A stretch of DNA of 64,000 nucleotides from positions 128,053-192,052 of the forward strand of contig JACPGJ010000007.1 of NCBI GenBank assembly GCA_016182555.1. The letters are read 5' to 3'. The stretch is from Candidatus Kerfeldbacteria bacterium. GTDB lineage: Bacteria > Patescibacteriota > Patescibacteriia > UBA9570 > XYC2-FULL-38-9. The position numbers were made by a program, and so were the translations under genes. Positions 1 through 64,000 of the stretch are shown here, piece by piece (the first letter of the stretch is position 1; each line of letters starts with the position of its first letter). The notes beneath the pieces are model-generated. The model was not told the DNA's origin. It did not search any database and saw only the letters and a program-made list of their open reading frames with translations.

Positions 1-205
1 GCTGAGTCTTTGCTGTTTTCTTTTTAGTGGATTTCGCGGTGCGGTGTGCTGTCGGTTTTGCTTTGCGAATCCGTGAAGCAGAAGAACGCCTCTTTTTTGT
101 AGCGATTTTCTTCTTTTTTTTCTGCGGTTGTGGGCGCGATGATTGTTTCTTTCGTTTGGACGGTTGCTTTTTTGCCATAGTGAAACATTAAATAAAAGTC
201 AGGTC

Positions 206-2062
206 CTAACCTAAACTTCGTAAAGCGTTTGTGAGTTCAGCAAAATCTTGGCTCAGTTTTTCAATCGTGACAACATCATGGGTTTTTTCGGCCTGTTGTA
301 AATCGCGCCCTAAGCGCGTAAGCCGCCGTTTGATATCCGATCGTTTCACCTGATCCAAAAGTTTGCGTAGTTCTTCTGCACGTTGTTGCGCAGTATTGTG
401 TATGTATTCTTCTTCTCCAATAAGCTGGAGTTCTTGCCATTTTGCAGCAAGTGCTACATTGCCATCGTTATGAAAATCAATGGCTTGTGGCTGCAATGAC
501 CCATGTTGATTATAAAATAACTCCAGAGATTTGTACAGTGCCTGTAGCAAAGAGTCTTGAATCAATTCTGATTCTTGGGGAATGACCGCTCGCACTTCTG
601 AAAAACCTTCCGGGTAAAGGGTAAGCAGAGCGAGTATACGGTCGAAAAGAACAAAATCTCGAGATGGACGACCAATCATTTTTCCACGCTCGCCTACCGC
701 ATTCCCCGCTTGAACCGATGCGGTTTTTTGGCGTTGGGCACTAGATCGCGGTTGTGGTTTCAATTTTAAGCGTTGCAAAATCAATTCATCATTCACCTCT
801 AATATGTTCGCCAGGAGTTTCACATAATGCGTTTGTTCAATTGGATCGGGGAAAAGAGCAATCATCGGCAGAAGTTCCGCTGCTGCTTTTTTCTTATGGT
901 GTACGTTGGTCAGGTCCAACGGAGCGAGGATCGTATCAAACGCATAATCCATAAATGGCTTCGCTTCGATGGCGCGTTTACGAAACTCTTGCGGATCTTG
1001 TCGAATCAAATCATCGGGGTCTAAGCCCGCGGGTAGGGCCAATACTTTAATATTCATCCCCTGCTGTATCGCAATTTGCATACCGCGCCAGGCGGCATGC
1101 AAACCCGCAGTATCGGCATCAAAGGCGAGAATAATATTTGAGGAATACCGTTTGAGCAAACGAATTTGTTCTTCCGTGAGTGCCGTTCCAGAAGCGGCCA
1201 CCACATTCCGAAATTTGGCTTGATGCGCGGCAATCACATCCATATATCCTTCCACCACCACAGCAGCATCCATCCGTTGAATCGCTTGTTTCGCCAAGTG
1301 TAGTCCGTAGAGCACGGCACTTTTATTATATACGGCGGTCTGCGGAGAATTGATATACTTCGCTTCTTTTGGATGTGCTTCCAAAGTGCGTGCACCGAAA
1401 CCAATGACATTTCCATGGGCATTATGAATGGGAAACATAACGCGACCTCGAAAACGATCATACCACCCACCAGTTTTTGGCGAACGAATGCTCAAGCCCG
1501 CCTTTTCAATTTCTGTATCGGTAAACCCAGCTTTTTTCAATGTCTGCAACAACGCGTCCCAAGAATCCAGGCTATACCCTAATTGAAACAATGTGGCCGT
1601 TTCTTCCGTTACACCCCGATCAGCAATATAGCGGCGAACGTGCTCTGCTTCTGTGCGTTGTGCAAAGGTGGTAGAAAAAAATTCAGCCGCTTTGCTCAAA
1701 CAATCCAGTAATCGTGTACGTTCATTATGTTCACGTGGGTTGCTTCCGCGTAATTCCACATTCGCTTTTTGGGCCAACATGCGAAGCGCTTCTGGAAATT
1801 CCACTTGCTCCATTTCTTGCACAAACGTAAACAGATCTCCTCCTTTCTGACATCCAAAACAATGAAAAAATTGTTTTGGTTCGGACACGGTAAAACTAGG
1901 CGTTTTTTCGTTGTGAAACGGACAATTCGCTTTATAGTTGACGCCCGCTTTTTTGAGCGGAATATATTCTTGAATCAGCTCAACAATATTAAGCCGATCT
2001 TTAATTTCTTGCACCGGATCTGCCATATCGTTGACTCTACCCAATGCCGCGTGCTTTGACAA
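206..2062 (-). CDS. dnaG: DNA primase DnaG
   Basis: 618 aa. N-terminal CHC2 zinc finger (CPFHNEKTPSF..HCFGCQKGGD). Central TOPRIM-like region (EGYMDVIA, ILAFDADTAG). C-terminal helical domain. Confidence 0.9.
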   Translation of the reverse strand: MSKHAALGRVNDMADPVQEIKDRLNIVELIQEYIPLKKAGVNYKANCPFHNEKTPSFTVSEPKQFFHCFGCQKGGDLFTFVQEMEQVEFPEALRMLAQKANVELRGSNPREHNERTRLLDCLSKAAEFFSTTFAQRTEAEHVRRYIADRGVTEETATLFQLGYSLDSWDALLQTLKKAGFTDTEIEKAGLSIRSPKTGGWYDRFRGRVMFPIHNAHGNVIGFGARTLEAHPKEAKYINSPQTAVYNKSAVLYGLHLAKQAIQRMDAAVVVEGYMDVIAAHQAKFRNVVAASGTALTEEQIRLLKRYSSNIILAFDADTAGLHAAWRGMQIAIQQGMNIKVLALPAGLDPDDLIRQDPQEFRKRAIEAKPFMDYAFDTILAPLDLTNVHHKKKAAAELLPMIALFPDPIEQTHYVKLLANILEVNDELILQRLKLKPQPRSSAQRQKTASVQAGNAVGERGKMIGRPSRDFVLFDRILALLTLYPEGFSEVRAVIPQESELIQDSLLQALYKSLELFYNQHGSLQPQAIDFHNDGNVALAAKWQELQLIGEEEYIHNTAQQRAEELRKLLDQVKRSDIKRRLTRLGRDLQQAEKTHDVVTIEKLSQDFAELTNALRSLG

Positions 2063-2082
2063 GCTAATGATCTCTGGCGGCT

Positions 2083-3978
2083 TTATGGAAGCAAGCGAAT
2101 ATTGCGGATAGAAGTATCATTTTTGAACTGAGTCGAAAATTGGAATTGAATCGTACGGATATGATCGCTCACTACCCAGTTTGGATACGCGCAGAGATCT
2201 AAATGATTGGTCTTGCGAATATCATTGATACGAATTGTATGAAAAGCAAGCGGCGAGGTTTCTTTTCCAACTGTCCAGGTCATGGTGAGTGGTATCGGTT
2301 GTTCTCCTTGCGGCAAGTGTTCAATAGTCAATTCGATGGAATGAAAATCACTCGGGCGAGCATTCGGGGGGAGTTCGATTGTCGGTGTAGCCACTGCATA
2401 GTTCAGTGAACTGGTTCCTTTCTGGCTCCACTGTTCCACCACATCATTGCGCAGCACAAATTGATCTTTCTTCCATTGCACGAGCGATGTATTGGTTAAA
2501 TCTCCACTACAAAATGGTGAATCCGCTACCGGCAGAGTGCCCACCGACTGAATAGATAGGTTGGTATTTTTATACTGTTCTTTCACTGCTTGGCCGAAAC
2601 TATAATAATCATGAAAAATATATGCGCCATCGATTTCACCTGGAATAGCATGAACATAGACGGTTTGTGGAATCGAGGTTGCAACGAATTCTGGATACTG
2701 AACACCAAATGTGTTCAGTATCTGCGTTGTTCTTTCAGAAGCTGCTTGCCATGGAGCCGCGTTGATCACAGTTGCAAAACCAGCAATAAACACAATTGCG
2801 GTCATAGACAAGCGGAAAAACAATGTGGGTTTGCGTGTTGCCTGTTCCTGGTACGAAATGAACCATGCGACTAATAACACCACACCTATTGACGGTGCAT
2901 AGAGAAAACGAATGTGCTTAAGATCAGTGGTAATATTCGGCAGCAAGAACAACACTGGCCAGAGATAGCAAAAGAACATACCCAACGCAAACAGTATACC
3001 GCGCCAAAATTTCCATTCTCGCAAATGACGATAATTCGATCCAAACAATACCAGGAGAAATACCGCGCTGATATATTGGTGCCACGGTGACCAAATATTG
3101 TACAACTGCGGCCATTCTTCTTTTAGCGTGCTGCTATTAAACAGATGCGAAAACAATAAAAAAATATGCGATAAATCCGCAATACTGGGCAAAAGAGTGA
3201 AGCTATCCACCACGCGCGCATCTTGCGCAACCACATTGCCCAAAACCGCAATACGGAGACCAATAAACAGAGCAGTCGCGCCAGCATAGAGCACATACAC
3301 CCACCAACGGCGCCGCATCAGTTCACGAATATGTCCCTCACTGATAAACAGGATATCCATCAGGAAAATAATCGCTGGAGTCACGATACTGAATTCCTTA
3401 AAAAATAACGACAAGAAAAATACCATAATCGAAGCCAAGTACCACCACTGCATACTCCTGCCAGCGCCCTGGCTCTGTGCGTGCAAAAAAAACCATACGG
3501 CAAGGAGCGACGCAATCAACGCCAATGAGTCTGTTCGTCCAGAAACCCACAAAATCGTTTCATGATGCAGTGGAAAAATAAAAAAGAGTAATGCCGTCGT
3601 CACCGCCAACCGTTCATTGAACAATTTTTTTATCATCACCCACACCAACCACGTCGTGAAAAAAAAGAGCAAAACATTGACGAGATGATATGACAACGGA
3701 TGCGCACCAAACACCATATAATGTAATACCCACGATAGATCAGAAAGAGGTCGCCACGCAAATGCCGTTAAATATGGATGGAGGACATAACCAATAGGGT
3801 GGCTCTGTCGCTCCATTTCATACAGATACCGCCAATCATCTCCCAAAAAGGTCAACCGCGAAGCCAGAACCACATACCACCCACCAAACACAATAAAAAC
3901 CAAAGACACATACGGGTAGCGGCCGCCAAACTGCTTGAAACGTTCATACCATAAACGAAAAATGGAAAAGCGATGCAT
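2083..3978 (-). CDS. polytopic membrane glycosyltransferase, GT39/PMT/ArnT-like (about 11 N-terminal TM helices plus a C-terminal extracytoplasmic domain)
   Basis: 631 aa. Many hydrophobic helices in the first 400 residues. Architecture resembles dolichyl-phosphate-mannose protein mannosyltransferase-like enzymes. Family assignment is by architecture only. It sits in an operon with dnaG. Confidence 0.45.
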   Translation of the reverse strand: MHRFSIFRLWYERFKQFGGRYPYVSLVFIVFGGWYVVLASRLTFLGDDWRYLYEMERQSHPIGYVLHPYLTAFAWRPLSDLSWVLHYMVFGAHPLSYHLVNVLLFFFTTWLVWVMIKKLFNERLAVTTALLFFIFPLHHETILWVSGRTDSLALIASLLAVWFFLHAQSQGAGRSMQWWYLASIMVFFLSLFFKEFSIVTPAIIFLMDILFISEGHIRELMRRRWWVYVLYAGATALFIGLRIAVLGNVVAQDARVVDSFTLLPSIADLSHIFLLFSHLFNSSTLKEEWPQLYNIWSPWHQYISAVFLLVLFGSNYRHLREWKFWRGILFALGMFFCYLWPVLFLLPNITTDLKHIRFLYAPSIGVVLLVAWFISYQEQATRKPTLFFRLSMTAIVFIAGFATVINAAPWQAASERTTQILNTFGVQYPEFVATSIPQTVYVHAIPGEIDGAYIFHDYYSFGQAVKEQYKNTNLSIQSVGTLPVADSPFCSGDLTNTSLVQWKKDQFVLRNDVVEQWSQKGTSSLNYAVATPTIELPPNARPSDFHSIELTIEHLPQGEQPIPLTMTWTVGKETSPLAFHTIRINDIRKTNHLDLCAYPNWVVSDHIRTIQFQFSTQFKNDTSIRNIRLLP

Positions 3979-3995
3979 GATAATAGTATTCGAAA

Positions 3996-6440
3996 TTATC
4001 TACACTGAGTCAGATCTGTAGAAGTTTTGAGAACACCAGCACTACTGATATATACACAATACAGTGTGCGAGGATCCGTCGCAGAAGCTGCATACATCAG
4101 TATACCTGTTGTTGCACGCGGCGCCCCATACTGGCCAAACCCAGAGCCACTATACATTTTTAATATTTCGTAGCTTGACGCACTCACGTCTGCTGTCGGT
4201 AACCAAAAATAACTTCCATCATAAATCAACCCATACAGTTTGCCGGATGATGAAAAATATTCACCGGTCAATGCGTCATTCGCTATACTGTAGGCTTGAA
4301 TACTCGATGTTCCTGAATTTCCAGAAGGCGATTGTCCAATCCAAATTTTTGAACCATCAAACACAAGAAACTGAGGAACGTCTGCAATAGCACTCGCAAT
4401 GGAAAGAAAAAATGTTGTGCGTGAATCTGCCAAATCATACCGTACCAGTGAACCGTCTGAAATAGCAAACCAAAGAAAACGGCCATCATACACAATATTG
4501 CTGGTAATATCATCAATCAATACCGTGGCTGTCGTGACCGCACTCCCACTTGGAGTCAACTGAAGTAAATCTCCATTCACCACCGTCCATACCACCCCAT
4601 CTTTATACAATAATGCGCTCAAGGTTCCACTGGAATTATCATAAACGGTTGTTGCGGTTGATGAGGAAATAGAAAATTTCGATACACGTGCAGGGGAAGT
4701 TCTCCCTAACCAAATAGTATCTGCCCCATCGTATGTGGCAAAATCAATATCTCCAACACTCAATGTGCCAACGGTCGAGGGGGTAGTCGCTACAGGAAAC
4801 GTTTGAAATTTACTCCCCGTGCCAAAAGCATATACTGTACTGTTTGCTAATATCATGGTTCGTGCAGCGATCGTTGTACTAACCGTAGCCGTATAATTCG
4901 TTAATGGATTCATACGCATAATTTTGGAAGTATCAGTAAACGCTAACCACAGCTCTGAACCATCATACAGAGCAAACTTGGGGCTAGAAGCAACGGAAAT
5001 GCGACGATCTAAATGAAAACCCGTAGAACCATACACTCCATTTTCTGAGTTTTCGTTTGCATAAAACTGACCACCTAAAAACACCCCATGATTCTCTATC
5101 GTGGCTGGTTGAATAATATCAATCGCCCGCCGAGATGCTCCTCCGGTGACATCAATGCTCACCCCCGTACCGCTCACTGAAGAAAGAGACAACGTGGGCT
5201 GTGTGCTGGCAGAAGTGCTGAATGCCGCCGCCGTTCCAGACACCGAACTGGCGCTCAATGCTGTATTACTACCGGGCGCAACAGCAGAAATGACGGTACC
5301 ACTGGTTGATGTTGCATAGATAGCGTTATCAGTACTACTACTAGCATAAATAGCTGGGTCAGTTTCAGAATAAGCAAACACTCCGTTTCCTTGATATGTT
5401 TCCGCATCAATGGCTGTGCCGTCAGCTGCATTTTGTACGGTTAAACCATTCAGCACATGAACACGCACACCATAGCCAAGTGTATCCGATGTACTGGTAT
5501 TCTCAATATATGCGACTGCACTCTGTGATCCACCTCCAGAAGCACTCACATAGAGTAAACCATGAAACAAACCCGAATAATTTGAACCACCAAAATACGC
5601 ACAATTCACCGCACCTTGGTTGCATAATGCTGCGCCATAATAGGCAGCGGAAATCGCGTTTGCATATAAAGCATAATTGTTGGAACTTTCTGCAACCACT
5701 CCATTACCCGACTCCCCTTTGCCATAAATCCCTGCACTCTGTGCGGAGGTATTTGAGCTATATCCTAAAATGCCGTACGTTCCTGCAGAAGCGGCAATCA
5801 ACGCCTCACCAGTCGACGTTGTCCATCCTCCTGGATCAGTAATCGCATCAACGTCAATATCATCTATACTAATGGCTATCCCCTCGCCCGCGCCAGTATT
5901 CTCTACTTCTAGCGCAGCACCTACGGTTTGACTGGTAAATACCCCAGCAGCATAATTATTTGATAACGCATGAATCCCCCAATCTTCTCCATACAGATCC
6001 AAACCTTGGAGTGCATCTACCGTCATACCCGTAGCTGGAGAAATGACATGCAAACCGTTACCATTGTTGCTCTCCACATAGAGCGCAACACCAGTACCGC
6101 TATAATGCAAATCTATTCCGTATGCCGCATTGGTATCAAGAACCAAGGACCCATCACCACCCAATATAGTACTGAGTTCCAATTGCCCGGCACGAAGGGT
6201 ATTCTGAATATTGAGTATACCAAGCTTGGTTTGTTCAACATCTGCCACATTCAAGGGAGCGGCCACTAAACAACTCGGCGCCGTGGGGTCCACATCTGGG
6301 TTACATGATGGTGGATTCCAGGCTGCAATCACCGTTTGCGGTAAAGCAGAGATACACAAAAAAACGCTCGCAATGAACGCAAGAATAGATCTATTTCCTA
6401 ATAGAAATACCTCTTTCATTGTATTGACATGAGTACTCAA
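3996..6440 (-). CDS. secreted surface protein with an N-terminal signal peptide, a long Gly/Ser/Thr/Ala-rich region and six C-terminal beta-propeller-like repeats
   Basis: 814 aa. Signal-like N-terminus (ILAFIASVFLCISALPQTVIAA). Six ~40-45-aa repeats with a YDG..xW core (ALYDGSELWLAF, ATYDGADTIWLG, LLYKDGVVWTVV, IVYDGRFLWFAI, LVFDGSKIWIGQ, LIYDGSYFWLPT). Confidence 0.5.
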   Translation of the reverse strand: MSTHVNTMKEVFLLGNRSILAFIASVFLCISALPQTVIAAWNPPSCNPDVDPTAPSCLVAAPLNVADVEQTKLGILNIQNTLRAGQLELSTILGGDGSLVLDTNAAYGIDLHYSGTGVALYVESNNGNGLHVISPATGMTVDALQGLDLYGEDWGIHALSNNYAAGVFTSQTVGAALEVENTGAGEGIAISIDDIDVDAITDPGGWTTSTGEALIAASAGTYGILGYSSNTSAQSAGIYGKGESGNGVVAESSNNYALYANAISAAYYGAALCNQGAVNCAYFGGSNYSGLFHGLLYVSASGGGSQSAVAYIENTSTSDTLGYGVRVHVLNGLTVQNAADGTAIDAETYQGNGVFAYSETDPAIYASSSTDNAIYATSTSGTVISAVAPGSNTALSASSVSGTAAAFSTSASTQPTLSLSSVSGTGVSIDVTGGASRRAIDIIQPATIENHGVFLGGQFYANENSENGVYGSTGFHLDRRISVASSPKFALYDGSELWLAFTDTSKIMRMNPLTNYTATVSTTIAARTMILANSTVYAFGTGSKFQTFPVATTPSTVGTLSVGDIDFATYDGADTIWLGRTSPARVSKFSISSSTATTVYDNSSGTLSALLYKDGVVWTVVNGDLLQLTPSGSAVTTATVLIDDITSNIVYDGRFLWFAISDGSLVRYDLADSRTTFFLSIASAIADVPQFLVFDGSKIWIGQSPSGNSGTSSIQAYSIANDALTGEYFSSSGKLYGLIYDGSYFWLPTADVSASSYEILKMYSGSGFGQYGAPRATTGILMYAASATDPRTLYCVYISSAGVLKTSTDLTQCR

Positions 6441-6483
6441 TAATTATATAATATCGACACTGAACCGGCAACTGTTCTCTTGC

Positions 6484-7005
6484 ATGAATACGTCAAGGAG
6501 TACAACCAAGATGCAAAAACACCATACAATTATTTTGTTCACCTCGTTTGGCGCTTCTCTTCTCTCCATAATCTTGATCGCGATGCTCGTCTATCTGGTG
6601 CTCGCCAGCAAAATCGTTAATGGCAAACTCATCTCTCGACCCATTGAACAGACGAACTCTACGCAAACAAGCACAGAAGAGCATACCAATACGTCCACAA
6701 GCGATGAACAGGAATATCTCTTTTCTGGTGTTGTTTCAGAAACCGGTGAACGCACATATCGCATCAACACACCGCTGTCCGCTAGCACAGAACGGGTCTC
6801 TATAGAGGTGAGCTATTCTGAACAGACCCTATTTTCCGCCATTGACACCACACACCCACCGCTCCCTGGTTCATCCACCAGCGCTGTGAGCGCAACCAGT
6901 GCTGATGCCATTCACGTGGGCGATACGGTTGAAGTGATGACCAATATACGCATCACAACAGAAACCGTTTCAGTGGCCGCAAAAGAGATACATCAATTAC
7001 AATAA
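6484..7005 (+). CDS. membrane-anchored Ser/Thr-rich hypothetical protein
   Basis: 173 aa. Single N-terminal TM helix (IILFTSFGASLLSIILIAMLVYLVLA) followed by an S/T-rich extracellular portion. Confidence 0.4.
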   Translation: MNTSRSTTKMQKHHTIILFTSFGASLLSIILIAMLVYLVLASKIVNGKLISRPIEQTNSTQTSTEEHTNTSTSDEQEYLFSGVVSETGERTYRINTPLSASTERVSIEVSYSEQTLFSAIDTTHPPLPGSSTSAVSATSADAIHVGDTVEVMTNIRITTETVSVAAKEIHQLQ

Positions 7006-7025
7006 TTCATTATTAAATCAACGAT

Positions 7026-7586
7026 ATGACTACATGGATCATTCTAGGAGGAATTGTGCTCATTGTGTTCTGGATCATTGGAACCTATAACAGCTTGGTA
7101 AAATTACGCACGCAAGCAGAAGAAGGCTGGTCGGATATTGACGTACAACTGAAACGTCGTTACGACTTGATTCCAAATTTGATTGAAACCGTGAAAGGAT
7201 ACGCCGCACATGAAAAAGAAGTATTTCAAAAAGTGACCGAAGCGCGGGCAAACGCGATGCGCGCAGAAAGCGGCGGAAATGCGAAAGAATTGTTGGCGGC
7301 AGAAAATATGCTCAGCAGCACATTAAAATCGTTATTTGCAGTTTCAGAAAACTATCCGCAACTGAAAGCCGACCAAAATTTTGCAAAACTGCAAGATGAA
7401 CTTGCTGATACCGAAAATAAAATTCAAGCATCTCGCCGTTTCTACAATGGTACGGTACGGGATTTGAATACCAAAATTGATACCTTCCCAACAAAATTGA
7501 TTGCTTCCCCGTTTGGATTTGCGAAACGTGAATTCTTCGAAGTGGAAAATGAAGCAGAACGCGCTACACCACAAGTGAAATTTTAA
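7026..7586 (+). CDS. lemA: LemA family protein
   Basis: 186 aa. N-terminal TM helix then a typical LemA core ([46 protein letters not shown] ... [17 protein letters not shown]). Confidence 0.8.
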
Positions 7587-7598
7587 CTACACTCATCC

Positions 7599-8519
7599 AT
7601 GGCAGTAACCGCCTATCAACAAATTAGCGCAAATAAACGCCGAAGTATTGGCTTAATCCTGGTCTTTGTGGTTTTTGTTTGTGTCGTCGGGTATTTCTTC
7701 GGTGAATATTATGGTACCGGTGGATATACTGGGTTATATATCGCGGCTCTAATCTCCTTCTTTATGACCCTCACCAGCATCTTCGCGGGCGACAAATTAG
7801 CACTCGCTTCCTCTGGTGCACAGGAAATTCAAAAAGAAGATAACCCCTACGTGTGGCGCTTGGTCGAAAATGTCGCCATGACTGCCGGTCTCCCTATGCC
7901 ACGCGTCTATATTATTCCAGACAACGGCATGAATGCTTTCGCCACCGGCCGCAACCCGGAACACGCTTCTATTGCACTAACTGCCGGCATTATTGATGCG
8001 CTCGAAAATGAAGAACTAGAGGCGGTGATTGCCCATGAACTCTCGCATATTAAAAACTATGATACTCGACTGCTCATGATCGTTGTTGTGTTGGTCGGTA
8101 TCATTTCGCTATTATCGAATTGGGTATTGCGTTCTCAATTATGGGGTGGTGACCGCAGACGCAACAACAATAATCGAGGAGGCGGCCAACTTGAACTGAT
8201 TCTTGCTCTAGTTGGCATTGTATTTATTATTCTCTCTCCTATTATTGCTGAGCTCATTAAACTAGCGATATCACGCAAACGGGAATACCTCGCAGATGCT
8301 TCAGCCGTATTGCTCACTCGCTATGCTCAAGGGTTGGCTAGTGCTTTGGAAAAAATTGCCGCACAAGAAGATCATGGTCGATTACAACGAGCAAACCAAG
8401 CCACGGCCCATCTCTTTTTTGTGAATCCCTTTGGTGGTACGCGGAAGTGGCTCACCAATGTGTTCTCTACACACCCACCGATTGAAGATCGCATTGCTCG
8501 CTTGCGGCAAATGAGTTAA
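7599..8519 (+). CDS. htpX: zinc metalloprotease HtpX (peptidase M48)
   Basis: 306 aa. HEXXH motif (IAHELSHIKNYD). TM helices at the N-terminus and mid-protein. The classic LemA-HtpX pairing with the upstream gene. Confidence 0.85.
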   Translation: MAVTAYQQISANKRRSIGLILVFVVFVCVVGYFFGEYYGTGGYTGLYIAALISFFMTLTSIFAGDKLALASSGAQEIQKEDNPYVWRLVENVAMTAGLPMPRVYIIPDNGMNAFATGRNPEHASIALTAGIIDALENEELEAVIAHELSHIKNYDTRLLMIVVVLVGIISLLSNWVLRSQLWGGDRRRNNNNRGGGQLELILALVGIVFIILSPIIAELIKLAISRKREYLADASAVLLTRYAQGLASALEKIAAQEDHGRLQRANQATAHLFFVNPFGGTRKWLTNVFSTHPPIEDRIARLRQMS

Positions 8520-8555
8520 TATAGATAACAGAAATCACTCTCTCGTCTATATGCT

Positions 8556-9332
8556 ATGACAAAAACAAACATTCACCGCGAAGTCATTGCCGTAAGCAAA
8601 AGTTACCACGATACCGTTGCGCTCTATGGCCGTTCATTTTTTCGTTTTATGGGCATTGCGTTTATTCCCACAGCCCTCACCTTTGTGCTCATTAATGCCT
8701 TCACCCTGTTTGCCCTCACCACTTACGCTTCCGGACGCATGGCCTATTTTATTGCAACCATGCTCGTGATTGTCACGATTATCCTCATTCAAGTTTGGGC
8801 ATTTATTGCACTCATTTATATTTCACTTCATCATGAAACCAGTACAGTTGCGGAATCGTTTCATCATGCCCTCCATTTCTTTTGGCGCTTTGTGAAACTG
8901 GGGCTTGCCGTTTCTGGTATTTTCTTTCTATCATTCCTGGCTGGATATATCGTCGTCGGCATCATTGGTATTATTCTCGGCCATTTTTCTTTGTCTGTGT
9001 TGAATAGTACTTTTGATTGGCTCACTCTTATTCCCCTTGGAGTCAGTGCCGTGGTATCGACATATTATCTCTTTGCACCATTTAGTATTATCGATACTCA
9101 TGCCGGAACCATAGCGGCATTGAAACACAGCAGACATTTGGTTCGTGGACATTTTTGGCCTACGGCTATTCGTGTTGTCCTGCTCTATGTCGTCGTTGGT
9201 ATGTTCACCTACGCGTTCCAATATGTACCGGCTGTCGGTAGTATCCTCTCTCTCTTGCTTGTTAGCCCATTTTCTGTTATTTATCTCTCTGTCTTGTATC
9301 GCGAACTGACTGTATCGAAACCGCTCTCATGA
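8556..9332 (+). CDS. polytopic integral membrane protein, function unknown
   Basis: 258 aa with about 6 hydrophobic helices. Its stop overlaps the start of the downstream Clp ATPase (ATGA). Confidence 0.4.
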   Translation: MTKTNIHREVIAVSKSYHDTVALYGRSFFRFMGIAFIPTALTFVLINAFTLFALTTYASGRMAYFIATMLVIVTIILIQVWAFIALIYISLHHETSTVAESFHHALHFFWRFVKLGLAVSGIFFLSFLAGYIVVGIIGIILGHFSLSVLNSTFDWLTLIPLGVSAVVSTYYLFAPFSIIDTHAGTIAALKHSRHLVRGHFWPTAIRVVLLYVVVGMFTYAFQYVPAVGSILSLLLVSPFSVIYLSVLYRELTVSKPLS

Positions 9333-11914
9333 ACCCTATTATTCTTGAAAAATTTACCACTCATTTACGCAACGTTCTCTCTCGCTCAATTACTCTTGCA
9401 GCGGAACTGCACTCCCCGACCATCTCGCCGGTTGTTTTGTTATTCGCCCTATCCACTGAAGAAAATAGCATGGGCGCACGCATGCTTGAACGCATGAACA
9501 TTTCGCCGGAATCCATTTCAATGTCCATCGACTCCACGGACAGCATTCCAAACACCAACGGAAAAAAAACAACACGCATTCGCTACCCAGAATTTTCTGA
9601 CTATACGAAACGCTTGATTCAACGCGCAGCCATTGTCGCATTAGAATTTCGGCATGCCTATATTGGCACTGAACACCTTCTTTTTGCCGTCCTCCAAAAA
9701 CCCGATGAACAAACACAGCAACTACTGCAGAACCTCAAACTGACACAAGAAGTATTGTTTAGCCATTTGCTACAGATGATGAATAGCACCAGTAAATTTT
9801 CAGAAGTACAAACGTTGTTTCGTACAAAAGAATCAGGAGATGAACACACTCATCCAACATCGACCACTACGAAAGCCCGTGAACATGAACATACCCCAGA
9901 GCATGTTCACGAAGGTACGCAGACCCAACAGCTCAACACCCCTTCATTTGGATCACCAACACCAGCCTTAGAATATTTTGGAGAGGACCTGACCAGCCCA
10001 GCAAAAACAAAAACGCTTGATCCCGTTATTGGGCGCAGCGCCGAAATTGAACGACTCATCCATATTTTAGCACGCCGTTCAAAAAATAACCCCGTGCTCA
10101 TTGGCGAACCCGGGGTCGGAAAAACAGCCATTGTCGAAGGATTAGCAAAACGCATTGCGGAACAGCACGTACCACAAGTACTAGCCGACAAACGTATTAT
10201 TGCTCTTGATTTAGGCCTAGTCATTGCCGGCACAATGTATCGTGGCGAATTTGAATCCCGTATGAAACAAATTATTGAAGAAGTGAATGCGCACCCGGAA
10301 ATTATTCTCTTTATTGATGAAGTGCATCTGCTGGTGGGCACTGGCGGAACAGGGGGCACCATGGATGCGGCCAATATGCTCAAGCCCGCGTTGGCAAAGG
10401 GCGAACTGCGCTGTATTGGTGCTACCACCAAAGATGAGTACCGAAAATATATTGAAGCCGATCCCGCACTCGATCGCCGTTTTCAACCTATTCACGTCGC
10501 AGAGCCAACAGCAGAAGAAGCGATAGAAATGCTCAACGGTGTAAAACACGCGCTGGAGAAATTTCATCATATAACGATTCCGACTGAGGTTATTCAACAT
10601 GCCGTAACGTGGGCCGCACGATTCATTCCGGATAAACGGTTACCAGATAAAGCTATTGATCTACTCGATGAAGCTGGTGCACGAACCCATAGTGGCCGAA
10701 ATGTACCAAAAGTGATGAAAGAATTTCGAGCTGCGGTTGCGAGTTTGCATGAAATCAGTCAGAAAAAAAATACGGCAACACGTCATGAAGAATTTGATAC
10801 CGCTTTACGATTCAAAAAACAAGAAACCGCACTGAACAAAAAAATAGCACGATTGCAAGTGCAGTTAGAGAAACTGCACATCCCGACCGCCACGCTCAGT
10901 TCGGCAGATGTCGCTGCGGTTCTCTCTGCATCCACGGGCATACCGGTGGAACATATTACGGCTAACCACAATATCCGTTTGGGCAATGTGGAAAAAGAAA
11001 TTCTGCGTTCAATCGTTGGGCAAGATAATGCCGTAAAACAAGTCACTGCGGTGATTAAGCGTTCGTACGCTGGTTTAGCGTCTCCACACAAACCACTGGG
11101 CAGTTTTCTTTTTCTTGGTCCCTCTGGCGTTGGAAAAACGGCACTCGCAAAGGCGCTCGCCGAACAGGTGTTTGGCAGTAGCAATGCACTCATTCGTCTT
11201 GATATGTCAGAATTTGCGGAAGGGTTTACGGTATCAAAACTCATTGGTGCCCCTGCAGGATATGTTGGCCACAAAGATTCCGTGAAATTGGCGGACCAAA
11301 TTCGACGCCAACCCTATTCGGTAGTGCTCTTCGATGAAATTGAAAAGGCCCATCCAGATATTTTCAATTTGTTGTTACAAGTATTAGATGATGGACGGTT
11401 AACAGATGGGAGTGGCCGTGAACTCAATTTCCGCCAAAGTATTATTATTCTCACATCCAATGTCGGCATTGATATGCTCAATAAACAAGCTGCTCTTGGG
11501 TTTGCAGCGAAAAACGAAGCGAAACAAGAGAATGCATTTGAAGAATTATCTACAACAATTTTGGCGGAATTACCGAATTATTTTGCACAGGAATTTTTGA
11601 ATCGTATTGACCATCAAATTGTTTTTCATCCATTGAATCAAAAACAGATGGAACGCATTGTACAAATGCAATTTGCACATGTTGCTGAACGTGTGGCAAA
11701 TCGTGACATCCGGTTGGAACTACCTATGCGTGTGCGCCGCTTGTTAGCAAAAGAAAGTTTCAGCCCTGAACAAGGAGCGCGTTTGGTGCAACGGACGCTT
11801 ACTCGACTCATCGAAAACCCGCTTGCTGATCATTTGCTCGCTGGCGATTTCGTTGCTGGAGATATGGTGACGATACAAATCAAAAAAAAGAAATTGATAT
11901 TTTCTAAAAAATAA
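9329..11914 (+). CDS. Clp family AAA+ chaperone ATPase (ClpB/ClpC type, two nucleotide-binding domains)
   Basis: 861 aa. N-terminal Clp_N-like repeats. Walker A sites GEPGVGKTAIVEGLA and GPSGVGKTALAKALA. Walker B sites ILFIDEVH and VVLFDEIEKAH. Short middle region. A His/Thr-rich insertion lies between the N-domain and D1. Confidence 0.85.
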   Translation: MNPIILEKFTTHLRNVLSRSITLAAELHSPTISPVVLLFALSTEENSMGARMLERMNISPESISMSIDSTDSIPNTNGKKTTRIRYPEFSDYTKRLIQRAAIVALEFRHAYIGTEHLLFAVLQKPDEQTQQLLQNLKLTQEVLFSHLLQMMNSTSKFSEVQTLFRTKESGDEHTHPTSTTTKAREHEHTPEHVHEGTQTQQLNTPSFGSPTPALEYFGEDLTSPAKTKTLDPVIGRSAEIERLIHILARRSKNNPVLIGEPGVGKTAIVEGLAKRIAEQHVPQVLADKRIIALDLGLVIAGTMYRGEFESRMKQIIEEVNAHPEIILFIDEVHLLVGTGGTGGTMDAANMLKPALAKGELRCIGATTKDEYRKYIEADPALDRRFQPIHVAEPTAEEAIEMLNGVKHALEKFHHITIPTEVIQHAVTWAARFIPDKRLPDKAIDLLDEAGARTHSGRNVPKVMKEFRAAVASLHEISQKKNTATRHEEFDTALRFKKQETALNKKIARLQVQLEKLHIPTATLSSADVAAVLSASTGIPVEHITANHNIRLGNVEKEILRSIVGQDNAVKQVTAVIKRSYAGLASPHKPLGSFLFLGPSGVGKTALAKALAEQVFGSSNALIRLDMSEFAEGFTVSKLIGAPAGYVGHKDSVKLADQIRRQPYSVVLFDEIEKAHPDIFNLLLQVLDDGRLTDGSGRELNFRQSIIILTSNVGIDMLNKQAALGFAAKNEAKQENAFEELSTTILAELPNYFAQEFLNRIDHQIVFHPLNQKQMERIVQMQFAHVAERVANRDIRLELPMRVRRLLAKESFSPEQGARLVQRTLTRLIENPLADHLLAGDFVAGDMVTIQIKKKKLIFSKK

Positions 11915-11922
11915 CCACTGTC

Positions 11923-12603
11923 ATGGTGAGCTTGTCGAACCATATTCTGGACACTTTTTTTCCACGGCAATGTGTAGGCTGTAAGCGGTATGATCAATTT
12001 TTATGTGTGCATTGCCGCATGAATAACTTGGAACCAGAACATTTGCCTATTGATCAATCTGAAAAAAATAGCGTACATATTTCTAGCATTACCACACTCG
12101 GAGAATATCGAAACCCCGTTGTACAGAGGCTCGTAAAAGAATTGAAATTTCATCATGCCGCACTAGTCGCTCAAGAGCTTGGATCTCTCTTGGCTGATGT
12201 TCTAAAACAATCCCTTCCAGCGATGATAGAATCTGGCGCACTGCTTATGCCCATTCCTCTCCACTCCCGGCGAAAACGCGAGCGCGGGTTTAACCAGGCA
12301 GCACTGCTGGCGCATGCGATTGAGAAGGCGCTGCCGGAACATACACTAGTGGTCAATGAAGATATGCTTATTCGTACCAAACACACTGTTTCACAAACAA
12401 CACTCGAAGATGAGCAGCGACAAAAAAATGTGAGCGGCGTATTTGCTGTATCAAAAAAATCTTTGCCGTCTCTGAGTGGTGCAACTATTATTCTTGTAGA
12501 CGATGTCATTACCACGGGCGCCACTATACAAGAAGCAGCTGGCGTACTAGCTGCATTACAACCACGCATCATTCACACTGTCGCTATTGCACGCGGGAGA
12601 TAG
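11923..12603 (+). CDS. comF: ComF family protein (competence-associated phosphoribosyltransferase, ComFC-like)
   Basis: 226 aa. N-terminal Cys4 zinc finger (CVGCKRYDQFLCVHCRMN). C-terminal PRTase motif (IILVDDVITTGATI). Confidence 0.75.
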   Translation: MVSLSNHILDTFFPRQCVGCKRYDQFLCVHCRMNNLEPEHLPIDQSEKNSVHISSITTLGEYRNPVVQRLVKELKFHHAALVAQELGSLLADVLKQSLPAMIESGALLMPIPLHSRRKRERGFNQAALLAHAIEKALPEHTLVVNEDMLIRTKHTVSQTTLEDEQRQKNVSGVFAVSKKSLPSLSGATIILVDDVITTGATIQEAAGVLAALQPRIIHTVAIARGR

Positions 12604-12612
12604 GAGATAAGT

Positions 12613-12689
12613 GTGTCCTCGGCAGGAGTCGAACCTGCGACCTTTGGTACCGCAAACCAACGCTCTATCCAACTGAGCTACGAGGACAA
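12613..12689 (-). tRNA. tRNA-Arg (anticodon read as GCG from a manual cloverleaf)
   Basis: Reverse complement is GTCCTCGTAGCTCAGTTGGATAGAGCGTTGGTTTGCGGTACCAAAGGTCGCAGGTTCGACTCCTGCCGAGGACA. 7-bp acceptor, GCTC/GAGC D-stem, TTGGT/ACCAA anticodon stem, loop TTGCGGT, GCAGG/CCTGC T-stem with TTCGACT loop. CCA is not encoded. Confidence 0.75.
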
Positions 12690-12756
12690 AATTGCAGTGT
12701 TTATTAAACCGCAGATCGTTAAAGCTGTCAATGCGGCAGTGGAAAATTCTAGTCTG

Positions 12757-13305
12757 CTATAATTTCAATAATCGAGCAAGGGTATCACTCGTCGATTCTT
12801 CTTCGCGGTTCAAATCTTCGTCAATAAAATCGATCAAGAGCGAGCGGACATGCAGCGGGTTTTGGTCGTACAATGGAATAGAAAATTCGCGCTGAATAAA
12901 CTGTCGTTTTGGTATCAAGTACATGGTTTTCACTACTGGCGGTTCATAAATAATAGAAAATGATTGCAATTCGCGAAACAGAAAAAACTGGCCCCCCACC
13001 TGTATACCAGCATCATAAATAATAAACGGAATCTCAAGCGGCTCTGAACGGTGGTGCGTAAACAGAATTAACCCGACCAACAAAATCATGAGTGCAAAAA
13101 GAAAATTACCGTCGCGCACAGCATATACCAATAAGCCAATGCTTACGGTTAATGCGATAATATACCATAATAACCCGCGTTGATGACGTTCATACTCTGG
13201 AAAACTCCATTCCATTAATACACGGCCACGGTGTACACCGCGAGTGGGAACATTTCGTTGTGCAGCACTCCCCTGGACCCGTTGTTCTAGTGTTTTTTTA
13301 GGCAT
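12757..13305 (-). CDS. small membrane protein: two TM helices followed by a ~100-aa soluble domain (possibly bacterial PH-domain-like)
   Basis: 182 aa. Two hydrophobic helices (LLWYIIALTVSIGLLVYAV, FLFALMILLVGLILFT), then a soluble C-terminal domain. The PH-like call is speculative. Confidence 0.35.
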   Translation of the reverse strand: MPKKTLEQRVQGSAAQRNVPTRGVHRGRVLMEWSFPEYERHQRGLLWYIIALTVSIGLLVYAVRDGNFLFALMILLVGLILFTHHRSEPLEIPFIIYDAGIQVGGQFFLFRELQSFSIIYEPPVVKTMYLIPKRQFIQREFSIPLYDQNPLHVRSLLIDFIDEDLNREEESTSDTLARLLKL

Positions 13306-13389
13306 ATAATAAGTATACCATTTTTACCCCCACTCTACAAAAAATTAAAACACCTTTTCACCTTTCAGTGAAAAAGAACCTTCCAACGG

Positions 13390-13418
13390 TTGACTGGAAC
13401 ACGAAAAATCGATATAGT
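13390..13418 (+). promoter_or_regulatory. sigma70-like promoter for tRNA-Ser (TTGACT-N17-TATAGT)
   Basis: TTGACT at 13390-13395, 17-nt spacer, TATAGT at 13413-13418, ending 21 nt upstream of the tRNA 5' end. Confidence 0.4.
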
Positions 13419-13439
13419 GGGCTGACGCTTTATCCTTTT

Positions 13440-13530
13440 GGAGGGGTACCGAAGCGGTCATAACGGGATAGTCTTGAAAACTATTTGGTCCGAAAGGGCC
13501 ACAAGGGTTCGAATCCCTTCCCCTCCGCCA
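13440..13530 (+). tRNA. tRNA-Ser (anticodon TGA), class II with long variable arm, CCA encoded
   Basis: GGAGGGG acceptor stem. Anticodon stem ATAGT/ACTAT with loop CTTGAAA. Long variable arm (TTGGTCCGAAAGGGCCACA). T-arm AAGGG-TTCGAAT-CCCTT. 3' end CCCCTCC-G-CCA. Confidence 0.85.
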
Positions 13531-13740
13531 AAAAATGACAATCGTTATCAAGAAATTCCTAGCTATGATTAGCCATCATCATGCCGGTGTTCGAGTAATA
13601 CTATTGTATCTGTGATAACGCTCTTGCCCACATATTGCCCAGATTTTCCTGACGGGGCTGTTTAAGTACGCAAGAACCTCCAGACACACTTCAGCGTGTT
13701 CGCATATATAAGGAGTAATTCCGGCAGCGCGCGGAGCAGC

Positions 13741-13768
13741 TTGACAGATAGGGTCTCCGTGATATACT
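13741..13768 (+). promoter_or_regulatory. sigma70-like promoter upstream of the toxin-antitoxin pair (TTGACA-N16-TATACT)
   Basis: TTGACA at 13741-13746, 16-nt spacer, TATACT at 13763-13768. A GGAGGG Shine-Dalgarno sequence at 13821-13826 precedes the ATG at 13835. Confidence 0.45.
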
Positions 13769-13834
13769 ACAAATGTAATAAATTCATAGATTATGAAAAA
13801 AGTACCCCAAAAAATTAAAATTCTGGAGGGCAAA

Positions 13835-14101
13835 ATGCCCATTGTTCGTGTTACTGGGAATTATCAGGTCACCATCCCTGCTCCAATTCGCAAGGCACTC
13901 CACGTGAGCATTGGCGATTTCGTTGAAGTGACCCTTGGCGAAGAGGGTGGAGCCGTCATCAAGCCCGTCGAGCTTCGAGAACGCCTTCCACACACGCCGC
14001 ACGACGACACCGAAGACAAAGACTGGGCACGAACAGGTGAAGAAGCCATGCTCTCTCAATACGATGACAAGGATTCTGCTTACGATAGAATAAAACTATG
14101 A
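13835..14101 (+). CDS. mazE: type II antitoxin, AbrB/MazE/SpoVT-fold (MazE/PemI-like)
   Basis: MPIVRVTGNYQVTIPAPIRKALHVSIGDFVEVTL is a swapped-hairpin AbrB/MazE signature, followed by an acidic C-terminal tail. The ORF track starts at 13793, but the SD-preceded ATG at 13835 gives the canonical MazE N-terminus. Confidence 0.6.
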   Translation: MPIVRVTGNYQVTIPAPIRKALHVSIGDFVEVTLGEEGGAVIKPVELRERLPHTPHDDTEDKDWARTGEEAMLSQYDDKDSAYDRIKL

Positions 14102-14430
14102 AGACCTACTCCATTGGGGATGTAGTCCTCGCGACCTTACCATTTACCAGTGGCAGCGGAGCAAAACAGCGCCCCGCCTTGGTTCTTGTTGATACTGGTG
14201 ATGATGACTGCATACTCGCGGTCATTACCAGCAAGACTCGTACAGGAATGTATGACGTCAATCTAACAGATTGGAAAAAGGCAAATCTCCTGTTTCCGTC
14301 GATAGTTCGTGTTCACAAGCTGTACACAATAGGGAAACCGACAATTCTTGGAATACTCGGGCGAGCGACTGAAAACGATCTCAAGCATGTTCGGTCAGCT
14401 GTGCGGAAACTATGGAATGATATGCTGTAA
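14098..14430 (+). CDS. mazF: type II toxin, MazF/PemK-like endoribonuclease fold
   Basis: 110 aa. IGDVVLATLPFTSGSGAKQRPALVLVD..ILAVITSK matches the PemK/MazF N-terminal pattern. Its start overlaps the antitoxin stop (ATGA), the classic TA gene arrangement. Confidence 0.6.
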   Translation: MKTYSIGDVVLATLPFTSGSGAKQRPALVLVDTGDDDCILAVITSKTRTGMYDVNLTDWKKANLLFPSIVRVHKLYTIGKPTILGILGRATENDLKHVRSAVRKLWNDML

Positions 14431-14610
14431 GCGCACTGTTTTCGTTATCTGCTAACACTTTGTGGACAATTTTTTTATTCTCTTTCGAACATTCGATTCA
14501 TAACGTTGAAAAACCCAAAACAGGGCCTATACTTGCATATTTACTTGTCAAGGAGTATAGTTATTTTTGCGTTCTTTTTTCTATAATATATCTAATTTTT
14601 AACGTATTGT

Positions 14611-16242
14611 ATGCTCAAACGAGTCATTGAAAACTGGAGAGCAGGGCTTACGGTTGCCCTCATTTCTATCCCCCTTTCTATCTCATTAGCCGTTGCCTCT
14701 GGTGCACGACCAGAAATGGGTCTGATCACTGCCGTGTGGGCGGGTTTGCTCTCGGCTTTTTTTAGTGGAAGTAATTACAACATCGTTGGGCCTGCCGGTG
14801 CACTGTCTGCAGCGTTGGCAGCATTTAGTATCAGCGAAGGCATGGACCTCTTGCCTACACTCGCCATTGTGACCGGTATTTTCATTTTTATTGCCTATCT
14901 ATTCAAGTTGGAACGCTACCTCGTGCTGGTTCCGGGTTCTGTCATGCACGGGTTTAGCCTTGGCGTGGGTATCATCATTGGCCTTGGTCAATTAAACTTT
15001 GCTTTTGGACTCAAAAATATTCCAAAACATGCAGAGTTTTTGTTAAACGTGAAAGAAACATTCGCGCATATTGGTCAAATACAATTCGGCACATTTGCCG
15101 TATTTTTGGCTTTCCTTATTGGGTTGTTTGCGCTCGTCAAATTGGTACCAAAAATTCCAGGCGCCATTCTGCTCACTCCATTTGGTATTTTGCTCGGTTA
15201 CCTTTCAGAATCAGGAAAAATTGGGTTACACATTGAAACGCTGAATCAAAAATTTCCAAACACGAGTATCAGCATCTTTCATATTCCTCAATTTCATTTT
15301 AGCGCAACAATCGTTAGTGCGGCACTTGGTATTGCCTTCATTGCTATTCTGGAAACACTCGTTTCAGCAAAAATTGCAGATGTCATGACCCACACCAAAT
15401 TTAACCGGCGCAAAGAAATGTTTGGCCTCTCGCTAGCCAATATTGCTTCGGGTTTATTTGGTGGCTTACCCTCAACAGGAGTGTTCGTTCGTACGGGTTT
15501 GAATATTCGTTCTGGCGCAACACACAAAACTGCTGCCGGAATCAATGCCGTATGTATAGCCTTGATCTCGGTATTCTTTTTCCGCTTTTTCAAATTAATT
15601 CCCATGTCCGTGATCGCCGCCATTCTTGTATTTGCTTCTATTCGCATGGTGGAGAAGAAAAATTTGAAAGAAATGTGGGTGTCTAGCCGGCGTGATTTCT
15701 GGTTAGCCTTGGCGACCACCTTAACCATGGTGACAGTGGACACCGTGGTGGGTATCATTGTTGGTTCCATGCTCGCCTTACTGTTCTTCATTGAACATTT
15801 GTCTAAAGGTCAATTTGAAATGACCATCAACAAAGAGAATAAAATTCTGGAACGGTATTACACCGAACCAAAAGACTGTGTCATGCCAGGAGGCGATGTT
15901 GCCGTGTATTCCATGAAAGGTGATTTAACATACCTGAATGCCGAAGCACATATCAGCCGCATTGAACGGTATGAAAATTGTTATACAACGATTGTGTTGC
16001 GAATGCGCGAATTGACCATTGTAGATTTAGAAGGTGTGCACGCATTTGATGATTTGATCAAGCACTTAAAAACAGATGGGAAAAAAATCTATGTTTCGAG
16101 TTTAAGTAAACGTGTCGTTGAGATGCTAGAACACAGTAGCGCGTTCAAGGAACTGAAAGCAGACAATTGTGTGTTTGAAGATACGCGGCTTGCTTTACAA
16201 TCCATTGGGTTTAAACGAGAACATTTAGAAACACAACAATAA
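14611..16242 (+). CDS. SulP family anion (sulfate/bicarbonate) transporter with C-terminal STAS domain
   Basis: 543 aa. SulP N-terminal signature (LTVALISIPLSISLAVASGARPEMGLITAVWAGLLSAFFSGSNYNIVGPAGALSA). More than 10 TM helices. C-terminal STAS-like domain (TIVLRMRELTIVDLEGVHAFDDLIKHLK). Confidence 0.8.
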   Translation: MLKRVIENWRAGLTVALISIPLSISLAVASGARPEMGLITAVWAGLLSAFFSGSNYNIVGPAGALSAALAAFSISEGMDLLPTLAIVTGIFIFIAYLFKLERYLVLVPGSVMHGFSLGVGIIIGLGQLNFAFGLKNIPKHAEFLLNVKETFAHIGQIQFGTFAVFLAFLIGLFALVKLVPKIPGAILLTPFGILLGYLSESGKIGLHIETLNQKFPNTSISIFHIPQFHFSATIVSAALGIAFIAILETLVSAKIADVMTHTKFNRRKEMFGLSLANIASGLFGGLPSTGVFVRTGLNIRSGATHKTAAGINAVCIALISVFFFRFFKLIPMSVIAAILVFASIRMVEKKNLKEMWVSSRRDFWLALATTLTMVTVDTVVGIIVGSMLALLFFIEHLSKGQFEMTINKENKILERYYTEPKDCVMPGGDVAVYSMKGDLTYLNAEAHISRIERYENCYTTIVLRMRELTIVDLEGVHAFDDLIKHLKTDGKKIYVSSLSKRVVEMLEHSSAFKELKADNCVFEDTRLALQSIGFKREHLETQQ

Positions 16243-16261
16243 TTATTGTGCAAATACGATT

Positions 16262-16292
16262 GCAAGGGGAGTTTGCGCTCCCCTTGCTTTGT
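16262..16292 (+). terminator. rho-independent terminator after the SulP gene
   Basis: Perfect 10-bp hairpin GCAAGGGGAG-tttgcg-CTCCCCTTGC (16262-16287) followed by TTTGT. Confidence 0.5.
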
Positions 16293-16312
16293 ACTCGGAA
16301 ATTCGATACAAT
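16284..16312 (+). promoter_or_regulatory. sigma70-like promoter for tRNA-Ser(GCT) (TTGCTT-N17-TACAAT)
   Basis: TTGCTT at 16284-16289, 17-nt spacer, TACAAT at 16307-16312, ending 13 nt before the tRNA 5' end. The -35 partly overlaps the 3' arm of the upstream terminator. Confidence 0.4.
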
Positions 16313-16325
16313 GCATCAGCAATTT

Positions 16326-16415
16326 GGAGAGGTGGCTGAGTGGTCGAAAGCGCCTCACTGCTAACGAGGTAGGGTGTAAAAGCTCTCGCGGGTTCAAATC
16401 CCGCCCTCTCCGCCA
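16326..16415 (+). tRNA. tRNA-Ser (anticodon GCT), class II, CCA encoded
   Basis: GGAGAGG acceptor stem. D-arm GTGGCTGAGTGGTCGAAAGCGC. Anticodon stem CCTCA/CGAGG with loop CTGCTAA. Long variable arm. T-arm GCGGG-TTCAAAT-CCCGC. 3' end CCTCTCC-G-CCA. Closely parallels E. coli tRNA-Ser(GCU). Confidence 0.85.
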
Positions 16416-16416
16416 A

Positions 16417-18093
16417 ATGAATGGAAAATACACCATTAGTCGTTTACAGCTATATAGGATTATTTTATTATTGATTATCCTAATCAGTATTACTGCCAAT
16501 ATTGTATGGATACTGCGCGATACTAGCCCAGCGTTGTGGGATATTGCCGGGCACTCGCAGCGAAGTGCCTCTATTGCCCAGTTGCTGCATGCCGGTCGGT
16601 TAAGAGACGTATTTGGGTTCGATAGCATTTATCCGCCACTCACCTATTTGGTCACGGCTGTTGGTTTTTTGTTGTTTGGTTTGCATAGCGACATTCCACA
16701 ATATTCATTCTTGCTGTGGTTGGTGTTGATGCTTGTTGCGACATATAGCATCGCAAATACACTTTACCGCGACCGCGGTGTGGCACTATTTTCGACCACG
16801 CTCCTGCTCTGTTACCCATTGCTTGCGCACTTCACGCGCATCTATGATTTAGATTTTCCACTCACGGCGTTGGTAACAGCGACGATTGCAGCATTACTAC
16901 GCACGAACGGTTTTCGCAATCGGCGTTGGGTGGTGGTCACGAGTGTTTGTATTGCGTTGACGCTGCTCACCAAATGGACCGCCGTTCTTTTTTTGGCAAT
17001 TCCCGTAGTGAGTGTGGTTTGCACAACGTTTGTGCAGCAAAAATCAAAACGACGAGTGCTTGTACAACATATTGCTCTCGCACTTGGCATTATTCTGTTC
17101 ATTGCCGGTCCATGGTACTTGGTACACGGCAGTACGGTGGTTTCTTCTGCCCAAGACACACGCAATAATATTTTTTCTGTGCCGTATGAAAATGTGTTGC
17201 GTATAGATAATATCACCTACTACGCGCGGCAATCCGCGAATGGCATGGCGTGGCCACTGAGTGTGTTGGTTGTTATCGGGTTCATTGCATTGTTCTTCCG
17301 CAAACATTCGCAACGTTTTGCGCTGCTAGCCTGGGTAATTGTTCCCTATTTGATTATGACCTTTGCGCTCTACTCAAAAGAAAGCCGCTACTTTTTGCCA
17401 CTTTTTCCGTTGTTTGCAATCGTATCGGGTGCCGGGATTGTTTCATTAAAAAATTACTATCGCGTAGGAGCGATTACGACCTGCCTAATTCTCAGTTTAT
17501 TTTTCTGGACAGAAACATCATGGAGCGTGCGTTTCTTTCCCGAAAAATTTTATCAAACCACGCACCTAAACCAAGGCTACGGCTATCCTGTGCCCACGAC
17601 CACCAAACCCCGTTATGGTTTCACGCAACCAACGCAATATCATGAAAATCTTGCGGAAGTGGTGACCGCCATTCAAGCAGACCTAGCGACTCAGGAAACA
17701 CTACCAGCAACAATTCGTATTGCTGTAGTTCCAAACAGCATTTTTCTGACTGCGCAGGAAATTCAATATATTGCTCGTTTACAAAACCTTGATTCACCAA
17801 GCAACCAATATACCCTCGATTTTTCACTGAGTAGTTATATTCGTCAAGGCTCAACGATATCTTGGCAAGAAAACCTGGCGGCGGCAGATTATATTATCAC
17901 TAAAACCGGTGATCAAGGCCCAAAAATTTGGGGACCAAATTTGAAAAAAATTGCAACCGCAGAAGAACAACACGCCACTCCGTTTGAGCAATTCACTGTC
18001 ATCGGTACCTGGACGCTACACGGCATAGAAGAAACAGACACCACCATGCGTCTCTACAAAAAAACACCTACGCAGCTAACAGATCGCGAATGA
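16417..18093 (+). CDS. polytopic membrane glycosyltransferase, GT39/PMT/ArnT-like (second paralog-like copy in the window)
   Basis: About 559 aa from the ATG at 16417. The ORF track start at 16246 would run through the tRNA and is rejected. About 10 TM helices in the first 380 residues, then a C-terminal soluble domain. Same overall architecture as 2083..3978. Confidence 0.45.
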   Translation: MNGKYTISRLQLYRIILLLIILISITANIVWILRDTSPALWDIAGHSQRSASIAQLLHAGRLRDVFGFDSIYPPLTYLVTAVGFLLFGLHSDIPQYSFLLWLVLMLVATYSIANTLYRDRGVALFSTTLLLCYPLLAHFTRIYDLDFPLTALVTATIAALLRTNGFRNRRWVVVTSVCIALTLLTKWTAVLFLAIPVVSVVCTTFVQQKSKRRVLVQHIALALGIILFIAGPWYLVHGSTVVSSAQDTRNNIFSVPYENVLRIDNITYYARQSANGMAWPLSVLVVIGFIALFFRKHSQRFALLAWVIVPYLIMTFALYSKESRYFLPLFPLFAIVSGAGIVSLKNYYRVGAITTCLILSLFFWTETSWSVRFFPEKFYQTTHLNQGYGYPVPTTTKPRYGFTQPTQYHENLAEVVTAIQADLATQETLPATIRIAVVPNSIFLTAQEIQYIARLQNLDSPSNQYTLDFSLSSYIRQGSTISWQENLAAADYIITKTGDQGPKIWGPNLKKIATAEEQHATPFEQFTVIGTWTLHGIEETDTTMRLYKKTPTQLTDRE

Positions 18094-19597
18094 GTTGCAC
18101 GTTGCTCAACCGTTTCTCTGTTTTCTCTTTTAACTCACTCAAAAAGTGAGTGCGCTGTACCAGGTAATGATCTCGTTCGGCTTCTGCTCTTTTCAATACT
18201 CGTTGCCATGCATGTAACTCTTTCTGTCGCTCTTGTTCATTGGTCAACGATAGCTTCTGCAAATCTGTGGTAGAAAAATGTTCAATAAGCAAACTCGCTT
18301 CTTCTATTCGATCTTCACTCACTAAAATTGCATGTTCTAAGCGATAAAATGTGTTACAAAAATTCACCAATGCCTCAACCGTCGGCAGATCATATTCTTC
18401 CATAAACGCACGCAAAAATGTTTGCGTATTTTGCATTTCTATAGACCTATCTGTTGACGACATGATCTCTTCTGCTCGGCGTAATTGTTCAAAATGCGCT
18501 TTGTCTGTTAATAATTCAACCGCCTGCTCGACATGGTGTTTAATCCGCCAATCTAAATCATAATTGTGAATATACTGCTCCTGTAACGCCGGTAAGGCCA
18601 GTACCCGCAGCCCACCAATTTTCGTATAATCGTCTTGCATCGCCTTGGTATTGATGCGAGTTTCAGCAAAGCATTCGATGGGATATTTATACACTTGATT
18701 GTCTTGGTCATTCTGCACATAGATATATCCTTTCAAAATACGTACATCTGGTTCACCAGGGATCAACACAAACCCATCGGTATCATAGCGGTCAGTGGAT
18801 GTTTCTTCTGTATGGTGAATACGAAAATATTCTTGAGCTGCATCTTTGTAAAGCATTCCTTTTTGTTTGGCCAATGCTTGAATTTCTCTATCTTGTTTCT
18901 GTGGTTCAGTACGCGGTGGATAGGTAGGGCGAAAAAACCCGAAACGCACCAACCGATCTTTGAAGCGCCTCAACATATCGACATTTTTTACGGCAAAATC
19001 ACCATCGCCGGGAACGCGAGAGAGGAAATCATTTATGCGTTCCTGCAGTGCTGCTGGAACTGCTGCCCACTGCTCTGGCGTATGACGAATTTGTGACAAA
19101 TGTAGATAGAGTGCTGTACTAGAATACATCACATAAGGAATATCTGAATCACGAAATACCTCAGCAATGGCATTGAGCCCAAGCATTATGACATGTCGTT
19201 TGGTTTCTAACGGAACCGATGGGTCTTCCGTACTCTTTGCCGTAGCGATTTTATATTCCAATGTTGCCAAATCGTTATATTGCTCTGCTGGAGGTTCCAC
19301 CGGAAACCCCGCAGTGATGTGCTCCAACTGCTCTGGGCGAAAAGTTTCTAACGGACGCTCTGCTGCTGCTTCTCTGACTTGTTCAAAATTCAAAAAATAT
19401 TCCGACGGATAACCAATTGTTCCTGCTCTCAAATCGCTTGTCGTGATTCGACGGCCAGGACGTATTCTTATTTCTTTCACATCCCTTGGTGGCAATTTTT
19501 GTGCATCTCCCCTCGGATGATGTGATATATATGGCTGATGTTCATTTACCATAAATATATAATACCACAAAAAGGATATATTTGCAAGTTTCGCCAA
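18068..19597 (-). CDS. hypothetical cytoplasmic protein (509 aa), no family recognised
   Basis: Long ORF with no TM segments and a coiled-coil-rich C-terminus. No motif I can assign confidently. Confidence 0.4.
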   Translation of the reverse strand: MAKLANISFLWYYIFMVNEHQPYISHHPRGDAQKLPPRDVKEIRIRPGRRITTSDLRAGTIGYPSEYFLNFEQVREAAAERPLETFRPEQLEHITAGFPVEPPAEQYNDLATLEYKIATAKSTEDPSVPLETKRHVIMLGLNAIAEVFRDSDIPYVMYSSTALYLHLSQIRHTPEQWAAVPAALQERINDFLSRVPGDGDFAVKNVDMLRRFKDRLVRFGFFRPTYPPRTEPQKQDREIQALAKQKGMLYKDAAQEYFRIHHTEETSTDRYDTDGFVLIPGEPDVRILKGYIYVQNDQDNQVYKYPIECFAETRINTKAMQDDYTKIGGLRVLALPALQEQYIHNYDLDWRIKHHVEQAVELLTDKAHFEQLRRAEEIMSSTDRSIEMQNTQTFLRAFMEEYDLPTVEALVNFCNTFYRLEHAILVSEDRIEEASLLIEHFSTTDLQKLSLTNEQERQKELHAWQRVLKRAEAERDHYLVQRTHFLSELKEKTEKRLSNVQLIRDLLAA

Positions 19598-19640
19598 TGC
19601 GGCTGGCGGCGTATAATAAAGTGGCTCAACCTATACAGCT

Positions 19641-21686
19641 ATGCCTATTAATGATATTCCCATAACCGATCTTCACGGTGTCGGCGAAGTGCTGGCAAAA
19701 CGACTCTTGTACATCGGAATCAAAACGGTTCGCGATTTGGTTTTTTATTTTCCGCGCGACTATGAAGATTTATCTGTTGTGCAACCGATCGCCGCGGCGC
19801 AAGAAGGTGAAAAAATAAACATCAAAGGAAAAATTGAACGCATCAATACACAACGAACGTTTCGCAAACGAATGGCGGTGATTCAAGCACGTGTAAAAGA
19901 TGAAACCGGTGCGCTGAATGTCGTTTGGTTTAATCAACCATATCTGCAAGAACAACTGAAGGTGGGTGATGAATTACAATTGTCCGGTGTGGTAAAACGT
20001 GATCGTTATGGATTATCGCTCCACAGCCCAGTGTATGAAAAAGTTTCTGCATCACGTGAATTGATTCATACCGGACGGATTGTGCCGAAATATTCATTAA
20101 CTGCTGGCATCACCCAAAAACAGATTCGCTACTTGATGAAACAATCGTTAAGCCGCGTATTGCCGATTGCCGATTTTTTGCCACCAGAAATTGTTTCGAC
20201 ATATTCGCTCTTAGCGTTGACCGATGCACTGCGAGGCATTCATTTTCCAGAAAATGAAATGCATTTTGAACAGGCCAAACGACGATTGGAATTTGAAGAA
20301 TTATACGTAGCGCAATTAATGGCGCAATGTATTCGAAAAGATATAGCGCAACAAACAGCGCCAACATTGAAGCTACATGAACAGGAGTTGCAACAGTTCG
20401 TCAGCACACTTCCCTTTCGTCTCACCAATGCACAACGTCGTGCGGCGTGGGCGATTTTACAAGACCTGGAAAAAACCCACCCCATGAATCGGTTGCTGGT
20501 GGGTGATGTTGGGTCTGGAAAAACGATCGTCGCGGCAATGGCGATGTGGAACACCGTGCTCTGTGGTAAACAGGCCGTGTTGATGGCTCCAACAGAAATT
20601 TTAGCGCAACAGCATACACAGTATTTGGAAAAACTATTTGCTCATGCTGATATACAAATTGAATTGTGGACATCGCGAACAAGCAAAGAAAAAAAACAGC
20701 TCACTGATATACAGAAAAAACACCCCAATATTATTATCGGGACACATGCATTGCTACAAGATTATGCACGGTTTGAGAATGTTGGCTTGGTTATTATTGA
20801 CGAACAACATCGTTTCGGTGTTCGCCAAAGAAAATTCTTAAAAGAACATTCCGGTGTTCATACAATGATGCCCCATTTATTGTCGATGACCGCTACACCA
20901 ATCCCCCGCACCTTCGCTCTTGCGGCATACGGCGACTTAGATATTTCCATTATCGATGAACAACCACCTGGGCGAAAACCTGTCATGACTCGATTAGTGC
21001 CACGCGAAAAACGAATAGTTGCTTATCGCTGGCTACAAAAACATATCGTCAACGGCGAACAGGTATTTGTGATTTGTCCGATCATTGAAGAATCAGACAC
21101 CCTGGGAGTGAAGTCGGTGAGTGCGGAATCCCTGCGCCTGCGAGATGTATTTCCTGGCGTTCGCATAGAAATGCTGCACGGAAAAATGAAAGGTACAGAA
21201 AAAGACGCGATTATGGAAAACATGCGTGCAGGAAAAATTGATATTTTAGTATCGACATCAGTGATTGAAGTTGGAGTCGATATTCCAAATGCAACAATTA
21301 TGCTCATTGAAGATGCCGATCGATTTGGGCTGGCGCAACTCCATCAATTTCGCGGACGGGTCGGCCGGTCAAACAAGCAATCGTATTGCTTATTGTTTAC
21401 GAATGCGCAATCGGCAAAAACAGTGGAGCGTTTAGATGCACTCACCAAAAGTCAAAATGGGTTTCAGTTGGCAGAATATGATTTGAAGCTACGTGGTGCA
21501 GGTGAATTGTACGGCACCGCGCAATCTGGCTTTTCACCCTATTTTTTAACCAGCTTGCAACAGCCGGAGCTCATACAAGAAACTCGTGAGGCCGCGCTAA
21601 AAACGATGGATACCAATCTCATTACCCATTATCCATTACTGCAAGAAAAACTCAATGCCCGGTTGCTGGATGTACACTTGGAATAA
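19641..21686 (+). CDS. recG: ATP-dependent DNA helicase RecG
   Basis: 681 aa. Wedge/OB N-terminal domain. Helicase motifs GDVGSGKT (Walker A), DEQHRFG (DEQH box), and QFRGRVGR (motif VI). Confidence 0.9.
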   Translation: MPINDIPITDLHGVGEVLAKRLLYIGIKTVRDLVFYFPRDYEDLSVVQPIAAAQEGEKINIKGKIERINTQRTFRKRMAVIQARVKDETGALNVVWFNQPYLQEQLKVGDELQLSGVVKRDRYGLSLHSPVYEKVSASRELIHTGRIVPKYSLTAGITQKQIRYLMKQSLSRVLPIADFLPPEIVSTYSLLALTDALRGIHFPENEMHFEQAKRRLEFEELYVAQLMAQCIRKDIAQQTAPTLKLHEQELQQFVSTLPFRLTNAQRRAAWAILQDLEKTHPMNRLLVGDVGSGKTIVAAMAMWNTVLCGKQAVLMAPTEILAQQHTQYLEKLFAHADIQIELWTSRTSKEKKQLTDIQKKHPNIIIGTHALLQDYARFENVGLVIIDEQHRFGVRQRKFLKEHSGVHTMMPHLLSMTATPIPRTFALAAYGDLDISIIDEQPPGRKPVMTRLVPREKRIVAYRWLQKHIVNGEQVFVICPIIEESDTLGVKSVSAESLRLRDVFPGVRIEMLHGKMKGTEKDAIMENMRAGKIDILVSTSVIEVGVDIPNATIMLIEDADRFGLAQLHQFRGRVGRSNKQSYCLLFTNAQSAKTVERLDALTKSQNGFQLAEYDLKLRGAGELYGTAQSGFSPYFLTSLQQPELIQETREAALKTMDTNLITHYPLLQEKLNARLLDVHLE

Positions 21687-21687
21687 A

Positions 21688-23016
21688 TTATCTATCCAAA
21701 CCAAGTTGGGTAATGGCTTGACGCAAGCTTTTTGCTGTTTTTGGAGAAATAACACTCGACAACCCAAACCGCTTTGCTTCTTTTGTTCGATCTTTCTCCC
21801 GTGCTACTGAGCGAACTTCTCCACCCAGGCCAACCTCTCCCCAGCAAATCGTTTCTGTTGAAACAGCAATATTGCGAAGTGCAGAGACCAATGCTGCGCA
21901 AATTGCCAAATCCATCGCGGGCTCACGAAAAGCACTCCCGCCAACAATATTCAAATATACATCATGCTGTTCAAAGGAACAATCCGCTCGTTGCCCCAAT
22001 ACCGCCAACAATAGATTCAAACGATTCACATCAAAACCAGATGCTTTACGTTGCGGAAACCCAAAACTGGTTTTGGACACCAATGCTTGCACTTCCACCA
22101 AAAAAATACGACTCCCCTCCATCACCGCGGTTAAACACGAACCGGCAACCGCTGATCGCTCTTGCACAAATACCTGCGACGGATCTTGCACTTCTTGCAA
22201 ACCCCGCGCTTGCATATCAAACACCCCCACTTCGTTCGTTGCGCCGAAACGATTTTTCACCGCACGTAATAAACGAAATTGGTGGTGTCGTTCTCCTTCC
22301 AAATACAACACCGTATCAACAATATGTTCCAATGTCTTTGGTCCACCCAACTCCCCGCCTTTGGTCACATGGCCGATAATAATAATCGGAATATTGGTGC
22401 TTTTCGCCACTTCTAAAAAACGCACCGTCGAAGCCTTAATTTGATTAACGCTCCCCGGTTCACTTTCTACACTCGATGACGCCACGGTTTGAATAGAATC
22501 AATAATAACCAACGCCGGTTTGGTTTCCAAAATCGTTTTACAAATGACCTCTACATGTTCTTCACTCACAAACAATAATTGCTGTTGCGCTATACCTAAC
22601 CGGTCAAGGCGTAATTTAATTTGCTGCGCAGATTCTTCGCCAGATACATAGAGCACAGATGCTTGTACACTGCCAGCGATTTGGGCAACAAGGGTAGACT
22701 TACCAATGCCGGGGTCACCGCCAAGAAGAATCAACGAACCAGGGACAATACCACCACCAAGTACGCGATCACATTCGCCAATGCCCGTACTGACTCGTGC
22801 AACAGCGCCTTCTGTTATTTCAGAAAAGCGCAACGGTTTGACTGCAGCAACCGCACCAAGGTTATATGCGCGCTGCTGTTTTGCTGTAGCGGGTAGGTCA
22901 GCGGTACGTTGTTCCAAGGTTCCCCACTTGCCGCATTCTTCGCACCTCCCCGACCATTTCGGAAATTGGGCGTCGCAATTGCTGCAGCTAAAAATAATTT
23001 TTGGTGTTGCACTCAT
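21688..23016 (-). CDS. radA: DNA repair protein RadA/Sms
   Basis: C4 zinc finger (CSNCDAQFPKWSGRCEECGKW). RecA-like Walker A (GGDPGIGKSTL). KNRFG motif (AVKNRFGATNEVGVFDM). Lon-protease-like C-terminal domain. The ORF track start at 23070 would overlap the upstream gene; the internal Met at 23016 is more likely. Confidence 0.9.
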   Translation of the reverse strand: MSATPKIIFSCSNCDAQFPKWSGRCEECGKWGTLEQRTADLPATAKQQRAYNLGAVAAVKPLRFSEITEGAVARVSTGIGECDRVLGGGIVPGSLILLGGDPGIGKSTLVAQIAGSVQASVLYVSGEESAQQIKLRLDRLGIAQQQLLFVSEEHVEVICKTILETKPALVIIDSIQTVASSSVESEPGSVNQIKASTVRFLEVAKSTNIPIIIIGHVTKGGELGGPKTLEHIVDTVLYLEGERHHQFRLLRAVKNRFGATNEVGVFDMQARGLQEVQDPSQVFVQERSAVAGSCLTAVMEGSRIFLVEVQALVSKTSFGFPQRKASGFDVNRLNLLLAVLGQRADCSFEQHDVYLNIVGGSAFREPAMDLAICAALVSALRNIAVSTETICWGEVGLGGEVRSVAREKDRTKEAKRFGLSSVISPKTAKSLRQAITQLGLDR

Positions 23017-23020
23017 AAAC

Positions 23021-24085
23021 CTAATAGGTCGTATCAACAACACTTCCTCCACAACTACAACCAGAAACATCTAATCCTGGGCAAACTCCACACACAGATG
23101 TACTACCCGTATAACCAAAATGATGATCTTCGGTAATATGATTATGCTTGCTGGTTGATGGATTAAAATCTGGGTTATAGTTCAATACCTTCCAACCATA
23201 ACTGTTTGCTCCAATAACATTATATCCAGAAGTAGATTTATTCGTTACAACACAACCACCTTCATTACCACATGCCAGCCAATTATATTGAGCAATGGAG
23301 AGTGAACTGATATTCAAATCAACCGCACCTCCAGAAATATGCCCTTGATCACTACAATCCGGATCAGAAGGATGATCGCCAATACTATTGTCATGTAAAC
23401 ACTGCTGGTAACTAAACGAACGAAACATGTGGTTGGCGGGTATCTTCTTATTAAACTTTGCGTAAAATGTTGCCGCCATTAAATTCCAAGATCCCGCCGC
23501 ATTTGGTGCCAATTTGTGTACTGCCTTGGTAAGCATTTTTTGTGTGTATCGCGAGTCTACCGTAACCAAACCAGTGCACGTGGCATCATCCACGGTATTT
23601 GGACACACCCCTTTCGTATCGGTTGGTAACGGTGGTGCTTCAGATGCTTCAAAATCTTCTACTGGTGGCGTATTGGGTTTTGGAACAACAATGCTAGATA
23701 AGTCGGTCAATTTTGGATTCAAGGTATGCAAAATAAGGTAAGAACTCAATGCAAGCACTAACCCAGCCAAAGCGCTTGTTATTCCATCTTTGGCTTTAGT
23801 AATCGTGCCAGAATTTCCAGCTGCCGCCGCCCAGCGTAAACCATTATACATAATCATTACCGTGGCAAGAATAGCCACCGCACCAACAGCAAATTGATAG
23901 AGCGCTCCCATATAGTCCGCCAAATTGGTGGCAATAATTTTTGAACCAATACCAATTTCTAACTGAACAGGCGGGTTTGTTTGCGCAAATACTACTGCTG
24001 GGAACAAGACAAGAAGCGTCGCAAGAAAAAATTTATTTTTGTGCGTGGTCAATTTCATCTTGAACAATTTTTTTAATGTCATCAT
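23021..24085 (-). CDS. secreted/membrane protein fusing a VirB2/TrbC-pilin-like hydrophobic hairpin to a Cys-rich LAS/M15-type zinc peptidase-like domain
   Basis: 354 aa. Signal peptide (..LVLFPAVVFAQ). Two hydrophobic helices separated by a short polar loop (LYQFAVGAVAILATVMIMYNGL - RWAAAAGNSGTITKAKDG - ITSALAGLVLALSSYLILHTL). Then a domain with a peptidase M15-like SxHxxGxAxD pattern (SDQGHISGGAVDL) and a downstream ExxH (ITEDHHFGY), plus many Cys. Confidence 0.4.
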   Translation of the reverse strand: MMTLKKLFKMKLTTHKNKFFLATLLVLFPAVVFAQTNPPVQLEIGIGSKIIATNLADYMGALYQFAVGAVAILATVMIMYNGLRWAAAAGNSGTITKAKDGITSALAGLVLALSSYLILHTLNPKLTDLSSIVVPKPNTPPVEDFEASEAPPLPTDTKGVCPNTVDDATCTGLVTVDSRYTQKMLTKAVHKLAPNAAGSWNLMAATFYAKFNKKIPANHMFRSFSYQQCLHDNSIGDHPSDPDCSDQGHISGGAVDLNISSLSIAQYNWLACGNEGGCVVTNKSTSGYNVIGANSYGWKVLNYNPDFNPSTSKHNHITEDHHFGYTGSTSVCGVCPGLDVSGCSCGGSVVDTTY

Positions 24086-24782
24086 ACGTTTGAATCCCGC
24101 TGACTATTCTATTATTAATGTAATACGTCGGTGCTTCATCAACATCGAGTGATTTAGCAATGAAATATCCTTGCACGATCATCGATTTTTTTGCGGTATC
24201 CGAGAGACAGGTCGTAAATATATCCGTATCCAACCCTAAGTCGCCCGCCATAGTCACCCACGGACCCAGCACAAATTGAGATTGTTTCTGAAGCAACACA
24301 TCATGATACTGCCAAAATGCTCCCTGGTCTTGTGCACAACGCGCTGCCACAGCAGCATCTTCAGCGTATGGATGGACATTCGGTAAAGGAAAATCTTTCC
24401 ACACATGCAATACATCGCTCGGGTACTCAGCCACAATTTGCGCAATAACGCCGCTCATGGCTGCACAATTCTGACATTCAAAATCACCGAATTCAATAAT
24501 CGTGACTGTCGGTTTTGTCGCACCACGTTGTGGGTCAGTCACAAGTGGGTGTGGTTTTCCTCCTAATATTTCTTTGGGGACAACCGTCACCAATGGATCC
24601 ACTGATCGCGCAATAGTAGAATTATATAAACCTGAGTCATCTTTATGGCGCGCTTTTTCAACGCGCGCATTGATAATTTGTTGTATCACGCCCATCAATA
24701 CAATAGCAGCAACAAAAACGATAACCGAAAAGGTCATGAATAATGTTGATCGATGTTTTGGTTGAATAGGCATAATGCGCAA
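24033..24782 (-). CDS. membrane-anchored thioredoxin-fold DsbA-like thiol-disulfide oxidoreductase (CxxC = CQNC)
   Basis: 249 aa. N-terminal TM helix. FGDFECQNCAAM active-site-like motif. DsbA-like length and layout. Confidence 0.55.
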   Translation of the reverse strand: MRIMPIQPKHRSTLFMTFSVIVFVAAIVLMGVIQQIINARVEKARHKDDSGLYNSTIARSVDPLVTVVPKEILGGKPHPLVTDPQRGATKPTVTIIEFGDFECQNCAAMSGVIAQIVAEYPSDVLHVWKDFPLPNVHPYAEDAAVAARCAQDQGAFWQYHDVLLQKQSQFVLGPWVTMAGDLGLDTDIFTTCLSDTAKKSMIVQGYFIAKSLDVDEAPTYYINNRIVSGIQTYDDIKKIVQDEIDHAQK

Positions 24783-26033
24783 TTATGGTAAGTCAATTTT
24801 CACTAACTTTCCACTCTTTTTATCACGGAAATAGAGCGTGGAACCGTCCTTTCCAACAAAAATGTCATCCACCGTATATGCCGGGTTTCCCTGGTCATCC
24901 ACCGGTACGGCAATACGCTCTTTTAAACCCGTATTGAGATCAACACGATAAATATCATCTGTGGTTCCATCCAAAACATCTGGTTCAATACCCGAACCGA
25001 ACTTCTGCTCTGATGGCACACCACAGTACACAACGGTGCTCGTTGAATTAAATGCGCACTTATCCGGTGAGGTATGTAATTGGAGTTCTTCTCTATTTTT
25101 CCCAATATCATCTCCATTCGCATCTACTAACCACAACGATGGCTGATAACCCGTTGACGCAGAGTACACACTATACAACAGTTGTTGGCCATTGGGTGAG
25201 TATTCGGTTTTGAGACCACGCCCATCTACCACAGCGCCTTTGAAATTTTCTCCATGCAAACCGATAAATGTGAGCTCTTGGTCCGAGCCATTCACAAATT
25301 CTGAATACGTCGCCACCACATTTCCCGTCGGTGACCAGTCGACATTCACTTTATCACCATTTTGCCCAAGTGACTCCAACGTACGAATGCTGGAACCATC
25401 TGGGTTTGCCACTCCCAACGCCCGCCGCTCTTCTTCCTCGGCCATATATTTAAAAGCAATCTGGCTCGAGTTTGGAGAAAAATCAAAATCTTCAAATTCT
25501 TTCGGTAATGTCACTTGACGTTTCGTATCTAAATGATAATACACATTGGAACCATCGGGGAATTCTAAAATCACTTCATTACTGGTATCAGACCAGGTCA
25601 CATGATCAACATAAGGAAATTGCGCTTCAGCAATTTGAACAATATCGCCATTGTCATTGACAGAATAAAATTTTCCATCATCTGGGTTGTAATACCGAAT
25701 ACTTCCACTGCTACTTGGCGCCGGATTCTGCGCCTCTGAATTGGGTGTTAATACATCTGTTTCGGTTAAACCACCGTTGGCCACAGGGCTCACGCCAGGC
25801 AACCCTCCGCCACCACCGTCATTGGTATTACCGCCACCATTGATATTACCGAGTGGTTCATTCACATTGGGTAAAGCACCATTTGTATTATTCACGTTTT
25901 CATTGCCGCCTGGTGTCGTGCCTGGGGTACCACGAAAAAAAACAATATACAGCAAATAGCCTAAACCAACAGCAATGATCAACAGGATCACTGCGTAGAA
26001 AATACGTTTATTTCGCTCAGATTGTATAGGCAT
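24783..26033 (-). CDS. membrane-anchored TolB-like beta-propeller protein
   Basis: 416 aa. N-terminal TM helix. Gly/Asn-rich linker. Repeated TolB-type blades (YNPDDGKFYSV, WSDTSNEVILEF, FSPNSSQIAFKY, WSPTGNVVATYS, YSPNGQQLLYSV). Confidence 0.5.
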   Translation of the reverse strand: MPIQSERNKRIFYAVILLIIAVGLGYLLYIVFFRGTPGTTPGGNENVNNTNGALPNVNEPLGNINGGGNTNDGGGGGLPGVSPVANGGLTETDVLTPNSEAQNPAPSSSGSIRYYNPDDGKFYSVNDNGDIVQIAEAQFPYVDHVTWSDTSNEVILEFPDGSNVYYHLDTKRQVTLPKEFEDFDFSPNSSQIAFKYMAEEEERRALGVANPDGSSIRTLESLGQNGDKVNVDWSPTGNVVATYSEFVNGSDQELTFIGLHGENFKGAVVDGRGLKTEYSPNGQQLLYSVYSASTGYQPSLWLVDANGDDIGKNREELQLHTSPDKCAFNSTSTVVYCGVPSEQKFGSGIEPDVLDGTTDDIYRVDLNTGLKERIAVPVDDQGNPAYTVDDIFVGKDGSTLYFRDKKSGKLVKIDLP

Positions 26034-26069
26034 AGAATGAATATATTATACCATATATAGAAAATAATT

Positions 26070-27221
26070 TCATAGCACGCTCCCACTGACAAATAATGAA
26101 TAGAGAACTTTTAAGGTGTCGAAATTCAGTAATAAGGCTGGGCTCAATGTCATAAAGAGCATCACCAAAAGAATGATAAAGCCAATCATTAAAATACCAA
26201 ATATAATAATGATGATAAGACCAATGACAATTCCACGAAGCATGGGCGACCGAGCCAACAATGTCAGTACAACCTTCCACGGACCCGGGGGTGCGAGCTT
26301 GGCTGCACGAGAGAGCAATGCTTCTAAGCCACCACCGGAGCCACGTTGACCTTGCTGTTCTTGGCTTGCATCTTCCTCATCTTCTGTTTCTTCGTTATTC
26401 TCCTCTTCATCTTCATCTTCGCCTTGTTCCGTTTGTTCTTGGCGGCGTTGTCTTAATAACTCCGCTTGACGGGCTCCTTCCTCTTCACTGTTTTTCGCAT
26501 CAGCACCGTCATCTTTTTCTGGTGAAGTATCATCTTCTGTATCTTGTCGTGATCCTTCTGCTGCACCGGCAGACGCTTCTTCATCTTGCTCGTCTTGTTC
26601 ATCTGCATCATTAAATTCGTTATCATCATCGTCATCTTCTTCGTTCAATTCATCTTCTGCTTCTTCGTCATCATTATCATCTTCATCTTCGCCTGGCCAC
26701 TGTTTCAGTTGTTCAAATCCATCAACAATTTCACGAACACGCGCAGCTGGAGATTGCCCTCGAAGTTTCGGATTCTGCGCAACAGCCACATTCTCCCCTT
26801 CTTTCTGGCGTTCTGCACGCAACGCGGCTGGTGTGTTGGGTTTTGGCGAAATAGTTTGCTTATCCGAATCATCATCCGCATTATCAGAACTATCATCAAT
26901 TGAAGCATGTTGTAGACGAGTCATATCTGCAGCCTGAGCTGCCTCTGCATCCGAAATATCTGTCGGTGTTTGGGCAATGCGTTGTCCAAAACTAGCAATG
27001 TCTGGATAAGAACGATCTAATTGTTGAATCGCTTTCTGTGCAGCCGCAGAAGGATTTCCCGTTCGTTGTTGAAGCATTCGGGCATAACGCGCTGCTGCCT
27101 GCTGTTGCGGGGTAGACGTCGTGGTAGTATTCAGCAATCCTAACGCCTCATTCAATGTTTTGGTCATTGAACGTTTAATCCGTTGCCGTGTCTGTTGTTG
27201 GTTGGAAGGAGTAAGCGCCAT
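26070..27221 (-). CDS. highly acidic (Asp/Glu-rich) protein with a C-terminal hydrophobic membrane anchor, T4SS-cluster-associated
   Basis: 383 aa. Long DE-rich low-complexity middle section. C-terminal TM segments (IVIGLIIIIIFGILMIGFIILLVMLFMTL). Confidence 0.4.
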   Translation of the reverse strand: MALTPSNQQQTRQRIKRSMTKTLNEALGLLNTTTTSTPQQQAAARYARMLQQRTGNPSAAAQKAIQQLDRSYPDIASFGQRIAQTPTDISDAEAAQAADMTRLQHASIDDSSDNADDDSDKQTISPKPNTPAALRAERQKEGENVAVAQNPKLRGQSPAARVREIVDGFEQLKQWPGEDEDDNDDEEAEDELNEEDDDDDNEFNDADEQDEQDEEASAGAAEGSRQDTEDDTSPEKDDGADAKNSEEEGARQAELLRQRRQEQTEQGEDEDEEENNEETEDEEDASQEQQGQRGSGGGLEALLSRAAKLAPPGPWKVVLTLLARSPMLRGIVIGLIIIIIFGILMIGFIILLVMLFMTLSPALLLNFDTLKVLYSLFVSGSVL

Positions 27222-27223
27222 AA

Positions 27224-27556
27224 TTATCCAAAAATCTTTTTTCGCAACACACCATCGTCATGCAGATACTGGTCCTGAAACAATTGTCGCTGACGCTCCG
27301 CTTCGGTCGCGCTACATTCTCCGCGTTCTTCTTGCCAATCAATACGATAGAGTAACAGTGCATATAACGCCATCATCGCTGCGAGCACCGCTTCTCCCGC
27401 TTCCTCTATTTTGGTTTGTGGTGCTAGAGTATTCGCCACCTGTTGTAATTGTTCGGTCTTCTCACGCAACGCTGCCCGTACACGCTCTATCTCTTGGTCA
27501 ATAGCAACACCAGAATCCAACGATGCATGTTGATGTTCAATAACAAGATTATCCAT
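27224..27556 (-). CDS. small coiled-coil hypothetical protein, T4SS-cluster-associated
   Basis: 110 aa, helical. Tightly packed between neighbours on the same strand. Confidence 0.35.
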   Translation of the reverse strand: MDNLVIEHQHASLDSGVAIDQEIERVRAALREKTEQLQQVANTLAPQTKIEEAGEAVLAAMMALYALLLYRIDWQEERGECSATEAERQRQLFQDQYLHDDGVLRKKIFG

Positions 27557-28177
27557 TTATTGCCAGGTGATATTATCCACTTTCCAATTCCCGTTGACAT
27601 ACAAAAAATCGACCAATGCGTACTGCGTAAACGCACGCGGATCTTCATTTGTTTTCGTCTCTACACGCCGAGTGCCCACACGTGCAGTGGCGGATTCTTT
27701 AGCCGTATAAGCTGTTAATTCAACTGAATTAGCGGTCGTGGAAATACCGTAATAGTCTTCTGGAATACCATCGGTGTGGTTTTTTTCAATAAACGCGAGG
27801 GATTCTTGCTGGAACTCTTCGGTCATAAATGGTTCCAGGCGAGTAATATTTTCATAATTATTCCGGTTCGAAAAGCTGCCATAACGTTCTACAACAATAC
27901 GCGCCAAACGCATTACCAGTTCTTCTTGTGTCGTCTGTGCCGTTGTGTCCGTATTCGTATTGTCGCCACCGGTGTTGGTATTTGTTCCATCACCGCCCGT
28001 GCCACTATTCACATTTGGTAAAGCATTATTCGTATTCTGCTGTTCATTCGTGTTCTGAGTGTTCGTATTATTATCGTCTGTTGAGGAACGCCGAGCAAAC
28101 AATATACCGGCAACGATTAAGCCAACAACAGCCAGCGCACAGAAAACCAGAATGATGATTTTAAGAGATTTTTGCAT
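27557..28177 (-). CDS. bitopic membrane protein with a C-terminal NTF2-like domain, candidate VirB8-like component
   Basis: 206 aa. N-terminal TM helix (IIILVFCALAVVGLIVAGILFA). Asn/Thr-rich linker. ~120-aa C-terminal domain of VirB8-like size and topology. Assignment is by architecture and position next to VirB4. Confidence 0.35.
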   Translation of the reverse strand: MQKSLKIIILVFCALAVVGLIVAGILFARRSSTDDNNTNTQNTNEQQNTNNALPNVNSGTGGDGTNTNTGGDNTNTDTTAQTTQEELVMRLARIVVERYGSFSNRNNYENITRLEPFMTEEFQQESLAFIEKNHTDGIPEDYYGISTTANSVELTAYTAKESATARVGTRRVETKTNEDPRAFTQYALVDFLYVNGNWKVDNITWQ

Positions 28178-28198
28178 ACATGCTATCTATTATCGCAA

Positions 28199-30109
28199 TT
28201 ATTGTTGATTGTTTTGTTCTTCAAATTCTTTTTTACTCTGTTCCAACTCCAGTAACTGGCGTGGATCAGAAGTAATAATTTTATCTTCAACTGGAGAAGC
28301 CACTACTTGCATCGCCACATGTTTTGGACCAGCAAAGAAAATCCCCTGACCAACAGCACCTTCAAGTAATAAATATTTTTCTCCGTCGGTTAAAATAAAT
28401 GTTTTCTGAATCCGGTCAATAGAAGCGGGTGATTGTTTCAACAAAATTTGCATGGCAGAGTTGGTCACAATCGCTGCACCATAAGGTGAACGTAAAAAAT
28501 CGGCCACATCTTGGGTAATGGTAGTGACACCAAGGTAATACTTACGACAGCGTTTAACCAACGCATAAATAAATTTGGCAGAATCATCATTTTGCATCAA
28601 CCACCAAGCTTCGTCGATAACTAAAATTCGTTTTTTCAGTTCTGAACGAATCGTATTCCAAATATAATTCACAATCATGTAAATGGCGATCGGTTTCAAT
28701 TCGTCTTCTAAATCACGAACGGAAAATACCATCAGCTGATTAGTGGTATCGATATTCGTAGGCGAATTGAATAACCCGGCGAATGTACCAGTGACATATT
28801 TTTGTAACTTAATCACCATTTCTTCCGTGCCTTCAAACCCTTCCAAAATACTCAAGAAATCGGTCATGAGCGGCGGTTCAATGTTATGCAAGTCACTATC
28901 GGGTGTAATATCTTTTTTGGCGTAAGTTTCAATAAGCGCGCGATCCAGAATAGAATCTTCTGCGGCGCTGACTTTGCCCAACATAATACGCAGCATGCCT
29001 TTAATGGTAATCACTGCGGAACGAATAATATCCGCTGGGCGGTCTGCTCCACCAACGGGTTTTGGTAAATCAAACGGGTTAATTTTCACTTCGGAATTCA
29101 ACGAAATATTCATAAACGTTCCACCCACCGAATCAGATAAATGCTTATATTCATTTTCCGGGTCGATAATCATCACGTCCACGCCCAACATGAGTGAACG
29201 CAATACCTCTAACTTGACTGTATAACTTTTCCCGGCACCCGATGTGGCAAATACCACGGCATTGGCATTTTGCAAACTAAAACGATCAAACACAATCAAG
29301 CTACCGTTGTGGCGGTTCACGCCGTACATAATGCCATCGTCAGAAGTAAGATCCGAAGAAATAAATGGGAACGACGACGCGCACGGCGAAGAATTCATAT
29401 TAAAGAAAATCTCTAATTCATCCAAACCAATCGGCAGCGTGGAATTAAACCCTTGTTCGGCTTGATAATACACCCGTTTTGCCACCACCAACCGCGAACC
29501 AAACAAACTATCGAGTTGGTCTACACGGTCACTCAATTCTTTTTCATTGTCGGCATACACCGATACATAAAGCGCGTATTGAAAAAATTTCTCTGTTCCT
29601 TGGGTCAAGTCATCGCGCAGTTTTTCAATATCGCGCAGGGCTGTTTCTCGCAGCGGGTCACGCGGCGCTCCTTTTTCACGGTCAGAAAATAATTGCGCTT
29701 CCAGGGCACCCACTTTATTCTTCAACTGCTTCAAAATCACCTCTGCTTTTACCGGATAGAAAAACATACTAATATCTAATGCCGCATTCAGCAAAATAAT
29801 CGGTGCAAACCAACCCACGGCAATATACCGTGGATAGGTGACCACAAATAATGTACTCACCAATTTCCCACCCAAATCGACATGGCGCGCTTCCACGCTC
29901 ATTGCCGATGGTGCAATTAAATCCAGTACCGAAGTGACACCCTTGCGGTACACTTGTGCAGCCTGCAAAACGGACACTTCTTCTTTTTGTTGCTGGGCAG
30001 CAGGTAGCGGTGCGCTACTCGCTTGCGATTGCTGCTTCACCAATTCCTGAAAACTAAATTCGGGTGCTTTCGATTGTTGTGATGAACGATTTTTTAAAAA
30101 ATTAAACAT
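28199..30109 (-). CDS. virB4: type IV secretion system ATPase, VirB4/TraC/CagE family (ATPase portion plus the preceding core region)
   Basis: 636 aa. Gram-positive VirB4-type region (LIAPSAMSVEARHVDLGGKLVSTLFVVTYPRYIAVGWFAPIILLNAALDISMFFYPV). Walker A (FATSGAGKSYTV). Walker B (RILVIDEAWWLM). Confidence 0.8.
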   Translation of the reverse strand: MFNFLKNRSSQQSKAPEFSFQELVKQQSQASSAPLPAAQQQKEEVSVLQAAQVYRKGVTSVLDLIAPSAMSVEARHVDLGGKLVSTLFVVTYPRYIAVGWFAPIILLNAALDISMFFYPVKAEVILKQLKNKVGALEAQLFSDREKGAPRDPLRETALRDIEKLRDDLTQGTEKFFQYALYVSVYADNEKELSDRVDQLDSLFGSRLVVAKRVYYQAEQGFNSTLPIGLDELEIFFNMNSSPCASSFPFISSDLTSDDGIMYGVNRHNGSLIVFDRFSLQNANAVVFATSGAGKSYTVKLEVLRSLMLGVDVMIIDPENEYKHLSDSVGGTFMNISLNSEVKINPFDLPKPVGGADRPADIIRSAVITIKGMLRIMLGKVSAAEDSILDRALIETYAKKDITPDSDLHNIEPPLMTDFLSILEGFEGTEEMVIKLQKYVTGTFAGLFNSPTNIDTTNQLMVFSVRDLEDELKPIAIYMIVNYIWNTIRSELKKRILVIDEAWWLMQNDDSAKFIYALVKRCRKYYLGVTTITQDVADFLRSPYGAAIVTNSAMQILLKQSPASIDRIQKTFILTDGEKYLLLEGAVGQGIFFAGPKHVAMQVVASPVEDKIITSDPRQLLELEQSKKEFEEQNNQQ

Positions 30110-30114
30110 AGTGA

Positions 30115-30846
30115 TTACTGAATAGAGGTATCAATTTGCATCTGCGTCATATCTTCTATCCGACGTTTCTGTTTGGTGACCGGATTATAGGTATTATAAT
30201 ACAACTCAATCAATGCTTGTGTGTCCAAAATTTGTGTTTGCAAACTAATCGATTGTAATCCACTAATGACCACACTCAAACGACGCGCCATTTCTACTTT
30301 ATATTGTGCTAATTGGTCTTCATGGAGCTTCACAATGCTCGCCGGTGAAATAGTTTCCTGCAACCGCGACCAAAAATTTTTCTTTTTATTCGATGTCGGT
30401 GAAAATGGCACTATCACATAAAATTTCTTATCCATAATATCAGCTTCTTCCACTAATTTACTCACGAATGAACGATAAGAAAGCGTTTGTTTGCGCAACA
30501 GCTCATTCTCGTGCTGCCGCGCGAGGAGTTGCAACTTATCTAAATATTTTTCAATGTTGAGCTTTCTGGATTGAATCACCACTTGCAATGGAAAATCAAT
30601 GGTATTTAAAAACGATACATACCCTTGAATAATAGCGGTTTGCTCATCTTCAGATTTCAATGCAAAATTCAAACTCGAGACAAGAATAACTGTCCGCAGT
30701 GTTCCATCTTTCATAATCACAATGTCATCACGAATTTCGGCAAATGGCAGATGCTGCTGTGCAGATGGGAGCTGGCCGTTTTTTTTCTTCACCTGGCGAA
30801 CCGGCCGTTTTTTAATTTGTTTGATTGGTTTATTTTTTTTGCTCAT
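30115..30846 (-). CDS. T4SS-associated protein resembling the extreme N-terminal segment of Gram-positive VirB4 ATPases (possible split virB4, 5' part)
   Basis: 243 aa. Lys-rich N-terminus, then DDIVIMKDGTLRTVILVSSLNFALKSEDEQTAIIQGYVSFLNTIDFPLQVVIQSRKLNIEKYL, a pattern I associate with VirB4 N-termini. TAA stop at 30115-30117, 5 nt before the ATG of the VirB4 ORF, in a different frame. Confidence 0.45.
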   Translation of the reverse strand: MSKKNKPIKQIKKRPVRQVKKKNGQLPSAQQHLPFAEIRDDIVIMKDGTLRTVILVSSLNFALKSEDEQTAIIQGYVSFLNTIDFPLQVVIQSRKLNIEKYLDKLQLLARQHENELLRKQTLSYRSFVSKLVEEADIMDKKFYVIVPFSPTSNKKKNFWSRLQETISPASIVKLHEDQLAQYKVEMARRLSVVISGLQSISLQTQILDTQALIELYYNTYNPVTKQKRRIEDMTQMQIDTSIQ

Positions 30847-30862
30847 ACCTCAACAAATGAAA

Positions 30863-31390
30863 TTAACGTTGCAACAAATTACTCCCTCCGACCGGAGCCG
30901 ATGATGCAGATGCTCCCCCGCCTCCTCCACTCGCCACAACTTTACTGGTTTTTGGTACGTTCTTCCCGGCACGCAATACATCTTCTGTTGCATACATTCC
31001 TCCGGTATCCACCATCAACGACATCGCTGCTAAATGCGATTGCGTAACCTCTTTCTGAATCGACTGCGCTTGCGTTGAGACAGCTGGTGTTGTTGCTTGC
31101 TGTTCTGAATAGGGAATGCGCGCCCAAAGTTTCAACCGTGGTCGGCGTAATGTTTGTACTAAATTTAATACGACATAGTGCATAGATTGCCCATTCACTT
31201 TTGCAAATGCCATTCCCCCGCCAATCATCACCGTTAACACCAGTGCCGGAATAAATAATACCAAAGATAAAATAGAATACCACAAAAATGCCACACCCAG
31301 AGTAATCAAAATAATCACAAATTGACGAGCAGAAATCGGACCAATAATTTTGGATTCAACTTCGATAAATTGTGGTACAACAAATTGCAT
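30863..31390 (-). CDS. small two-TM protein, candidate VirB3/PrgI-like T4SS component
   Basis: 175 aa. Two adjacent TM helices (FVIILITLGVAFLWYSILSLVLFIPALVLTVMIGGGMAF). Located directly upstream of the VirB4-type genes, as VirB3 is in canonical clusters. Confidence 0.4.
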   Translation of the reverse strand: MQFVVPQFIEVESKIIGPISARQFVIILITLGVAFLWYSILSLVLFIPALVLTVMIGGGMAFAKVNGQSMHYVVLNLVQTLRRPRLKLWARIPYSEQQATTPAVSTQAQSIQKEVTQSHLAAMSLMVDTGGMYATEDVLRAGKNVPKTSKVVASGGGGGASASSAPVGGSNLLQR

Positions 31391-31411
31391 ATCGTACGTG
31401 TAGTGTAGCAG

Positions 31412-33403
31412 TTAATAACGAAGCTGGCGATTCAAATCGGAGATGGCATCAAATTCCGCTTGCATGAGCGTGTCTTTTCCGCTTTGCGCCCATTGACGAA
31501 TAATCTCTTCCACTGGCACTGTTTTTTCTAAACTTTCTTTTCCAATAGATAAATACAGTTGGTGCAGTGGACTCGCAAACCACGCTTGCATGCCTTCCGC
31601 TTTTTTCGATAACGATTCTTCTTCCAGTAAAGCCAGTTTATCAATAATATGTTTGGCGGCGTCTTGTGGTTGTTCAGCAAGGCGGCGGAAATCTTCCAGA
31701 TTCATATTTTGTAATTCTTCGAGTGGACCCATCACCACTGGCTGTGCGGCTTCTTGACTGTCATGCGAAAAAGATGCCCCCGATTGTGCTGCAGCAAATT
31801 GTCCCGGATGAACAATATCGGTCATGATTGATTTTTTATTTGTGTTATTCATATCCATTGTATCAAAAATAGGGTTCATATTGGCGAACATATCTTCGAC
31901 CATAATATGAGCACTTGCTTGTTCCTCCGCACGCTTGGCATCATGTTTTTTTTGACGGTCAATCTGTTCTTGCACCATGGCAAGAGTGGGGGCAAATATG
32001 TTTGAAGGTTGCGTTGTCTTCACCCGTTTAGTTTCTTTGCCGCCCTGCAAGGCTTGTTGATACAATTCATCAGCCGTGTGCAAAATGGTATCTACTTGTG
32101 CAGCGGGAATATTCACTCCCCCTTCTTGTGAAGGCCGGGTCAATGCATCGCGTGCCTCTGGTTTGCTGCGCACTCCCCGCAAATACGACACGACAATACT
32201 CAAAAACCGTTTTTCTAATTCCAGCGATTCAAATAACAATTTGTATTCACCTAACACATGTTGGGCGACCGTATGATATTGGTGATCGCTCAACAATAAT
32301 GGAGATTCAGCAACATCAGTAACAGCGGGGGTAGACACAACTGGCAGTGGAGGCACAGGCATTGGTGGGAGTGGTTGGGGTGTTGGAAGCTGAGGCAATG
32401 GGAGTGGCGAAGCTGGCGGCTGCACTGTTTTCTTTGGTGGAGGGGGGAGCGGCATCGGTGGCAGTGGAGGCACAGGAGCAACAGTCTTTTCTTCTCCAAT
32501 AACCACTGGTTGGGCATACATTTTTACCGCTTTCTTTACTTGTTTGGAAATAGGAAGCGGTTTGCCGTGGTCGTCTAACCCCGCCAAAAAACGCATAGCC
32601 TTTAACTCCGGCTCTGGTATGGGAACATGGGTATCTTCGACCACCCCCATATCAAAAAGATGCACCGTTCCGGTGACCGGGTCATCAAAATAAAACGTCG
32701 ATTCAGAACCTTCCGGTGTTTTAGAGGAGAGTGATAATTTATGGTCAAACTTTAACAAATGTTCAATGCGTTCTTTATCATCAGCGGACAGGGCTTGTAC
32801 ATTTTTACTGGAATTCATGTACTCCACAATCAACAACGGTTCTGGTTTACGGGTCGCTAAAAATTCTTTCCAATCGTGAAGCCAGCTGGCGATACTTGGT
32901 TCCACTGTCGTTGTCCCAATGGTGATATCTGTTTTACCAATATGTGCAGTCGACCGTGACAATGCTTCACGATATTTCTGCTTTACCACATCACGCTCAC
33001 CATAATCATCAATAATCAACAACCGACGTTTCAATTTGCGCAAAATCTCTTCGAAGTCTTTTTTAAATAGCCCTTCTCCATGGCGTGAAAGAACATTTTC
33101 CACTTCCGTTGGCGCTAAATCACCAATCACAAACCATTTCGCTTCGGCCATCACCGTTTCTAATTCTGCATAGAGACCCGGTTGTTGTTTGTCTAGCTCC
33201 GGATACTTCGTGCTGATAAGCTTTTGAATACTATTCACCAAATGAAATACTGTATCATTATCGTTATCGTCCAACGCCGTATTCAAAGCATGAATGGCTT
33301 TATTGATTCCATCTGGTGTATTCAATTCAAAAGATTCCAGTGGTCGGGCAATGGGTGGTACGGCTGGTGCTGTTGGCATATTTTTTTGTATTGGTGTATC
33401 CAT
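31412..33403 (-). CDS. T4SS-cluster hypothetical protein with a central proline-rich tract
   Basis: 663 aa. No clear TM helix. Pro-rich region (PPLPPMPLPPPPKKTVQPPASPLPLPQLPTPQPLPPMPVPPLPV). Confidence 0.4.
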   Translation of the reverse strand: MDTPIQKNMPTAPAVPPIARPLESFELNTPDGINKAIHALNTALDDNDNDTVFHLVNSIQKLISTKYPELDKQQPGLYAELETVMAEAKWFVIGDLAPTEVENVLSRHGEGLFKKDFEEILRKLKRRLLIIDDYGERDVVKQKYREALSRSTAHIGKTDITIGTTTVEPSIASWLHDWKEFLATRKPEPLLIVEYMNSSKNVQALSADDKERIEHLLKFDHKLSLSSKTPEGSESTFYFDDPVTGTVHLFDMGVVEDTHVPIPEPELKAMRFLAGLDDHGKPLPISKQVKKAVKMYAQPVVIGEEKTVAPVPPLPPMPLPPPPKKTVQPPASPLPLPQLPTPQPLPPMPVPPLPVVSTPAVTDVAESPLLLSDHQYHTVAQHVLGEYKLLFESLELEKRFLSIVVSYLRGVRSKPEARDALTRPSQEGGVNIPAAQVDTILHTADELYQQALQGGKETKRVKTTQPSNIFAPTLAMVQEQIDRQKKHDAKRAEEQASAHIMVEDMFANMNPIFDTMDMNNTNKKSIMTDIVHPGQFAAAQSGASFSHDSQEAAQPVVMGPLEELQNMNLEDFRRLAEQPQDAAKHIIDKLALLEEESLSKKAEGMQAWFASPLHQLYLSIGKESLEKTVPVEEIIRQWAQSGKDTLMQAEFDAISDLNRQLRY

Positions 33404-33446
33404 AGGTTCAATGGCGCATGTAAATTATGGTTGTTGTCTACGGCGT

Positions 33447-36400
33447 TTATTCCTCGTCACTTATAATATTATTTTTTTTGTTTTTATTGGATTGAGTGAA
33501 GACTCCATCACGTACCGCGCGAATAAATTCTTCCGGTACACCTAAATTTTTTAAATTCTCTGGATCGGATGCATCGCTATGTTTAGCAATATAGTCACGA
33601 ATACGCTGACGCGTTAATTCTTTCAACCACCGGAAACCCGTTTCGTAGGAATAATCGTGGCCGTAGCGAATCAATTTCTGAATATCGCTTGGAGCGAGTG
33701 TTGTATCATTACCTTCTACGACACCAAAAACGGTATTGGCCACATTGCTTGCCTGCCGCCTGTTAATACCACCAGCTTGTAGAGCCGCCCGTTCATCCTT
33801 CCCGCGCGGACGCATCACTCCAGCAGCGTTTGAAACGTATGCCGCATCCAAATCAATATTGTCGTCAGTAAATTTTGCCACTAACTTCTGCATATAACGC
33901 ATAGATTCTTGATCACTCATTCCTAACTCCTCCTTTAAATGGTGGGTACGGAATGCTTCCATGGCGCCGTGTCCGGACCCTGCATGCGCGCGGGCATCTG
34001 CATTATCACTTTGACGCAAATACTGGTCAAAACCGAACCATAATAACCCGCCCGTTTCTTGCAAGCGTTTGTGCACCGCTTCGGCCAAATATCGATTTTT
34101 TTCTTTTTTGGCACGAGTTAAATAACCCATCAATTCTGTACCATCATCAATATTCTGCACTTGCTGGTACTGTTCATCTACCAATTTTTTGTGTTCAGGG
34201 TTACTCGTGTGTCGGCGTGCTTCCAATGTTGCAGACTCAGCCGTTGCGGCAACCAGTTGGCGTTCGCGTTCTGATAATTCATTATCTAAAATACTTCCTG
34301 CATTGTCGAAGAAATCAGCCGTTGCCGGATCAATAACATGCACGTCATGTTGATCATCATTACGTCGAACATACTCGTTTTTCACTTTATTCAATGAGCT
34401 ATTTAATGCTCCTGTTAAACCTAAACGTAGTGCCCCTGGCGCATAGGAGCCATGTTGCTTAAATAATTTTTTAGAATTAATACTTCCCTCACGCAACGCC
34501 TGTTGCACACGTTCAATTTGAGCTTGAAGAGCCGTCTTATCCTCCGGGGTAGTCGCTGCGGCTAAATCTGTTTTCAATTGTGCAATAAGATCTTGAATAA
34601 ACCGACGAACTGGCTCAATAGTCGTATCCAATCTGGTATCTGCGTCTGACATGACACCAGATCGCATATTTAATAAACTCCTTGTGTGCTCATCTTGTGA
34701 ACGATAATTTTTATTATAATCTTCCAAACGTTTCTTTTGATCATAGAGCCCCTCATCCAACTTATACATATCTGCTCCAAAACGGCGCTCTAACTCTGCA
34801 TCAATATCCGCCTCTGAAGGGGGTGGTGTTCCTGCTCTTTGCGCTGCAGCAGTTAATTCTGCGGCGAGTTCTGGTCTGGCTTTCTGTTTATTTTTTCTAA
34901 TCTTTCTTCTCATCAAAAGACCAAAAGAATTTTCTGCTTTATCGGCTAACCGTTTATATGTTCGTAGACTTAATGGATCATAATCTTCATATACCTTTAC
35001 GGCATCATCAGATGTCACCCCAATGCCAATGCCGGTCAAATTATCCATACTGGCAAATGCACCGTTCATATAGCCATGGCCCATAATATCACGATCCGCC
35101 ATCCCTCTCGCCCTCTTCTTAGATTCATTCAAAAAGACTTCCTGTTTTCGTTCGCTGGCTTTAGAAACGCCCGTTTTCAAATTCTTCCACGCTTTGCCAG
35201 GGTCGGAAAGCACGGTATTGGTAAAATGAGAAAAGTTATCGAGTGGTTGTAACACGTTGGAAGCAAATCGCGATGCACCACGTGCTCTAGCGGAACGATC
35301 GTCATCACTGGCAATGGCATCCAGCCGGCCACGGGCGCTTGACAATGCACGACCAGCCAGATATTGCTGATTGAGACGATAGCTGGCTTGACGAGCTGCA
35401 CCCAATAACTTCCCCGCTCCTTGGCGCACTTGGCTAAGCTGTTTCGTAAATTCTGTGGCCATCTCGTTCACCATTTTCAAAGACGCGGCTAACATCAACA
35501 TCATGACAATGTAATTCACAATGGTGGCCGGCGTTACGGCCCGCAACTGGCCGGTTTCTGGTGATTTCGAATACGTAGCAGGTAGCTGGGTTTGCACCTT
35601 TTCGTCAAACGCTCCATTTAAGGGTGACCCATTGTACCCATACGCCGTATCGGCCTGTGTGCCATACGCAATAGAAAGAGACAACCATAAGAAAAATGTA
35701 ATGAGGGGGCCAACGATGACATAACGCCCAAACATATCCCACCATTTTTGCGCAATACGGCTTTGGGTTTGGGGTAAAATGCGCCCAATCCAGGCAAGCG
35801 GAGAAATGGATATGAGAAACCAGAGCATGACGATGCGGAAAATGAGCGTCACCACATAGACCGTAAGAATAATGGAAAGCCCGGTTAACATGAAACCCGC
35901 AGCGGCAAAACCAGCAATCAAAAACGGTAACCCCTTAAGATCACTAACTACGGAATCTGAATCTCCTAAAGATAAATCCAATATTGATGCCGGGTTCAAA
36001 ACACCCAAAATATTTCGCCCAATCGCATTGCTAAACGAGCCGCCAAACGTGGCCATGGCAACTGTCGCCGCATCGGTGAATACGCCACAAATCGTACGGG
36101 AAAAATTGATTAAAATAGCCGCAATAATAAAATCAGGTAGCGTTTTTTTCCACGAATATTTTTCAATACGCAACACCGTACCTAAAGCGATGATGATAAG
36201 AATCATGGAGAAAAAAATGTTGCAAACATCACGCACCAGCTTCCATGACGTTACGACACCGGGGACATTCACAAATGCGGAGCGCGCATCTGCGCCGATG
36301 AATACGGATTGCCAGACATCGCCGTAGGGGTAGGTAATAACAATATCTAAAATAAAAGCGAGAATCATAGCAATAATCCCATTGATCATAATGGGAACAT

Positions 36401-36671
36401 AGTAAATAAATGCAAGAATCACGCGTGCCACTGAACCAATAATGCCGCTTGACTGCGCATATACCACCGGCACTCCGTTAAACGACATGATTATACCGGC
36501 AATACTGAGGCCAACGATACACACCCCGCCCCAATAAGCGGTTTTTTTGAAAATTCTGCGTGTTTTTTGTTGAGAGAGATAAAAAAATACCCGTACTTTT
36601 GGAAAATACTGGACTGTTTTGCTGCCTATCGTGCGGCAAAAATTGATAATACGCTGGTAAAACCGATTCAT
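33447..36671 (-). CDS. VirB6/TrbL-like polytopic T4SS channel protein with a large C-terminal coiled-coil domain
   Basis: 1074 aa. First ~400 aa contain at least 7 TM helices in a TrbL/VirB6-like arrangement. About 650 aa of charged, helical, TM-free sequence follows. Resembles Gram-positive PrgH/TcpH-type VirB6 proteins. Confidence 0.5.
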   Translation of the reverse strand: MNRFYQRIINFCRTIGSKTVQYFPKVRVFFYLSQQKTRRIFKKTAYWGGVCIVGLSIAGIIMSFNGVPVVYAQSSGIIGSVARVILAFIYYVPIMINGIIAMILAFILDIVITYPYGDVWQSVFIGADARSAFVNVPGVVTSWKLVRDVCNIFFSMILIIIALGTVLRIEKYSWKKTLPDFIIAAILINFSRTICGVFTDAATVAMATFGGSFSNAIGRNILGVLNPASILDLSLGDSDSVVSDLKGLPFLIAGFAAAGFMLTGLSIILTVYVVTLIFRIVMLWFLISISPLAWIGRILPQTQSRIAQKWWDMFGRYVIVGPLITFFLWLSLSIAYGTQADTAYGYNGSPLNGAFDEKVQTQLPATYSKSPETGQLRAVTPATIVNYIVMMLMLAASLKMVNEMATEFTKQLSQVRQGAGKLLGAARQASYRLNQQYLAGRALSSARGRLDAIASDDDRSARARGASRFASNVLQPLDNFSHFTNTVLSDPGKAWKNLKTGVSKASERKQEVFLNESKKRARGMADRDIMGHGYMNGAFASMDNLTGIGIGVTSDDAVKVYEDYDPLSLRTYKRLADKAENSFGLLMRRKIRKNKQKARPELAAELTAAAQRAGTPPPSEADIDAELERRFGADMYKLDEGLYDQKKRLEDYNKNYRSQDEHTRSLLNMRSGVMSDADTRLDTTIEPVRRFIQDLIAQLKTDLAAATTPEDKTALQAQIERVQQALREGSINSKKLFKQHGSYAPGALRLGLTGALNSSLNKVKNEYVRRNDDQHDVHVIDPATADFFDNAGSILDNELSERERQLVAATAESATLEARRHTSNPEHKKLVDEQYQQVQNIDDGTELMGYLTRAKKEKNRYLAEAVHKRLQETGGLLWFGFDQYLRQSDNADARAHAGSGHGAMEAFRTHHLKEELGMSDQESMRYMQKLVAKFTDDNIDLDAAYVSNAAGVMRPRGKDERAALQAGGINRRQASNVANTVFGVVEGNDTTLAPSDIQKLIRYGHDYSYETGFRWLKELTRQRIRDYIAKHSDASDPENLKNLGVPEEFIRAVRDGVFTQSNKNKKNNIISDEE

Positions 36672-36728
36672 TTTTGGGTCATCACTGCTGTTTGTACAGC
36701 ATCTAAAATACGAATTAATGACTATTTC

Positions 36729-36737
36729 ATTATATCA
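36729..36737 (-). promoter_or_regulatory. extended -10 promoter (TGnTATAAT) upstream of the VirB6-like operon
   Basis: Minus strand reads TGATATAAT, about 55 nt upstream of the ATG at 36671. No convincing -35. Confidence 0.3.
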
Positions 36738-36792
36738 TATTCTTGAGTTTTTTGCCACATCAGATTTGGGGAAACCTGTTTAAATGATGTAT

Positions 36793-36830
36793 TTTTGACA
36801 TATTTGGAAGGGTGTGCACAACACATGCGC
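36793..36830 (+). repeat. copy A of a conserved ~40-nt element (TTTTTGRCATATTTGGARGGGYGTGCACARCAMATRC) with an internal TGTGCACA palindrome
   Basis: tttttgacatatttggaagggtgtgcacaacacatgcgc. Aligns almost base-for-base with copies at 41149 and 41927, all in the same orientation. Confidence 0.7.
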
Positions 36831-37003
36831 AAAAATGGAAAACATGGAAAACCACCATGCAGTTGACAGCAAAAACAGTCTTAAGTATTATTATCGTAGA
36901 AGCATGCAGTAACAACTTACGGGACACCCTTAGTGTTCCCTTGGCCTTGCTGAGGCTTAAGCTGAGGATACATGTGGCCTGTAAGACGCTGCTTCAATAA
37001 AAT

Positions 37004-37033
37004 ACTCAATCCAGAACGGTTGAGTTTTTTGTT
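37004..37033 (+). terminator. weak candidate rho-independent terminator (plus-strand orientation)
   Basis: ACTCAA-tccagaacgg-TTGAGT followed by TTTTTTGTTT. Only a 6-bp stem with a 10-nt loop. Confidence 0.25.
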
Positions 37034-37047
37034 TACCTAAAATTTTT

Positions 37048-37692
37048 CTATAAAAAAAGCTGCTTTCCTTTCACTATTTTATTCTGCAAAATAGCATAAA
37101 ATTCTTTGCCGAGCGATTTATTGTTCACATACGCTGCTAACGCACCGGTAATCCAATCGGCGATTTGTATATTCACGTGTTGATCAGATTCGAGCATCTT
37201 CACAGCAATACGTGATCCGAGCGGTATACGTGAAAGTATTCTCGCATAAATAAATTTACAAAATTCTTGCTGATGCATATCTTTTAAATGACGTTTGTCA
37301 CAATAAATGTAGAGTTCTTTTGTTTCTATAGGAAAATATAAATCGATATTTTGCGTCACGATTTCCGCATAAAGATATCCACTTTTCAGCTGTCGTTTAT
37401 ACCAAAATTCCTGTGGGATATCTTTGTGAGAAACAATGGTATAGCAAATACGAATATCTAAATCCGCAATGTGCTGTATAGTTTTTAATCGTAATTTTTG
37501 ACTAATCTCACAATCATTGAACTTGATCTCCATTTTATAACGTCTATTTATTGGAAAATGTTTGCGTTGCCATGTATGAAAACTTTTGGCGGTTTGTTTT
37601 GGATTTGTTGTCGAAAAAGAACCAATAACAAAATATGGCTGTTGGGGATTTTTTGTTAATTGACCACTTTCATCTAAAAATATTGCGTACAT
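37048..37692 (-). CDS. DUF3800 family protein
   Basis: 214 aa. N-terminus MYAIFLDESGQL matches the Y-x-DESG start characteristic of DUF3800 (RNase H-like fold) proteins. Lies within an AT-rich segment. Confidence 0.55.
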   Translation of the reverse strand: MYAIFLDESGQLTKNPQQPYFVIGSFSTTNPKQTAKSFHTWQRKHFPINRRYKMEIKFNDCEISQKLRLKTIQHIADLDIRICYTIVSHKDIPQEFWYKRQLKSGYLYAEIVTQNIDLYFPIETKELYIYCDKRHLKDMHQQEFCKFIYARILSRIPLGSRIAVKMLESDQHVNIQIADWITGALAAYVNNKSLGKEFYAILQNKIVKGKQLFL

Positions 37693-37813
37693 AAAATAAA
37701 AACACGGCCTAGGGAAGGCGTGTCCAACGCTGCTATTTTACCATGATGTACGCTTGAGTCAAACACACTATTAAAAAGAAAAACCTCTAGTGCGCTGATT
37801 CAATAAACCGGCT

Positions 37814-38182
37814 TCACATTTTGAAGAGTACCCACTTTTCGTTTTTCTTTTTGAATGGTGGGAAGAGGCTGAGTACAAACGTTATCGGAATCATGAGGTA
37901 GTAATATTGCCATTCAACGTTTATTTGATACGCCACAATAACCGCACCAATCAATACGCAGATGATGAAATAATTCAATCTATTTTTGTATAACTCTTCG
38001 CGAATGCTCAGTATGTCGCTATTTTTACCATAAAAAGGAACAAGGAGAATAACCATCCAGAAACACGCTTGCAATGCCGTAAACAGATCACTATTATTTT
38101 TTTTATAGATAAAAATACATACGAGCAAATAGATGTTTGCGGCAATAAAACGCACTTTATTTCGTTGAATATTTTTCCACAT
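37814..38182 (-). CDS. small integral membrane protein (about 3 TM), immunity-protein-like
   Basis: 122 aa, AT-rich codon usage, three hydrophobic helices, last gene of the small-membrane-protein array. Confidence 0.35.
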   Translation of the reverse strand: MWKNIQRNKVRFIAANIYLLVCIFIYKKNNSDLFTALQACFWMVILLVPFYGKNSDILSIREELYKNRLNYFIICVLIGAVIVAYQINVEWQYYYLMIPITFVLSLFPPFKKKNEKWVLFKM

Positions 38183-38495
38183 ATCTTTTTTTTATTTCTT
38201 CAGCCAATGATGGGACTCTGCATTTTGAAAGAAAAAAACAGAAACCAATATATATAGCCACTAAGCGCAACCATGGATATTGTGGCAACAATACATGCAA
38301 TGCTTTTGCATACATGACCGCTATACCGACTCCAACGAATATCGCATACAACAAGAATTTTCTATGAAGTATAAAATATGCATGACGATTACTAAAGTGA
38401 TATATAAACCAACGTGTCTCATCTACCGCGAGCAAGAGTCCGACAATAACCATAATGATAGAAGCAATGGAGAAAATCATATATAACAATTTCAA
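38157..38495 (-). CDS. small integral membrane protein (about 3 TM), immunity-protein-like
   Basis: 112 aa, three hydrophobic helices, lysine-rich C-terminus. Confidence 0.35.
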   Translation of the reverse strand: MKLLYMIFSIASIIMVIVGLLLAVDETRWFIYHFSNRHAYFILHRKFLLYAIFVGVGIAVMYAKALHVLLPQYPWLRLVAIYIGFCFFLSKCRVPSLAEEIKKRYVEKYSTK

Positions 38496-38704
38496 ATACC
38501 CTGCTTATTTATTGAATTCATGCGTTTCTTTTTTTTCGATCGCCGTTTTAAATACTCATCAACTTTGCTTGAAATCCAAATAGTTGAGGATATCGTTAAA
38601 AATGTTTCCCAGTATGGTTGATCAGATGGTCTATGTAGCAGTGTTACCGCTACTGTCAGAATGGCTGAAATTATTAACAGCCATATTACATCCGCATATT
38701 TCAT
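38492..38704 (-). CDS. small membrane protein, paralog 4 of a tandem family with a conserved P-x-x-x-(Y/F)W(E/D)xFL core and a Lys-rich tail
   Basis: About 70 aa from the internal Met (MKYADVIWLLIISAILTVAVTLLHRPSDQPYWETFLTISSTIWISSK..KRRSKKKKR). The ORF track's longer form starts at 38788 and overlaps the upstream paralog. Confidence 0.4.
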   Translation of the reverse strand: MKYADVIWLLIISAILTVAVTLLHRPSDQPYWETFLTISSTIWISSKVDEYLKRRSKKKKRMNSINKQGI

Positions 38705-38712
38705 AATACAGA

Positions 38713-38910
38713 CTATTTCTTTTTGAAAAAATAATACAATTGCTGAGTAACGATCAATATAACCCCAAGAAAAATAAAATGCAGCCACCTATCCCAAAAA
38801 GAGATATTTGAACGTGGTTGGAATGTATATCGTGCAAATGCTAGTAACCCACTACTGGATAAAAACAGTAATAGCCAAAGTAAAAATTGATTCTTTTTAC
38901 TTTTCAACAT
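38713..38910 (-). CDS. small membrane protein, paralog 3 of the tandem family
   Basis: 65 aa: ..LLAFARYTFQPRSNISFWDRWLHFIFLGVILIV..FFKKK. Confidence 0.4.
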   Translation of the reverse strand: MLKSKKNQFLLWLLLFLSSSGLLAFARYTFQPRSNISFWDRWLHFIFLGVILIVTQQLYYFFKKK

Positions 38911-38982
38911 AGCGGGTAACGCTTAAACTTTCCATTTTAATATCTGCTTTAAAACTTCCAGAACCATCTCGCCACCACTATC

Positions 38983-39186
38983 TTATTTTGTATCTCTTTT
39001 CTTTTTACGAACTTTTTTTGACCGCTCAGAGAGAATCAACGTAATAGTTATCGCGGCAAAACCAATAAGAAACCGCTGTAAATAACTTGACCCTTCTGGT
39101 TGAATATAGGTAAGAACTCCGGCCAATATCGCACTGATTACAGCAATCAATAGAATGTCAGCAATTCGTTTATTTATATCCACCAT
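38983..39186 (-). CDS. small membrane protein, paralog 2 of the tandem family
   Basis: 67 aa: ..AVISAILAGVLTYIQPEGSSYLQRFLIGFAAITITLILSERSKKVRKKKRDTK. Confidence 0.45.
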   Translation of the reverse strand: MVDINKRIADILLIAVISAILAGVLTYIQPEGSSYLQRFLIGFAAITITLILSERSKKVRKKKRDTK

Positions 39187-39243
39187 TTTAATATCTGCTT
39201 CACAAGAACTTTAAATCAGGATCGACAGTAACAGATTCATATT

Positions 39244-39444
39244 TTACTTCTTCTTTTGCTGGTTTCTCTTAGAACGAATAAATGAAAGGACTAATACCAA
39301 TACAACACTCCCCCAAGTCAATAGAAATCTTTCCCAATAATTTGAACCCTCAGGTTTATCTATATATGTAGCAACTCCTGCCATGAATGCAGCGACCACT
39401 CCAGCAAGAATAGCCTCACTCAGGAATCCGATCATACCCACCAT
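39244..39444 (-). CDS. small membrane protein, paralog 1 of the tandem family
   Basis: About 67 aa from the internal Met: MVGMIGFLSEAILAGVVAAFMAGVATYIDKPEGSNYWERFLLTWGSVVLVLVLSFIRSKRNQQKKK. Clearly alignable with paralog 2. The track's longer ORF (to 39588) would overlap the upstream secreted-protein gene. Confidence 0.45.
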   Translation of the reverse strand: MVGMIGFLSEAILAGVVAAFMAGVATYIDKPEGSNYWERFLLTWGSVVLVLVLSFIRSKRNQQKKK

Positions 39445-40505
39445 TTTAATAAGAACTTTGTCGTGTTTACAATCTGTTGTTTTATCCAATACTGTGCAGA
39501 ATTTGGTAAAACTTTGAACACCCCCATCGTGGCACCTGATATAGCGCATCCCCAAGCAGCTTGTTCTAATTTTTCTTTCCAATACCAATCATTTCTTTGT
39601 ATCGCCCACCGTACTGCATCAATACCAATACCACCAATAACCGTATTGACACAAGCACGAGCAGCTAAAACAATAGCAGTAGTTACTGCTGCTGGAATCC
39701 AAAAAGGATCTGCAGTAACAGGATATGAAATTCCTTCCACATTATGGAGAATATGTTGAGTAAGTGTTTGACCATCTGTGGTGAAATAAGTTTCAACATC
39801 ATTCCCAGCAGCATCTTTTGCCCAGGGAGTGGCAACCATGGCGATCGGTTCATTGTTTTCATCTACAACCACTGCTCCTCCATCTTCAGTCAGTTCAATG
39901 TGGCCGCCAGATGGCACGGTGACGGTATACGCATATTCTGTTGGTGCTTCGGGGTTATCAATAACCGTAAGCATACGCACACCACCTTCTACGTCCGCTT
40001 GTACGGCGTTTGCTGAACCATCTTTTGCCGGGTATGCAACAACACCGTCTGCGATTCTTTTTGCGTTTTTCGCTTCATCAGCATTGGGCAAGCCAATCTC
40101 AATCGTTGTGCCGTCTTCCGTACCCAATGTTACTCCATCTTCTGGATTTTTCGGAATATCAACAATTGTACCATCTTCTGTGGAAGTGATAATCGCTGAA
40201 TCTACATCGCGATCGACTACAATATCTTCAGAAGTTTCGAGTACACCAGAAAGACTTTCCAATGCCTCTTTCACCTCCGTTTTCGATACGTTCATTGAAT
40301 GATCCGTATCCGCTTGTTCGAGAACGGTAATTTCCGGCTCTGTTTCTAATGCTGTTGAATCTACCGGTTCCACAACAGCAGGTGATTCGTTTGTACCTTC
40401 CGCGCTCAATTCTTGCGCACGCACCAACTGCGGTGCAACGCTCATAAAAACAAATGAAAACACCATCGTACTCGAAAGCACTTTTGAGAAGACGCCCGTC
40501 CTCAT
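39432..40505 (-). CDS. secreted protein: signal peptide, acidic Thr/Glu/Asp-rich region, and a hydrophobic Trp/Gly-rich C-terminal domain (candidate membrane-active toxin or bacteriocin-like domain)
   Basis: 357 aa. Signal peptide (MVFSFVFMSVAPQLVRAQE). C-terminal ~110 aa (AVTTAIVLAARACVNTVIGGIGIDAVRWAIQRNDWYWKEKLEQAAWGCAISGATMGVFKVLPNSAQYWIKQQIVNTTKFLLKWWV). Immediately followed by the small membrane protein array. Confidence 0.45.
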   Translation of the reverse strand: MRTGVFSKVLSSTMVFSFVFMSVAPQLVRAQELSAEGTNESPAVVEPVDSTALETEPEITVLEQADTDHSMNVSKTEVKEALESLSGVLETSEDIVVDRDVDSAIITSTEDGTIVDIPKNPEDGVTLGTEDGTTIEIGLPNADEAKNAKRIADGVVAYPAKDGSANAVQADVEGGVRMLTVIDNPEAPTEYAYTVTVPSGGHIELTEDGGAVVVDENNEPIAMVATPWAKDAAGNDVETYFTTDGQTLTQHILHNVEGISYPVTADPFWIPAAVTTAIVLAARACVNTVIGGIGIDAVRWAIQRNDWYWKEKLEQAAWGCAISGATMGVFKVLPNSAQYWIKQQIVNTTKFLLKWWV

Positions 40506-40769
40506 AATTTTAAAATAAATGATTAAGTTACTTCTAGTGTATCACGTGCGTCCACCGCGTCAATATGCGACTTATCCACAATTATTTTATTATTTTTGTA
40601 GCCGTCTCTATTTCGCCAATTAACGAAATGCTTTTAACATTAACTCTTTTTCGACTTTTTTCTTAAAGATTTTTCCACCGCAGAGCCGTCGCTTACTGAT
40701 TCGTGAAATACAGCATTAACTCTTGTAAGAAATAATACCGTAGGATAAACTATGTGTTGACGCCCCTGT

Positions 40770-41366
40770 ATGGCCACAGCAGCCAGCAGGACGTTTTTAT
40801 TTTTCTTATTATTAACAAGTAACGCTATGTACATCATGTACGTTGATGTGACGCACCTGTTACAAGAAATTCCAGTCACTTTATTTTCGGTTGCTATTCA
40901 TAAAGCGGCATATTGGCAACAATACCCTTCTCAAAATCCATACGAAATTGCCTATATATTTCTCATTGAACAATATCAAAAATTTCTCCAAGCAAAAGAT
41001 GCACTAGGAATTTGTATTATTGATCCACGAGAGGGACAAGTACACAAGTCTTTTATTGGCCTTGAGCTTGATCAGATTCACCACTTAATGCAATGGGAAA
41101 AAAGTGATTCCTGGCATCCATGCCCAAATGTTATCGAGCGCGTGCTATTTTTTGGCATATTTGGAGGGGTGTGCACAGCAAATACACATGGGCTTGACTG
41201 TTTTTTCAATCATGATATACTATATATATCACCACGAAGAGCGCCCTATACGGTTCCGTCCGCATGGGGTTCTTTTCTTTTTGTGCTCATTTTTTCTGCT
41301 AGATCACTCACAAAAGAGATGTATTTTGAATCAAACTTTTTTAACAGCCCAGAATATTTTCGTTGA
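40770..41366 (+). pseudogene. low-confidence ORF or degenerate gene remnant spanning repeat copy B
   Basis: 198-aa ORF with no recognisable N-terminal motif. Overlaps the NYN gene on the opposite strand by about 120 nt and contains the conserved repeat. Region is otherwise an ~740-nt gap. Any resemblance to a DUF3800 C-terminal region is weak. Confidence 0.15.
41149..41190 (+). repeat. copy B of the conserved ~40-nt element
   Basis: tttttggcatatttggaggggtgtgcacagcaaatacacatg, followed by ggcttgac, which also follows copy C. Confidence 0.7.
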
Positions 41367-41764
41367 TTTGGAATAAGTAGTTTTTTTAATTTTTCCTGTT
41401 CAATGAAATATTGAACCAAACAGTGAAAATCACCATCTCCAGTAATGATGACTGCTTGATGATAATTCTGATATTCAATCATGGCGTGCAGCACCAATTC
41501 TGCATCACAATTCCCTTTTGTCTTGCCATCTTTATACATGAGTGTTGGTTTGAAAATACAGATGTATCCTGATTCTTGCAAATAGTGATAGAGCTGCTGA
41601 TGACCAGGAATATAACCAATAAACAAAAAAGCTTTCTGCACGGAATATTTTTCTTTTAAGTAAATTCGAAAACGAGCAAAATGTAACTTCCATCCTAATG
41701 CCCGAATACTCAAATTAAGATTTTGACTATCAATGAAGGCATAATTGTTTTCTTTTGTTAGCAT
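41246..41764 (-). CDS. NYN-domain (LabA/Zc3h12a-like PIN-fold) putative ribonuclease
   Basis: 172 aa. N-terminal AFIDSQNLNLSI (the DG-x-NL start of NYN domains). Downstream GNCDAELVLHAMIE and AVIITGDGDFHCLV, corresponding to the NYN SGDSDF acidic motif. Confidence 0.55.
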   Translation of the reverse strand: MLTKENNYAFIDSQNLNLSIRALGWKLHFARFRIYLKEKYSVQKAFLFIGYIPGHQQLYHYLQESGYICIFKPTLMYKDGKTKGNCDAELVLHAMIEYQNYHQAVIITGDGDFHCLVQYFIEQEKLKKLLIPNQRKYSGLLKKFDSKYISFVSDLAEKMSTKRKEPHADGTV

Positions 41765-41926
41765 AGAACTATTTTTAAATATAAAACGCCCACAGAAAAA
41801 TAAGGGCGTCCATCAATATAATACATGAAACAGTTACTGAGTGCAAGGATGCACTTTCATGCTATCTACATAAAAAAGGTGGTGAAGAGTATTAAAATAA
41901 TTGCGTCAATTCCGTCAATTTCTCGG

Positions 41927-41968
41927 TTTTTGGCATATTTGGAGGGGCGTGCACAGCACATGCACGGA
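41927..41968 (+). repeat. copy C of the conserved ~40-nt element
   Basis: tttttggcatatttggaggggcgtgcacagcacatgcacgga, followed by agcttgac. About 200 nt upstream of the Asp/Cys-repeat gene. Confidence 0.7.
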
Positions 41969-42163
41969 AGAGCTTGACAAAATGGATGTTTTGGGAGTAG
42001 GCTTGGGGTAGATTTGTGCAAAGTGTGCCTTGAAAGAGGTGTGCTTTGCACTTGAAAATATGCCCGTGTTTTTATTCGCGTCGTTTGCAAAGCCAGCCTA
42101 TGGTTGGTTTGGCAATGCAGCGACGCGGCTACAATCAATGGCCGGGACTTCAAACCGGCCGGT

Positions 42164-42169
42164 TAGGAG
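42164..42169 (+). promoter_or_regulatory. Shine-Dalgarno sequence (AGGAGG) for the Asp/Cys-repeat gene
   Basis: AGGAGG 5 nt upstream of the ATG at 42175 (MRNWLLVLTALLGG signal peptide). Confidence 0.6.
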
Positions 42170-42174
42170 GGGTT

Positions 42175-42933
42175 ATGCGGAACTGGCTGTTGGTGCTCAC
42201 CGCCCTCCTTGGGGGGTTGGTGAGCGGTGGTTTTTCGTCGGCGCTCGCGGCCGACGTAGACGGCGACGGGTTTTACGGAACCACAGAGTACTGTGGTTCC
42301 GATGACCAAAACTATTATTATTGGTGTGACTGCAACGACGACGACCCCGCCATCAATCCCGAGGCGACGGAAGATTGCGACGGCGTCGACAACGACTGCG
42401 ACGGCCAAGTCGACGAGGCCGGTGATGACGGTGATCTGGACGGCTTCACAGATGATCCGTGTAACGATACGGACGACTGCGATGACACGAATCCGTCCAT
42501 GAACCCCGGCGCGGTCGAATTCTGCGACAACGCGGATAACGATTGTGATGGGACCATCGATGAAGGGGTTACCGTAAAGTACTACGTGGACGCAGACGGA
42601 GATGGGGCTGGTGATGCGAACACCGACCCCGTAGAAGCCTGCGATGGGTATGGTCCCGCAGGCTATTCAATCGGAGGTGACTGCAACGATAGCAACTCCG
42701 ACATCCGTCCAGGAACTGTCGAAACAGTTTGCGACGACGGCATCGACAACAACTGCGATGGGACTATCGATGAAGACACCGAATACTGCCTGGATGAGGA
42801 CGAAGGTGGCCTCGGGGAGGTGATTCCTGGGGGATGTTCTACATCTCCCGGCGCGCCACCCACCCGAGGGTGGGGAATCCTCGGCCTCGTCGTCGGCATC
42901 CTCGTCGGCTTTCGCCGCAGCAGCACGCGCTGA
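42175..42933 (+). CDS. secreted Asp/Cys-rich repeat protein (MopE-like putative metal/calcium-binding CxDxDCDG repeats) with C-terminal TM anchor
   Basis: Signal peptide. Repeated motifs (CDCNDDDPAINPEATEDCDGVDNDCDGQVDE; CDDTNPSMNPGAVEFCDNADNDCDGTIDE; CNDSNSDIRPGTVETVCDDGIDNNCDGTIDE). C-terminal hydrophobic segment GWGILGLVVGILVGF plus basic tail. The ORF track start at 42046 is rejected for the SD-preceded Met at 42175. Confidence 0.55.
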   Translation: MRNWLLVLTALLGGLVSGGFSSALAADVDGDGFYGTTEYCGSDDQNYYYWCDCNDDDPAINPEATEDCDGVDNDCDGQVDEAGDDGDLDGFTDDPCNDTDDCDDTNPSMNPGAVEFCDNADNDCDGTIDEGVTVKYYVDADGDGAGDANTDPVEACDGYGPAGYSIGGDCNDSNSDIRPGTVETVCDDGIDNNCDGTIDEDTEYCLDEDEGGLGEVIPGGCSTSPGAPPTRGWGILGLVVGILVGFRRSSTR

Positions 42934-43090
42934 ACAAGCGCAAACACGGGCAAGCGGGTGTAGAGACACAACAACATGGACGACCCATGTCTCTGCCCCC
43001 GCACAGCCTTAGTAAATATTTCTTCATGGTTGCTGTCATACTTCGACAAGCTCAGTATGACATGAGGAAGAAGTATGTAGTAAAGCAAAA

Positions 43091-43124
43091 ATCACCCCGC
43101 TTTTTTGGCGGGGTGATTTTTTTA
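43091..43124. terminator. bidirectional rho-independent terminator between convergent genes
   Basis: AAAAATCACCCCGC-ttttttg-GCGGGGTGATTTTTTT: perfect 10-bp GC-rich stem with an A-run on one side and a T-run on the other. Sits between the stop of the 42175..42933 gene and the stop (43122-43124) of the giant gene. Confidence 0.65.
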
Positions 43125-46100
43125 TGGTTTTACGTAGATGGTCTGGGTGTATTCGTCATAGGAAGTACAATCGCCATAATCAGTACGTACATTGTCACCA
43201 TCGGCTTCACCACTATGGATATCGCCGCTACAGAAATCCCAATTATCTTGAATCTGTACTTTAATATGGAATTCACACGCATACCGACCGGTATCATCAT
43301 CCGCATTCGGGTGATAATTTTCTGCCGGATTTGTTGGGTCACAAGTGTACACATACGTATACGAATGGCCAGGAGTAGACGCCGCTTCCCAATAATCGGT
43401 TTGTGCATCATTGGTATTGAACACGCTATCATCAGTGGCTTTCCAATCGATTTGAATTTGTTGCACCGGTTCTTGGTCTGGGTCGCTAGAGGAATCAAAA
43501 CCCAATATTACTGTATCGCCACTATCAATTACTATGGGTTCATTTGTATGTGTGTTCACCGTCATATTACTAATGCTTGGGCGAACGGCGCAATATTCGC
43601 TATCGTCTGTGCGCGTATTATTTTCACACACATCCATAGTGTCTGGATCTAAGAAATCGAAGGAACCATTTTCAGTGAATGCGGTTGGGAAGGTATCGTC
43701 AATTTTATCATCTTGGACAAAAGACAATAAACCCTCATTTCGTTTTGTATATGTAGAATCTTGGTTTGCAAACCACACCGTACGGCCTTGCATATCGGCA
43801 AAAAGTAACCGGTAACGTTTCCAGGCAATACTGGCGGCCGCGTTCAACTGGTCTAAATACGTAGTGTAATCTGCACCGACTCCGGCTCCGGAGAGCAAAC
43901 CACCAAAATTTGAACCGGAAGAACTAGAGCCACTCTCCTGTTCTTCAACATCGAGAATGCCGTCGCCATCATCATCGGTATCTATACTATCTATCATACC
44001 ATCATCGTCGTCGTCCGTATCATTAATATCTGGAATACCGTCTCCATCGGTATCTGTATCCATATCGATAGTAGTTTCCTCACTTGTATCACAACCATCT
44101 GTGCTACACCGTGCAGCGCTAAATGTTCCCTGGGTACTGAGGCTCGCCGCTGCAGTGGCTGGAGCAGCAGTAGCAGTATACGAAGCACCCATTTCACAAG
44201 TCGAACCCGCACCAACAGCCGTACAATCATCATTGCTATCGCAGACAACCGCTTGGCCATTCGGGTCTTTGGAGCTACAGATACCGGCTACTCCTATCCA
44301 GAGTGAATCGTTGGTACATGCACTCAAGGCAGTGGTCGGGCTGTAGGCGGTAGCATAATCGTTTTGGCAGACCGTGGCATTACACGAACCAATACACGCA
44401 TACGGCAGCGCCGACCCTTCACTTTGGTTTAAGTACACAAATGGTAAATTATCCTCTGCCGAAGCAGTGAAGTACGATAAACCATTATTTTTAATACCAT
44501 CAATTTGGCTAGGTTGACTGCCATTGTTGTCGCCACGCAGTGAACCAAACAATGCGTTCACTCCACTCATACTATACGTGTACCCGACATCAGGAATTTG
44601 ATAACCGGTGCTGCCCGTCACGCGTTCTTGCCATGGTGTGGCTTCGGCTTGTTCCGTTGCGCCTTCAACCAGCAACAAACACGGTTCTTTTAAGTAATAG
44701 GTCCAGGTCACTCCCTTCATATCACCAACATCCCAGCGGCGGATACCATCCCAATAAAACAAATATACTGCATCGAGATAACCATCGTTGAAGTCGAAAT
44801 TGACTCCAACAATATTAGCACCACAAGGACTACCGTCGCTACCATCATCACAATCACCATCGTAGATGGTATCAAAAGTACTAGGCACCTCATAATCTGA
44901 ACTGTAGCTATAACGACTGAAGAAATAATGGGCGTCTAAGGAAACACCATCTAGTGTTTGTGAACCTGCGTCTTCGGTACCGCTAATAACACCTTCAATG
45001 CCGTCACCTGCCCACGCCCCTGAACAAGCACCGGTGGTACATGACTTTAAACCAGAGAAACTAAATGGATTCAACGGTACAGAAGAATCGATACCATCTT
45101 CGATACTTTGATCATTATATACCGTATACATATCGGAATTGAAACCCTTAATCAGAAAACCAGCATCTTTACCGGTGACAGCTTTCACAAAAACCACATC
45201 CATGTCATTCAAACCGCTTTTAATAGAATCTTGCGTACAAATAGAACTACCACACCATACCCCAGACTGAAAAGCCGTAGCGGCATCTTCATTATTATCA
45301 TTGATTTCTTCGCCATCAAACGCACCAGAAAATTCTTCATAACCAGATTGATATAGTCGCGCCGTATTTTCTGGTTCTGGCAATGTTTCAGTCGATGTTT
45401 CTAAATCGGCGGTATCAAAACTTGTTTTACCGATCAACCAGGAATTACTCTCATGCGCGTAATTCTTCCCACCATAATTCTCTGGTGTACCAATATCAAA
45501 TGAGATACTGTCAATTTCTGAAACATGCACCAACTTATCTACATTGGAAGCCGGAAAGCGGCGGAATTTTGCGGCTTCAAGATTATCCTCATCATAATCT
45601 CCATGTGGATCATCATCAATATGCAAATCCACGGAATTGATAATTTTGTAGCCTTCGGTCGTTACGGTAACGGTTTCATTGTTTACGGTGTAGGTTGAGG
45701 TGCCATTGCCCAAACATTGACTATCTCCACAATCGCTTTTATCCGTACAAATAGTCCCATCGTCTAAACATGCGCCTAAATTCGCATTGCCCTTTGCCAC
45801 CAAACAATGGTACACCGGATATTTTTGTGAATAGCGCACCGCGGTACCACTGGAATTCTTGGAAGACCCGGCCACCGGCCACCACGCTACACAACGGCTG
45901 GAATCATTCAAATCTTGCTGTAAACAATATCCTTTCCAACCGGTATAAATAACCCCACTGTCATCAATGTAATCACAAGACAGCGAAGAATCTTCGGGGT
46001 ACGCACGGCAAGATTGGCCAATTAACCAAGCGGCATTATCAGAGTTCGGGTTATGTTGTTTATTCACTTCTATCGCCGGCTTCAACGATACATTATCAAT

Positions 46101-49100
46101 TACAAATGCCGGGTTATTCGCATCATTATCTTCGCGGAAAAACAAAGTGGAAGAAGAGGCTGGATCAAATTTATTTTCAATGGTGATCGGGCCAAGCACA
46201 TAGTGTTCGTAACTCGTGCTGAAGGTGAAATTGGAAACACTTGTCTGAATATCGGAGCTTATGTCGGTTAAAATAGTACTGTAGCTACCAGATATATCGT
46301 ACATACTCCCACCAAATGTTGGAGTAATGTCATTATATGCATAAACCGATGCAGGCTTCGTACAAGATGATTGGCCGCTGTCGCCACATGCGCTATTTAA
46401 CTCTTCCGCGTCACTCGCGATTGCCGGGCTATCATTACCAAACACAATGCTATAGAGGGTGTATGGTGTTTTCTGGAATTCGGCAATAAAATTTGTTTCG
46501 TCTGTTGGGTCCCATGCCGATGCGGTTTCCTCATCTTCTGCGGTGTCCGAATCGATATAGGTATCTTGTTCCGGCACAGTATCGGTAAGCAACACAATAA
46601 ATTGACCGGCGCCGGAACGAAAATCAATAGTACTGGTACCCGCACTATAGGTAAATGTGTTGTCAGCGATATTTTTTAATGCCTGGTAATTGTACGCCGA
46701 ACCACTTTCGAGATGGCCTGCGATAAAGTTCATGGCGGTTTGGAATGTGCTTGCACTGCTGGTCGTACTGGTGGTAATACCGTTGGTTGCACCATAATCA
46801 GTGGAGGCGTCACCACTGTCATCATAATCGCTGAAATCTAAAATTGCTGGGGTGCGGCCACCACCGGTAGTGACAATCGACACCTGGTAATCGATACCCG
46901 AATCTTCCAACCCTTGCACAATCGCACTGGTATTTGTAGCAATATTCGAAATATACGTTGACATACTCCCAGAAGCATCTATCACAAATACCAAATCTGC
47001 CTTCGCGTGGCCGGTTTCAAAATAATCCACATTTTCGAAATCGCTATCATGGGTGATGCCGATTTGCATCAAATCTTGCTCGGTCACATAATCAATAAAC
47101 TGTGCGTCAAAAGACAAGGTATATTCTTGACCCGGAATAATAGAACTCAAATCCACCGCCAGACCTTCTTGTGCACCGGTGGTTTGTGGCTGTACATACA
47201 TAACATTGTTCAAATCGAGTGTGGAGGCTGCCACTGCTGAACCTAAAACATCAACATCGGGGTGTGTATAATCTAATCCATCCTGGTAATCAATAATCAC
47301 CATTTGCGCATCACTCAGTGTGGTCCAATGGTTCCCCCCCCATATTTCGGTGGTTGTACCATCATCATTAACCGTTTGGACTACATTCTCACACCACCCT
47401 TGTTCATATTCAATATCTTCAATATTCGTATCAGTGGCTTTCTCAGCCTGCGCATCATCGCTAGCTATCACTGTTTGTACCACACTGTCGGTTTCAAGCG
47501 TGCGACAATGGTAATCCAGTGTACAGCTCATACTCTTATCACGCTGGCGTTCTAATTTGTTTACCGTAGAAGCATCGTAAATCAAATTTGTATCGGTGTA
47601 GCTGCCAATACCATCACAAGACACCTCTTCAAAATCACCCATCGGAACTAATTCGTCTTTCGCGCCACCCAAACCACGTTCAGGAATCCAATCTTCGGGG
47701 TAGTAGCCGTATGTTATTGCGTCTTCACACGTTGCATCACTATCACACACATTACCGCTGTTTGCTCCACCAACGCACGTTAGGCTGCTATCATCACAAT
47801 ATGCCCCAACCCATTGGCCACCAACCGAAGCGAACCCAGAGACATCAGCAATTTTTGCTAAATCAGAGGTATCACCAGGCTCCGAAACTACACTCACATC
47901 ATCATCATAACCAAGGGAACTAGCATCTGCTTGATCGGCCCATTGTAAACATTCACCCGTTGATTCATTTCGTTTTTTACACGTACGAATTTCCAAACAC
48001 GTTCCACCATTTTCGCTATCGCTGGTGCTATTGGGGTCCACTAAGGCGCACGCTAACCACTGCGCACATTCACGATCATTACGCACTTTCAGGATGGTAT
48101 TTGCATCTGCCGTATTCGGGCGAGAATCACAATTCGTGGTTCTGGTCGCCGCGTTGTATTCGCAGGTGGTAAAACTATACGACGTCTGCGTCTTGTTTGC
48201 TGCCGTTTGTTCTTCTTCTACGCTTGAAAGGTAAGATAATGAATCGTTCGTCGCATCACGGAACGCCACACAACCACTATCAATATTCACCACACCGGCG
48301 CAGGTATTTTCTTCCGATTCTGGTGCGCCATCAACGGAACTACTGATATAGGTATATTCCTCTTGCGGTGCAAATTCTAAGTTATCAAAGTAGACGGCTG
48401 AAGAATCATTTCCAGTTTCAATAAACACTTTCACGAAATAGGCATCAGCGGGAAATTCATGAATAAGATTCCGACCGATGGTTGCTTCAAAGCGAACCCA
48501 TTGATTGGTTGGAATCGTATCATCTGTTTCTGCACGGTCAACGCCTTCGTACGCCGCAATCGCATAATCAGAAGCAACATCATTTTCTACCGCTATCTCT
48601 TCACCTTGCAAATCGTAATAGAACAACCCAATCGCAAACGGCGTATCGGCGTTAGTCAGATACACATCTCCGGTGAGCGTATACATTCCATTCACATCAA
48701 CCGTGACCGTGTCTGATGTTGCCATACAATGTGTTGCGCTGTTCGTATTGGTGGCGAGCTTAAACGACATACCTGCATCAAAACTTGGTTCAGCGTCGCC
48801 AGAGACACCAAACGAATTACACGCAATAGTGGTTTGCGAATCGGCGTTGGCAAAAAATTCATTGCTGGTACCCGAACTTACCGCACTCCAGTTATCGGGA
48901 ATACCATCTGGAGAACCATCTGTGATATTCGTATTACTTCCTACATCTGTATTCATATTCCCGTTCGTCACCAAAGATTCCGTATTTGGGTCGACATATA
49001 AGGTACAACCAGCAAAATCATCATTACACGAACCGACCCAACCGGAATTGTCATCAACATTAGCAGAACAGCGGTGAATCACACCATCAGCGCCGGTACA

Positions 49101-52100
49101 ATCGGTATCTGAACTACACAATTTTTGGTCACGATCGCCGCCCACACAAATCGCTCCTTTTGGTTGCGATGGCGCAAGAGACCATTCACCATCACTTTGC
49201 AGCGGACAAGGCGTACCATCTGGTTTTTCCCATTCGCCAGCCGCATCATTATAGGTACACAGTTTTTCTCCAGGATTCTGGAAATATTCCACCGAACCGT
49301 CCGCGGTGGTGTAGGCGCTACAAGAACGTTGCTGCTCTTGGCAGAGCGCCGTATCATACGTATCAGGATCATTAATGAGGTACGTAGAATTAAAGGAGGT
49401 CACATTTCCATCTGCATCTAGTGTTGGTTCACCAAACAGTGAACAACCAGCAACATCATCACTACTACACATAACTGAATCATTCACAGCGTAGGTCACC
49501 ACATTATCAACCGGCACGCTCACATCATCTTCACTATATTCATTATCCGTATTGTAATCCTGTTGATATGGTGAATCCGAATTATGGGTATCAAACAACG
49601 CCTGGCAGCCCACCACGCTTTCATCACAGAGCGAGCTAAACGATTTGAGATACTGCGTTTCATCATCAGAATCCTTGTATTCCTCACAACCTTCAAAACC
49701 AGTACACAAATCTGAAGTACCATGAATGAGATAATGGCTCACATTCAACCGTAATTCCACTGTATCGATATTCGCTTGTTGCCCTTCATAGAAGAAGCCA
49801 AATGTTTCGTCGGAGTTCACCCCATTCGGGAATACAAATGGGCCAACCAAATATTCCTGCCATTCGGTGCCGAGCTCCACTCCGCTATCGTCAAGGTTTT
49901 GCACTTGGCCACTGGTGGCGGAGAAGAAGAATGGATACAAGTGTACGGTATCTGCCGCATTCGATTTTTTTGCCCAGAAGGAAACCACATAACTACTGTC
50001 TGCGTTTAACATTTCCGCAACGCTAGTCGTTGCCGATGTTTGACCATTCGTCGTGCCAGTGCCAATCGCCATCGACAAACCGGTATTGGCAGTAATCACT
50101 TCAGAAGATGCTTCCCCGCCACTCCAAACGCTGCTATCAAAATCTTCATCTAAAATCACCTGCGCATCGCCGCCTTGCGAACCTTCATATTCACGACACA
50201 AATTCGCACTCGAAGGACAACTCGTGCTTTCAGAAGTTAATGCATAATACGTTCTACCGTCTTCGTTATTGCGGATACCGCTACATTCATCGGATACCGC
50301 AATTGTTGCTGACTTCAACACATGATAGACTTCACCATCCGCATCATAATATTCCGTACAATCCGGGTTAGTGGCCATATCGCTTGCGGCGCACGTTTGC
50401 GGCGTGAGTTGGTCATCAATACAATCTGCTTGAGCGGTTTGTGCAGAACCACCATAGACATCCAAGTTCGTACACGGCGCGCTACTTGCATTACTCTTCT
50501 TCAAATACCACGTACGTAATTGATACCCAGAGACATCAGATCCTTCAAATGTATAGTAATATCCAATTTCGTCTGCATCAACTTGCGCCTGAGTTTCTTG
50601 AACACATTGTTTGATGTAGGTATAATATTCAATTTCTTCACCGCCAGTCGTTGTATTTTCCAAGTTGGTGTACGCTTCACAACCAACATAAGTCGCCGAA
50701 CAACTTTCACCAGTAGATGGAATAATCGAAATGGTTGGCAAACAGGCTGCGCCACCACACACATCGATCGTGCCGGATGGATCACACGCTGTTTCGCTAT
50801 CCTCACAATAATAACCGGTGCGAGAAAGTATGGCACTCACCGCATCGTCCGACATCGCATCAATCTGCTCCTGCGTGAAGCCAGAAATATCACTGATTGG
50901 TGCATTAAGCGATGTTGGATTTTCAATATAGGCATCACAACCCACCTGCTCTGCACTACATTGTGAACAGGCCGGGTTGTCTAAATTATCACCATTGCCA
51001 CAAGCGTCTGATAATGAATTCGTAATAATACCTGGAACAGCCGTGGTGCTTTCACCGCTTTGTGGGGTATACAGCATACAACCAACTTCATCAACGGAAC
51101 ACGCCTGTGCTTCATTCGTATTGATCGTAATACGGTCAGCACCATAATCCGTAAAACTGGTTAAGGCGTCATTAGTTTCGACAAGAGAAACCCCATCTAA
51201 CGCCAAGCTACAACCGGTTGTGGCATAAATATTTACACGAATTGTACTACTGTCTTCATCTGGCCCGAAAGTAACAATCCCGGAATTGATTTGTTGAAAA
51301 TCGCTGGCGGTTGTATATGACGCAGTGGCGGCATGCGATTCTCCGGAATCAGCATTAATTTCATAATTGCCTGTGCAGGAATCGGTATCAGAAGTATTTT
51401 TGTAAAAATAACTTAACACAAACGATCGGTTTGCGAGTGGCTGCACCGTATCCACCACGGCGCTGATATGTCCGTCGGAGTTATTTTCCTGCAATTCTAA
51501 CATCACGGAACCATTCAGTGCTTGTTGTACCGCACGTGCACTCACCCCATCTATTTGTGACCATCCATAACAGGTTCCATCAACTGAACTCTGGCAAGGT
51601 TCACCACTATTCACATCACCAGTGTCTCCATAAAAACCGAACGTATCTGCGCCGTAGGTCGAAGTTTCATCCAGACTTGGTAATGTCGCAATATCATCAA
51701 CGGTTGGATCTTTGAAACTATTAAACTCTTCAAAACTACCGTTAAAAAGAATATTCCCGCCTTTGAGTGAAATATATTCGGCGCAGCCACCATCGGCTGA
51801 ATCACACGCTTGTACATCATCATCAAAAGAAATGGCAGAATCGATATTCGCTTCTTCATCTGTCTGCGTACCAAGCGTACAGGTTGTATTGCCCTCTGTG
51901 GTACAGGAATATGCTCCATACTCTATGGTACAGGTTTGCGAGTCACTCGCTGTACAACTACACCCATTTTCGTCACCACAGACCGTATAGGTTTCTCCTT
52001 GATTGGCACACAGGAACTCTCCACTATCCGTGACTTCCGTACAATACCATTGACACCCCGCATTACTGGAATCACAATCGTTATAATTCAATGTATTTTG

Positions 52101-53906
52101 CAAATAGGATGCATCATTTCCATCTTCATCTGTATAAGATGTACACGATGCTTCATACGCCGGACAGGATTCACCTTCAAAGCGATAAATGCGTTTTTGT
52201 TTTGTGCAATAGCCATACGCCTCGCAATTACCGCTTTCATCTTCAGACAAACACGATTGTGAATCCACACAACTGGATAAACGGGTAATCAATTGTTCGT
52301 CTGGTGAGTACGGATTGCCATCTAAATCGGCAAAACTTTCGTTCGCAATGACCTCCCCATACGATTCTGTTTTACATAACACATCTGGGGCTTTGAGTAC
52401 CCAGTTCGGATCGATTAAACCACAATAGGGCGAATAATTATCAGTGCTACAATGATCAAAGGCATCGACTAATTGACCAAGGGTGACCTGATCTTCACTA
52501 GCATCTTTATCAAAATCTTGATAATAATTTGCGGCCAACTCCCACCCAACAGGTACCACGCTATATTGACGCAATACAATAACATTTCGCAACGAAATGC
52601 CATCATTCGGGTTCGTACTATCAACCCCGAAAGGAGTATCTGCGGGAATACGCTGAGCATCAATCGCTTCTTTCACAGACATTCCTTCTTCAATTGCTGA
52701 ACGGAACCCTTCATTGATAACGCAATTCGTCACATCTTGACCTTGTTCAGGGCAGTTGGCAAAATGGGTCAAAATATCGACAGTGCCACCACTCGTAAAC
52801 GCTGGTGTTCGAAATGATGCAAATTTTTCCTGCGCACCAATAATGCCGGAACTATGGCTGGTTGTTGACCCGGAACCGGATAACGACTCAGAAATATCTT
52901 TATCCGTAAAAAAACTTAATAAACCACTGCTCACATTTTCTAACAACTTGGCCGCCAGAGTATTCACAAATACAGACAACGCATCTGCAACGATATTATC
53001 TTGCTGAATCGTTTCTGCGCCCGTCGCATTGTTAATGGTGGTAACGAGTTGGTTCACCACAAGCGTGGAAGGCGTTTCAATATAGCCAGAAATTTTTGCT
53101 GCCTTATCCTTCGCGTCTGATTTCAACCGTTCAATTTCGGCCTCACGCTCTGCCGCTGCCTGTTCACCGCTAATATCATCCCAAGCGATAAGTAATGTGG
53201 ACAAACCATTGGCTCCATCATCATAGGTCGCAGATAAATTCACAAAGGATGTGGGGTCTTCTGCAAAACTCAATGCTTGGTCGTAGACATTATTTCCAAA
53301 ATTCGTGAGTGCCTCGCTCGCTTTACAACGTGCTTTATAGGGTAACTGTTCCTGTGGTAAATTCAGATTCGGCAAATCAATGCCGCTGAGCCGTGCCAGT
53401 GTGACATTCACATTAATACTCACGTCCGGATTCAAGTTACACAGATCGAGCTTCATATATCCATTTTCGCTCCCAAGCGTATCAAGAAATGCTCCAGCAG
53501 CAGAATCACCAGCGTCGGCTAAATAGCTACCAATATCTTTTGTAAACAGTAATGGCTTCTGATTTTTGTCTCCAGAACCAATCCAAACAGCGGTATCGTA
53601 GGCAATTTTTTCAAGGAATGAACGAATGGCATTTTTCACGCCCACTTTTCCAGCCGTGATCAAGCCCTCTTTCACAAACGTGAGCACTTTATTTGCAATA
53701 TCAGGCACACTCACCACCACCGATGTTGGAAGTTGCGCGTATGCTGGGGCAGGTGTGGCTCCAAACACCAAGACCATAAGCACAATAGCGAGAGAAGCAC
53801 TGATAGAAAAAATCTGTCGTTTTCCACGCTGAGCGAAAGATTGTAAACGTTTCCAAGCGTTGATATGCATACGACTATGGCTGCTGATTGGTGTTATTGG
53901 TATCAT
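43122..53906 (-). CDS. giant (3594 aa) Cys-rich extracellular protein with N-terminal signal/anchor, a vWA (MIDAS) domain and C-terminal TSP3-like calcium-binding repeats; putative adhesin
   Basis: Single uninterrupted 10.8 kb ORF. N-terminal hydrophobic segment (ISASLAIVLMVLVFGATPAPAYAQ). DxSxS MIDAS motif (LVFVIDASGSMS). Hundreds of Cys in Thr/Ser/Asp-rich context. C-terminal DTDTDGDGIPDINDTDDDDDGMIDSIDTDDDGDGILD. Confidence 0.7.
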   Translation of the reverse strand: MIPITPISSHSRMHINAWKRLQSFAQRGKRQIFSISASLAIVLMVLVFGATPAPAYAQLPTSVVVSVPDIANKVLTFVKEGLITAGKVGVKNAIRSFLEKIAYDTAVWIGSGDKNQKPLLFTKDIGSYLADAGDSAAGAFLDTLGSENGYMKLDLCNLNPDVSINVNVTLARLSGIDLPNLNLPQEQLPYKARCKASEALTNFGNNVYDQALSFAEDPTSFVNLSATYDDGANGLSTLLIAWDDISGEQAAAEREAEIERLKSDAKDKAAKISGYIETPSTLVVNQLVTTINNATGAETIQQDNIVADALSVFVNTLAAKLLENVSSGLLSFFTDKDISESLSGSGSTTSHSSGIIGAQEKFASFRTPAFTSGGTVDILTHFANCPEQGQDVTNCVINEGFRSAIEEGMSVKEAIDAQRIPADTPFGVDSTNPNDGISLRNVIVLRQYSVVPVGWELAANYYQDFDKDASEDQVTLGQLVDAFDHCSTDNYSPYCGLIDPNWVLKAPDVLCKTESYGEVIANESFADLDGNPYSPDEQLITRLSSCVDSQSCLSEDESGNCEAYGYCTKQKRIYRFEGESCPAYEASCTSYTDEDGNDASYLQNTLNYNDCDSSNAGCQWYCTEVTDSGEFLCANQGETYTVCGDENGCSCTASDSQTCTIEYGAYSCTTEGNTTCTLGTQTDEEANIDSAISFDDDVQACDSADGGCAEYISLKGGNILFNGSFEEFNSFKDPTVDDIATLPSLDETSTYGADTFGFYGDTGDVNSGEPCQSSVDGTCYGWSQIDGVSARAVQQALNGSVMLELQENNSDGHISAVVDTVQPLANRSFVLSYFYKNTSDTDSCTGNYEINADSGESHAATASYTTASDFQQINSGIVTFGPDEDSSTIRVNIYATTGCSLALDGVSLVETNDALTSFTDYGADRITINTNEAQACSVDEVGCMLYTPQSGESTTAVPGIITNSLSDACGNGDNLDNPACSQCSAEQVGCDAYIENPTSLNAPISDISGFTQEQIDAMSDDAVSAILSRTGYYCEDSETACDPSGTIDVCGGAACLPTISIIPSTGESCSATYVGCEAYTNLENTTTGGEEIEYYTYIKQCVQETQAQVDADEIGYYYTFEGSDVSGYQLRTWYLKKSNASSAPCTNLDVYGGSAQTAQADCIDDQLTPQTCAASDMATNPDCTEYYDADGEVYHVLKSATIAVSDECSGIRNNEDGRTYYALTSESTSCPSSANLCREYEGSQGGDAQVILDEDFDSSVWSGGEASSEVITANTGLSMAIGTGTTNGQTSATTSVAEMLNADSSYVVSFWAKKSNAADTVHLYPFFFSATSGQVQNLDDSGVELGTEWQEYLVGPFVFPNGVNSDETFGFFYEGQQANIDTVELRLNVSHYLIHGTSDLCTGFEGCEEYKDSDDETQYLKSFSSLCDESVVGCQALFDTHNSDSPYQQDYNTDNEYSEDDVSVPVDNVVTYAVNDSVMCSSDDVAGCSLFGEPTLDADGNVTSFNSTYLINDPDTYDTALCQEQQRSCSAYTTADGSVEYFQNPGEKLCTYNDAAGEWEKPDGTPCPLQSDGEWSLAPSQPKGAICVGGDRDQKLCSSDTDCTGADGVIHRCSANVDDNSGWVGSCNDDFAGCTLYVDPNTESLVTNGNMNTDVGSNTNITDGSPDGIPDNWSAVSSGTSNEFFANADSQTTIACNSFGVSGDAEPSFDAGMSFKLATNTNSATHCMATSDTVTVDVNGMYTLTGDVYLTNADTPFAIGLFYYDLQGEEIAVENDVASDYAIAAYEGVDRAETDDTIPTNQWVRFEATIGRNLIHEFPADAYFVKVFIETGNDSSAVYFDNLEFAPQEEYTYISSSVDGAPESEENTCAGVVNIDSGCVAFRDATNDSLSYLSSVEEEQTAANKTQTSYSFTTCEYNAATRTTNCDSRPNTADANTILKVRNDRECAQWLACALVDPNSTSDSENGGTCLEIRTCKKRNESTGECLQWADQADASSLGYDDDVSVVSEPGDTSDLAKIADVSGFASVGGQWVGAYCDDSSLTCVGGANSGNVCDSDATCEDAITYGYYPEDWIPERGLGGAKDELVPMGDFEEVSCDGIGSYTDTNLIYDASTVNKLERQRDKSMSCTLDYHCRTLETDSVVQTVIASDDAQAEKATDTNIEDIEYEQGWCENVVQTVNDDGTTTEIWGGNHWTTLSDAQMVIIDYQDGLDYTHPDVDVLGSAVAASTLDLNNVMYVQPQTTGAQEGLAVDLSSIIPGQEYTLSFDAQFIDYVTEQDLMQIGITHDSDFENVDYFETGHAKADLVFVIDASGSMSTYISNIATNTSAIVQGLEDSGIDYQVSIVTTGGGRTPAILDFSDYDDSGDASTDYGATNGITTSTTSSASTFQTAMNFIAGHLESGSAYNYQALKNIADNTFTYSAGTSTIDFRSGAGQFIVLLTDTVPEQDTYIDSDTAEDEETASAWDPTDETNFIAEFQKTPYTLYSIVFGNDSPAIASDAEELNSACGDSGQSSCTKPASVYAYNDITPTFGGSMYDISGSYSTILTDISSDIQTSVSNFTFSTSYEHYVLGPITIENKFDPASSSTLFFREDNDANNPAFVIDNVSLKPAIEVNKQHNPNSDNAAWLIGQSCRAYPEDSSLSCDYIDDSGVIYTGWKGYCLQQDLNDSSRCVAWWPVAGSSKNSSGTAVRYSQKYPVYHCLVAKGNANLGACLDDGTICTDKSDCGDSQCLGNGTSTYTVNNETVTVTTEGYKIINSVDLHIDDDPHGDYDEDNLEAAKFRRFPASNVDKLVHVSEIDSISFDIGTPENYGGKNYAHESNSWLIGKTSFDTADLETSTETLPEPENTARLYQSGYEEFSGAFDGEEINDNNEDAATAFQSGVWCGSSICTQDSIKSGLNDMDVVFVKAVTGKDAGFLIKGFNSDMYTVYNDQSIEDGIDSSVPLNPFSFSGLKSCTTGACSGAWAGDGIEGVISGTEDAGSQTLDGVSLDAHYFFSRYSYSSDYEVPSTFDTIYDGDCDDGSDGSPCGANIVGVNFDFNDGYLDAVYLFYWDGIRRWDVGDMKGVTWTYYLKEPCLLLVEGATEQAEATPWQERVTGSTGYQIPDVGYTYSMSGVNALFGSLRGDNNGSQPSQIDGIKNNGLSYFTASAEDNLPFVYLNQSEGSALPYACIGSCNATVCQNDYATAYSPTTALSACTNDSLWIGVAGICSSKDPNGQAVVCDSNDDCTAVGAGSTCEMGASYTATAAPATAAASLSTQGTFSAARCSTDGCDTSEETTIDMDTDTDGDGIPDINDTDDDDDGMIDSIDTDDDGDGILDVEEQESGSSSSGSNFGGLLSGAGVGADYTTYLDQLNAAASIAWKRYRLLFADMQGRTVWFANQDSTYTKRNEGLLSFVQDDKIDDTFPTAFTENGSFDFLDPDTMDVCENNTRTDDSEYCAVRPSISNMTVNTHTNEPIVIDSGDTVILGFDSSSDPDQEPVQQIQIDWKATDDSVFNTNDAQTDYWEAASTPGHSYTYVYTCDPTNPAENYHPNADDDTGRYACEFHIKVQIQDNWDFCSGDIHSGEADGDNVRTDYGDCTSYDEYTQTIYVKP
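43975..44080 (-). other. thrombospondin type 3-like / calcium-binding Asp-rich repeats near the C-terminus of the giant protein
   Basis: Encodes DTDTDGDGIPDINDTDDDDDGMIDSIDTDDDGDGILDVEE (DxDxDGxxD pattern). Confidence 0.5.
46500..47010 (-). other. von Willebrand factor A (vWA) domain within the giant protein (approximate bounds)
   Basis: MIDAS motif DASGS encoded around 46962-46985 on the minus strand, followed by an alternating hydrophobic/polar pattern over ~170 aa typical of vWA. Confidence 0.55.
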
Positions 53907-54741
53907 TCACATTCTCATTATCCGCTGGCGCATTGACATCTGGTTGCTTCAATGCTTGTTCAATAACGGTATTAAATAATTCATCGAGTTCCGTATCAGA
54001 GAGCTTATCAATTTCTGCACTTGATACACCAGATTTGGCTAACAATGCTCGTTTTTCATCTGCTGTCATGCTTCGAACGGCATCAGCATATTGGGTAATA
54101 TCGACCTGTGGATTCGTGCCATTTTTTGATTGTTCAACGGTTTGTTGGAAAGCCGCAATCAGCTGTTCATCATTCATCTTTTCTAAAACATCAACGGGCA
54201 CGCCATATTGCTGAAGTGTTGTACGCAGCTTGGCTGTATCAATGTTGCCGTTCTGATCGACACCAAGCAAATCGTCGGGGTTAAATTCGGCAAAGGCTTG
54301 TTGTGCATCGGTGGCTGTACCGTTGGTATTCCCATTGGTTCCTTCCGTGCGGGTTTGCGCACAATCTCCCCCTTCCGGGCAGTTAGGGTTCGTACCGGCA
54401 CTCAATTCATCTTTATCAGTAATGCTATCTGAGTCTGAATCCGCTAGATAAGCGCTGGTACTGTAATAATATTGCTCTTCAAAATCGCTTAAGCCATCAC
54501 TATCTGAATCTTGATTTTGCAATTCCGCTAATGATTTTGCTTCATCAGATTGGTCTAATGCGCTATTGGTATGCTGATTTGTTAATTGTTCACGAATTTT
54601 TGTTAGCACGGTTTTATCACGCGCGAATAAATGCGCACGCACTTGTAATGCTCCGGTAAAAAAAATAAGAATACTAATGATAAAAACCAACCACTTGGAC
54701 ACTTTTGGTACTGAATCAATGCTTTTTATTTTTTGCTCCAT
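53875..54741 (-). CDS. membrane-anchored protein with TSP3-like Asp-rich repeats, upstream partner of the giant gene
   Basis: 288 aa. N-terminal TM helix (WLVFIISILIFFTGAL). DSDSDGLSDFEEQ and DSDSDSITDKDEL repeats. Its 3' end overlaps the start of the giant ORF by 32 nt, indicating the same operon. Confidence 0.45.
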   Translation of the reverse strand: MEQKIKSIDSVPKVSKWLVFIISILIFFTGALQVRAHLFARDKTVLTKIREQLTNQHTNSALDQSDEAKSLAELQNQDSDSDGLSDFEEQYYYSTSAYLADSDSDSITDKDELSAGTNPNCPEGGDCAQTRTEGTNGNTNGTATDAQQAFAEFNPDDLLGVDQNGNIDTAKLRTTLQQYGVPVDVLEKMNDEQLIAAFQQTVEQSKNGTNPQVDITQYADAVRSMTADEKRALLAKSGVSSAEIDKLSDTELDELFNTVIEQALKQPDVNAPADNENVNDTNNTNQQP

Positions 54742-54853
54742 TTTTTGCCATTTTTTTGAAAAATGAATGGTGTGATTATATCATTTACTGTAGCGTTAGT
54801 CAAAGGCAAAAATAACGACTTGCAAAATTTAAAAATTTATGTTATAAATAAAG

Positions 54854-55168
54854 ATGATTATGGATATACAATTTCACGAACTGCTCCAAAAAATCGTTCG
54901 CGAAGCACACCACACTGAACTTCCAACAGCACTGGAAGAAAAAATGATTATGGATTTGTCTATCCAACTGGAGCAGAGGCTGGAAGACAGCATTGCGAAC
55001 GCCTTAACGCCTGAACAAAATATGGCGTACCAACAATTATTAGAAGCAGAGCACACACAAACACAGGTTCTTGAGTTTCTGCACACACATATTCCAAATA
55101 TCAAAAAACGTTTTGAAGAAACTATTGCCCAATTTCGACAAGATTATTTGACTACTGTTCAACGATAA
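54854..55168 (+). CDS. small helical hypothetical protein, upstream partner of the 1468-aa ORF
   Basis: 104 aa, all-helical-looking. Ends 5 nt before the start of the next gene. Confidence 0.35.
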   Translation: MIMDIQFHELLQKIVREAHHTELPTALEEKMIMDLSIQLEQRLEDSIANALTPEQNMAYQQLLEAEHTQTQVLEFLHTHIPNIKKRFEETIAQFRQDYLTTVQR

Positions 55169-55173
55169 TACCT

Positions 55174-58100
55174 ATGCCTCCTGCACCAGATCGCACATCG
55201 CGACGTGAATACAAACAATTGATTCATAAAAAAACAGCAGAGCAAGAACGAGCAGCTGTAGGGCAAATGGAAACGATCAGTTTTGAACGCGTTCAGGAAG
55301 CATTATGGCAACTCATTCCAGACAGCGATGATCCTCTCACCGTTGACTGGAAGAATGATTTTATCACTGATCATGCACCTATATGGATACAACGCGCAGA
55401 AGAAGAAGGATTATCAGAACAGATGGTATTGCGTGCGATTGGTGAAGTGAAAAAGCATATCAGCCTACGCGCTCGCACGGAATCGCGGTATGAACACACG
55501 GAAAACCTGCACGATGAATTGCAAGGCGCAGGAAATAGCTGGGTCAAAAAAACACTCATTCAATTAAAATATAAATGCACGGAATCTTTGGCTATTATTG
55601 GCCAAGGACCAGCAAAAACCGAAGCCGCCCGAAAACAACAGATTATTGCAGAAGTGGGCGCCATGCATACTGGTGGGAACGCGTTGCAAGAACTATTGCA
55701 AGGATCATTCGAAAAACAAATCGCCCAAAACCGATTACAGCGTTACGAACTCATTGGTGGCCTTCAATTTACAAAACTCATTGATGAATACCGAGAAGGA
55801 AAAATCACTGATCGGGAATTAACCGATAATGCAGACTATACAAGCGGTCTGGATAGCATTGCCGCATCATTACACATTGATGAACCATTTGAATTGGGTG
55901 AACCACCGGTGGTGATTGAACACCTGACTGAACCCCAAAAAGATGCCATTCGGCGGCACATCCGCTTTGTCCTACGCAGTGAAATTCTTCAACTATCACT
56001 CGTCACCGATAATAGCCGCGTGCACCGCTTAGCCGGATTGGATGATGGCAATCGTGAACAGATTACGCAATTTATTACTGGAATATCTACATCGGGTACC
56101 GCCTGGAACTTTCTTGCGCCGGTGGTTGGGAAAGCGGTCGTTGGTGCAACATTTGGTGCATTTTTAGCCAGTGGTGGCATTGCTCCCGCTCTAGCTGTGG
56201 GTGTGATCGGTGCAACTGCGGGCGCTGTGCGTGGTTCCATACGGCACCGCCAAATTGTTCGCCAACGACGGGTGGATATCGCGCTAGATCGTTTTAGAAA
56301 CAATGATGCTATACGCTCTCCTGAACAATTGATGGGTATCATCACCCAAAATATGGAAATTGCTCAACGTACACTAGACGCAGGCACCCCACCAGCACAA
56401 AATAGTATTACCACTCTCTACGCTTGCATACTCGAAGCGACCACTCGCCTACAATCATCACTCACTTCAGACCAACAATATATCACCATTAATAATGAGA
56501 ATCCCTTCGCCAATCGTGAACAGTTGAATGATACTATTGAAAATGCCCACGCATTGTTGGAACAAATGATTGAAGCGCTTCCGGAAGCACAACAGGCAAA
56601 GATACGCGAAGATTTAGGAAAAATCGCAAAAGATAAAAAGAAAGAATTTGCGGAAAAAAAACAACAACTAGAAACCGTAGTGCGTGGAGATAAAATAGAA
56701 CACGTGATAAATTCTGCAATCACGAGCGGAGCAGCGGCTTCGGTCGCTTCCATTGCAATGCACGTCATCCATGGTATGGATATTAGCCGCGGTCTTGATG
56801 CGCCGGCAGCTGGGTATACACAAAGACCCGATGATGTGATTGATATATTAAGTGACCACTCGGGAATGAGTCGGCATGCGACACTACGCAGTGTTGAAGT
56901 ATTGGAGTTAGTTGGTGGGGTGGTCACCGCAACAACAGGAATAGCTTCTTTCGCAGCTGAACACTGGTATACGGGCCCAACCGGTATTGGTAAACCACGG
57001 TCACATACCGCCATTCGCCCCATGCAAGAAATAATGCTGAAAGGAATACAAGGTGACCCACGCGTACATGAGACATTGGCAAATTTGCATGAAAAAGGGG
57101 CGATACTCCTCGAGCACACCACTGAACTGCATACAGCACTCACCGCACCTGCAGCATCTATGTGGCTGCATGGAGATATCGCCTCTATGGGTCAGATCAA
57201 TTTTCAAGAAGAAGAATGGCGTAACGCTTTAGAGACACTAGATGAAATACTGGTTGCAGCGCAAGCATTACCTACTGAGACACAAATGATACCCGTCACT
57301 GGTGATACGGATCTTTTATCTGTTCATATTGCCCTATTTGAAACCCAAGTCGCCGCAGCGCACAGCCTATTTGCAGAAACGTGTTTAATACGCATTGATA
57401 ACGCGATAAATAATGCAGACAAAGAGATTACTGAAGACATCGCTCGCCCCATACCAACCGATCTAGTGGCATTAAGACAAGAAAAATCATTTTTATATAA
57501 ACGTCTTCAGTTAATTGACCAACTCTATGCTGAACTCAATACTGTAGAAGTACACGTGGCGTACATGCAACCCTCACACAACCTCGAAAATATGCGACAA
57601 CGCATTGGTACCATAGAAATAGCATTAGAGAGCTATATACAGCGTATTGAAGATCAGATTCGTGTACTCGAAATTGCCGATGATCCTCATTTACAAGAGT
57701 TGAATGATCTATTAACAGATTTGACCGACACATATAAACATGCAGAAATAGTGGTGGATGAGACGCTGGTAAAGATACGAAAATATTATGAAAGCATAAC
57801 CGCCATTGTTCCACCCATGTTTGAATTGACATTAACACAATTTCGACAATGGAAGGGAAGAGGCGAAAATGAATTGAATCAATTGCTTGCAACACGGATT
57901 CCGGATCGGAGTGATTATGATATTCGTTTGACTGGTGACGTTACAATTAACGAACGCACACAAGAACTCTTTCAGCTACTCGCATCTGGAGAACAACGAT
58001 TATATGACCTGTATGTAGAGATCATTGATAACCGTGTTGCCGGCTGGACAACAGCAGTAGAAGAAATGCACACAACACATATTCAACCGATCGTTGATGA

Positions 58101-59580
58101 TAAACATCTGACTCCACAAGAACGCACGCAACAATTAACACAACAAAAAAACTTATTAAGCTCTCTACAAACAGGCATTGCTCAGTGGCGCACATTTATA
58201 CAAACGCATCCGGCAACCCAAGGGGCAACAAGCGCTATAGATCGGTATGCCACCGTGGTGCAAGGAGCGATTTATCAAATTGATAGTTTTTGGAGAAATA
58301 ACACAGAACGAGACCAATGGATGGAACGATTACCGGAGCAGCAAACCAAAGATGAAGTGCGCCTGATCATTACAGCGATTGCGGCACTATCATCTATGGA
58401 TGATCCTGCAGCCATTATTGATATCAAAAAATCTATAAAAGCACCGCGTGAACATATACGCGACGAACTACAAAAAATAAAAGCTAATCCTGCGGAGCGA
58501 CTTCTCCAGTATGAACGTTTGGCTGCATACGAAGCAACGAATGTGGCATTGAGCGAAGCCGTTAATGAATTAAACACCAAAATAAAAGATTTGACGTTGG
58601 TGATGATTCAAACCGTAGATCAAGAAATTAATACGCTAGATTTGCAACCGCCAGAGATGACTCCACAAGACATCCCGGCAGAAACGCAACAGCTGACTGA
58701 TAGAAATAGCCCGTTGCGACGACAGATGGAGGCGATTCAAAGATGCGTTGGCGTATTTATGCACCCACCGCAACCCCCTGTAAGTGGGCGCTTTCTCACC
58801 CGAGACCAATTACTCACTCCACATCGTCAACTAGAATTCCGTGTGGCTGGTTTGCAAGAAGGTATCTTCATTTATACAACTCCAGAAGCAACACTAGAAA
58901 CGCAAACAACGGCGATTGAACAACGTTTGGTGCAGGCGCTAGGAAATCAATTTATTGATTTGTTTTATATGGAAATGTGGAATGATGATATTCAAGCGCG
59001 CTATGCTGTCGCTAAAAAATTTGAAGAAGAATATCGTTATGCCGGACAATTACGCTTTGTTTTGAAAACTCCTGCAGATCGCATGACGCAAGTCTTGGGG
59101 TCTGACTCACAACAATACAGTGCACGAATGAAGACACTCGTTGAACGAGCCGTTCAGCGTGATTTCCCAATCTTTCGTGCTGCCGGAGAACCAGACCTCC
59201 CAGAAAAATTACAATATGCGTTGTATGCATTTCGTCATAAAATGCTTGCTCAACTGGAAGAACTAGTCGGAGAAGCCGCTGCGATACAAATCGGATCAGA
59301 ACTCATTGCACAACTAGGCGCGAACATAGAAACCGCTATTGCCAATGCGAATACCGTCATAGAGATATTGGAATACAAAAAAACACAAGCATCTAGCAGG
59401 CAAAAAAATGTACAGCAACAATTGTTACGCATTTATCATTTAGACAATGCCTCACCACAACGCATCGCACAATTTGTTTCTCTAGTGGTCAACTATCAAT
59501 CTAAAATACCAGATCCACAACACGCAGGAAAATTTATTGATAATCAACCGCTATTTGTTTTGTTGAAGCAAGTCAGCTAA
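55174..59580 (+). CDS. large (1468 aa) helical hypothetical protein with a glycine-zipper hydrophobic segment
   Basis: Single long ORF. Gln/Glu/Leu-rich helical composition. Hydrophobic Gly-zipper segment near residues 300-350 (AWNFLAPVVGKAVVGATFGAFLASGGIAPALAVGVIGATAGAVRGS). No recognised catalytic motif. Confidence 0.5.
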   Translation: MPPAPDRTSRREYKQLIHKKTAEQERAAVGQMETISFERVQEALWQLIPDSDDPLTVDWKNDFITDHAPIWIQRAEEEGLSEQMVLRAIGEVKKHISLRARTESRYEHTENLHDELQGAGNSWVKKTLIQLKYKCTESLAIIGQGPAKTEAARKQQIIAEVGAMHTGGNALQELLQGSFEKQIAQNRLQRYELIGGLQFTKLIDEYREGKITDRELTDNADYTSGLDSIAASLHIDEPFELGEPPVVIEHLTEPQKDAIRRHIRFVLRSEILQLSLVTDNSRVHRLAGLDDGNREQITQFITGISTSGTAWNFLAPVVGKAVVGATFGAFLASGGIAPALAVGVIGATAGAVRGSIRHRQIVRQRRVDIALDRFRNNDAIRSPEQLMGIITQNMEIAQRTLDAGTPPAQNSITTLYACILEATTRLQSSLTSDQQYITINNENPFANREQLNDTIENAHALLEQMIEALPEAQQAKIREDLGKIAKDKKKEFAEKKQQLETVVRGDKIEHVINSAITSGAAASVASIAMHVIHGMDISRGLDAPAAGYTQRPDDVIDILSDHSGMSRHATLRSVEVLELVGGVVTATTGIASFAAEHWYTGPTGIGKPRSHTAIRPMQEIMLKGIQGDPRVHETLANLHEKGAILLEHTTELHTALTAPAASMWLHGDIASMGQINFQEEEWRNALETLDEILVAAQALPTETQMIPVTGDTDLLSVHIALFETQVAAAHSLFAETCLIRIDNAINNADKEITEDIARPIPTDLVALRQEKSFLYKRLQLIDQLYAELNTVEVHVAYMQPSHNLENMRQRIGTIEIALESYIQRIEDQIRVLEIADDPHLQELNDLLTDLTDTYKHAEIVVDETLVKIRKYYESITAIVPPMFELTLTQFRQWKGRGENELNQLLATRIPDRSDYDIRLTGDVTINERTQELFQLLASGEQRLYDLYVEIIDNRVAGWTTAVEEMHTTHIQPIVDDKHLTPQERTQQLTQQKNLLSSLQTGIAQWRTFIQTHPATQGATSAIDRYATVVQGAIYQIDSFWRNNTERDQWMERLPEQQTKDEVRLIITAIAALSSMDDPAAIIDIKKSIKAPREHIRDELQKIKANPAERLLQYERLAAYEATNVALSEAVNELNTKIKDLTLVMIQTVDQEINTLDLQPPEMTPQDIPAETQQLTDRNSPLRRQMEAIQRCVGVFMHPPQPPVSGRFLTRDQLLTPHRQLEFRVAGLQEGIFIYTTPEATLETQTTAIEQRLVQALGNQFIDLFYMEMWNDDIQARYAVAKKFEEEYRYAGQLRFVLKTPADRMTQVLGSDSQQYSARMKTLVERAVQRDFPIFRAAGEPDLPEKLQYALYAFRHKMLAQLEELVGEAAAIQIGSELIAQLGANIETAIANANTVIEILEYKKTQASSRQKNVQQQLLRIYHLDNASPQRIAQFVSLVVNYQSKIPDPQHAGKFIDNQPLFVLLKQVS

Positions 59581-60388
59581 TACACCGTAACGCCTCCCAA
59601 TCTTGTATAGATAGGTCTTGTGGGCGAATATCTTCACGGAGACCAATACTGGCAATGAGCGCTTTGGCTTGCACGGCGCTGATGTGCAAACCGGCTTGAA
59701 GATTATTATGCAGCTGTTTCCGCTTCGACGCAAAACAAATTTTCACTAACCGCATCAATGCTTCTGGTTCGGGTGAAAGTGCTTGTGGGCGTATGCGTAT
59801 GCTGATCACCGCGCTTTCCACTTTTGGTGCCGGGTAAAAACTCGTTGGTGGAACAATACGTATAATTTCTGCCGTTGCATACAGCTGCACGGCGTTGGCA
59901 AGTACACTCATTTTCCCGGGTTCAGCAATCATCCGTTCCGCTACCTCTTTTTGAACCATCACCACCATCTGTGACGGTTTGGGTTCATGTTCCAAAAAAT
60001 AACGCATCACCCAAGAAGTAATATTATATGGTAAGTTTGCGACCATTTTGTATTGCCGAGTACGGAGGTGTGCTTCCGCGAGGTGAAATGTACGAATATC
60101 GGCGTTATGTAATTCCACGTTGCCGAAAATTTTGAGTATTTTTTTGAGTGCTGGGATCATATCGCGATCTTGTTCTACGGCGACAACGCGGCCTGCCTGT
60201 TGCGCGAGTTGTTGTGTAAGCACACCTAAGCCCGGTCCAATTTCCAGCACCGTGTCGTCTTTCGTGAGTTGCGCGGCGTTGATGGTATCTTCAATCACCT
60301 GGTCGTCGAGCAAAAAATTTTGTCCTTGCTCGCGCCGTGGCTTGATTCCGTATTTGTTCAATAACGCATGCAACTGGTCTGGTGTCAT
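59573..60388 (-). CDS. rsmA: 16S rRNA (adenine1518/1519-N6)-dimethyltransferase RsmA/KsgA
   Basis: 271 aa. RREQGQNFLLDDQVIEDTI and LEIGPGLGVLTQQL SAM-binding motifs. NLPYNIT motif. Confidence 0.85.
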   Translation of the reverse strand: MTPDQLHALLNKYGIKPRREQGQNFLLDDQVIEDTINAAQLTKDDTVLEIGPGLGVLTQQLAQQAGRVVAVEQDRDMIPALKKILKIFGNVELHNADIRTFHLAEAHLRTRQYKMVANLPYNITSWVMRYFLEHEPKPSQMVVMVQKEVAERMIAEPGKMSVLANAVQLYATAEIIRIVPPTSFYPAPKVESAVISIRIRPQALSPEPEALMRLVKICFASKRKQLHNNLQAGLHISAVQAKALIASIGLREDIRPQDLSIQDWEALRCIS

Positions 60389-61458
60389 ATTTTGGTTGGT
60401 GTTTCAATAGTAATTGATGGATCACGGTCGAGCATTTGCGGTTGTACAAGCATTTCACCGCGTTGAAATTTATAATACGCAGCAAGACCGATCATCGCGG
60501 CGTTATCTGTGGAAAATTTCGGCGCTGGAAAATAGGTTGGCATGTTAAGCTTTTTGGCCTCTGTGCGTAAACGCTTACGCAATGCACTATTTGCACTCAC
60601 TCCTCCGCCAAGCAGAATCATTTTTGGTTTGTGTTGCGCTGCGGCCCGCATCGTTTTGCTCACCAGGACATCCACAACCGCTTCTTGAAACGACGCACAA
60701 TAGTCAGGAATAATTTTTGCGAACTTCTTTGCACCGAGTTCTTTTTTGAGCGTATTTGTGTTGTATAAACACGCAGTTTTCAAGCCAGAAAAACTAAAAT
60801 CGAAATTCGGTTTATCTTTCATTGGCCGTGGTAGTGGATATTTGTGCTTGTCACCACCTTCAGCGAGTTTGGAGATAATGGGACCACCCGGGTAGCCAAG
60901 ATCGAGCATGCGCGACACTTTATCAAACGCTTCTCCAGCCGCGTCATCCAGTGTTTGGCCAAGCAGCTTGTATTCGCCAATCTTTTCTGCCCACACAATT
61001 TCTGTGTGACCACCAGAAACGACAAGTGCTATACACGGAAACTGAGGTTTCGTAATGCCGGAATAACTTTTTCCAGTACGATTTTTCAATAATGCTGACA
61101 GCGTGTGCCCTTCCATGTGGTTCACCGCAATCAAGGGCAATGAAAATTCTTGTGCCAACTCTTTTGCTTTGCGTACACCTACTTCGAGCGCCGGAGCAAG
61201 CCCCGGGCCGTATGTCACCGCAATAGCGTGGACATTCTTCATCTCTTTCACGCCCGACCGTTTCAACGCAACAGCAATACACCCATCAATCATTTTTTCG
61301 TGTTCACGGCGAGCGAGTTGCGGCACGATTCCACCCCATTCTTTGTGCACATCAATTTGCGAAGACACAATATTTGCAAGCACGCGGTTATTTTGCGTCA
61401 CGGCAACAGATGTGTCATCACATGATGTATCAATAGCAAGAATAGTAATCGTTTTCAT
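60385..61458 (-). CDS. tsaD: tRNA N6-adenosine threonylcarbamoyltransferase TsaD (Kae1/Gcp family)
   Basis: ILAIDTSCDDTSVAV N-terminus. HMEGH metal-binding motif (VNHMEGHTLSA). C-terminal GGVSAN motif. Start taken at the internal Met (MKTITILAID) to avoid overlapping the upstream gene. Confidence 0.85.
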   Translation of the reverse strand: MKTITILAIDTSCDDTSVAVTQNNRVLANIVSSQIDVHKEWGGIVPQLARREHEKMIDGCIAVALKRSGVKEMKNVHAIAVTYGPGLAPALEVGVRKAKELAQEFSLPLIAVNHMEGHTLSALLKNRTGKSYSGITKPQFPCIALVVSGGHTEIVWAEKIGEYKLLGQTLDDAAGEAFDKVSRMLDLGYPGGPIISKLAEGGDKHKYPLPRPMKDKPNFDFSFSGLKTACLYNTNTLKKELGAKKFAKIIPDYCASFQEAVVDVLVSKTMRAAAQHKPKMILLGGGVSANSALRKRLRTEAKKLNMPTYFPAPKFSTDNAAMIGLAAYYKFQRGEMLVQPQMLDRDPSITIETPTKI

Positions 61459-61459
61459 A

Positions 61460-62539
61460 TTACTTTTCAATTTCATATTCAAAGTGACGCGTTTGTTCAT
61501 CAGGAGCCGCAATACGAATTTTTATCACCACCGCGCTGCGCAAATATGGTTCAATGTACTCGCTTACTTTATTCGCCCATTCAATCACCACTACATTTGG
61601 CGCGCGGAATATTTCTTTCGGCTGTAGCGCATCTATTTCGCTCGGCGCATACAAACGGTAGGTGTCGATGTGCTGCAAGGTAATCGGTTTGCGGCCAATT
61701 CTACCCTTATACTCACAACAAATGGTAAATGTCGGCGAAACCACCACATCTTTCACACCAAGTTTTTTCGCAAGATATTTAGTGAAATACGTTTTGCCTG
61801 CACCTAAATCGCCTTGCAATAAAAAGACCACGGTTTTCTTTCCCAAACGAGTACCAAGCTTTTCATATAATTGCTCCACAAATTGCTCCGTGTCTTCCAA
61901 AGCATGTGCAATAAACAGTTTTGGATATGGCAAATCTAAACCACCTTCACGCAGAATATGCACGGTATCGAGCGTTGTATCGACAATCGTACTCGGTTTT
62001 CGTTTTGGTAAACGGCCGGCATCGATGATTAACCCGACCATTTTTTTTTGCTTCGTGGACAAATTACTGAAAATATCGTTAATCGTGTACGGTGTTTTTT
62101 TGTAGGAAGCGTTAGCCGATGTTGCCGTAATCGGTTTTTTAAATGCACGCACCAAGTTCAACACAAATGAATGATCAGGAATACGAATGCCTTGTGTGCC
62201 CTGGCTACTCTCCACTCCGCGCGCAAATTTGTGTTTGCTTTTTGAAACCACGGTTATTGGCCCAGGCAAAAAATTGTCATAGATGTTTTTCGCTGTTTTG
62301 TTGATGTGCACGTATTTTGCCGCCATCTTCGCATCAGTCACGGCCACCGATATCGGCTTGTCTTGCCGTTTCGTTTTATATGTAAGCAGTTTGTCGATCG
62401 CCTCTTGGTTCGTGCTATCTGCGCCAATACCATAACAGGTTTCGGTCGGATAAATCACTAACCCACCTTCTTTTAACACCGTTATGGCTTCCGCAATAAC
62501 TTTCTTCTGATTATATTTTGTGAGTTTAACTCGTTGCAT
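61460..62539 (-). CDS. fused TsaC (YrdC/Sua5-like threonylcarbamoyl-AMP synthase) and TsaE (P-loop ATPase YjeE) protein
   Basis: N-terminal YrdC-like part (LVIYPTETCYGIGADSTNQEAIDKLLTYKTKRQDKPISVAV). C-terminal TsaE-like part with Walker A GDLGAGKT (VVFLLQGDLGAGKTYFTKYLA). One continuous ORF. Confidence 0.65.
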   Translation of the reverse strand: MQRVKLTKYNQKKVIAEAITVLKEGGLVIYPTETCYGIGADSTNQEAIDKLLTYKTKRQDKPISVAVTDAKMAAKYVHINKTAKNIYDNFLPGPITVVSKSKHKFARGVESSQGTQGIRIPDHSFVLNLVRAFKKPITATSANASYKKTPYTINDIFSNLSTKQKKMVGLIIDAGRLPKRKPSTIVDTTLDTVHILREGGLDLPYPKLFIAHALEDTEQFVEQLYEKLGTRLGKKTVVFLLQGDLGAGKTYFTKYLAKKLGVKDVVVSPTFTICCEYKGRIGRKPITLQHIDTYRLYAPSEIDALQPKEIFRAPNVVVIEWANKVSEYIEPYLRSAVVIKIRIAAPDEQTRHFEYEIEK

Positions 62540-62546
62540 AAGAATA

Positions 62547-63800
62547 TTAAAACAAATTGCGGTATTCAATACCATTCTCAACTCCCGGCTTATTGGTAAA
62601 ACAATATACCATTTTTTTCTCTACGGTATATTCCTCTGCGAAACTCGCGAAACTTTTTATCGCCCGCATATGTTTTCTCTCTTTTGCTTTCACTTCAATT
62701 AAATCAAAAATATCGTATCTATTGCTCGCCACAAAATCAATCTCTGTTTGGTTTTTTGTACGCCAAAAATATATTTCTTGTTCATATCTATGCTTCAACT
62801 CATTCAACACCATGTTCTCAGCAAGAAAACCATAATCTGCACGCAGATGCACATCATCAAAACTATTCAAAAAATAATTCCGTACACCCATGTCAAAAAA
62901 ATAAACCTTCGGTTGCTTCGTCACCTCTTTACGGACATTCCGGTAGTATGGACGAATGATTTGTAACAGATAAGTCTCCTGCATATAAAACAAGTACTGT
63001 TCCAGTGTTCTCAATTCCACATTTGCCGTATTGCTCATTTCAGACATATTCACTAAATTACCAATCTGTGCAGCCAAAAGTTTCAATACCGTGTTATATT
63101 TTTGCGGCGATTGCACTTTCAAAAAATCAGTAACGTCTTTTTGAAAATAAGATTGAACAATTTCGGCAAGCAACTGTTTTTTCTTTTGAGTATTGTTTGC
63201 TTTGACCACTGCTGGGTATCCACCAAATGTCATATATTCATCAAACATTCTTCTCGTTGGTACAAGGTTTGCAAAACGATATTGCATAAATTCTTGAAAT
63301 GTGAGAGGGAGAATAGTAAATATGCGTTTGCGTCCAGCCAGAGATTCTTTAATCGCACTTTTAATTTCCAGCGCGGAAGAACCGGAAGCAACTATTTTTG
63401 TATTGATCACATTCATTTTCTGCAGGTCATACAGTTGTTTCAAAAATACACCAGGGGTTGGTAATAGCTGTACTTCATCCAGAAAAAAATAAGTCTTCTC
63501 GGTCGATGATAATTCAAATTGCGCAAGAAATTCCACAGCATTTTCTGACTTACGTAACTCTATATAGTCAAAATTGACATACCAAATGTTCTTTGGCGAT
63601 ACACCGCTGTTGATAAGATGCTCTATCTGCAACATCATCAGTGTTGTTTTTCCCACCTGACGAGGCCCAACAAGCAAAGAGATTACCTCATCTTCTAAGG
63701 CATCAATAATTTCAGGTAATTGAATACGTTGAACTACTCTTCCGAGATCAATAGAACCACTAGCTTTCCAAGGATTTATCTTGTCTACAATAGAATCCAT
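62547..63800 (-). CDS. AAA+ family ATPase (AAA_14/DUF4143-type)
   Basis: 417 aa. Walker A LVGPRQVGKTTL. Walker B-like FFLDEVQ. Architecture typical of AAA_14 plus DUF4143 ATP-binding proteins. Confidence 0.55.
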   Translation of the reverse strand: MDSIVDKINPWKASGSIDLGRVVQRIQLPEIIDALEDEVISLLVGPRQVGKTTLMMLQIEHLINSGVSPKNIWYVNFDYIELRKSENAVEFLAQFELSSTEKTYFFLDEVQLLPTPGVFLKQLYDLQKMNVINTKIVASGSSALEIKSAIKESLAGRKRIFTILPLTFQEFMQYRFANLVPTRRMFDEYMTFGGYPAVVKANNTQKKKQLLAEIVQSYFQKDVTDFLKVQSPQKYNTVLKLLAAQIGNLVNMSEMSNTANVELRTLEQYLFYMQETYLLQIIRPYYRNVRKEVTKQPKVYFFDMGVRNYFLNSFDDVHLRADYGFLAENMVLNELKHRYEQEIYFWRTKNQTEIDFVASNRYDIFDLIEVKAKERKHMRAIKSFASFAEEYTVEKKMVYCFTNKPGVENGIEYRNLF

Positions 63801-64000
63801 ATATAAGTACTTTAAAGTTGTATGGTACTACTATTTTAAAGTACTTTAAAATTACAGTCAAGTATTGTGTTGGAATTTTTGCTTACTTTAGCAAAATATT
63901 AAAAACTTTTCTAAAAATATCGAAAACTTGACCTAATTGTATTGTAAATATATACAAATGAAAAATTAGAAATGCTTTTCGCAGCAGTTAGAACTATATT

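Follow-up and report, generated by a model that had tools for sequence, protein, structure and literature searches.

Organization of the island

We analyzed a 64,000-nt stretch of DNA (hereafter, the window) from an uncultured Candidatus Kerfeldbacteria bacterium (Patescibacteria, CPR). The region of interest is an accessory island of ~6 kb, which adjoins a type IV secretion-like operon, itself surrounded by housekeeping genes such as RecG, RadA, and KsgA. Three direct copies (A, B, and C) of a 39-nt element, all on the plus strand, are located in a 5.2-kb part of the island, separated by 4357 and 778 nt with genes in between; the GC content between copies A and C is 34-41%, compared with ~44% in the flanks. 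The features of the island are as follows, in order along the window:

36792..36830, plus strand: copy A of the 39-nt element, TTTTTGACATATTTGGAAGGGTGTGCACAACACATGCGC
36863..36891, plus strand: promoter of the DUF3800-V RNA, TTGACA-17-TATTAT, 11/12 consensus matches
36898..36996, plus strand: DUF3800-V small RNA, Rfam RF02964, 62.4 bits vs. a gathering score of 37.4
37004..37031, plus strand: intrinsic terminator of the DUF3800-V RNA, stem-loop plus T-run
37048..37692, minus strand: DUF3800 gene, 214 aa, Pfam PF12686 (E 1.5e-13), PADLOC PDC-M04A
37814..40505, minus strand: small membrane-protein genes and a gene for a 357-aa secreted protein, GC 34-41%
40536..40580, minus strand: promoter TTGACG-16-TACACT with a DnaA box
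40827..41150, plus strand: remnant of a second, different DUF3800-type gene
41149..41187, plus strand: copy B
41194..41221, plus strand: promoter after copy B, TTGACT-16-TG-TATACT, 10/12 plus extended -10, 6-nt gap to the copy
41228..41283, plus strand: predicted short RNA of ~55 nt, 16-bp hairpin followed by UUUUU, with inferred ends
41246..41764, minus strand: NYN/LabA-like nuclease gene, 172 aa, Pfam PF01936, PADLOC NYN
41927..41965, plus strand: copy C
41974..42003, plus strand: putative promoter after copy C, TTGACA-18-TAGGCT, -35 perfect and -10 weak, 8-nt gap to the copy
42008..42174, plus strand: structured leader or RNA, 16-bp hairpin at 42016-42051 plus further stems
42175..42933, plus strand: gene for a MopE-like Cys/Asp-rich secreted protein

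The segment following copy A (unit A) is a DUF3800-V locus, that is, an RNA with its own promoter and terminator and a convergent DUF3800 (RNase H-like) gene, the ORF of which the RNA does not overlap. The run of membrane-protein genes lies upstream of the DUF3800 gene, on the same strand. The DUF3800-V motif (RF02964) was described by Weinberg et al. in 2017 (PMC5737381); in all, there are 11 conserved, structured DUF3800-associated RNA motifs. The DUF3800 proteins are RNase H-like and also occur in retron type VII and Cas12a2-linked systems (PMC7736814, PMC10910872).

To the left of copy B, the DUF3800-type remnant has residues ~8-88 deleted and is missing the C-terminal 45-75 aa, the region of the QxxD motif. 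According to three independent protein alignments, the homology to DUF3800-type proteins stops at position 41150, at most 2 nt from the left edge of copy B, and copy B does not restore the truncated gene. The left edge of copy B is a real rearrangement breakpoint, at which a DUF3800 gene was truncated. The sequence following the promoter of unit B is predicted to fold into a stable structure (-21.6 kcal/mol, z -3.5 vs. shuffles) and covers the final ~38 nt of the NYN ORF on the opposite strand, in antisense; we infer that it is expressed as a short RNA, with the start predicted from the promoter. The structure in unit C (-59 kcal/mol, z -4.1 vs. shuffles) would be a transcribed leader of the MopE-like gene, likewise with a predicted start. 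This leader had no match in Rfam, and a search with RF02964 downstream of copies B and C produced no match at E values up to 5.

A repeated element with sharp borders

The original prediction of three same-orientation copies was borne out. Over the 39 nt, copies A and B are 85% identical, A and C 87%, and B and C 92%, with 32 of the 39 alignment columns invariant, and the similarity ends abruptly at both borders, beyond which the flanks are unrelated. The 21-nt left half of the element, with up to three mismatches allowed, matched the three known sites alone, and none of 100 dinucleotide shuffles yielded any match. A hidden Markov model built from the three copies recovered them with E values of 1e-12, the next best hit having an E value of 0.13, and detected no fourth copy in ~75 kb, comprising the window and ~10.6 kb of extra flanking sequence. 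No further copy was found in the public collections scanned, and the element is no generic repeat scattered inside genes. No relative near enough for a comparison of element conservation was present in public data, and with a copy number of three, conservation is not separable from recent duplication.

Several details of the element required adjustment. Copy A starts at 36792, 1 base before the start given earlier. The 8-bp palindrome proposed to lie in the core, TGTGCACA, is exact in copies A and B, but copy C reads CGTGCACA, so that only the 6-bp palindrome GTGCAC, which occurs 18 times in the window, is common to all three copies. Similarly, the GGAGGGG tract is present in copies B and C, but copy A has GGAAGGG. 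The string gcttgac, noticed after copies B and C, is indeed there and corresponds to a -35 hexamer (TTGACT and TTGACA, respectively); copy A is followed by TTGACA as well. We did not detect any stable or shared fold of the element (z scores of -0.2, -2.2, and +0.6 for the three copies, with differing folds).

Predicted promoters downstream of the three copies

Downstream of every copy, the same strand carries TTGAC(A/T), at distances of 32, 6, and 8 nt for copies A, B, and C, respectively. This motif occurs 45 times in 128 kb, both strands included, so that the probability of finding it within 40 nt of all three copies is ~3e-6. Among the five promoter matches of at least 10/12 in the region from 36.4 to 42.3 kb, two are those after copies A and B, which score as sigma-70-like promoters with 11/12 and with 10/12 plus TG, respectively. 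The promoter after copy A sets the start exactly at position 1 of the RF02964 model. The end of copy A is 68 nt from the first base of the DUF3800-V RNA, and the element lies outside the RNA model. The 32-nt spacer between copy A and the -35 contains a tandem ATGGAAAAC duplication. Upstream of the copies, there is no plus-strand promoter that would transcribe through the element. The gap between the element and the -35 shows no constant phase or distance; if a single activator geometry applied, this would be unusual.

Promoter modules at other DUF3800-V loci

We compared unit A with DUF3800-V loci of other Patescibacteria. The RNA is convergent on the DUF3800 gene in 77 of 80 such loci, and the -35/-10/start geometry of unit A was the same in all 20 loci inspected, whereas the 39-nt element is absent from all 80. 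In 12 of 74 loci, the region upstream of the RNA (positions -170 to -21) has a direct copy at most 3 kb away. These duplicated modules are genome-specific and unrelated in sequence to the 39-nt element of the window. The modules at the loci denoted L005, L007, L015, and L045 are direct copies of 43-94 nt with 85-98% identity, and each heads both a DUF3800-V RNA and a neighboring cassette, in which a small RNA and an NYN or DUF3800 gene converge. Indeed, the extra module copy often heads a second small-RNA/nuclease cassette. In L007, a second RNA with a terminator, which converges on an NYN-like gene, is likewise driven by the 83-nt module (87% identical, DnaA box and -35 included). In L005, a 43-nt copy of the module precedes TTGACA-17-TATAAT and an RNA of ~80 nt that converges on an NYN-like gene. 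In L045, the duplicated module spans 93 nt and takes in the entire promoter; it drives a second RNA, which converges on a second gene of the DUF3800 type. L005 and L007 come from related genomes and have the module in common, but differ in the side of the DUF3800 cassette on which the NYN cassette lies. A DnaA box is part of most of the modules at other loci, and the entire core promoter is often included as well, whereas the copies in the window share only the region upstream of the -35, plus the -35 itself in B and C.

The DnaA box is the only enriched motif upstream of the DUF3800-V RNAs. An exact box is present in 30 of 75 promoters (40%), mostly at positions -55 to -45, compared with a background of 0.0018 per 90 nt. 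For DUF3800-V promoters, having a regulator site here is the norm, judging from motif occurrence, and the 39-nt element occupies the place of the DnaA box in these homologous promoters. The element itself is not a DnaA box: its best 9-mers, GTGTGCACA and CTGTGCACA, agree with TTATCCACA in 6 of 9 positions, whereas a DnaA box may deviate in one position at most. The published description of the DUF3800-V motif (PMC5737381) does not include promoter modules, module duplication, or DnaA boxes, and we found no paper linking DUF3800 RNAs with DnaA. The comparison adds three features to the picture of DUF3800-V RNAs, namely, that these RNAs are independent genes with consensus promoters, that 40% of the promoters carry a DnaA box, and that promoter modules have been repeatedly duplicated alongside cassette shuffling.

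Function and origin of the element

Taken together, the sequence comparisons favor, on balance, the following interpretation: a promoter module was duplicated, and the element is its upstream half, which probably acts as an operator and has also been used as a recombination junction. Among the options raised in the original prediction, a shared operator/promoter module fits best, as TTGAC(A/T) follows every copy on the same strand after 6-32 nt. Site-specific recombination was not supported, and the 5' end of a small RNA family came close but was wrong in detail, given that copies A and B lie upstream of the DUF3800-V RNA and of another, predicted short RNA. Under this interpretation, the element would head three tandem rightward transcription units, A, B, and C, and serve as an operator or activator site to which one regulatory protein binds, possibly as a dimer on the GTGCAC/TGTGCACA palindrome. 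Such a regulator would switch the small RNAs of the adjacent RNA/nuclease cassettes together, with the DnaA box holding the equivalent promoter position in other Patescibacteria. The copies would have arisen by duplication and shuffling of cassettes along with the promoter module, in which case the edge of the module would double as a recombination junction; the truncation of the DUF3800 gene at copy B is an example. With only three copies, and no other in a further ~70 kb of this genome, a genome-wide regulon is not evident. On its own, the element is a lineage-specific cis-element. If it is an operator, the DUF3800-V RNA and the neighboring NYN-associated RNA would be co-regulated.

The element resembles sigma-70 upstream operators, class I activator sites, and DnaA boxes in its fixed orientation and its location directly upstream of the -35, and possibly in its short dyad, which is imperfect in copy C. 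Unlike typical operators, it is found at varying distances from the -35 (6, 8, and 32 nt) and is nearly identical over 39 nt, which is more conservation than an operator needs.

The alternative to be taken most seriously, although we consider it unlikely, is that the element is a recombination scar or homology block left by recent segmental duplications of the promoter region and devoid of a regulatory role, the copies being at most short homologies for the gain, loss, or swap of cassettes. The sharpness of both borders, the position of the left edge of copy B within 2 nt of the truncation point of the DUF3800-type gene, the direct orientation of all copies, and the low GC content of the A-C region (34-41% vs. 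44% elsewhere) are all compatible with such an origin, as are the opposite placements of the NYN cassette in L005 and L007 and the genome-specific sequences of the modules. However, a scar leaves unexplained both the -35 hexamer just downstream of all three copies and the 85-92% identity of the copies amid unrelated surroundings, and the duplicated modules of other lineages retain the DnaA box and core promoter. This explanation is also not exclusive of the promoter-module interpretation, with which it is compatible.

Site-specific recombination is considerably less probable. In this scenario, A, B, and C would be the attL, hybrid, and attR cores produced when two small elements (4.36 and 0.78 kb), possibly mobilized in trans, integrated in tandem at a single chromosomal site. 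Like att sites and attC, the copies are direct repeats, here of att-like length, that delimit cassette-like segments of deviant composition, and a type IV secretion-like operon is next door. Unlike in such systems, there is no attC-type hairpin, and the cassettes differ in orientation. Neither the window nor the flanking contigs yielded an integrase, recombinase, or transposase, and no tRNA or gene 3' end was identified as a conserved integration target. Furthermore, the gene in which the segment left of copy B ends is truncated, and the repeat does not complete it; the secretion operon lies among housekeeping genes; and the analogous repeats of other genomes hold whole promoters. Hence the earlier suggestion of an attachment or recombination site is not supported in its site-specific form. 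An integron cassette array was rejected as well, given the lack of a consistent or stable fold and of an IntI integrase.

We assign a low probability, lower still than that of tandem integration, to a regulator site acting on the minus strand, that is, on the leftward gene for a 1074-aa VirB6-like protein of the secretion operon (36671) and the NYN gene (41764). The intergenic regions that contain copies A and C are indeed divergent, with minus-strand start codons 120 and 162 nt away, respectively, and a minus-strand promoter, GTGGCA-18-TG-TATAAT, is found 34 nt to the left of copy A. To the left of copy B, however, there is neither a gene nor a promoter in the leftward direction, but the coding remnant of a plus-strand pseudogene, and the leftward genes lie far off, at differing distances. 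Moreover, the modules at the analogous loci contain the -35 of the small-RNA promoter, which indicates that the module is oriented with the RNA.

Finally, it is highly improbable that a family of transcripts begins with the element, as had been suggested, or that the element is another dispersed repeat (CRISPR-like, MITE, or REP). It is near small-RNA genes and has a short palindrome, but RNA A starts 68 nt further downstream according to both the Rfam model and the -10, the element precedes the predicted starts in the other units as well with no upstream plus-strand promoter and no conserved or stable fold, the spacing is irregular, and there are no inverted terminal copies or target duplications. 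CRISPR repeats require regular short spacers, as opposed to 4357 and 778 nt with genes between, and terminal repeats of an IS or MITE were rejected because the copies are exclusively direct, with unrelated flanks and no inverted ends or target-site duplication.

The promoter-module interpretation can be extended, speculatively and with rather long odds, to the island as a whole. The island would then be a modular array of a DUF3800-V RNA/DUF3800 cassette and an unnamed RNA/NYN cassette, defense- or toxin-antitoxin-like, recombining at promoter modules, with the RNA promoters wired to one cellular sensor, which would be DnaA in most lineages and a different regulator, acting via the 39-nt element, here. 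If so, the orphan DUF3800 RNA motifs would gain a regulatory logic, in which RNA output is coupled to replication or initiator status. In type I toxin-antitoxin loci, such as txpA/RatA of Bacillus subtilis, convergent antisense RNAs overlap at the 3' ends, and the toxins are small membrane proteins. The cassettes of the island are similar to these loci in that a small RNA and a gene converge, and the predicted RNA after copy B overlaps the end of the NYN ORF, but differ in that the proteins are predicted nucleases (NYN and RNase H-like DUF3800).

The MopE-like gene of unit C has a GC content of 58%, compared with 44% for the genome. The only exact DnaA box in the window, at 40572-40580, abuts the -35 of the minus-strand promoter TTGACG-16-TACACT.

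A repeated element with three copies

The original prediction that one sequence recurs three times in the same orientation was borne out. The copies of this 39-nt element, A, B and C, all lie on the same strand, are 85–92% identical in pairwise comparison and share 32 invariant columns out of 39.

36792-36830 (+): copy A, TTTTTGACATATTTGGAAGGGTGTGCACAACACATGCGC
41149-41187 (+): copy B, TTTTTGGCATATTTGGAGGGGTGTGCACAGCAAATACAC
41927-41965 (+): copy C, TTTTTGGCATATTTGGAGGGGCGTGCACAGCACATGCAC

Several details of that prediction required revision: copy A starts at 36792, a different position from the one first assigned to it; the palindrome TGTGCACA proposed for the core is exact in copies A and B, but copy C retains only GTGCAC; and the GGAGGGG tract reads GGAAGGG in copy A. 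In a MAFFT alignment of the three copies with 150-nt flanks, the borders of the element are abrupt on both sides. A hidden Markov model built from the copies recovered them at E ~1e-12 in the window extended by ~10.6 kb of flanking sequence from the same genome (~10 kb on the right and 0.6 kb on the left), with no fourth copy and nothing else at E <0.1, and the shuffled window contained zero matches to the left half of the element with 3 mismatches allowed. An exact-pattern scan with CATATTTGGARGGGNGTGCAC gave 0 matches in species-representative genomes, metagenome contigs and viral contigs. The left half, TTTGRCATATTTGGARGG, produced 120 single exact matches in metagenomes, which we attribute to chance, given that the right half agrees at 10 of 19 positions at most (mode 4–6); the one viral-contig match obtained with the right half was unrelated.

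The island and flanking proteins have no close relatives in public data, the best homologs being 33–50% identical (50% for the DUF3800 protein, 33% for the adjacent 1074-aa protein), and, other than on the source contig, the window's proteins were found only on Logan assemblies of run SRR12113422, which are 100% identical. A literature search returned no record of the 39-nt element, which is a lineage-specific case of a familiar kind, the promoter-associated cis-element.

Each copy lies upstream of a −35 hexamer

The transcription units that follow the three copies (units A, B and C) comprise the following features.

starting 32 nt past copy A (+): promoter of unit A, TTGACA-17-TATTAT, 11/12, the best of the region
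starting 7 nt past the −10 of unit A (+): DUF3800-V RNA (RF02964), full-length, 62.4 bits versus a gathering score of 37.4
37004-37031 (+): intrinsic terminator of the DUF3800-V RNA
37048-37692 (−): DUF3800 gene (Pfam E 1.5e-13; PADLOC candidate PDC-M04A), on which the RNA converges
starting 6 nt past copy B (+): promoter of unit B, TTGACT-16-TG-TATACT, 10/12 with an extended −10
end at ~41283 (+): predicted transcript of unit B, 16-bp hairpin followed by UUUUU, −21.6 kcal/mol, z −3.5
41246-41764 (−): NYN/LabA-like nuclease gene
8 nt past copy C (+): putative promoter of unit C, TTGACA with a weak −10 (TAGGCT)
after the unit C promoter (+): predicted leader of ~165 nt, strongly structured (z −4.1), running into the gene for a MopE-like secreted protein

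The small RNA of unit A is thus DUF3800-V, whose link to DUF3800 genes is already known (PMC5737381); DUF3800 itself has an RNase H-like fold and is found both with Cas12a2 and in type VII retrons (PMC7736814, PMC10910872). A PDB sequence search with the DUF3800 protein of the window yielded no significant match. The unit B transcript is predicted to end at ~41283 and therefore would be antisense to the last ~38 nt of the NYN gene. The predicted RNAs following copies B and C had no match in Rfam, even at relaxed thresholds.

TTGAC[AT] occurs only 45 times in 128 kb (both strands), and the probability that all three copies would have a same-strand TTGAC[AT] within 40 nt downstream is ~3e-6, or ~4e-5 at the island's own rate. 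The greater distance between copy A and its −35, compared with copies B and C, is in large part due to a tandem duplication, ATGGAAAAC ATGGAAAAC, at 36836-36853 (+) within the 32-nt spacer. Two other readings of the element were rejected: a sigma-54 promoter (TGGCAT-N-TTGG) was ruled out by inspection, there being no −12 GC, and no −24 GG in copy A, and in a small-ORF reading (GGAGG followed by ATG), the ATG lies at least 14 nt from GGAGG and the resulting peptides (5, 13 and 90 aa) are unrelated.

Duplicated promoter modules recur at other DUF3800-V loci

Using a profile of DUF3800 homologs, we assembled 80 Patescibacteria loci for comparison (designated by L numbers and described in their own local coordinates). 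DUF3800-V RNA is convergent just past the DUF3800 gene in 77 of the 80, and the 20 loci inspected each have a TTGAC −35 and a −10 that put the start at position 1 of the RNA model. The 80 loci lack the 39-nt element and yielded no shared k-mers, and its 7-mers are neither present nor enriched in them. In 12 of 74 loci, the region upstream of DUF3800-V (−170 to −21) is repeated at least once more within 3 kb, in direct orientation, and direct repeats flank the gene and RNA module in 15 of 73.

Four loci illustrate this arrangement. In L007, an 83-nt module, with copies 87% identical, extends partway into the −35. One of the copies drives DUF3800-V. The other lies past the 5′ end of the DUF3800 gene, points away from it and has its own −10, from which it drives a short RNA with a terminator that converges on an NYN-like gene. 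L005 shares this module sequence, with its NYN cassette on the opposite side and the second module copy followed by TTGACA-17-TATAAT and a ~80-nt terminator RNA abutting the NYN stop codon. In L045, a 93-nt module that includes the whole promoter, with copies 88% identical and a third, partial copy further on, drives both DUF3800-V and a second RNA, the latter convergent on a second DUF3800-type gene (3985-4815; N-terminal "IFLDESGD"; apparently frameshifted), which thus has a ~90-nt terminator RNA of its own. Finally, L015 contains three direct ~94-nt modules (1253-1346, 2238-2331 and 2878-2997) ahead of three successive genes, namely, DUF3800-like, NYN (55–75% identical to that of the window) and DUF3800. 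Given these analogous duplicated modules in L007, L005, L045 and L015, the pattern in the window is a case of a recurrent design, in which tandem units of module, small RNA and convergent nuclease gene have a genome-specific promoter module in common. No record of promoter-module duplication at DUF3800-V loci, or of NYN/small-RNA companion cassettes, was found in the literature search.

The companion RNAs of L005, L007 and L045 likewise had no Rfam match, relaxed thresholds included. NYN/LabA-like genes with a convergent short terminator RNA and a consensus promoter are found at L007 2198-2860, L005 3368-4101 and 41194-41764 of the window; these RNAs adjoin DUF3800/DUF3800-V cassettes and differ in sequence. 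They may represent an undescribed RNA/nuclease pairing. The L015 modules also carry a DnaA box and the start of a short conserved ORF (MSKLLKQINKCRELEKKIKKNLKELGF), and the NYN gene there appears frameshifted.

In six further loci (L022, L031, L036, L052, L056 and L081; ~2880-2990, 3500-5750), direct repeats of 49–179 nt flank the DUF3800 and RNA module. Several of these repeats hold a terminator hairpin and a promoter (e.g., TTGAAG-17-TAAAAT), and the second copy precedes another gene whose N-terminal sequence (first ~30 residues, by eye) looks like that of defense-island genes of the restriction or Bro/KilA type. Neighboring defense-island genes thus seem to share promoter modules. L081 additionally contains a 22–25-nt perfect palindromic element four times around the DUF3800 module (1239-1265, 1703-1727, 2530-2561 and 3922-3955), which may be REP-like or a terminator. 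In L004, a tRNA gene (3839-3910, −) lies directly upstream of the DUF3800-V promoter, with the −35 coming after the tRNA 3′ end.

DnaA boxes upstream of DUF3800-V

The only motif enriched upstream of DUF3800-V RNAs is the DnaA box. An exact box (TTATCCACA/TGTGGATAA, either orientation) is present within 90 nt of the start in 30 of 75 DUF3800-V promoters (36 with one mismatch allowed), compared with a background of 8 exact boxes in 409 kb of those loci, or 0.0018 per 90 nt. Nearly all are at −55 to −45, just upstream of the −35 (e.g., L007 ~3846-3854, L022 and L056). These findings suggest that DUF3800-V RNA could be controlled by DnaA; no paper tying DUF3800 RNAs to DnaA, and no record of DnaA boxes at DUF3800-V promoters, emerged from the literature search.

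The DUF3800-V promoter of the window has no DnaA box and instead is preceded by the 32-nt spacer and the 39-nt element. The sole exact box in the 64-kb window lies at 40572-40580, directly next to the −35 of a promoter on the minus strand.

40536-40563 (−): promoter, TTGACG-16-TG-TACACT, ahead of a gene run (40505 to 37048) that ends with DUF3800

The link between this box and the gene run is only suggestive, because one exact box is about the chance expectation. More speculatively, TGTGCACA might be interpreted as a pair of overlapping, inverted DnaA-box halves ("TnCACA"; 6 of 9 positions). That modular RNA/nuclease cassettes are wired to DnaA or another sensor is a broader and doubtful proposition, and one worth following.

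A probable promoter module or a possible rearrangement scar

We lean, with modest confidence, toward the view that the element forms the upstream half of a promoter module that has been duplicated and contains the binding site for one regulator. The analysis establishes how the copies are placed and oriented with respect to the −35 hexamers, that RNA A is DUF3800-V and that duplicated modules recur; binding of a protein, the start sites of units B and C, and co-regulation are inferred. Such duplication would place the predicted site of this regulator before units A, B and C, and joint expression of the three units, above all of the two small RNAs, would follow from its action. Two features, the weak −10 that follows copy C and the unequal spacing (32 versus 6 and 8 nt), count against a simple activator with a single geometry.

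A less probable explanation, albeit one compatible with a promoter module, is that cassette duplication and shuffling left the copies behind as scars or blocks of homology. It draws on the direct orientation of the copies, the base composition (34–41% GC between copies A and C versus ~44% elsewhere), a difference in cassette order between L005 and L007, and a breakpoint at copy B. An ORF enters this copy (40827-41150, +; a 179-aa protein, P0121, in public annotation); it is a pseudogene, what is left of a second DUF3800-type gene distinct from the one at 37048-37692. Its full-length relatives (200–265 aa), identified by an exhaustive HMMER search, have an N-terminal DESG motif and a C-terminal "IQLAD" (QxxD) motif (motifs as described in PMC7736814). 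In tblastn comparisons with three relatives, every alignment stops at nt 41150 ("...NVIERVLF"), where the relatives go on with "SESxxTIGIQLADL", so that the gene loses its QxxD region precisely at copy B; the remnant also lacks residues ~8–88, with the N-terminal "MYIMYVD" joined to residue ~88. Because homology stops there and the missing C-terminus was not found anywhere in the window, the left edge of copy B (T-run 41148-41153) is a rearrangement junction. Homologs of this second type of DUF3800 gene were sought in the other loci, and none was detected.

Site-specific att sites appear improbable, with no recombinase in the window or the flanking contigs and no target gene or hairpin, and it is marginally less probable still that the element acts on leftward genes, given that copy B has none. 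Least credible is that the element belongs to an RNA or to another repeat class: the copies have no stable or common fold (z −0.2, −2.2 and +0.6) and are located upstream of the predicted starts, and the element is, for these reasons, DNA-level rather than part of the RNAs.

Chromosomal setting

The surroundings of the copies are chromosomal: genes nearby encode tRNAs, RecG, RadA and a sulfate permease, and ClpB-like, DnaG, KsgA and TsaD are listed as further neighbors in the gene tables. The copies themselves belong to a small accessory island; adjacent features include the following.

23021-36671 (−): type IV secretion-like operon (T4SS pilin, DsbA-like thioredoxin, VirB4/TraG-type ATPase, PrgI, and 663-aa and 1074-aa membrane proteins)
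42175-42933 (+): gene after copy C for a MopE-like (PF11617) Cys/Asp-rich secreted protein, with internal DNA repeats (D1, D3)

At 58% GC in a 44% GC genome, the MopE-like gene was probably acquired horizontally. The 5′ end of the secretion-like operon, which sits amid housekeeping genes, is 120 nt to the left of copy A, and its first gene encodes the 1074-aa VirB6-like protein; NCBI labels this protein "MFS transporter," and its relatives are named TrbL/VirB6 or have the corresponding Pfam matches. Between DUF3800 and the gene for a secreted 357-aa protein, five or six small membrane-protein genes without a family match are arranged in a row (37814-39440, −); their products have lysine-rich C-termini, and at least two are paralogs by eye ("TYIQPEGSSYLQRFL" / "TYIDKPEGSNYWERFL").

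Follow-up and report, generated by a model that had tools for sequence, protein, structure and literature searches.

The window analysed here, a 64,000-nucleotide stretch of Candidatus Kerfeldbacteria DNA, carries on its minus strand, at 37814-40505, a gene for a secreted-type protein of 357 amino acids (A357), followed by six genes for small membrane proteins (Table 1). The open reading frames lie where the preliminary description had located them, and the two three-TM proteins of about 115 aa that it placed after four small genes correspond to M112 and M122. For M112, a TTG start gives 38157-38495, and an ATG at 38480 gives a protein of 107 aa. As had also been noted, the array of small genes adjoins the 3′ end of A357: this end is overlapped for 13 nt by the start of P1, and the identical -13 overlap is found in a relative (locus L014). 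M112 overlaps the stop of P4. A357 is 100% identical to GenBank HYV32_03300 from a Candidatus Kerfeldbacteria MAG, and a second, truncated paralogue (P0002) is encoded in the same genome.

Table 1. Features of the A357 locus (positions in the window).
Feature	Position	Strand	Description	Basis
Candidate promoter	40536-40563	-	sigma70-like, TTGACG-16-TACACT, extended TG	consensus scan only
A357	39432-40505	-	predicted closticin-type bacteriocin preproprotein, 357 aa + stop codon	ORF, homology
Signal peptide	40416-40505	-	Sec-type, residues 1 to ~30 (MRTGVFSKVLSSTMVFSFVFMSVAPQLVRA, followed by QE)	read from sequence
Pro-domain	39708-40298	-	acidic, Cys-free, residues ~70-266, beta-supersandwich fold	conserved
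Junction	39705-39725	-	YPVTADP, residues 261-267, predicted Asp266-Pro267 processing site	conservation
Predicted mature peptide	39435-39707	-	residues 267-357, tail class A	composition, AF2, conservation
P1	39244-39444	-	66-aa two-helix membrane protein	homologues, synteny, topology
P2	38983-39186	-	67-aa P1 paralogue, GenBank HYV32_03295	BLASTP vs P1
P3	38713-38910	-	65-aa two-helix membrane protein, KKK end	ORF, position, architecture
P4	38492-38704	-	70-aa divergent P1/P2 family member	composition-adjusted homology
M112	38157-38495	-	three-helix membrane protein, 107-112 aa	ORF, predicted helices
M122	37814-38182	-	122-aa three-helix membrane protein, final gene of the array	ORF

The candidate promoter lies ~30 nt upstream of the A357 start codon. 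Since promoter-like sites in the region are not enriched over shuffles, it is weak evidence. Near residue 185 of A357, GC3 drops from 0.37 to 0.28, and the membrane-gene array sits within a low-GC island (region GC 33-37%). Membership of the cassette in a neighbouring type IV secretion cluster was considered and rejected because its homologues sit in unrelated gene contexts, adjoining dnaB, uvrD and folD.

Relationship of A357 to closticin 574 precursors

The N-terminus of A357, which is comparable in all of its homologues, reads as a Sec signal peptide: a basic n-region leads into a hydrophobic core, a VRA motif follows, and cleavage is predicted between VRA and QE. AF2 places a helix at residues 6-23. 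The pro-domain has a pI of 4.05. In fold it is similar to supersandwich domains associated with carbohydrates and to the P1 domain of YidC, and its C-terminal half recurs inside large actinobacterial proteins annotated as TNT, GH-E nuclease or DUF4258. The YPVTADP junction at its end is near-invariant (119 homologues; 78 loci). In closticin-like precursors of Clostridium, Bacillus and a phage, FP[IV][VI]ADP occupies the corresponding position, and the active peptide, which makes up the final 82-83 aa, begins with the Pro of this motif (PMC5894183). The closticin 574 precursor itself was reportedly found by Kemperman et al. in 2003 to be cut at an Asp-Pro bond.

Neither A357 nor the small proteins gave any match above threshold in Pfam, NCBIfam or PADLOC, and a PDB sequence search with a profile of the A357 family gave none. 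The family is rare and accessory, with ~137 clusters among 5.8 billion. By BLASTP, residues 93-267 of A357 match the product of a closticin-like gene on the C. beijerinckii plasmid NZ_LN908214.1 (E=9e-16), and the alignment stops exactly at ADP. This plasmid has 10,278 bp and is named pNF1 in the literature (PMC5894183). A tblastn search matched a 'putative closticin' of Paenibacillus phage BN12 (E=1e-15) as well as sequences on Clostridium and Bacillus plasmids, and a CPR-type profile built from 119 homologues scored 93-117 bits on the precursors of B. cereus, C. beijerinckii, C. butyricum and phage BN12. Thus the pro-region of A357, for which the preliminary description gave no family name, is homologous to those of closticin 574-type precursors. 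That description would have been contradicted by a match of A357 to a structural or enzymatic family unrelated to toxicity; the family matched is one of bacteriocin precursors.

The pre-protein of closticin 574 has 309 aa and a Sec signal, and an 82-aa peptide is derived from it (PMC10888436). The last 83 aa of the C. beijerinckii protein are the counterpart of the peptides that act as bacteriocins in C. butyricum and in C. tyrobutyricum, the latter being closticin 574 (PMC5894183). A closticin-like peptide of Bacillus altitudinis, made in vitro, was inactive on two indicator strains (PMC10888436). Among the CPR relatives of A357, one (L019/P0045) has a true closticin-type mature peptide, with 39% identity and the same Cys positions. 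The tail of A357 itself shows no homology to the closticin mature peptide, and because hhalign gives a probability of 0.2% between class-A and closticin-type tails, A357 is regarded as a member of the carrier family with a different peptide. Judged by its homologies, then, A357 is a closticin 574-type bacteriocin precursor carrying another peptide class.

Polymorphic tails and the membrane-protein array

The predicted mature peptide has 91 aa, a mass of 10.25 kDa, a pI of 9.64 and a charge of +4.9, with 8 Trp and 2 Cys. In the preliminary description it appeared as a Trp/Gly-rich C-terminal module of ~110 aa. The module is actually 90-91 aa long, beginning at or after Pro267; it is indeed Trp-rich (8/90), and also cationic, but not Gly-rich (6/90), enrichment of Gly and Ala in the tails being a family-wide property only. 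With the class-A alignment, AF2 gives a bundle of 4-5 helices (mean pLDDT 75), the first of which is as hydrophobic as a membrane-spanning helix (mean hydropathy 1.66). Class-A tails (14-20 compared) all retain two Cys and two Trp. The tail matches none of the solved toxin or enzyme folds. When 1.84 billion proteins were scanned in full with HMMER, the tail was found in the A357 family alone, apart from spurious hits to two repeat proteins. The idea that other toxin carriers or delivery systems use this tail as a common module was therefore rejected. Tail class A is a new peptide class.

Across ~90 related loci, the pro-domain is followed after the junction by at least 15 unrelated tail classes (62 distinct tails). 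These modules are 45-117 aa long; their number of Cys is even in 62/62, an anchor-grade hydrophobic segment is present in 24/62, and some are globular Pfam domains (DUF2599, DUF6973). The first downstream gene encodes a small membrane protein in 47 of 56 loci. Loci of the same tail cluster tend to have similar first downstream proteins (OR 20, p=0.0016), a result resting on only 5 vs 1 significant pairs, which are few because the small membrane proteins diverge fast. In L014, a tail 61% identical to that of the window is followed by clear homologues of P1/P2.

The relatives also record exchange at the 3′ end of the gene. The close relatives P0003 and P0020 are identical at 166/168 positions over residues 18-185, then ~50% identical, and then continue into unrelated tails and downstream genes. 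At L035, three tandem genes have differing tails, each with membrane genes of its own; their pro-domains are near-identical over the sequence present, the first copy being cut by the contig end. Orphan tail fragments occur at L002 (E=3e-13) and L074, and none is found in the window itself. The 3′ part, which consists of the last third of the pro-domain, the tail and the membrane genes, behaves as an exchangeable cassette.

The four small proteins P1-P4 had been described as paralogues. P1 and P2 are clearly related (BLASTP E=2e-14), and P2 matches the first protein downstream at L014 (L014_1; E=5.6e-19). P4 matches the group formed by P1, P2 and their homologues (hits to L050_1, WIN_1, L038_5 and WIN_2) with composition-adjusted E-values of ~3e-4 to 2e-3; L050_1 is the first gene 3′ of another class-A tail. 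P3 reaches at best E=0.003 without composition correction and nothing significant with it, and its likeness is one of pattern only. Thus P1, P2 and P4 form a true family, and P3, which has no statistical support as a paralogue, is doubtful. The architecture proposed earlier, with a helix on either side of the core and a Lys-rich end, holds for P1-P3, which have two hydrophobic helices; in P4 the second helix is weak. There are 3-9 Lys/Arg in the C-terminal tails. In P1, the loop TYIDKPEGSNYWERF is predicted to be exposed, and the C-terminal tail is RSKRNQQKKK; under the positive-inside rule, the loop conserved in P1 and P2 would face outward. P4 has the loop HRPSDQPYWETF and a Lys-rich tail. 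A word-based search with the four proteins, followed by a profile of eight sequences, returned the input proteins plus one new one only; the small-protein family cannot be traced far.

M112 and M122 have no detectable relationship to each other. For M112 no sequence homologue was found, and M122 is weakly similar (E=0.019) to L014_3, which is encoded third behind the L014 class-A precursor. At L001, L002, L008 and L011, the last array gene encodes a protein that resembles M112 in having 100-150 aa and 2-4 predicted membrane helices. P1 is probably the cognate immunity protein, and M112 is probably a further gene of immunity type.

Proposed mechanism and competing readings

These observations are likely to be explained by a Sec-exported closticin 574-type preproprotein, A357, which would release a membrane-active peptide against which the downstream proteins give immunity. 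After removal of the signal peptide, the acidic, Cys-free beta-supersandwich pro-domain would carry the cationic, Trp-rich 91-aa helical peptide, presumably stapled by a disulfide, and would probably hold it inactive. Cutting of the Asp266-Pro267 bond in YPVTADP outside the cell would release the peptide, which may then enter and permeabilise the membranes of related cells. The small membrane proteins, with a predicted N-in/C-in topology and a Lys-rich cytoplasmic tail, would display their conserved loop on the outside of the producer cell, where the proteins could confer immunity by binding or excluding the peptide. P1 and P2 would be the cognate type, and P4, P3, M112 and M122 diverged or collected extras. 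A secreted bacteriocin with an immunity array was the proposal of the preliminary description, and it is supported by the closticin-type pro-region, the hypervariable tails and the frequency of membrane proteins downstream, as well as by the cassette swaps, the orphan tails and the P1/P2 homologues beside the class-A tail in L014.

Alternatively, A357 may be a surface-displayed binding protein and not a toxin. Its beta-supersandwich would bind a glycan or adhere the epibiont to its host, and the variable tail would tether it, either by docking to the loop of a small protein or by insertion of its first helix, so that tail and membrane partner would evolve together as an anchor pair. The likeness of the fold to carbohydrate-associated domains and YidC P1, and the attached life of CPR bacteria on their hosts, would suit such a role; the first tail helix is hydrophobic enough for membrane anchoring instead, and the predicted outward loop of P1/P2 fits binding as well as immunity. 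However, the carrier is homologous to precursors from which an active C-terminal bacteriocin has been purified (PMC5894183), fewer than half of the distinct tails have an anchor-grade segment, and the paired Cys in every tail are as expected for folded extracellular modules. An anchor does not predict orphan tails, tandem copies with different tails or arrays with non-cognate membrane proteins, and the rare, accessory distribution of the family also speaks against it. We regard this alternative as unlikely.

It is still less probable, and in our judgement quite improbable, that the tail is an intracellular or enzymatic polymorphic toxin whose entry, and not pore formation, is blocked by the membrane proteins. 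The occurrence of the C-terminal half of the pro-domain inside the actinobacterial TNT, GH-E nuclease and DUF4258 proteins would be in line with this, as would the globular DUF2599 and DUF6973 tails. Against it, the helical, cationic, Trp-rich tail of A357 has no catalytic-looking conserved polar residues beyond its two Cys and two Trp and matches no enzyme fold, and enzymatic toxins usually have soluble immunity proteins, but every neighbour of A357 in the array is a membrane protein.

Finally, the notion that the small frames are chance noncoding ORFs in an AT-rich spacer, with A357 as the sole gene, draws on the low GC of the region, the near absence of database homologues and the apparent lack of annotation of P1 in the GenBank record (the locus tags of A357 and P2, HYV32_03300 and HYV32_03295, are consecutive), but it is almost certainly wrong: the interval 37814-39444 is 92% covered, on a single strand, by six ORFs of 60 aa or longer, against a mean of 10% and a maximum of 62% in Markov-1 randomisations (0/2000 reach 92%), homologues of P1/P2 with the conserved loop motif occur in L014, L004, L038 and P0128, L014 keeps the synteny and the start overlap, and for P1, P2 and P4 conservation already refutes it. 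AT-rich noise, which the preliminary description had named as what would overturn its reading, is thus not what the array represents.

Wider meaning and comparison with known systems

To our knowledge, closticin 574 has so far been regarded as an unusual bacteriocin of clostridia that stands by itself. Pfam and NCBIfam hold no model for its precursor, and its relatives are therefore annotated as 'hypothetical'. The window and its relatives suggest that the precursor scaffold is widespread and modular, swaps its predicted killing peptides together with membrane-protein partners, and extends to the Candidate Phyla Radiation (CPR), whose competitive weaponry is almost unknown; no paper linking closticin to CPR or to polymorphic toxins was found in the literature. 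We tentatively suggest, as something that could well be the case though we would not yet lean on it, that the closticin-type pro-domain and the Asp-Pro junction together serve as a general carrier, dependent on Sec, for a large and so far unrecognised polymorphic bacteriocin superfamily, spanning CPR, Actinobacteria, Firmicutes and their phages and plasmids, with at least 15 unrelated disulfide-stapled effectors and matched, fast-evolving small membrane immunity proteins. DUF2599, which is expanded in mycobacteria, and DUF6973 would be counted among these effectors. If so, CPR bacteria, as ultrasmall epibionts, would use the cassettes for kin discrimination or in competing for host cells. The system offers a functional lead for DUF2599 and DUF6973, as well as several new classes of short peptide, each with candidate genes for immunity.

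The concept of polymorphic toxin systems is said to go back to Zhang, Aravind and colleagues in 2012. In such systems, as in the A357 family, the N-terminal carrier is conserved and the C-terminal modules beyond a sharp junction motif are hypervariable. Also shared are an immunity-type gene next to the module, with a tendency to co-vary with it (here the 5 vs 1 pairs), orphan C-terminal fragments, recombinational exchange of cassettes and a lower GC in the variable part. They differ in that A357 would use plain Sec export and a predicted Asp-Pro cut, and not T5SS, T6SS or T7SS; that its family's modules are short, presumably disulfide-containing peptides, whereas polymorphic toxins are mostly enzymes; and that the tail class of the window is not common to other carrier types.

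In contact-dependent inhibition (CDI), the ionophore CdiA-CT resembles the modelled tail of the window in being a C-terminal bundle of ~4-5 helices capable of spanning the membrane (PMC11630599). Its partners, the CdiI proteins, are small polymorphic integral-membrane immunity proteins with ~30% identity within a group, to which the candidate immunity proteins of the window may be likened, and toxin and immunity protein co-diversify (PMC11630599), as may also hold for the A357 system. However, CDI is Gram-negative and contact-dependent, works by two-partner secretion and needs inner-membrane receptor proteins, and its toxins have no sequence or significant fold similarity to the tail of the window. 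By analogy of arrangement, the closest counterpart of the P1-P4 array is TspA/tsaI of Staphylococcus aureus, where strings of paralogous but non-identical genes for membrane immunity proteins stand behind the gene of a polymorphic toxin that depolarises membranes (bioRxiv 10.1101/443630; PMC9484751). TspA has an LXG-like N-terminus and is exported by a T7SS, TsaI is larger and polytopic, and neither is homologous to the proteins of the window.

The nearest relatives remain those of closticin 574 type: closticin 574 of C. tyrobutyricum and the related plasmid-encoded bacteriocins of C. butyricum MIYAIRI 588 and C. beijerinckii DSM 6423 (plasmid NZ_LN908214.1). A357 has in common with them the Sec signal peptide, a homologous acidic, Cys-free pro-domain of roughly 200 aa, the [FY]P[VI]xADP junction and, at the C-terminus, 82-91 aa of cationic peptide containing two Cys. 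A gene for a small membrane protein with 1-4 predicted helices lies directly downstream in the closticin loci as in the window. In C. beijerinckii this neighbour matches DUF6442 (PF20040; E=2.9e-09, 37.5 bits; cutoff 25), and in C. butyricum it does so below the cutoff (E=3.3e-04, 21.3 bits); no DUF6442 match was obtained by Pfam for P1-P4, M112 or M122, and no report of immunity conferred by the downstream membrane proteins of closticin loci was found in the literature. The window differs from these loci in its mature peptide, which is unrelated in sequence and has another Cys spacing, in its host, a CPR bacterium and not a Firmicute, and in having six downstream membrane genes where the closticin loci have one.

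Gene array and architecture of A357

In a metagenome-assembled genome of Candidatus Kerfeldbacteria, a member of the Candidate Phyla Radiation (CPR), seven genes run head-to-tail on the minus strand at 37814-40505: the gene for A357, a 357-aa protein, and the small membrane-protein genes P1-P4, M112 and M122. The preliminary description took P1-P4 for four paralogues, which is supported for three of them. Paralogy is clear for P1 and P2 (E=2e-14). P4, with composition-adjusted E values of about 3e-4 to 2e-3 to P1, P2 and homologues of these two, belongs to the family in diverged form, whereas P3 shares only a pattern with P1/P2, and sequence comparison gave no statistical support for its homology. 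M112 and M122 show no detectable relationship to each other. The C-termini of the small proteins are Lys/Arg-rich (3-9 basic residues), and by the positive-inside rule they are predicted to be cytoplasmic, with the conserved loop (TYIDKPEGSNYWERF in P1) facing outward. The P1/P2 family is otherwise almost absent among 5.8 billion proteins. P1 is seemingly unannotated in GenBank, where A357 and P2 carry consecutive tags; another assembly of this sequence includes it as a called gene (P0121).

Residues 1-30 of A357 look like a Sec signal peptide, and they are followed by an acidic linker (31-69), the conserved pro-domain and, beyond the ADP junction, a variable tail. The pro-part (31-266) has a pI of 4.05, a charge of -39 and no Cys; the part from Pro267 (10.25 kDa) has a pI of 9.64, a charge of +5, 8 Trp and 2 Cys. 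A model from a class-specific alignment folds residues 268-357 into four to five helices (mean pLDDT 75). The module is Trp-rich and amphipathic, as first described, and one of its helices is of membrane-grade hydrophobicity; the description as Gly-rich and about 110 aa long was slightly off. GC3 of A357 is 0.37 up to about residue 185 and 0.28 beyond it, and the tail and array form a 33-37% GC island inside the 44% GC window.

Positions of the A357 array and neighbouring features in the window
Feature	Position	Strand	Remarks
A357	39432-40505	-	357 aa; 100% identity to GenBank HYV32_03300
P1	39244-39444	-	start overlaps A357 end by 13 nt
P2	38983-39186	-	GenBank HYV32_03295
P3	38713-38910	-	small membrane-protein gene
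P4	38492-38704	-	small membrane-protein gene
M112	38157-38495	-	three-helix protein
M122	37814-38182	-	three-helix protein
DUF3800 gene	37048-37692	-	also matches PADLOC candidate defence family PDC-M04A
Terminator-like hairpin	37004-37025	+	on one side of DUF3800-V RNA
DUF3800-V RNA (Rfam)	36898-36996		62 bits; inside 36863-37025 (+)
Sigma70-like promoter	36863-36891	+	11/12; on the other side of DUF3800-V RNA
Type IV secretion cluster	26070-36671	-	monoderm-type
PrgI-like gene	30863-31390	-	in type IV secretion cluster
VirB4 N-terminal piece	30115-30846	-	243 aa; VirB4 apparently split
VirB4 ATPase piece	28199-30109	-	636 aa; VirB4 apparently split
MopE-type Cys-rich repeat protein	42046-42933	+	C-terminal membrane anchor; 55-57% GC (window 44%)
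Giant secreted protein	43122-53906	-	3594 aa

A conserved carrier related to closticin precursors

At least 137 protein clusters related to A357, mostly from Kerfeldbacteria and Saccharimonadales, were found by database search. Their alignment is conserved as far as a near-invariant YPV[TV]ADP, and beyond it the sequences are unalignable. From 13 genome loci and 79 metagenome loci, 62 distinct complete tails were extracted, which fall into at least 15 sequence clusters, and some of the tails are Pfam DUF2599 or DUF6973. The number of Cys is even in 62/62 tails (two in 48, four in 13 and six in one), and the pro-domain is Cys-free in 115 of 116 aligned members, a pattern that points to a Cys-free carrier bearing extracellular modules that would be folded and held by disulfide bonds. 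A segment hydrophobic enough for a simple membrane anchor occurs in only 24 of the 62.

Loci with DUF2599 or DUF6973 directly after ADP and membrane proteins next are L033, L035, L051, L057, L069-L072, L074, L079-L081 and L090, and the same tails occur in proteins P0018, P0048, P0050 and P0089. DUF2599 is expanded in mycobacteria (PMC3388012), and HvnA of P. aeruginosa has it as its C-terminal domain (PMC3510237). These observations suggest that DUF2599 and DUF6973 both serve as secreted effectors or bacteriocin-like modules. Large actinobacterial proteins, including ones on plasmids of Rhodococcus (L094) and Tsukamurella (L095), contain the C-terminal half of the pro-domain, YPILADP motif included; their annotations are TNT domain, GH-E family nuclease, DUF4258 and DNRLRE. 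Large polymorphic toxins thus use this domain as a building block too. Outside the window, the same Kerfeldbacteria genome holds a second precursor copy (P0002, GenBank HYV32_00220; 86% identity), which ends at residue 238, short of the junction, and so has no tail.

When the pro-domain was compared by tblastn with annotated phage and plasmid records, it matched a 'putative closticin' of Paenibacillus phage BN12 (E=1e-15) and hypothetical proteins on small plasmids of Clostridium butyricum, C. beijerinckii and Bacillus cereus. The plasmid gene of C. beijerinckii DSM 6423 (NZ_LN908214.1) is homologous to the C. butyricum MIYAIRI 588 bacteriocin and closticin 574, and the last 83 residues of its product correspond to peptides with bacteriocin activity (PMC5894183). 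Closticin 574 itself starts as a pre-protein of 309 aa, of which 27 aa are a general signal peptide, and yields an 82-aa antimicrobial peptide (PMC10888436). A published closticin fragment (PMC7690686) aligns directly after ADPSAWQIT in the C. beijerinckii protein, and the alignment of A357 with that protein (E=9e-16) ends exactly at ADP. The CPR-type family profile scores 93-117 bits on four Firmicute/phage precursors, in which an acidic Cys-free pro-region and a junction FP[IV][VI]ADP precede a cationic two-Cys peptide of 82-83 aa whose first residue is the junction Pro. Kemperman (2003) reportedly described closticin as hydrolysed at an Asp-Pro site. The four precursors, which match A357 in every architectural feature, also adjoin a small membrane protein (1-4 predicted helices by a crude hydropathy scan; DUF6442 in Clostridium). 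On C. butyricum plasmid pCBU2, the closticin-like precursor gene is directly preceded by a gene for a membrane-anchored thioredoxin-family protein (L097 900-1379), plausibly a dedicated oxidase for the peptide's single disulfide.

One CPR relative (L019/P0045) has a true closticin-type mature peptide, with 39% identity and the same Cys positions. The tail of A357 (class A) shows no homology to the closticin mature peptide (hhalign probability 0.2%), is confined to the A357 family in the protein database searched, and specifically resembles none of the solved folds compared. Since four of five tested features of closticin-type precursors are present in A357 and only mature-peptide homology is missing, A357 belongs, as judged from sequence, to the closticin-type carrier family and carries a peptide of a new class. 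Closticin-type precursors have no model in Pfam or NCBIfam.

Linkage and exchange of tails and membrane proteins

The first downstream ORF encodes a membrane protein of at most 170 aa in 47 of 56 loci, several of the exceptions being errors of the crude ORF caller. Loci of the same tail cluster are far likelier to share a similar first downstream protein (Fisher OR 20, p=0.0016), with significant pairs numbering only 5 versus 1 because the small membrane proteins diverge fast. The clearest case is L014, which has a tail 61% identical to that of A357, the same 13-nt overlap and then two proteins with TYIDRPQGSNYLQRF and LIDKPEGRTYLDRF, clearly homologous to P1/P2 (E=5.6e-19). P1/P2-like genes are also found farther along the arrays of L004 and L038, loci with other tails, where they behave as putative collected, non-cognate immunity genes.

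Two Kerfeldbacteria precursors, P0003 (L014) and P0020 (L002), are identical at 166 of 168 positions over residues 18-185; past residue 185 identity is about 50% up to ADP, then tails and downstream genes are unrelated. In the DNA, about 90% identity gives way to about 58% and finally to background level. Orphan tail pieces occur too: L002 has one 3' of its first membrane gene, matching the tail of another locus (E=3e-13), and L074 has a fragment of its own DUF2599 tail. In L035 (1-5500; a metagenome contig of GC 0.28), three closticin-type genes stand in tandem, with pro-domains near-identical over the visible sequence, the first copy being cut off by the contig end. Their three tails differ, one being DUF2599, and each is followed by its own membrane-gene set, some of the genes being duplicated between units.

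Genomic context varies among A357 homologues, so the type IV secretion cluster next to the array is a neighbour and was rejected as a partner, not being conserved beside the homologues. Its 1074-aa and 663-aa proteins gave no family matches. The DUF3800-V RNA with its promoter and hairpin forms a self-contained unit, convergent with the DUF3800 gene. On the other side, the MopE-type gene adjoins that of the giant secreted protein.

Predicted function and known systems

The analysis shows that the carrier is homologous to a bacteriocin pro-region, that the junction is conserved and the tails are polymorphic, cationic and with paired Cys, and that genes for small membrane proteins accompany the tails and are exchanged along with them. 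Tails and membrane proteins also tend to co-vary. We consider it likely that A357 is a secreted closticin-type precursor of a membrane-active peptide, with P1/P2 as immunity proteins, the function being predicted from sequence. A357 would be exported by Sec and cut extracellularly at Asp266-Pro267, with a disulfide between Cys285 and Cys320, and the acidic pro-domain would mask the cationic peptide until release. The freed 91-aa peptide may permeabilise membranes of related cells, immunity may be given by the outward-facing loop of P1/P2, and P4, P3, M112 and M122 may be diverged or collected extras.

The main rival would have A357 tethered to the cell surface as a binding protein, its tail docking on the small membrane proteins. 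This reading draws on the carbohydrate-type fold, the hydrophobic first helix of the tail and the inactivity of one closticin-like peptide (PMC10888436); it leaves the orphan tails, the tandem diversified copies and the homology to an active bacteriocin unexplained, and we regard it as unlikely. An enzymatic or intracellular toxin in the tail is a good deal less probable still. That the small ORFs are non-coding is scarcely credible: on the minus strand, 92% of 37814-39444 is occupied by ORFs of 60 aa or more, against a mean of 10% and a maximum of 62% in 2000 Markov-1 randomisations, so these genes are not AT-rich noise.

As a predicted bacteriocin with immunity genes, the single cassette is of an ordinary kind; worth following are the modular superfamily that it brings to light, the occurrence of that superfamily in ultrasmall epibionts and the DUF2599/DUF6973 lead. 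No paper tying closticin to CPR bacteria or polymorphic toxins was found in the literature searched. Among the closest functional likenesses, with no homology to the A357 cassette, are CDI ionophore toxins with small membrane CdiI proteins (PMC11630599) and S. aureus TspA with its strings of tsaI genes (PMC9484751), and the predicted closticin-type cassette would likewise operate like a polymorphic toxin system.

Follow-up and report, generated by a model that had tools for sequence, protein, structure and literature searches.

Does the very long open reading frame (ORF) on the minus strand of this Candidatus Kerfeldbacteria metagenome-assembled genome encode one genuine giant protein, and is that protein an attachment factor, as an earlier note proposed? 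In the 64,000-nucleotide stretch of DNA that we analysed (the window), a single unbroken ORF (43122..53906, minus strand) comprises 3594 codons counted from its first ATG, and NCBI labels the product 'VWA domain-containing protein'. Starting at that first in-frame ATG (53906) produces a 32-nt overlap with the upstream gene, while M13 (53870) sits 4 nt past the stop of that gene; the choice leaves the mature protein unchanged. The gene as called is:

43122..53870, minus strand: giant gene, 3582 aa from start M13, as in NCBI MBI2410891.1 and the Logan assembly of SRR12113422

The ORF is a genuine gene, neither a fusion nor a frameshift artefact, because an independent assembly (the Logan contig from SRR12113422) encodes an identical protein, a 3512-aa orthologue (P0144) aligns across residues 26-3593 in one HSP at 47% identity, and colinearity with it extends from the N-terminal end to the final residues in over 100 family representatives (2300-3660 aa). 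The single 10.8 kb ORF described earlier is thus confirmed, with no breakup into several genes in the independent assembly. The family, defined by its N-terminal ~600 aa, includes at least 1165 representative clusters (E ≤ 1e-30), mostly of 2400-3000 aa, and at least 451 loci in a collection with one genome per species. Its members, 2300-3660 aa long with a median Cys content of 3.6%, are found in Patescibacteria of Kerfeld-, Falkow-, Buchanan- and Uhrbacteria type.

The sole strongly hydrophobic stretch of the giant protein covers residues ~30-50, with AYA-Q next to it:

53736..53870, minus strand: signal-peptide-like N-terminus (residues 13-57), with a K/R-rich n-region, a 19-residue hydrophobic core and AYA-Q

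This K/R-rich, hydrophobic and AxA-like layout is common to 109 of 114 family members. Because AYA-Q follows the lone hydrophobic stretch and the same layout recurs in those members, a cleaved Sec signal peptide is more likely than an anchor; of the N-terminal anchor described earlier, the hydrophobic segment stands and the anchoring role does not. No LPXTG motif, lipobox, or C-terminal or second transmembrane (TM) segment was found in the protein, and a Pfam scan returned no SLH or other wall-binding domain. If the putative signal peptide is cleaved, nothing identified here would tether the protein to the cell.

The protein is rich in Ser (10.5%), Asp (10.2%) and Thr (9.0%), with K+R at 4.2%. 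Cys makes up about 3.3% of its residues (118 Cys), compared with 0.66% over the 35 further proteins encoded in the window, a fivefold difference; the very high content of these four residues noted earlier is therefore upheld. Gaps of 5-10 residues between adjacent Cys number 49, against 18.7 ± 3.8 in shuffled sequences, and the hairpin motif C-x4-9-C-x2-[YFWL] occurs 18 times against 3.3 ± 1.9 expected, 11 times in the form ...GC-x2-aromatic. Across 117 distant representatives with an overall identity of just ~27%, 53 of the 118 Cys positions are conserved in 80% or more of the sequences. The window also encodes a membrane-anchored DsbA-like oxidoreductase (24033..24782; Thioredoxin_4, 75 bits) with a TM segment and a CQNC active site; the gene reported earlier is real but not close, lying 18 kb off within a T4SS-like cluster. 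From the signal-peptide-like N-terminus, the fivefold Cys enrichment, the 53 conserved Cys and the DsbA-like gene, we infer with good support that the protein is exported and, as previously suggested, disulfide-stabilised.

From the N-terminus to the C-terminus, the protein contains the following:

52047..53720, minus strand: family-defining N-terminal domain (residues 63-620), mostly helical
52386..52778, minus strand: compact mixed alpha/beta sub-domain (residues 377-507), from AF2, pLDDT 85-97
47577..52271, minus strand: conserved Cys-hairpin and jelly-roll scaffold (residues 546-2110), holding most of the 18 hairpin motifs
51177..51773, minus strand: tentative candidate jelly-roll 1 (residues 712-910), starting NILFNGSFEEF
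49722..50174, minus strand: jelly-roll 2, CBM4/9-like (residues 1245-1395), from CBM_4_9 via relative P0030
48342..48989, minus strand: candidate jelly-roll 3 (residues 1640-1855), recognised solely by its sequence pattern and the family alignment
46032..47414, minus strand: jelly-roll 4 (residues 2165-2625), interrupted by the vWA insertion, from MAM via relative P0037
46230..47093, minus strand: lineage-specific insertion with a vWA domain (residues 2272-2559), from Pfam VWA
45771..46070, minus strand: module with the highest conservation outside the N-terminal domain (residues 2613-2712), from the family alignment
44721..45770, minus strand: lineage-specific region without a recognisable domain (residues 2713-3062), family occupancy 0.06-0.32
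44271..44720, minus strand: conserved C-proximal module (residues 3063-3212), from the family alignment
43950..44054, minus strand: three DxDxDG..D acidic loops (residues 3285-3319), found by regular expression and TSP3-like by eye
43125..43670, minus strand: conserved C-terminal domain (residues 3413-3594), from the family alignment

The above-threshold Pfam match in the giant protein itself covers just 149 of 3582 residues, and self-BLAST detected no tandem repeats. The N-terminal domain carries the invariant motifs AYDTAxWIGSG..GQKPLF, RKYRIIPVGWELAA and LIDPNWVLKAP and matches nothing in Pfam, NCBIfam or PDB; residues 377-507 are its sole confidently modelled part, and Foldseek gave no significant PDB fold match to the AF2 models of the domain, this part included. 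The module at 2613-2712 has the consensus QSCRLYPxxDSLSCDY..SG...KGWxGYCLEYD....C..WWPVD, with a mean identity of 42% over the 117 representatives and BLAST HSPs of 33-40%. In the C-terminal domain, the family's VDWGDGE and its ending ...KIKDNWGWC read IDWKATDD and IQDNWDFC in the giant protein. Searches for Pfam, PDB-sequence and PDB-fold relatives of the N-terminal domain, the 2613-2712 module and the C-terminal domain found none, and the C-proximal module has no Pfam or PDB match. The C-terminal domain looks PKD-like by eye alone, and the region at 2713-3062 shows a lone weak Pfam match to SMMA_C.

CBM4/9-like jelly-rolls and C-x5-7-GC-x2-Y hairpins alternate along the protein. The jelly-roll assignments are sub-threshold in the giant protein itself and are based on aligned relatives. 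For jelly-roll 1, the aligned P0030 segment gives a weak CBM_4_9 match (17.3 bits) and the family consensus is NLLxNSSFE. Jelly-roll 2 scores 16.9 bits for CBM_4_9, below threshold, and its aligned P0030 segment 30.3 bits (cut-off 25.9). Candidate jelly-roll 3, which bears a lineage-specific insert at ~1663-1712, has no Pfam support. Jelly-roll 4 is an unbroken 150-168 aa in relatives that lack the vWA; the spliced sequence scores 17.5 bits for CBM_4_9 and the aligned P0037 segment 34.7 bits for MAM (cut-off 26.4). By Pfam scan CBM_4_9 is present in 21 of 33 family members, so that jelly-rolls of the CBM family 4/9/22 and MAM type recur in the family. In glycoside hydrolases, CBM4/9/22 modules accompany a catalytic domain. 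Unlike those enzymes, the giant protein has no catalytic domain. Its own CBM matches are sub-threshold, and sugar binding is putative.

With PF00092, the vWA domain (residues 2304-2452) reaches 26.3 bits within the full-length protein, over a cut-off of 23.8, and the excised segment alone gives 36.3 bits (E 8.5e-9). It has DASGS at residues 2310-2314 (46965-46979), and DxSx[ST] and LLTD are conserved in all four orthologues bearing the insertion. The vWA and DASGS described earlier are therefore present; the MIDAS Thr was not located, and the expected position is apparently Ala or Val. The domain shares the DxSxS and the LLTD Asp with integrin I-domain-like vWA; in this family it is a rare, recent insertion. 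Among relatives the insertion was seen only in L007, L008 and P0144 (family occupancy <0.2), and Pfam VWA was found in 2 of 33 scanned members, in the closest Kerfeldbacteria relatives only. MAM was found in 1 of the 33, and a second scan of 17 members gave CBM_4_9 as the sole Pfam family; some subclades have gained cohesin, vWA or MAM modules. The three DxDxDG motifs were also confirmed, although not as terminal repeats: they lie 275 aa short of the C-terminus within a lineage-specific insert (3213-3412, occupancy 0.12-0.15), match no Pfam TSP3 model even at E ≤ 1, and are missing from the 47%-identical P0144. Judged by the family alignment, the vWA and DxDxDG motifs are recent, lineage-specific additions to a conserved scaffold rather than family-defining features. 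The attachment-factor interpretation is therefore partly supported, in its export and disulfides and not in these rare insertions as defining features.

The giant gene has a partner, and the boundaries of a probable two-gene operon can be recognised:

53875..54741, minus strand: operon partner, 288 aa; TM segment at the N-terminus, two TSP3 repeats, C-terminal part helical
54775..54803, minus strand: best sigma-70-like promoter match in the region, TTGACT-17-TATAAT with a TG extension, a consensus match only
43087-43121, both strands: bidirectional intrinsic-terminator hairpin, common to the giant gene and a convergent MopE-like gene

What is seen directly is the two genes, the distance between them and the motifs; these suggest transcription as one unit. 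The promoter match precedes the start codon of the partner by 34 nt. The hairpin begins 3 nt after the giant gene's stop (-22.7 kcal/mol, z -7.7) with A- and T-tracts flanking both sides, which bears out the strong bidirectional terminator described at this stop codon. The partner's two repeats (DSDSDGLSDFEE and DSDSDSITDKDELSAGTNPNCPEGGDC) are canonical bacterial TSP3 repeats that score 19.4 bits for TSP3_bac, under the cut-off of 25; the DxDxDG triplet of the giant protein matches no TSP3 model. Asp-rich neighbours had been placed in the operon, which holds for this one upstream gene; the downstream Asp/Cys-rich MopE-like gene is convergent and therefore lies outside it. A partner homologue is found upstream on the same strand within 900 nt in 60 of 73 loci and at any distance in 68; 67 of 71 homologues have a TM segment, and the consensus contains two TSP3 repeats. 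The order ksgA, partner, giant gene was seen in 54 of 67 loci, and the family locus is fixed beside housekeeping genes (ksgA/tsaC), with vertical conservation.

We somewhat favour the interpretation that the giant protein is a Sec-exported, disulfide-bonded and very acidic surface fibre or adhesin scaffold. Partner and giant gene would be co-transcribed from the promoter upstream of the partner to the stop-adjacent hairpin. The signal peptide would route the protein through Sec, with probable cleavage at AYA-Q, and an extracellular, membrane-anchored DsbA-type oxidoreductase would form some 50-60 disulfides. Many of these may shut short C-x5-7-GC-x2-aromatic hairpins and so stiffen connectors between globular modules. 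The product would be an elongated fibre with its N-terminal domain closest to the cell, possibly docked, as a speculative guess, on the partner's TSP3 part outside the cell, while the four CBM4/9- or MAM-like jelly-rolls, the Cys-rich modules and the C-terminal domain reach outward. Judging from domain type, the jelly-rolls could be lectin-like binders of partner-cell or matrix glycans or surfaces, the vWA within jelly-roll 4 an extra candidate binding module in the Kerfeldbacteria subclade, and the DxDxDG triplet a possible Ca2+ ligand. An adhesin role is plausible on the basis of the lectin-like CBM4/9- or MAM-type jelly-rolls and the vWA only.

A less likely possibility is that the protein is a core envelope component, a constitutive wall-spanning or surface-coating scaffold held by the partner that shapes or protects the ultra-small cells. 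Giant wall-associated proteins of Gram-positive bacteria aid envelope integrity. The fixed locus with its conserved order and partner, the spread over at least 451 species and 1165 clusters, the end-to-end conservation of a scaffold with 53 near-invariant Cys, and the scarcity of accessory binding domains (VWA in 2 of 33, MAM in 1 of 33) are all consistent with such a role. Adhesins tend to vary and to be present in several copies, and they are often gained by horizontal transfer; strict ksgA/tsaC synteny across hundreds of species is atypical for them. However, the recurrent lectin-type jelly-rolls and the subclade gains of vWA, MAM and cohesin point to ligand binding, the Pfam scan returned no wall-binding domain such as SLH, and classical S-layer proteins, unlike the giant protein, have little or no Cys.

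It is improbable that the protein is shed and binds extracellular polysaccharide, whether to capture nutrients, form a biofilm matrix or promote aggregation. The cleavable-looking signal peptide, the lack of LPXTG, lipobox and second TM segment, and CBM4/9-type modules, which are typical of glycan-binding proteins, would fit this, but there is no linked catalytic or transport partner, the membrane-protein nature of the conserved partner suggests a cell-associated complex, and the cost of 3582 aa in a ~1 Mb genome would disfavour free loss.

Membership in a known giant class, namely T1SS RTX adhesins, sortase-anchored MSCRAMMs, Rhs/YD polymorphic toxins or Omnitrophota-like wall-degrading enzymes, is very improbable, and the domain scans essentially refute it. 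Size, acidity and Asp-rich motifs are all that speak for it. Against it, no tandem repeats and no RTX, Big, Rhs/YD, LPXTG or catalytic domain were found (self-BLAST, Pfam, NCBIfam), the export signal is N-terminal rather than C-terminal, and the protein ends in a conserved domain, where a toxin would have a variable tip. RTX adhesins such as LapA, SiiE and MpIBP use T1SS, a C-terminal signal, RTX nonapeptides and near-identical Ig-like repeats with almost no Cys, and some of their ligand-binding modules are vWA or sugar-binding domains. What they have in common with the giant protein as interpreted here is great size, acidity, a probable Ca2+ dependence and a modular surface-fibre build that includes ligand-binding modules; the giant protein differs in its N-terminal Sec signal and 118 Cys and in lacking tandem repeats, RTX and Big domains. 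Ebh, Embp and LPXTG MSCRAMMs have tandem repeats and a C-terminal TM or sortase anchor and are not Cys-rich. As giants that leave a single-membrane cell through Sec and take on adhesive or envelope roles at its surface, they match the picture proposed here, but the giant protein lacks tandem repeats, C-terminal TM and sortase motif. The Omnitrophota giants are far larger and linked to cell-wall degradation (West-Roberts et al. 2023, bioRxiv 10.1101/2023.11.21.568195), in a paper that does not treat giant proteins of the CPR. Both are encoded by very long genes, easily fragmented in assemblies, of ultra-small bacteria with suspected host dependence; no degradative domain was found in the giant protein. 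That assembly or frameshift error merged several genes is negligibly probable, since the broken versions in other datasets (L003 and L004) come from low-coverage long-read contigs and lend no support, and the independent assembly, the single P0144 HSP and colinear relatives from unrelated samples all oppose it.

Giant membrane or surface proteins of the CPR have already been proposed as host-recognition or attachment factors, and the ten longest proteins of Vampirococcus lugosii measure 1392-4163 aa (Moreira et al. 2021, PMC8080830). Those giants likewise belong to an ultra-small Patescibacterium and are predicted to lie at the membrane or surface with interaction-type domains; they carry WD40, PKD, DUF11, integrin and fibronectin domains, in contrast to the Pfam-dark core, CBM4/9-like jelly-rolls and Cys hairpins seen here. 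That paper does not describe the present family, its partner gene or its synteny. We conclude that the giant protein is one of many giant, disulfide-rich, exported proteins that make up a large family not described before. The core-envelope and adhesin roles are compatible rather than mutually exclusive, and the fixed locus and dedicated partner would be no less expected of a core surface structure than of a variable host-attachment factor.

The giant gene is one unbroken minus-strand ORF running from 53906 down to 43122, or 3594 codons counting from the first ATG, the numbering used here for its residues. In the NCBI record (MBI2410891.1, "VWA domain-containing protein", from a 293-kb contig of a Candidatus Kerfeldbacteria MAG, Patescibacteria/CPR), as in a Logan assembly of SRR12113422 made independently, translation starts at M13 (53870), 4 nt past the upstream gene's stop codon, giving 3582 aa. 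The protein encoded by the Logan contig is identical and comes from a single gene; a break into several genes was what the earlier note had said would refute its claim. P0144, an orthologue of 3512 aa, aligned in a single HSP across residues 26-3593 at 47% identity, and colinearity from end to end held for >100 relatives, 2300-3660 aa long, that come from unrelated samples. On these grounds we rejected a fusion, frameshift or assembly artefact and regard the giant ORF as real. The strong terminator proposed at its stop codon was also recovered, as a hairpin at 43087-43121 (-22.7 kcal/mol, z -7.7) that begins 3 nt beyond the stop codon, with A- and T-tracts on its flanks. Among promoter-like sites of the region, the best (TTGACT-17-TATAAT, with a TG extension) is found directly upstream of the 288-aa partner gene (53875-54741, minus strand), which fits a two-gene operon of partner and giant gene.

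Relatives were sought with the N-terminal ~600 aa as query. A first search returned only fragments of Patescibacteria proteins that are just as rich in Cys. A profile searched exhaustively against 1.84 billion representative proteins returned 1986 of them at E ≤ 1e-3, 1350 at ≤ 1e-10 and 1165 at ≤ 1e-30, the best 150 of them mostly 2400-3000 aa long with a maximum of 3660 aa. When 185,579 species were scanned, one genome each, 451 loci were found, and the best 80 were titled Kerfeld-, Falkow-, Buchanan- or Uhrbacteria or Parcubacteria/Patescibacteria group. ORFs at these loci either ran off the fetched stretch at >2600 aa or were complete ORFs of 2316-2616 aa; their median Cys content was 3.6%. 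A limited search of the searchable literature found no description of the family, the partner or the synteny; PMC5424206, which had looked relevant, proved unrelated. By that search, this giant Cys-rich Patescibacteria family is so far undescribed, and its core has no Pfam model.

Several observations bear on how such genes are recorded. Word-indexed protein searching returned no family member longer than ~1650 aa, set beside >100 members of 2300-3660 aa in the exhaustive representative search, and with a 36-sequence profile it returned 14 short fragments only; this kind of search seems to recover too few of the giant proteins. On two low-coverage long-read contigs (L003 and L004), the giant gene was split into many called fragments, e.g., 857 + 2239 aa, indicating that the family is easily fragmented or misannotated. 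Some contigs (loci L009-L011, L014, L015, L031 and others; protein P0019) are labeled "uncultured Gammaproteobacteria", "Bdellovibrionales" or "Deltaproteobacteria". Since these contigs carry the Patescibacteria-type synteny of ksgA, partner and giant gene, and since the KsgA of the closest (L009-L011) is 57-61% identical to that of the window, the labels look wrong or the contigs mis-binned.

We aligned the giant protein with 117 full-length representatives (~27% identity), which separated conserved from lineage-specific segments.

Segments of the giant protein in the family alignment (residues)
63-612: N-terminal domain, conserved
913-960: segment, conserved
1013-1062: segment, lineage-specific (family occupancy below ~0.2)
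1063-1660: segment, conserved
1663-1712: segment, lineage-specific
1863-2010: segment, conserved
2113-2162: segment, lineage-specific
2363-2512: vWA segment, lineage-specific
2613-2712: module, best conserved (42% identity)
2713-3062: segment, lineage-specific
3063-3212: module, conserved
3213-3412: segment with the DxDxDG triplet, lineage-specific
3413-3594: C-terminal domain, conserved; the family consensus ends in ...KIKDNWGWC and the giant protein in IQDNWDFC

The giant protein has the features that define the family: the N-domain motifs AYDTAxW, RKYRIIPVGWELAA and LIDPNWVLKAP, a scaffold of Cys hairpins, the 2613-2712 module, the C-terminal ...DNW.[WF]C domain and the upstream partner with its TM segment and TSP3-type repeats.

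Neither feature named in the title of the earlier note belongs to this conserved core. The vWA domain itself was confirmed by PF00092 at residues 2304-2452, scoring 26.3 bits within the whole protein against a cut-off of 23.8, and 36.3 bits (E 8.5e-9) once the segment was excised; a PDB sequence search with the vWA segment returned nothing significant. An intact MIDAS had been proposed, and DASGS is present at residues 2310-2314, with DxSx[ST] and the LLTD Asp invariant in all four orthologues that have the domain. However, the position expected to hold the MIDAS Thr ("GGxT") seems to read SA, SA, QV or LV in these four, i.e., Ala or Val, so this part of the claim held only partially. Pfam detected vWA in 2 of 33 family members scanned; the domain is confined to the nearest Kerfeldbacteria relatives (L007, L008 and P0144) and absent from relatives at 46-48% identity. 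It sits inside a jelly-roll, the module matching residues 2165-2625 being a contiguous 150-168 aa in relatives, and locus L010 has ~40 aa in place of the giant protein's 288 aa at the insertion. These comparisons mark the vWA domain as a recent insertion. The NCBI name is a label taken from this subclade-specific insert, ~4% of the giant protein. As for the "terminal" TSP3-like repeats, three matches to D.D.D[GN]..[DN] do exist (residues 3285-3319), but they lie 275 aa short of the C-terminus, and neither TSP3 model (PF18884 TSP3_bac or PF02412) matched the whole protein or excised residues 3250-3335 at E ≤ 1. A Pfam scan of the excised region likewise gave zero matches. Because vWA occurs in the nearest Kerfeldbacteria relatives only and not even P0144 has the DxDxDG triplet, both are peripheral decorations.

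Domain annotation placed vWA above its cut-off but left the conserved core without a Pfam or NCBIfam match. The only Pfam family recurring among members was CBM_4_9 (13/16 and 8/17 in two scans). In the giant protein it remained below the cut-off of 25.9, at 16.9 bits in jelly-roll 2 (residues 1245-1395) and 17.5 bits in jelly-roll 4 (2165-2625) with vWA spliced out; aligned segments of relatives were above threshold (30.3 bits for CBM_4_9 in jelly-roll 2 of P0030 and 34.7 bits for MAM in jelly-roll 4 of P0037). Jelly-rolls 1 and 3 (residues 712-910 and 1640-1855) are candidates from sequence pattern only. Cohesin, MAM and beta-propeller-like (Rax2, DUF5122) accessory modules are scattered among a few members (P0176; jelly-roll 4 of P0037; family alignment A4). 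No Pfam, NCBIfam or PDB-sequence match was obtained for the N-domain, residues 2613-2712, residues 3063-3212 or the C-terminal domain; an NCBIfam scan of the giant protein gave no match, and PDB sequence searches with the whole protein or with profiles of the N-domain and the conserved C-proximal modules gave nothing significant. The C-terminal WGDG motif looked PKD-like by eye, a reading left unsupported by the zero Pfam matches to spliced conserved modules of 16 members. AF2 models of residues 13-620 reached a pLDDT of 54 with 24 sequences and 60 with 47. A compact sub-domain at residues 377-507 was confidently predicted (pLDDT 85-97), but it was the sole such part, the remainder being mostly low-confidence helices. 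Foldseek searches of the PDB with both models gave no hit better than E ~2 and only coiled-coil/BAR-domain noise. Self-BLAST found no internal repeats, indicating that the giant protein is not of the tandem-repeat type.

The high Cys, Thr, Ser and Asp content described previously was borne out (S 10.5%, D 10.2%, T 9.0%, C 3.28%, with K+R at 4.2%), and the 118 Cys amount to five-fold the Cys content of the other 35 window proteins (0.66%). Their spacing is also distinctive: there are 49 adjacent Cys gaps of 5-10 residues vs. 18.7 ± 3.8 in shuffles, and 18 copies of a C-x4-9-C-x2-aromatic motif vs. 3.3 ± 1.9 expected, 11 of the 18 hairpin motifs taking the form ...GC-x2-aromatic. Fifty-three of the 118 Cys are conserved in ≥80% of the family (117 full-length representatives aligned).

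The earlier note had assigned an N-terminal anchor. A hydrophobic N-terminal segment is indeed present, the sole one in the giant protein, but it resembles a cleavable signal, with a K/R-rich n-region followed by AYA|Q. A K/R-rich n-region and hydrophobic core occur in 109/114 family members, most with an AxA-like site next. Judged by these features rather than with a dedicated predictor, a cleaved Sec signal peptide is the better reading.

The sole operon mate of the giant gene, the partner, has a TM segment and TSP3-type repeats, so the Asp-rich repeats that had been ascribed to adjacent operon members were found in this one gene, whereas the MopE-like gene on the other side is convergent. 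The partner scored 19.4 bits against TSP3_bac (PF18884; cut-off, 25), and the precomputed match of a homologue is flagged weak. The consensus of 71 partner homologues contains two canonical TSP3 repeats, KDTDGDGLSDYDEL and DSDSDGxxDxxEIxxGxDPNCPxGxxC; the median length is 254 aa, and 67/71 have an N-terminal TM segment. In 60 of 73 loci, a partner homologue sits on the same strand no more than 900 nt upstream; the count is 68 when any upstream position is allowed. Farther along, ksgA is upstream on the same strand in 54/67 loci, with sua5/tsaC and leuS often farther out. A divergent gene pair (54854-59580, plus strand) consisting of a 1468-aa protein gene and a small DUF5663 gene stands between ksgA and the partner in the window; ksgA directly adjoins the partner in relatives such as L007. 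Pfam gave no match for the 1468-aa protein, which has a hydrophobic stretch rich in Gly and Ala at its center.

The convergent MopE-like gene (42046-42933, plus strand) encodes a 295-aa protein that contains Cu-binding_MopE motifs in three copies (99.7 bits) and has 17 Cys and a D+E content of 20.7%; its N-terminus is signal-like, and its C-terminal "GCSTS...hydrophobic...RRSSTR" tail resembles a CTERM-type sorting signal. Its local GC of 0.505 is above that of its surroundings, and it may have been acquired horizontally. The low-GC stretch at 36-42 kb (0.37-0.39 vs. ~0.45), which may be a mobile island, contains a DUF3800-V RNA (Rfam RF02964, 62 bits; 36898-36996, plus strand) adjoining a DUF3800 gene (37048-37692, minus strand), and an NYN-domain gene (41246-41764). 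Elsewhere in the window, tRNA-Ser(gct) (16326-16415) falls within the 5' portion of an ORF listed at 615 aa (16246-18093, plus strand), whose true start is therefore probably downstream of the tRNA. A membrane glycosyltransferase of the PMT_2 type (dolichyl-phosphate-mannose protein mannosyltransferase-like; 2083-3978, minus strand) could, speculatively, add O-linked glycans to surface proteins rich in Ser/Thr, the giant protein among them.

A DsbA-like gene had been described as nearby. The gene is real (24033-24782; Thioredoxin_4, 75 bits; TM segment; CQNC), but it is 18 kb from the giant gene, within a T4SS-like cluster.

T4SS-like cluster and some of its members
23021-36671, minus strand: the whole cluster
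23021-24085: T4SS_pilin-domain protein with 10 Cys
28199-30109: VirB4/TraG P-loop ATPase
30863-31390: PrgI-family protein

Several other proteins of the cluster, among them ones of 663 and 1074 aa, have no Pfam match. The cluster, DsbA-like gene included, is outside the conserved neighborhood of the giant gene. Because the low-GC island separates the two and relatives keep the giant gene beside ksgA, we rejected a functional link between them.

We conclude that the giant protein is very probably an exported, disulfide-rich surface or extracellular structural protein. Whether it is also an adhesin for a host or partner cell we can answer only with a tentative "perhaps", whereas the combined description of an exported disulfide-rich surface structure and adhesin is one that we favor slightly. 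The main rival, not exclusive of the adhesin reading, is that the giant protein is in the first place a core envelope scaffold. That the synteny with housekeeping genes is strict and that conservation is broad would suit such a scaffold, but modules of the lectin type and binding domains acquired now and then would not, and we consider it unlikely. Membership in characterized classes of giant protein was rejected. T1SS RTX adhesins have C-terminal RTX nonapeptides with a secretion signal and tandem Ig-like repeat arrays, whereas the giant protein has its export signal at the N-terminus and no RTX or Big domains (Pfam) or internal repeats (self-BLAST). Sortase-anchored proteins carry LPXTG ahead of a TM segment and basic tail at the C-terminus; here, IPSTG at residue 1062 is the one loose match, and the giant protein has no C-terminal hydrophobic or TM segment. 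S-layer proteins have SLH or another wall-anchoring domain and little or no Cys, in contrast to 118 Cys and no SLH match in Pfam. Rhs/YD polymorphic toxins combine YD/Rhs repeats with a variable C-terminal toxin domain, whereas Pfam found no such repeats here and the C-terminal domain is conserved to its last residues. The giant protein is outside every characterized giant-adhesin class tested.

Under the preferred reading of an exported disulfide-rich surface structure, the protein would be exported by Sec, its signal peptide probably being cleaved, and an extracytoplasmic DsbA-type enzyme would form roughly 50-60 disulfides; many of these would close short hairpins and so make the stretches that link the modules more rigid. 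The product would be an elongated acidic surface fiber whose jelly-rolls, together with vWA in the Kerfeldbacteria subclade, may bind glycans or other surface ligands. More speculatively, the N-domain might dock on the extracellular TSP3 region of the partner. A further, rather doubtful extension is that the giant protein and its TM/TSP3 partner form the conserved structural core of a Patescibacteria-specific surface organelle, a Ca2+- and disulfide-stabilized contact fiber standing on the partner. The Pfam-dark N-terminal, 2613-2712 and C-terminal modules would then be new folds for docking and host contact, and the occasional inserted modules (vWA here; MAM, cohesin and beta-propeller elsewhere) would tune partner specificity.

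To our knowledge, host attachment and interaction of CPR/Patescibacteria are largely unknown beyond a few cultured Saccharibacteria and Absconditabacteria. The giant protein comes from an ultra-small bacterium that probably depends on a host; as a giant modular surface protein, it is of a kind already noted in CPR and proposed to act in attachment (PMC8080830). What has been defined so far is one very large family (≥1165 clusters; ≥451 species loci) whose core has no Pfam model, with a conserved partner gene, a fixed chromosomal position, ~50 conserved Cys that would make up an extracellular disulfide framework, and lectin-like modules. The annotation is also corrected, in that the vWA name reflects an insert and not the family-wide core. 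Giant genes of this kind are systematically broken up or overlooked in short-read assemblies and word-indexed searches. Although ordinary in concept, the family provides a candidate, both widespread and testable, for the cell-surface and host-contact apparatus of CPR, and a target in many lineages for metaproteomics, cryo-ET labeling, structure prediction and binding tests with recombinant protein. If the contact-organelle reading were true, it would provide a genomic marker of, and an experimental handle on, host contact in this large group of uncultured episymbionts.
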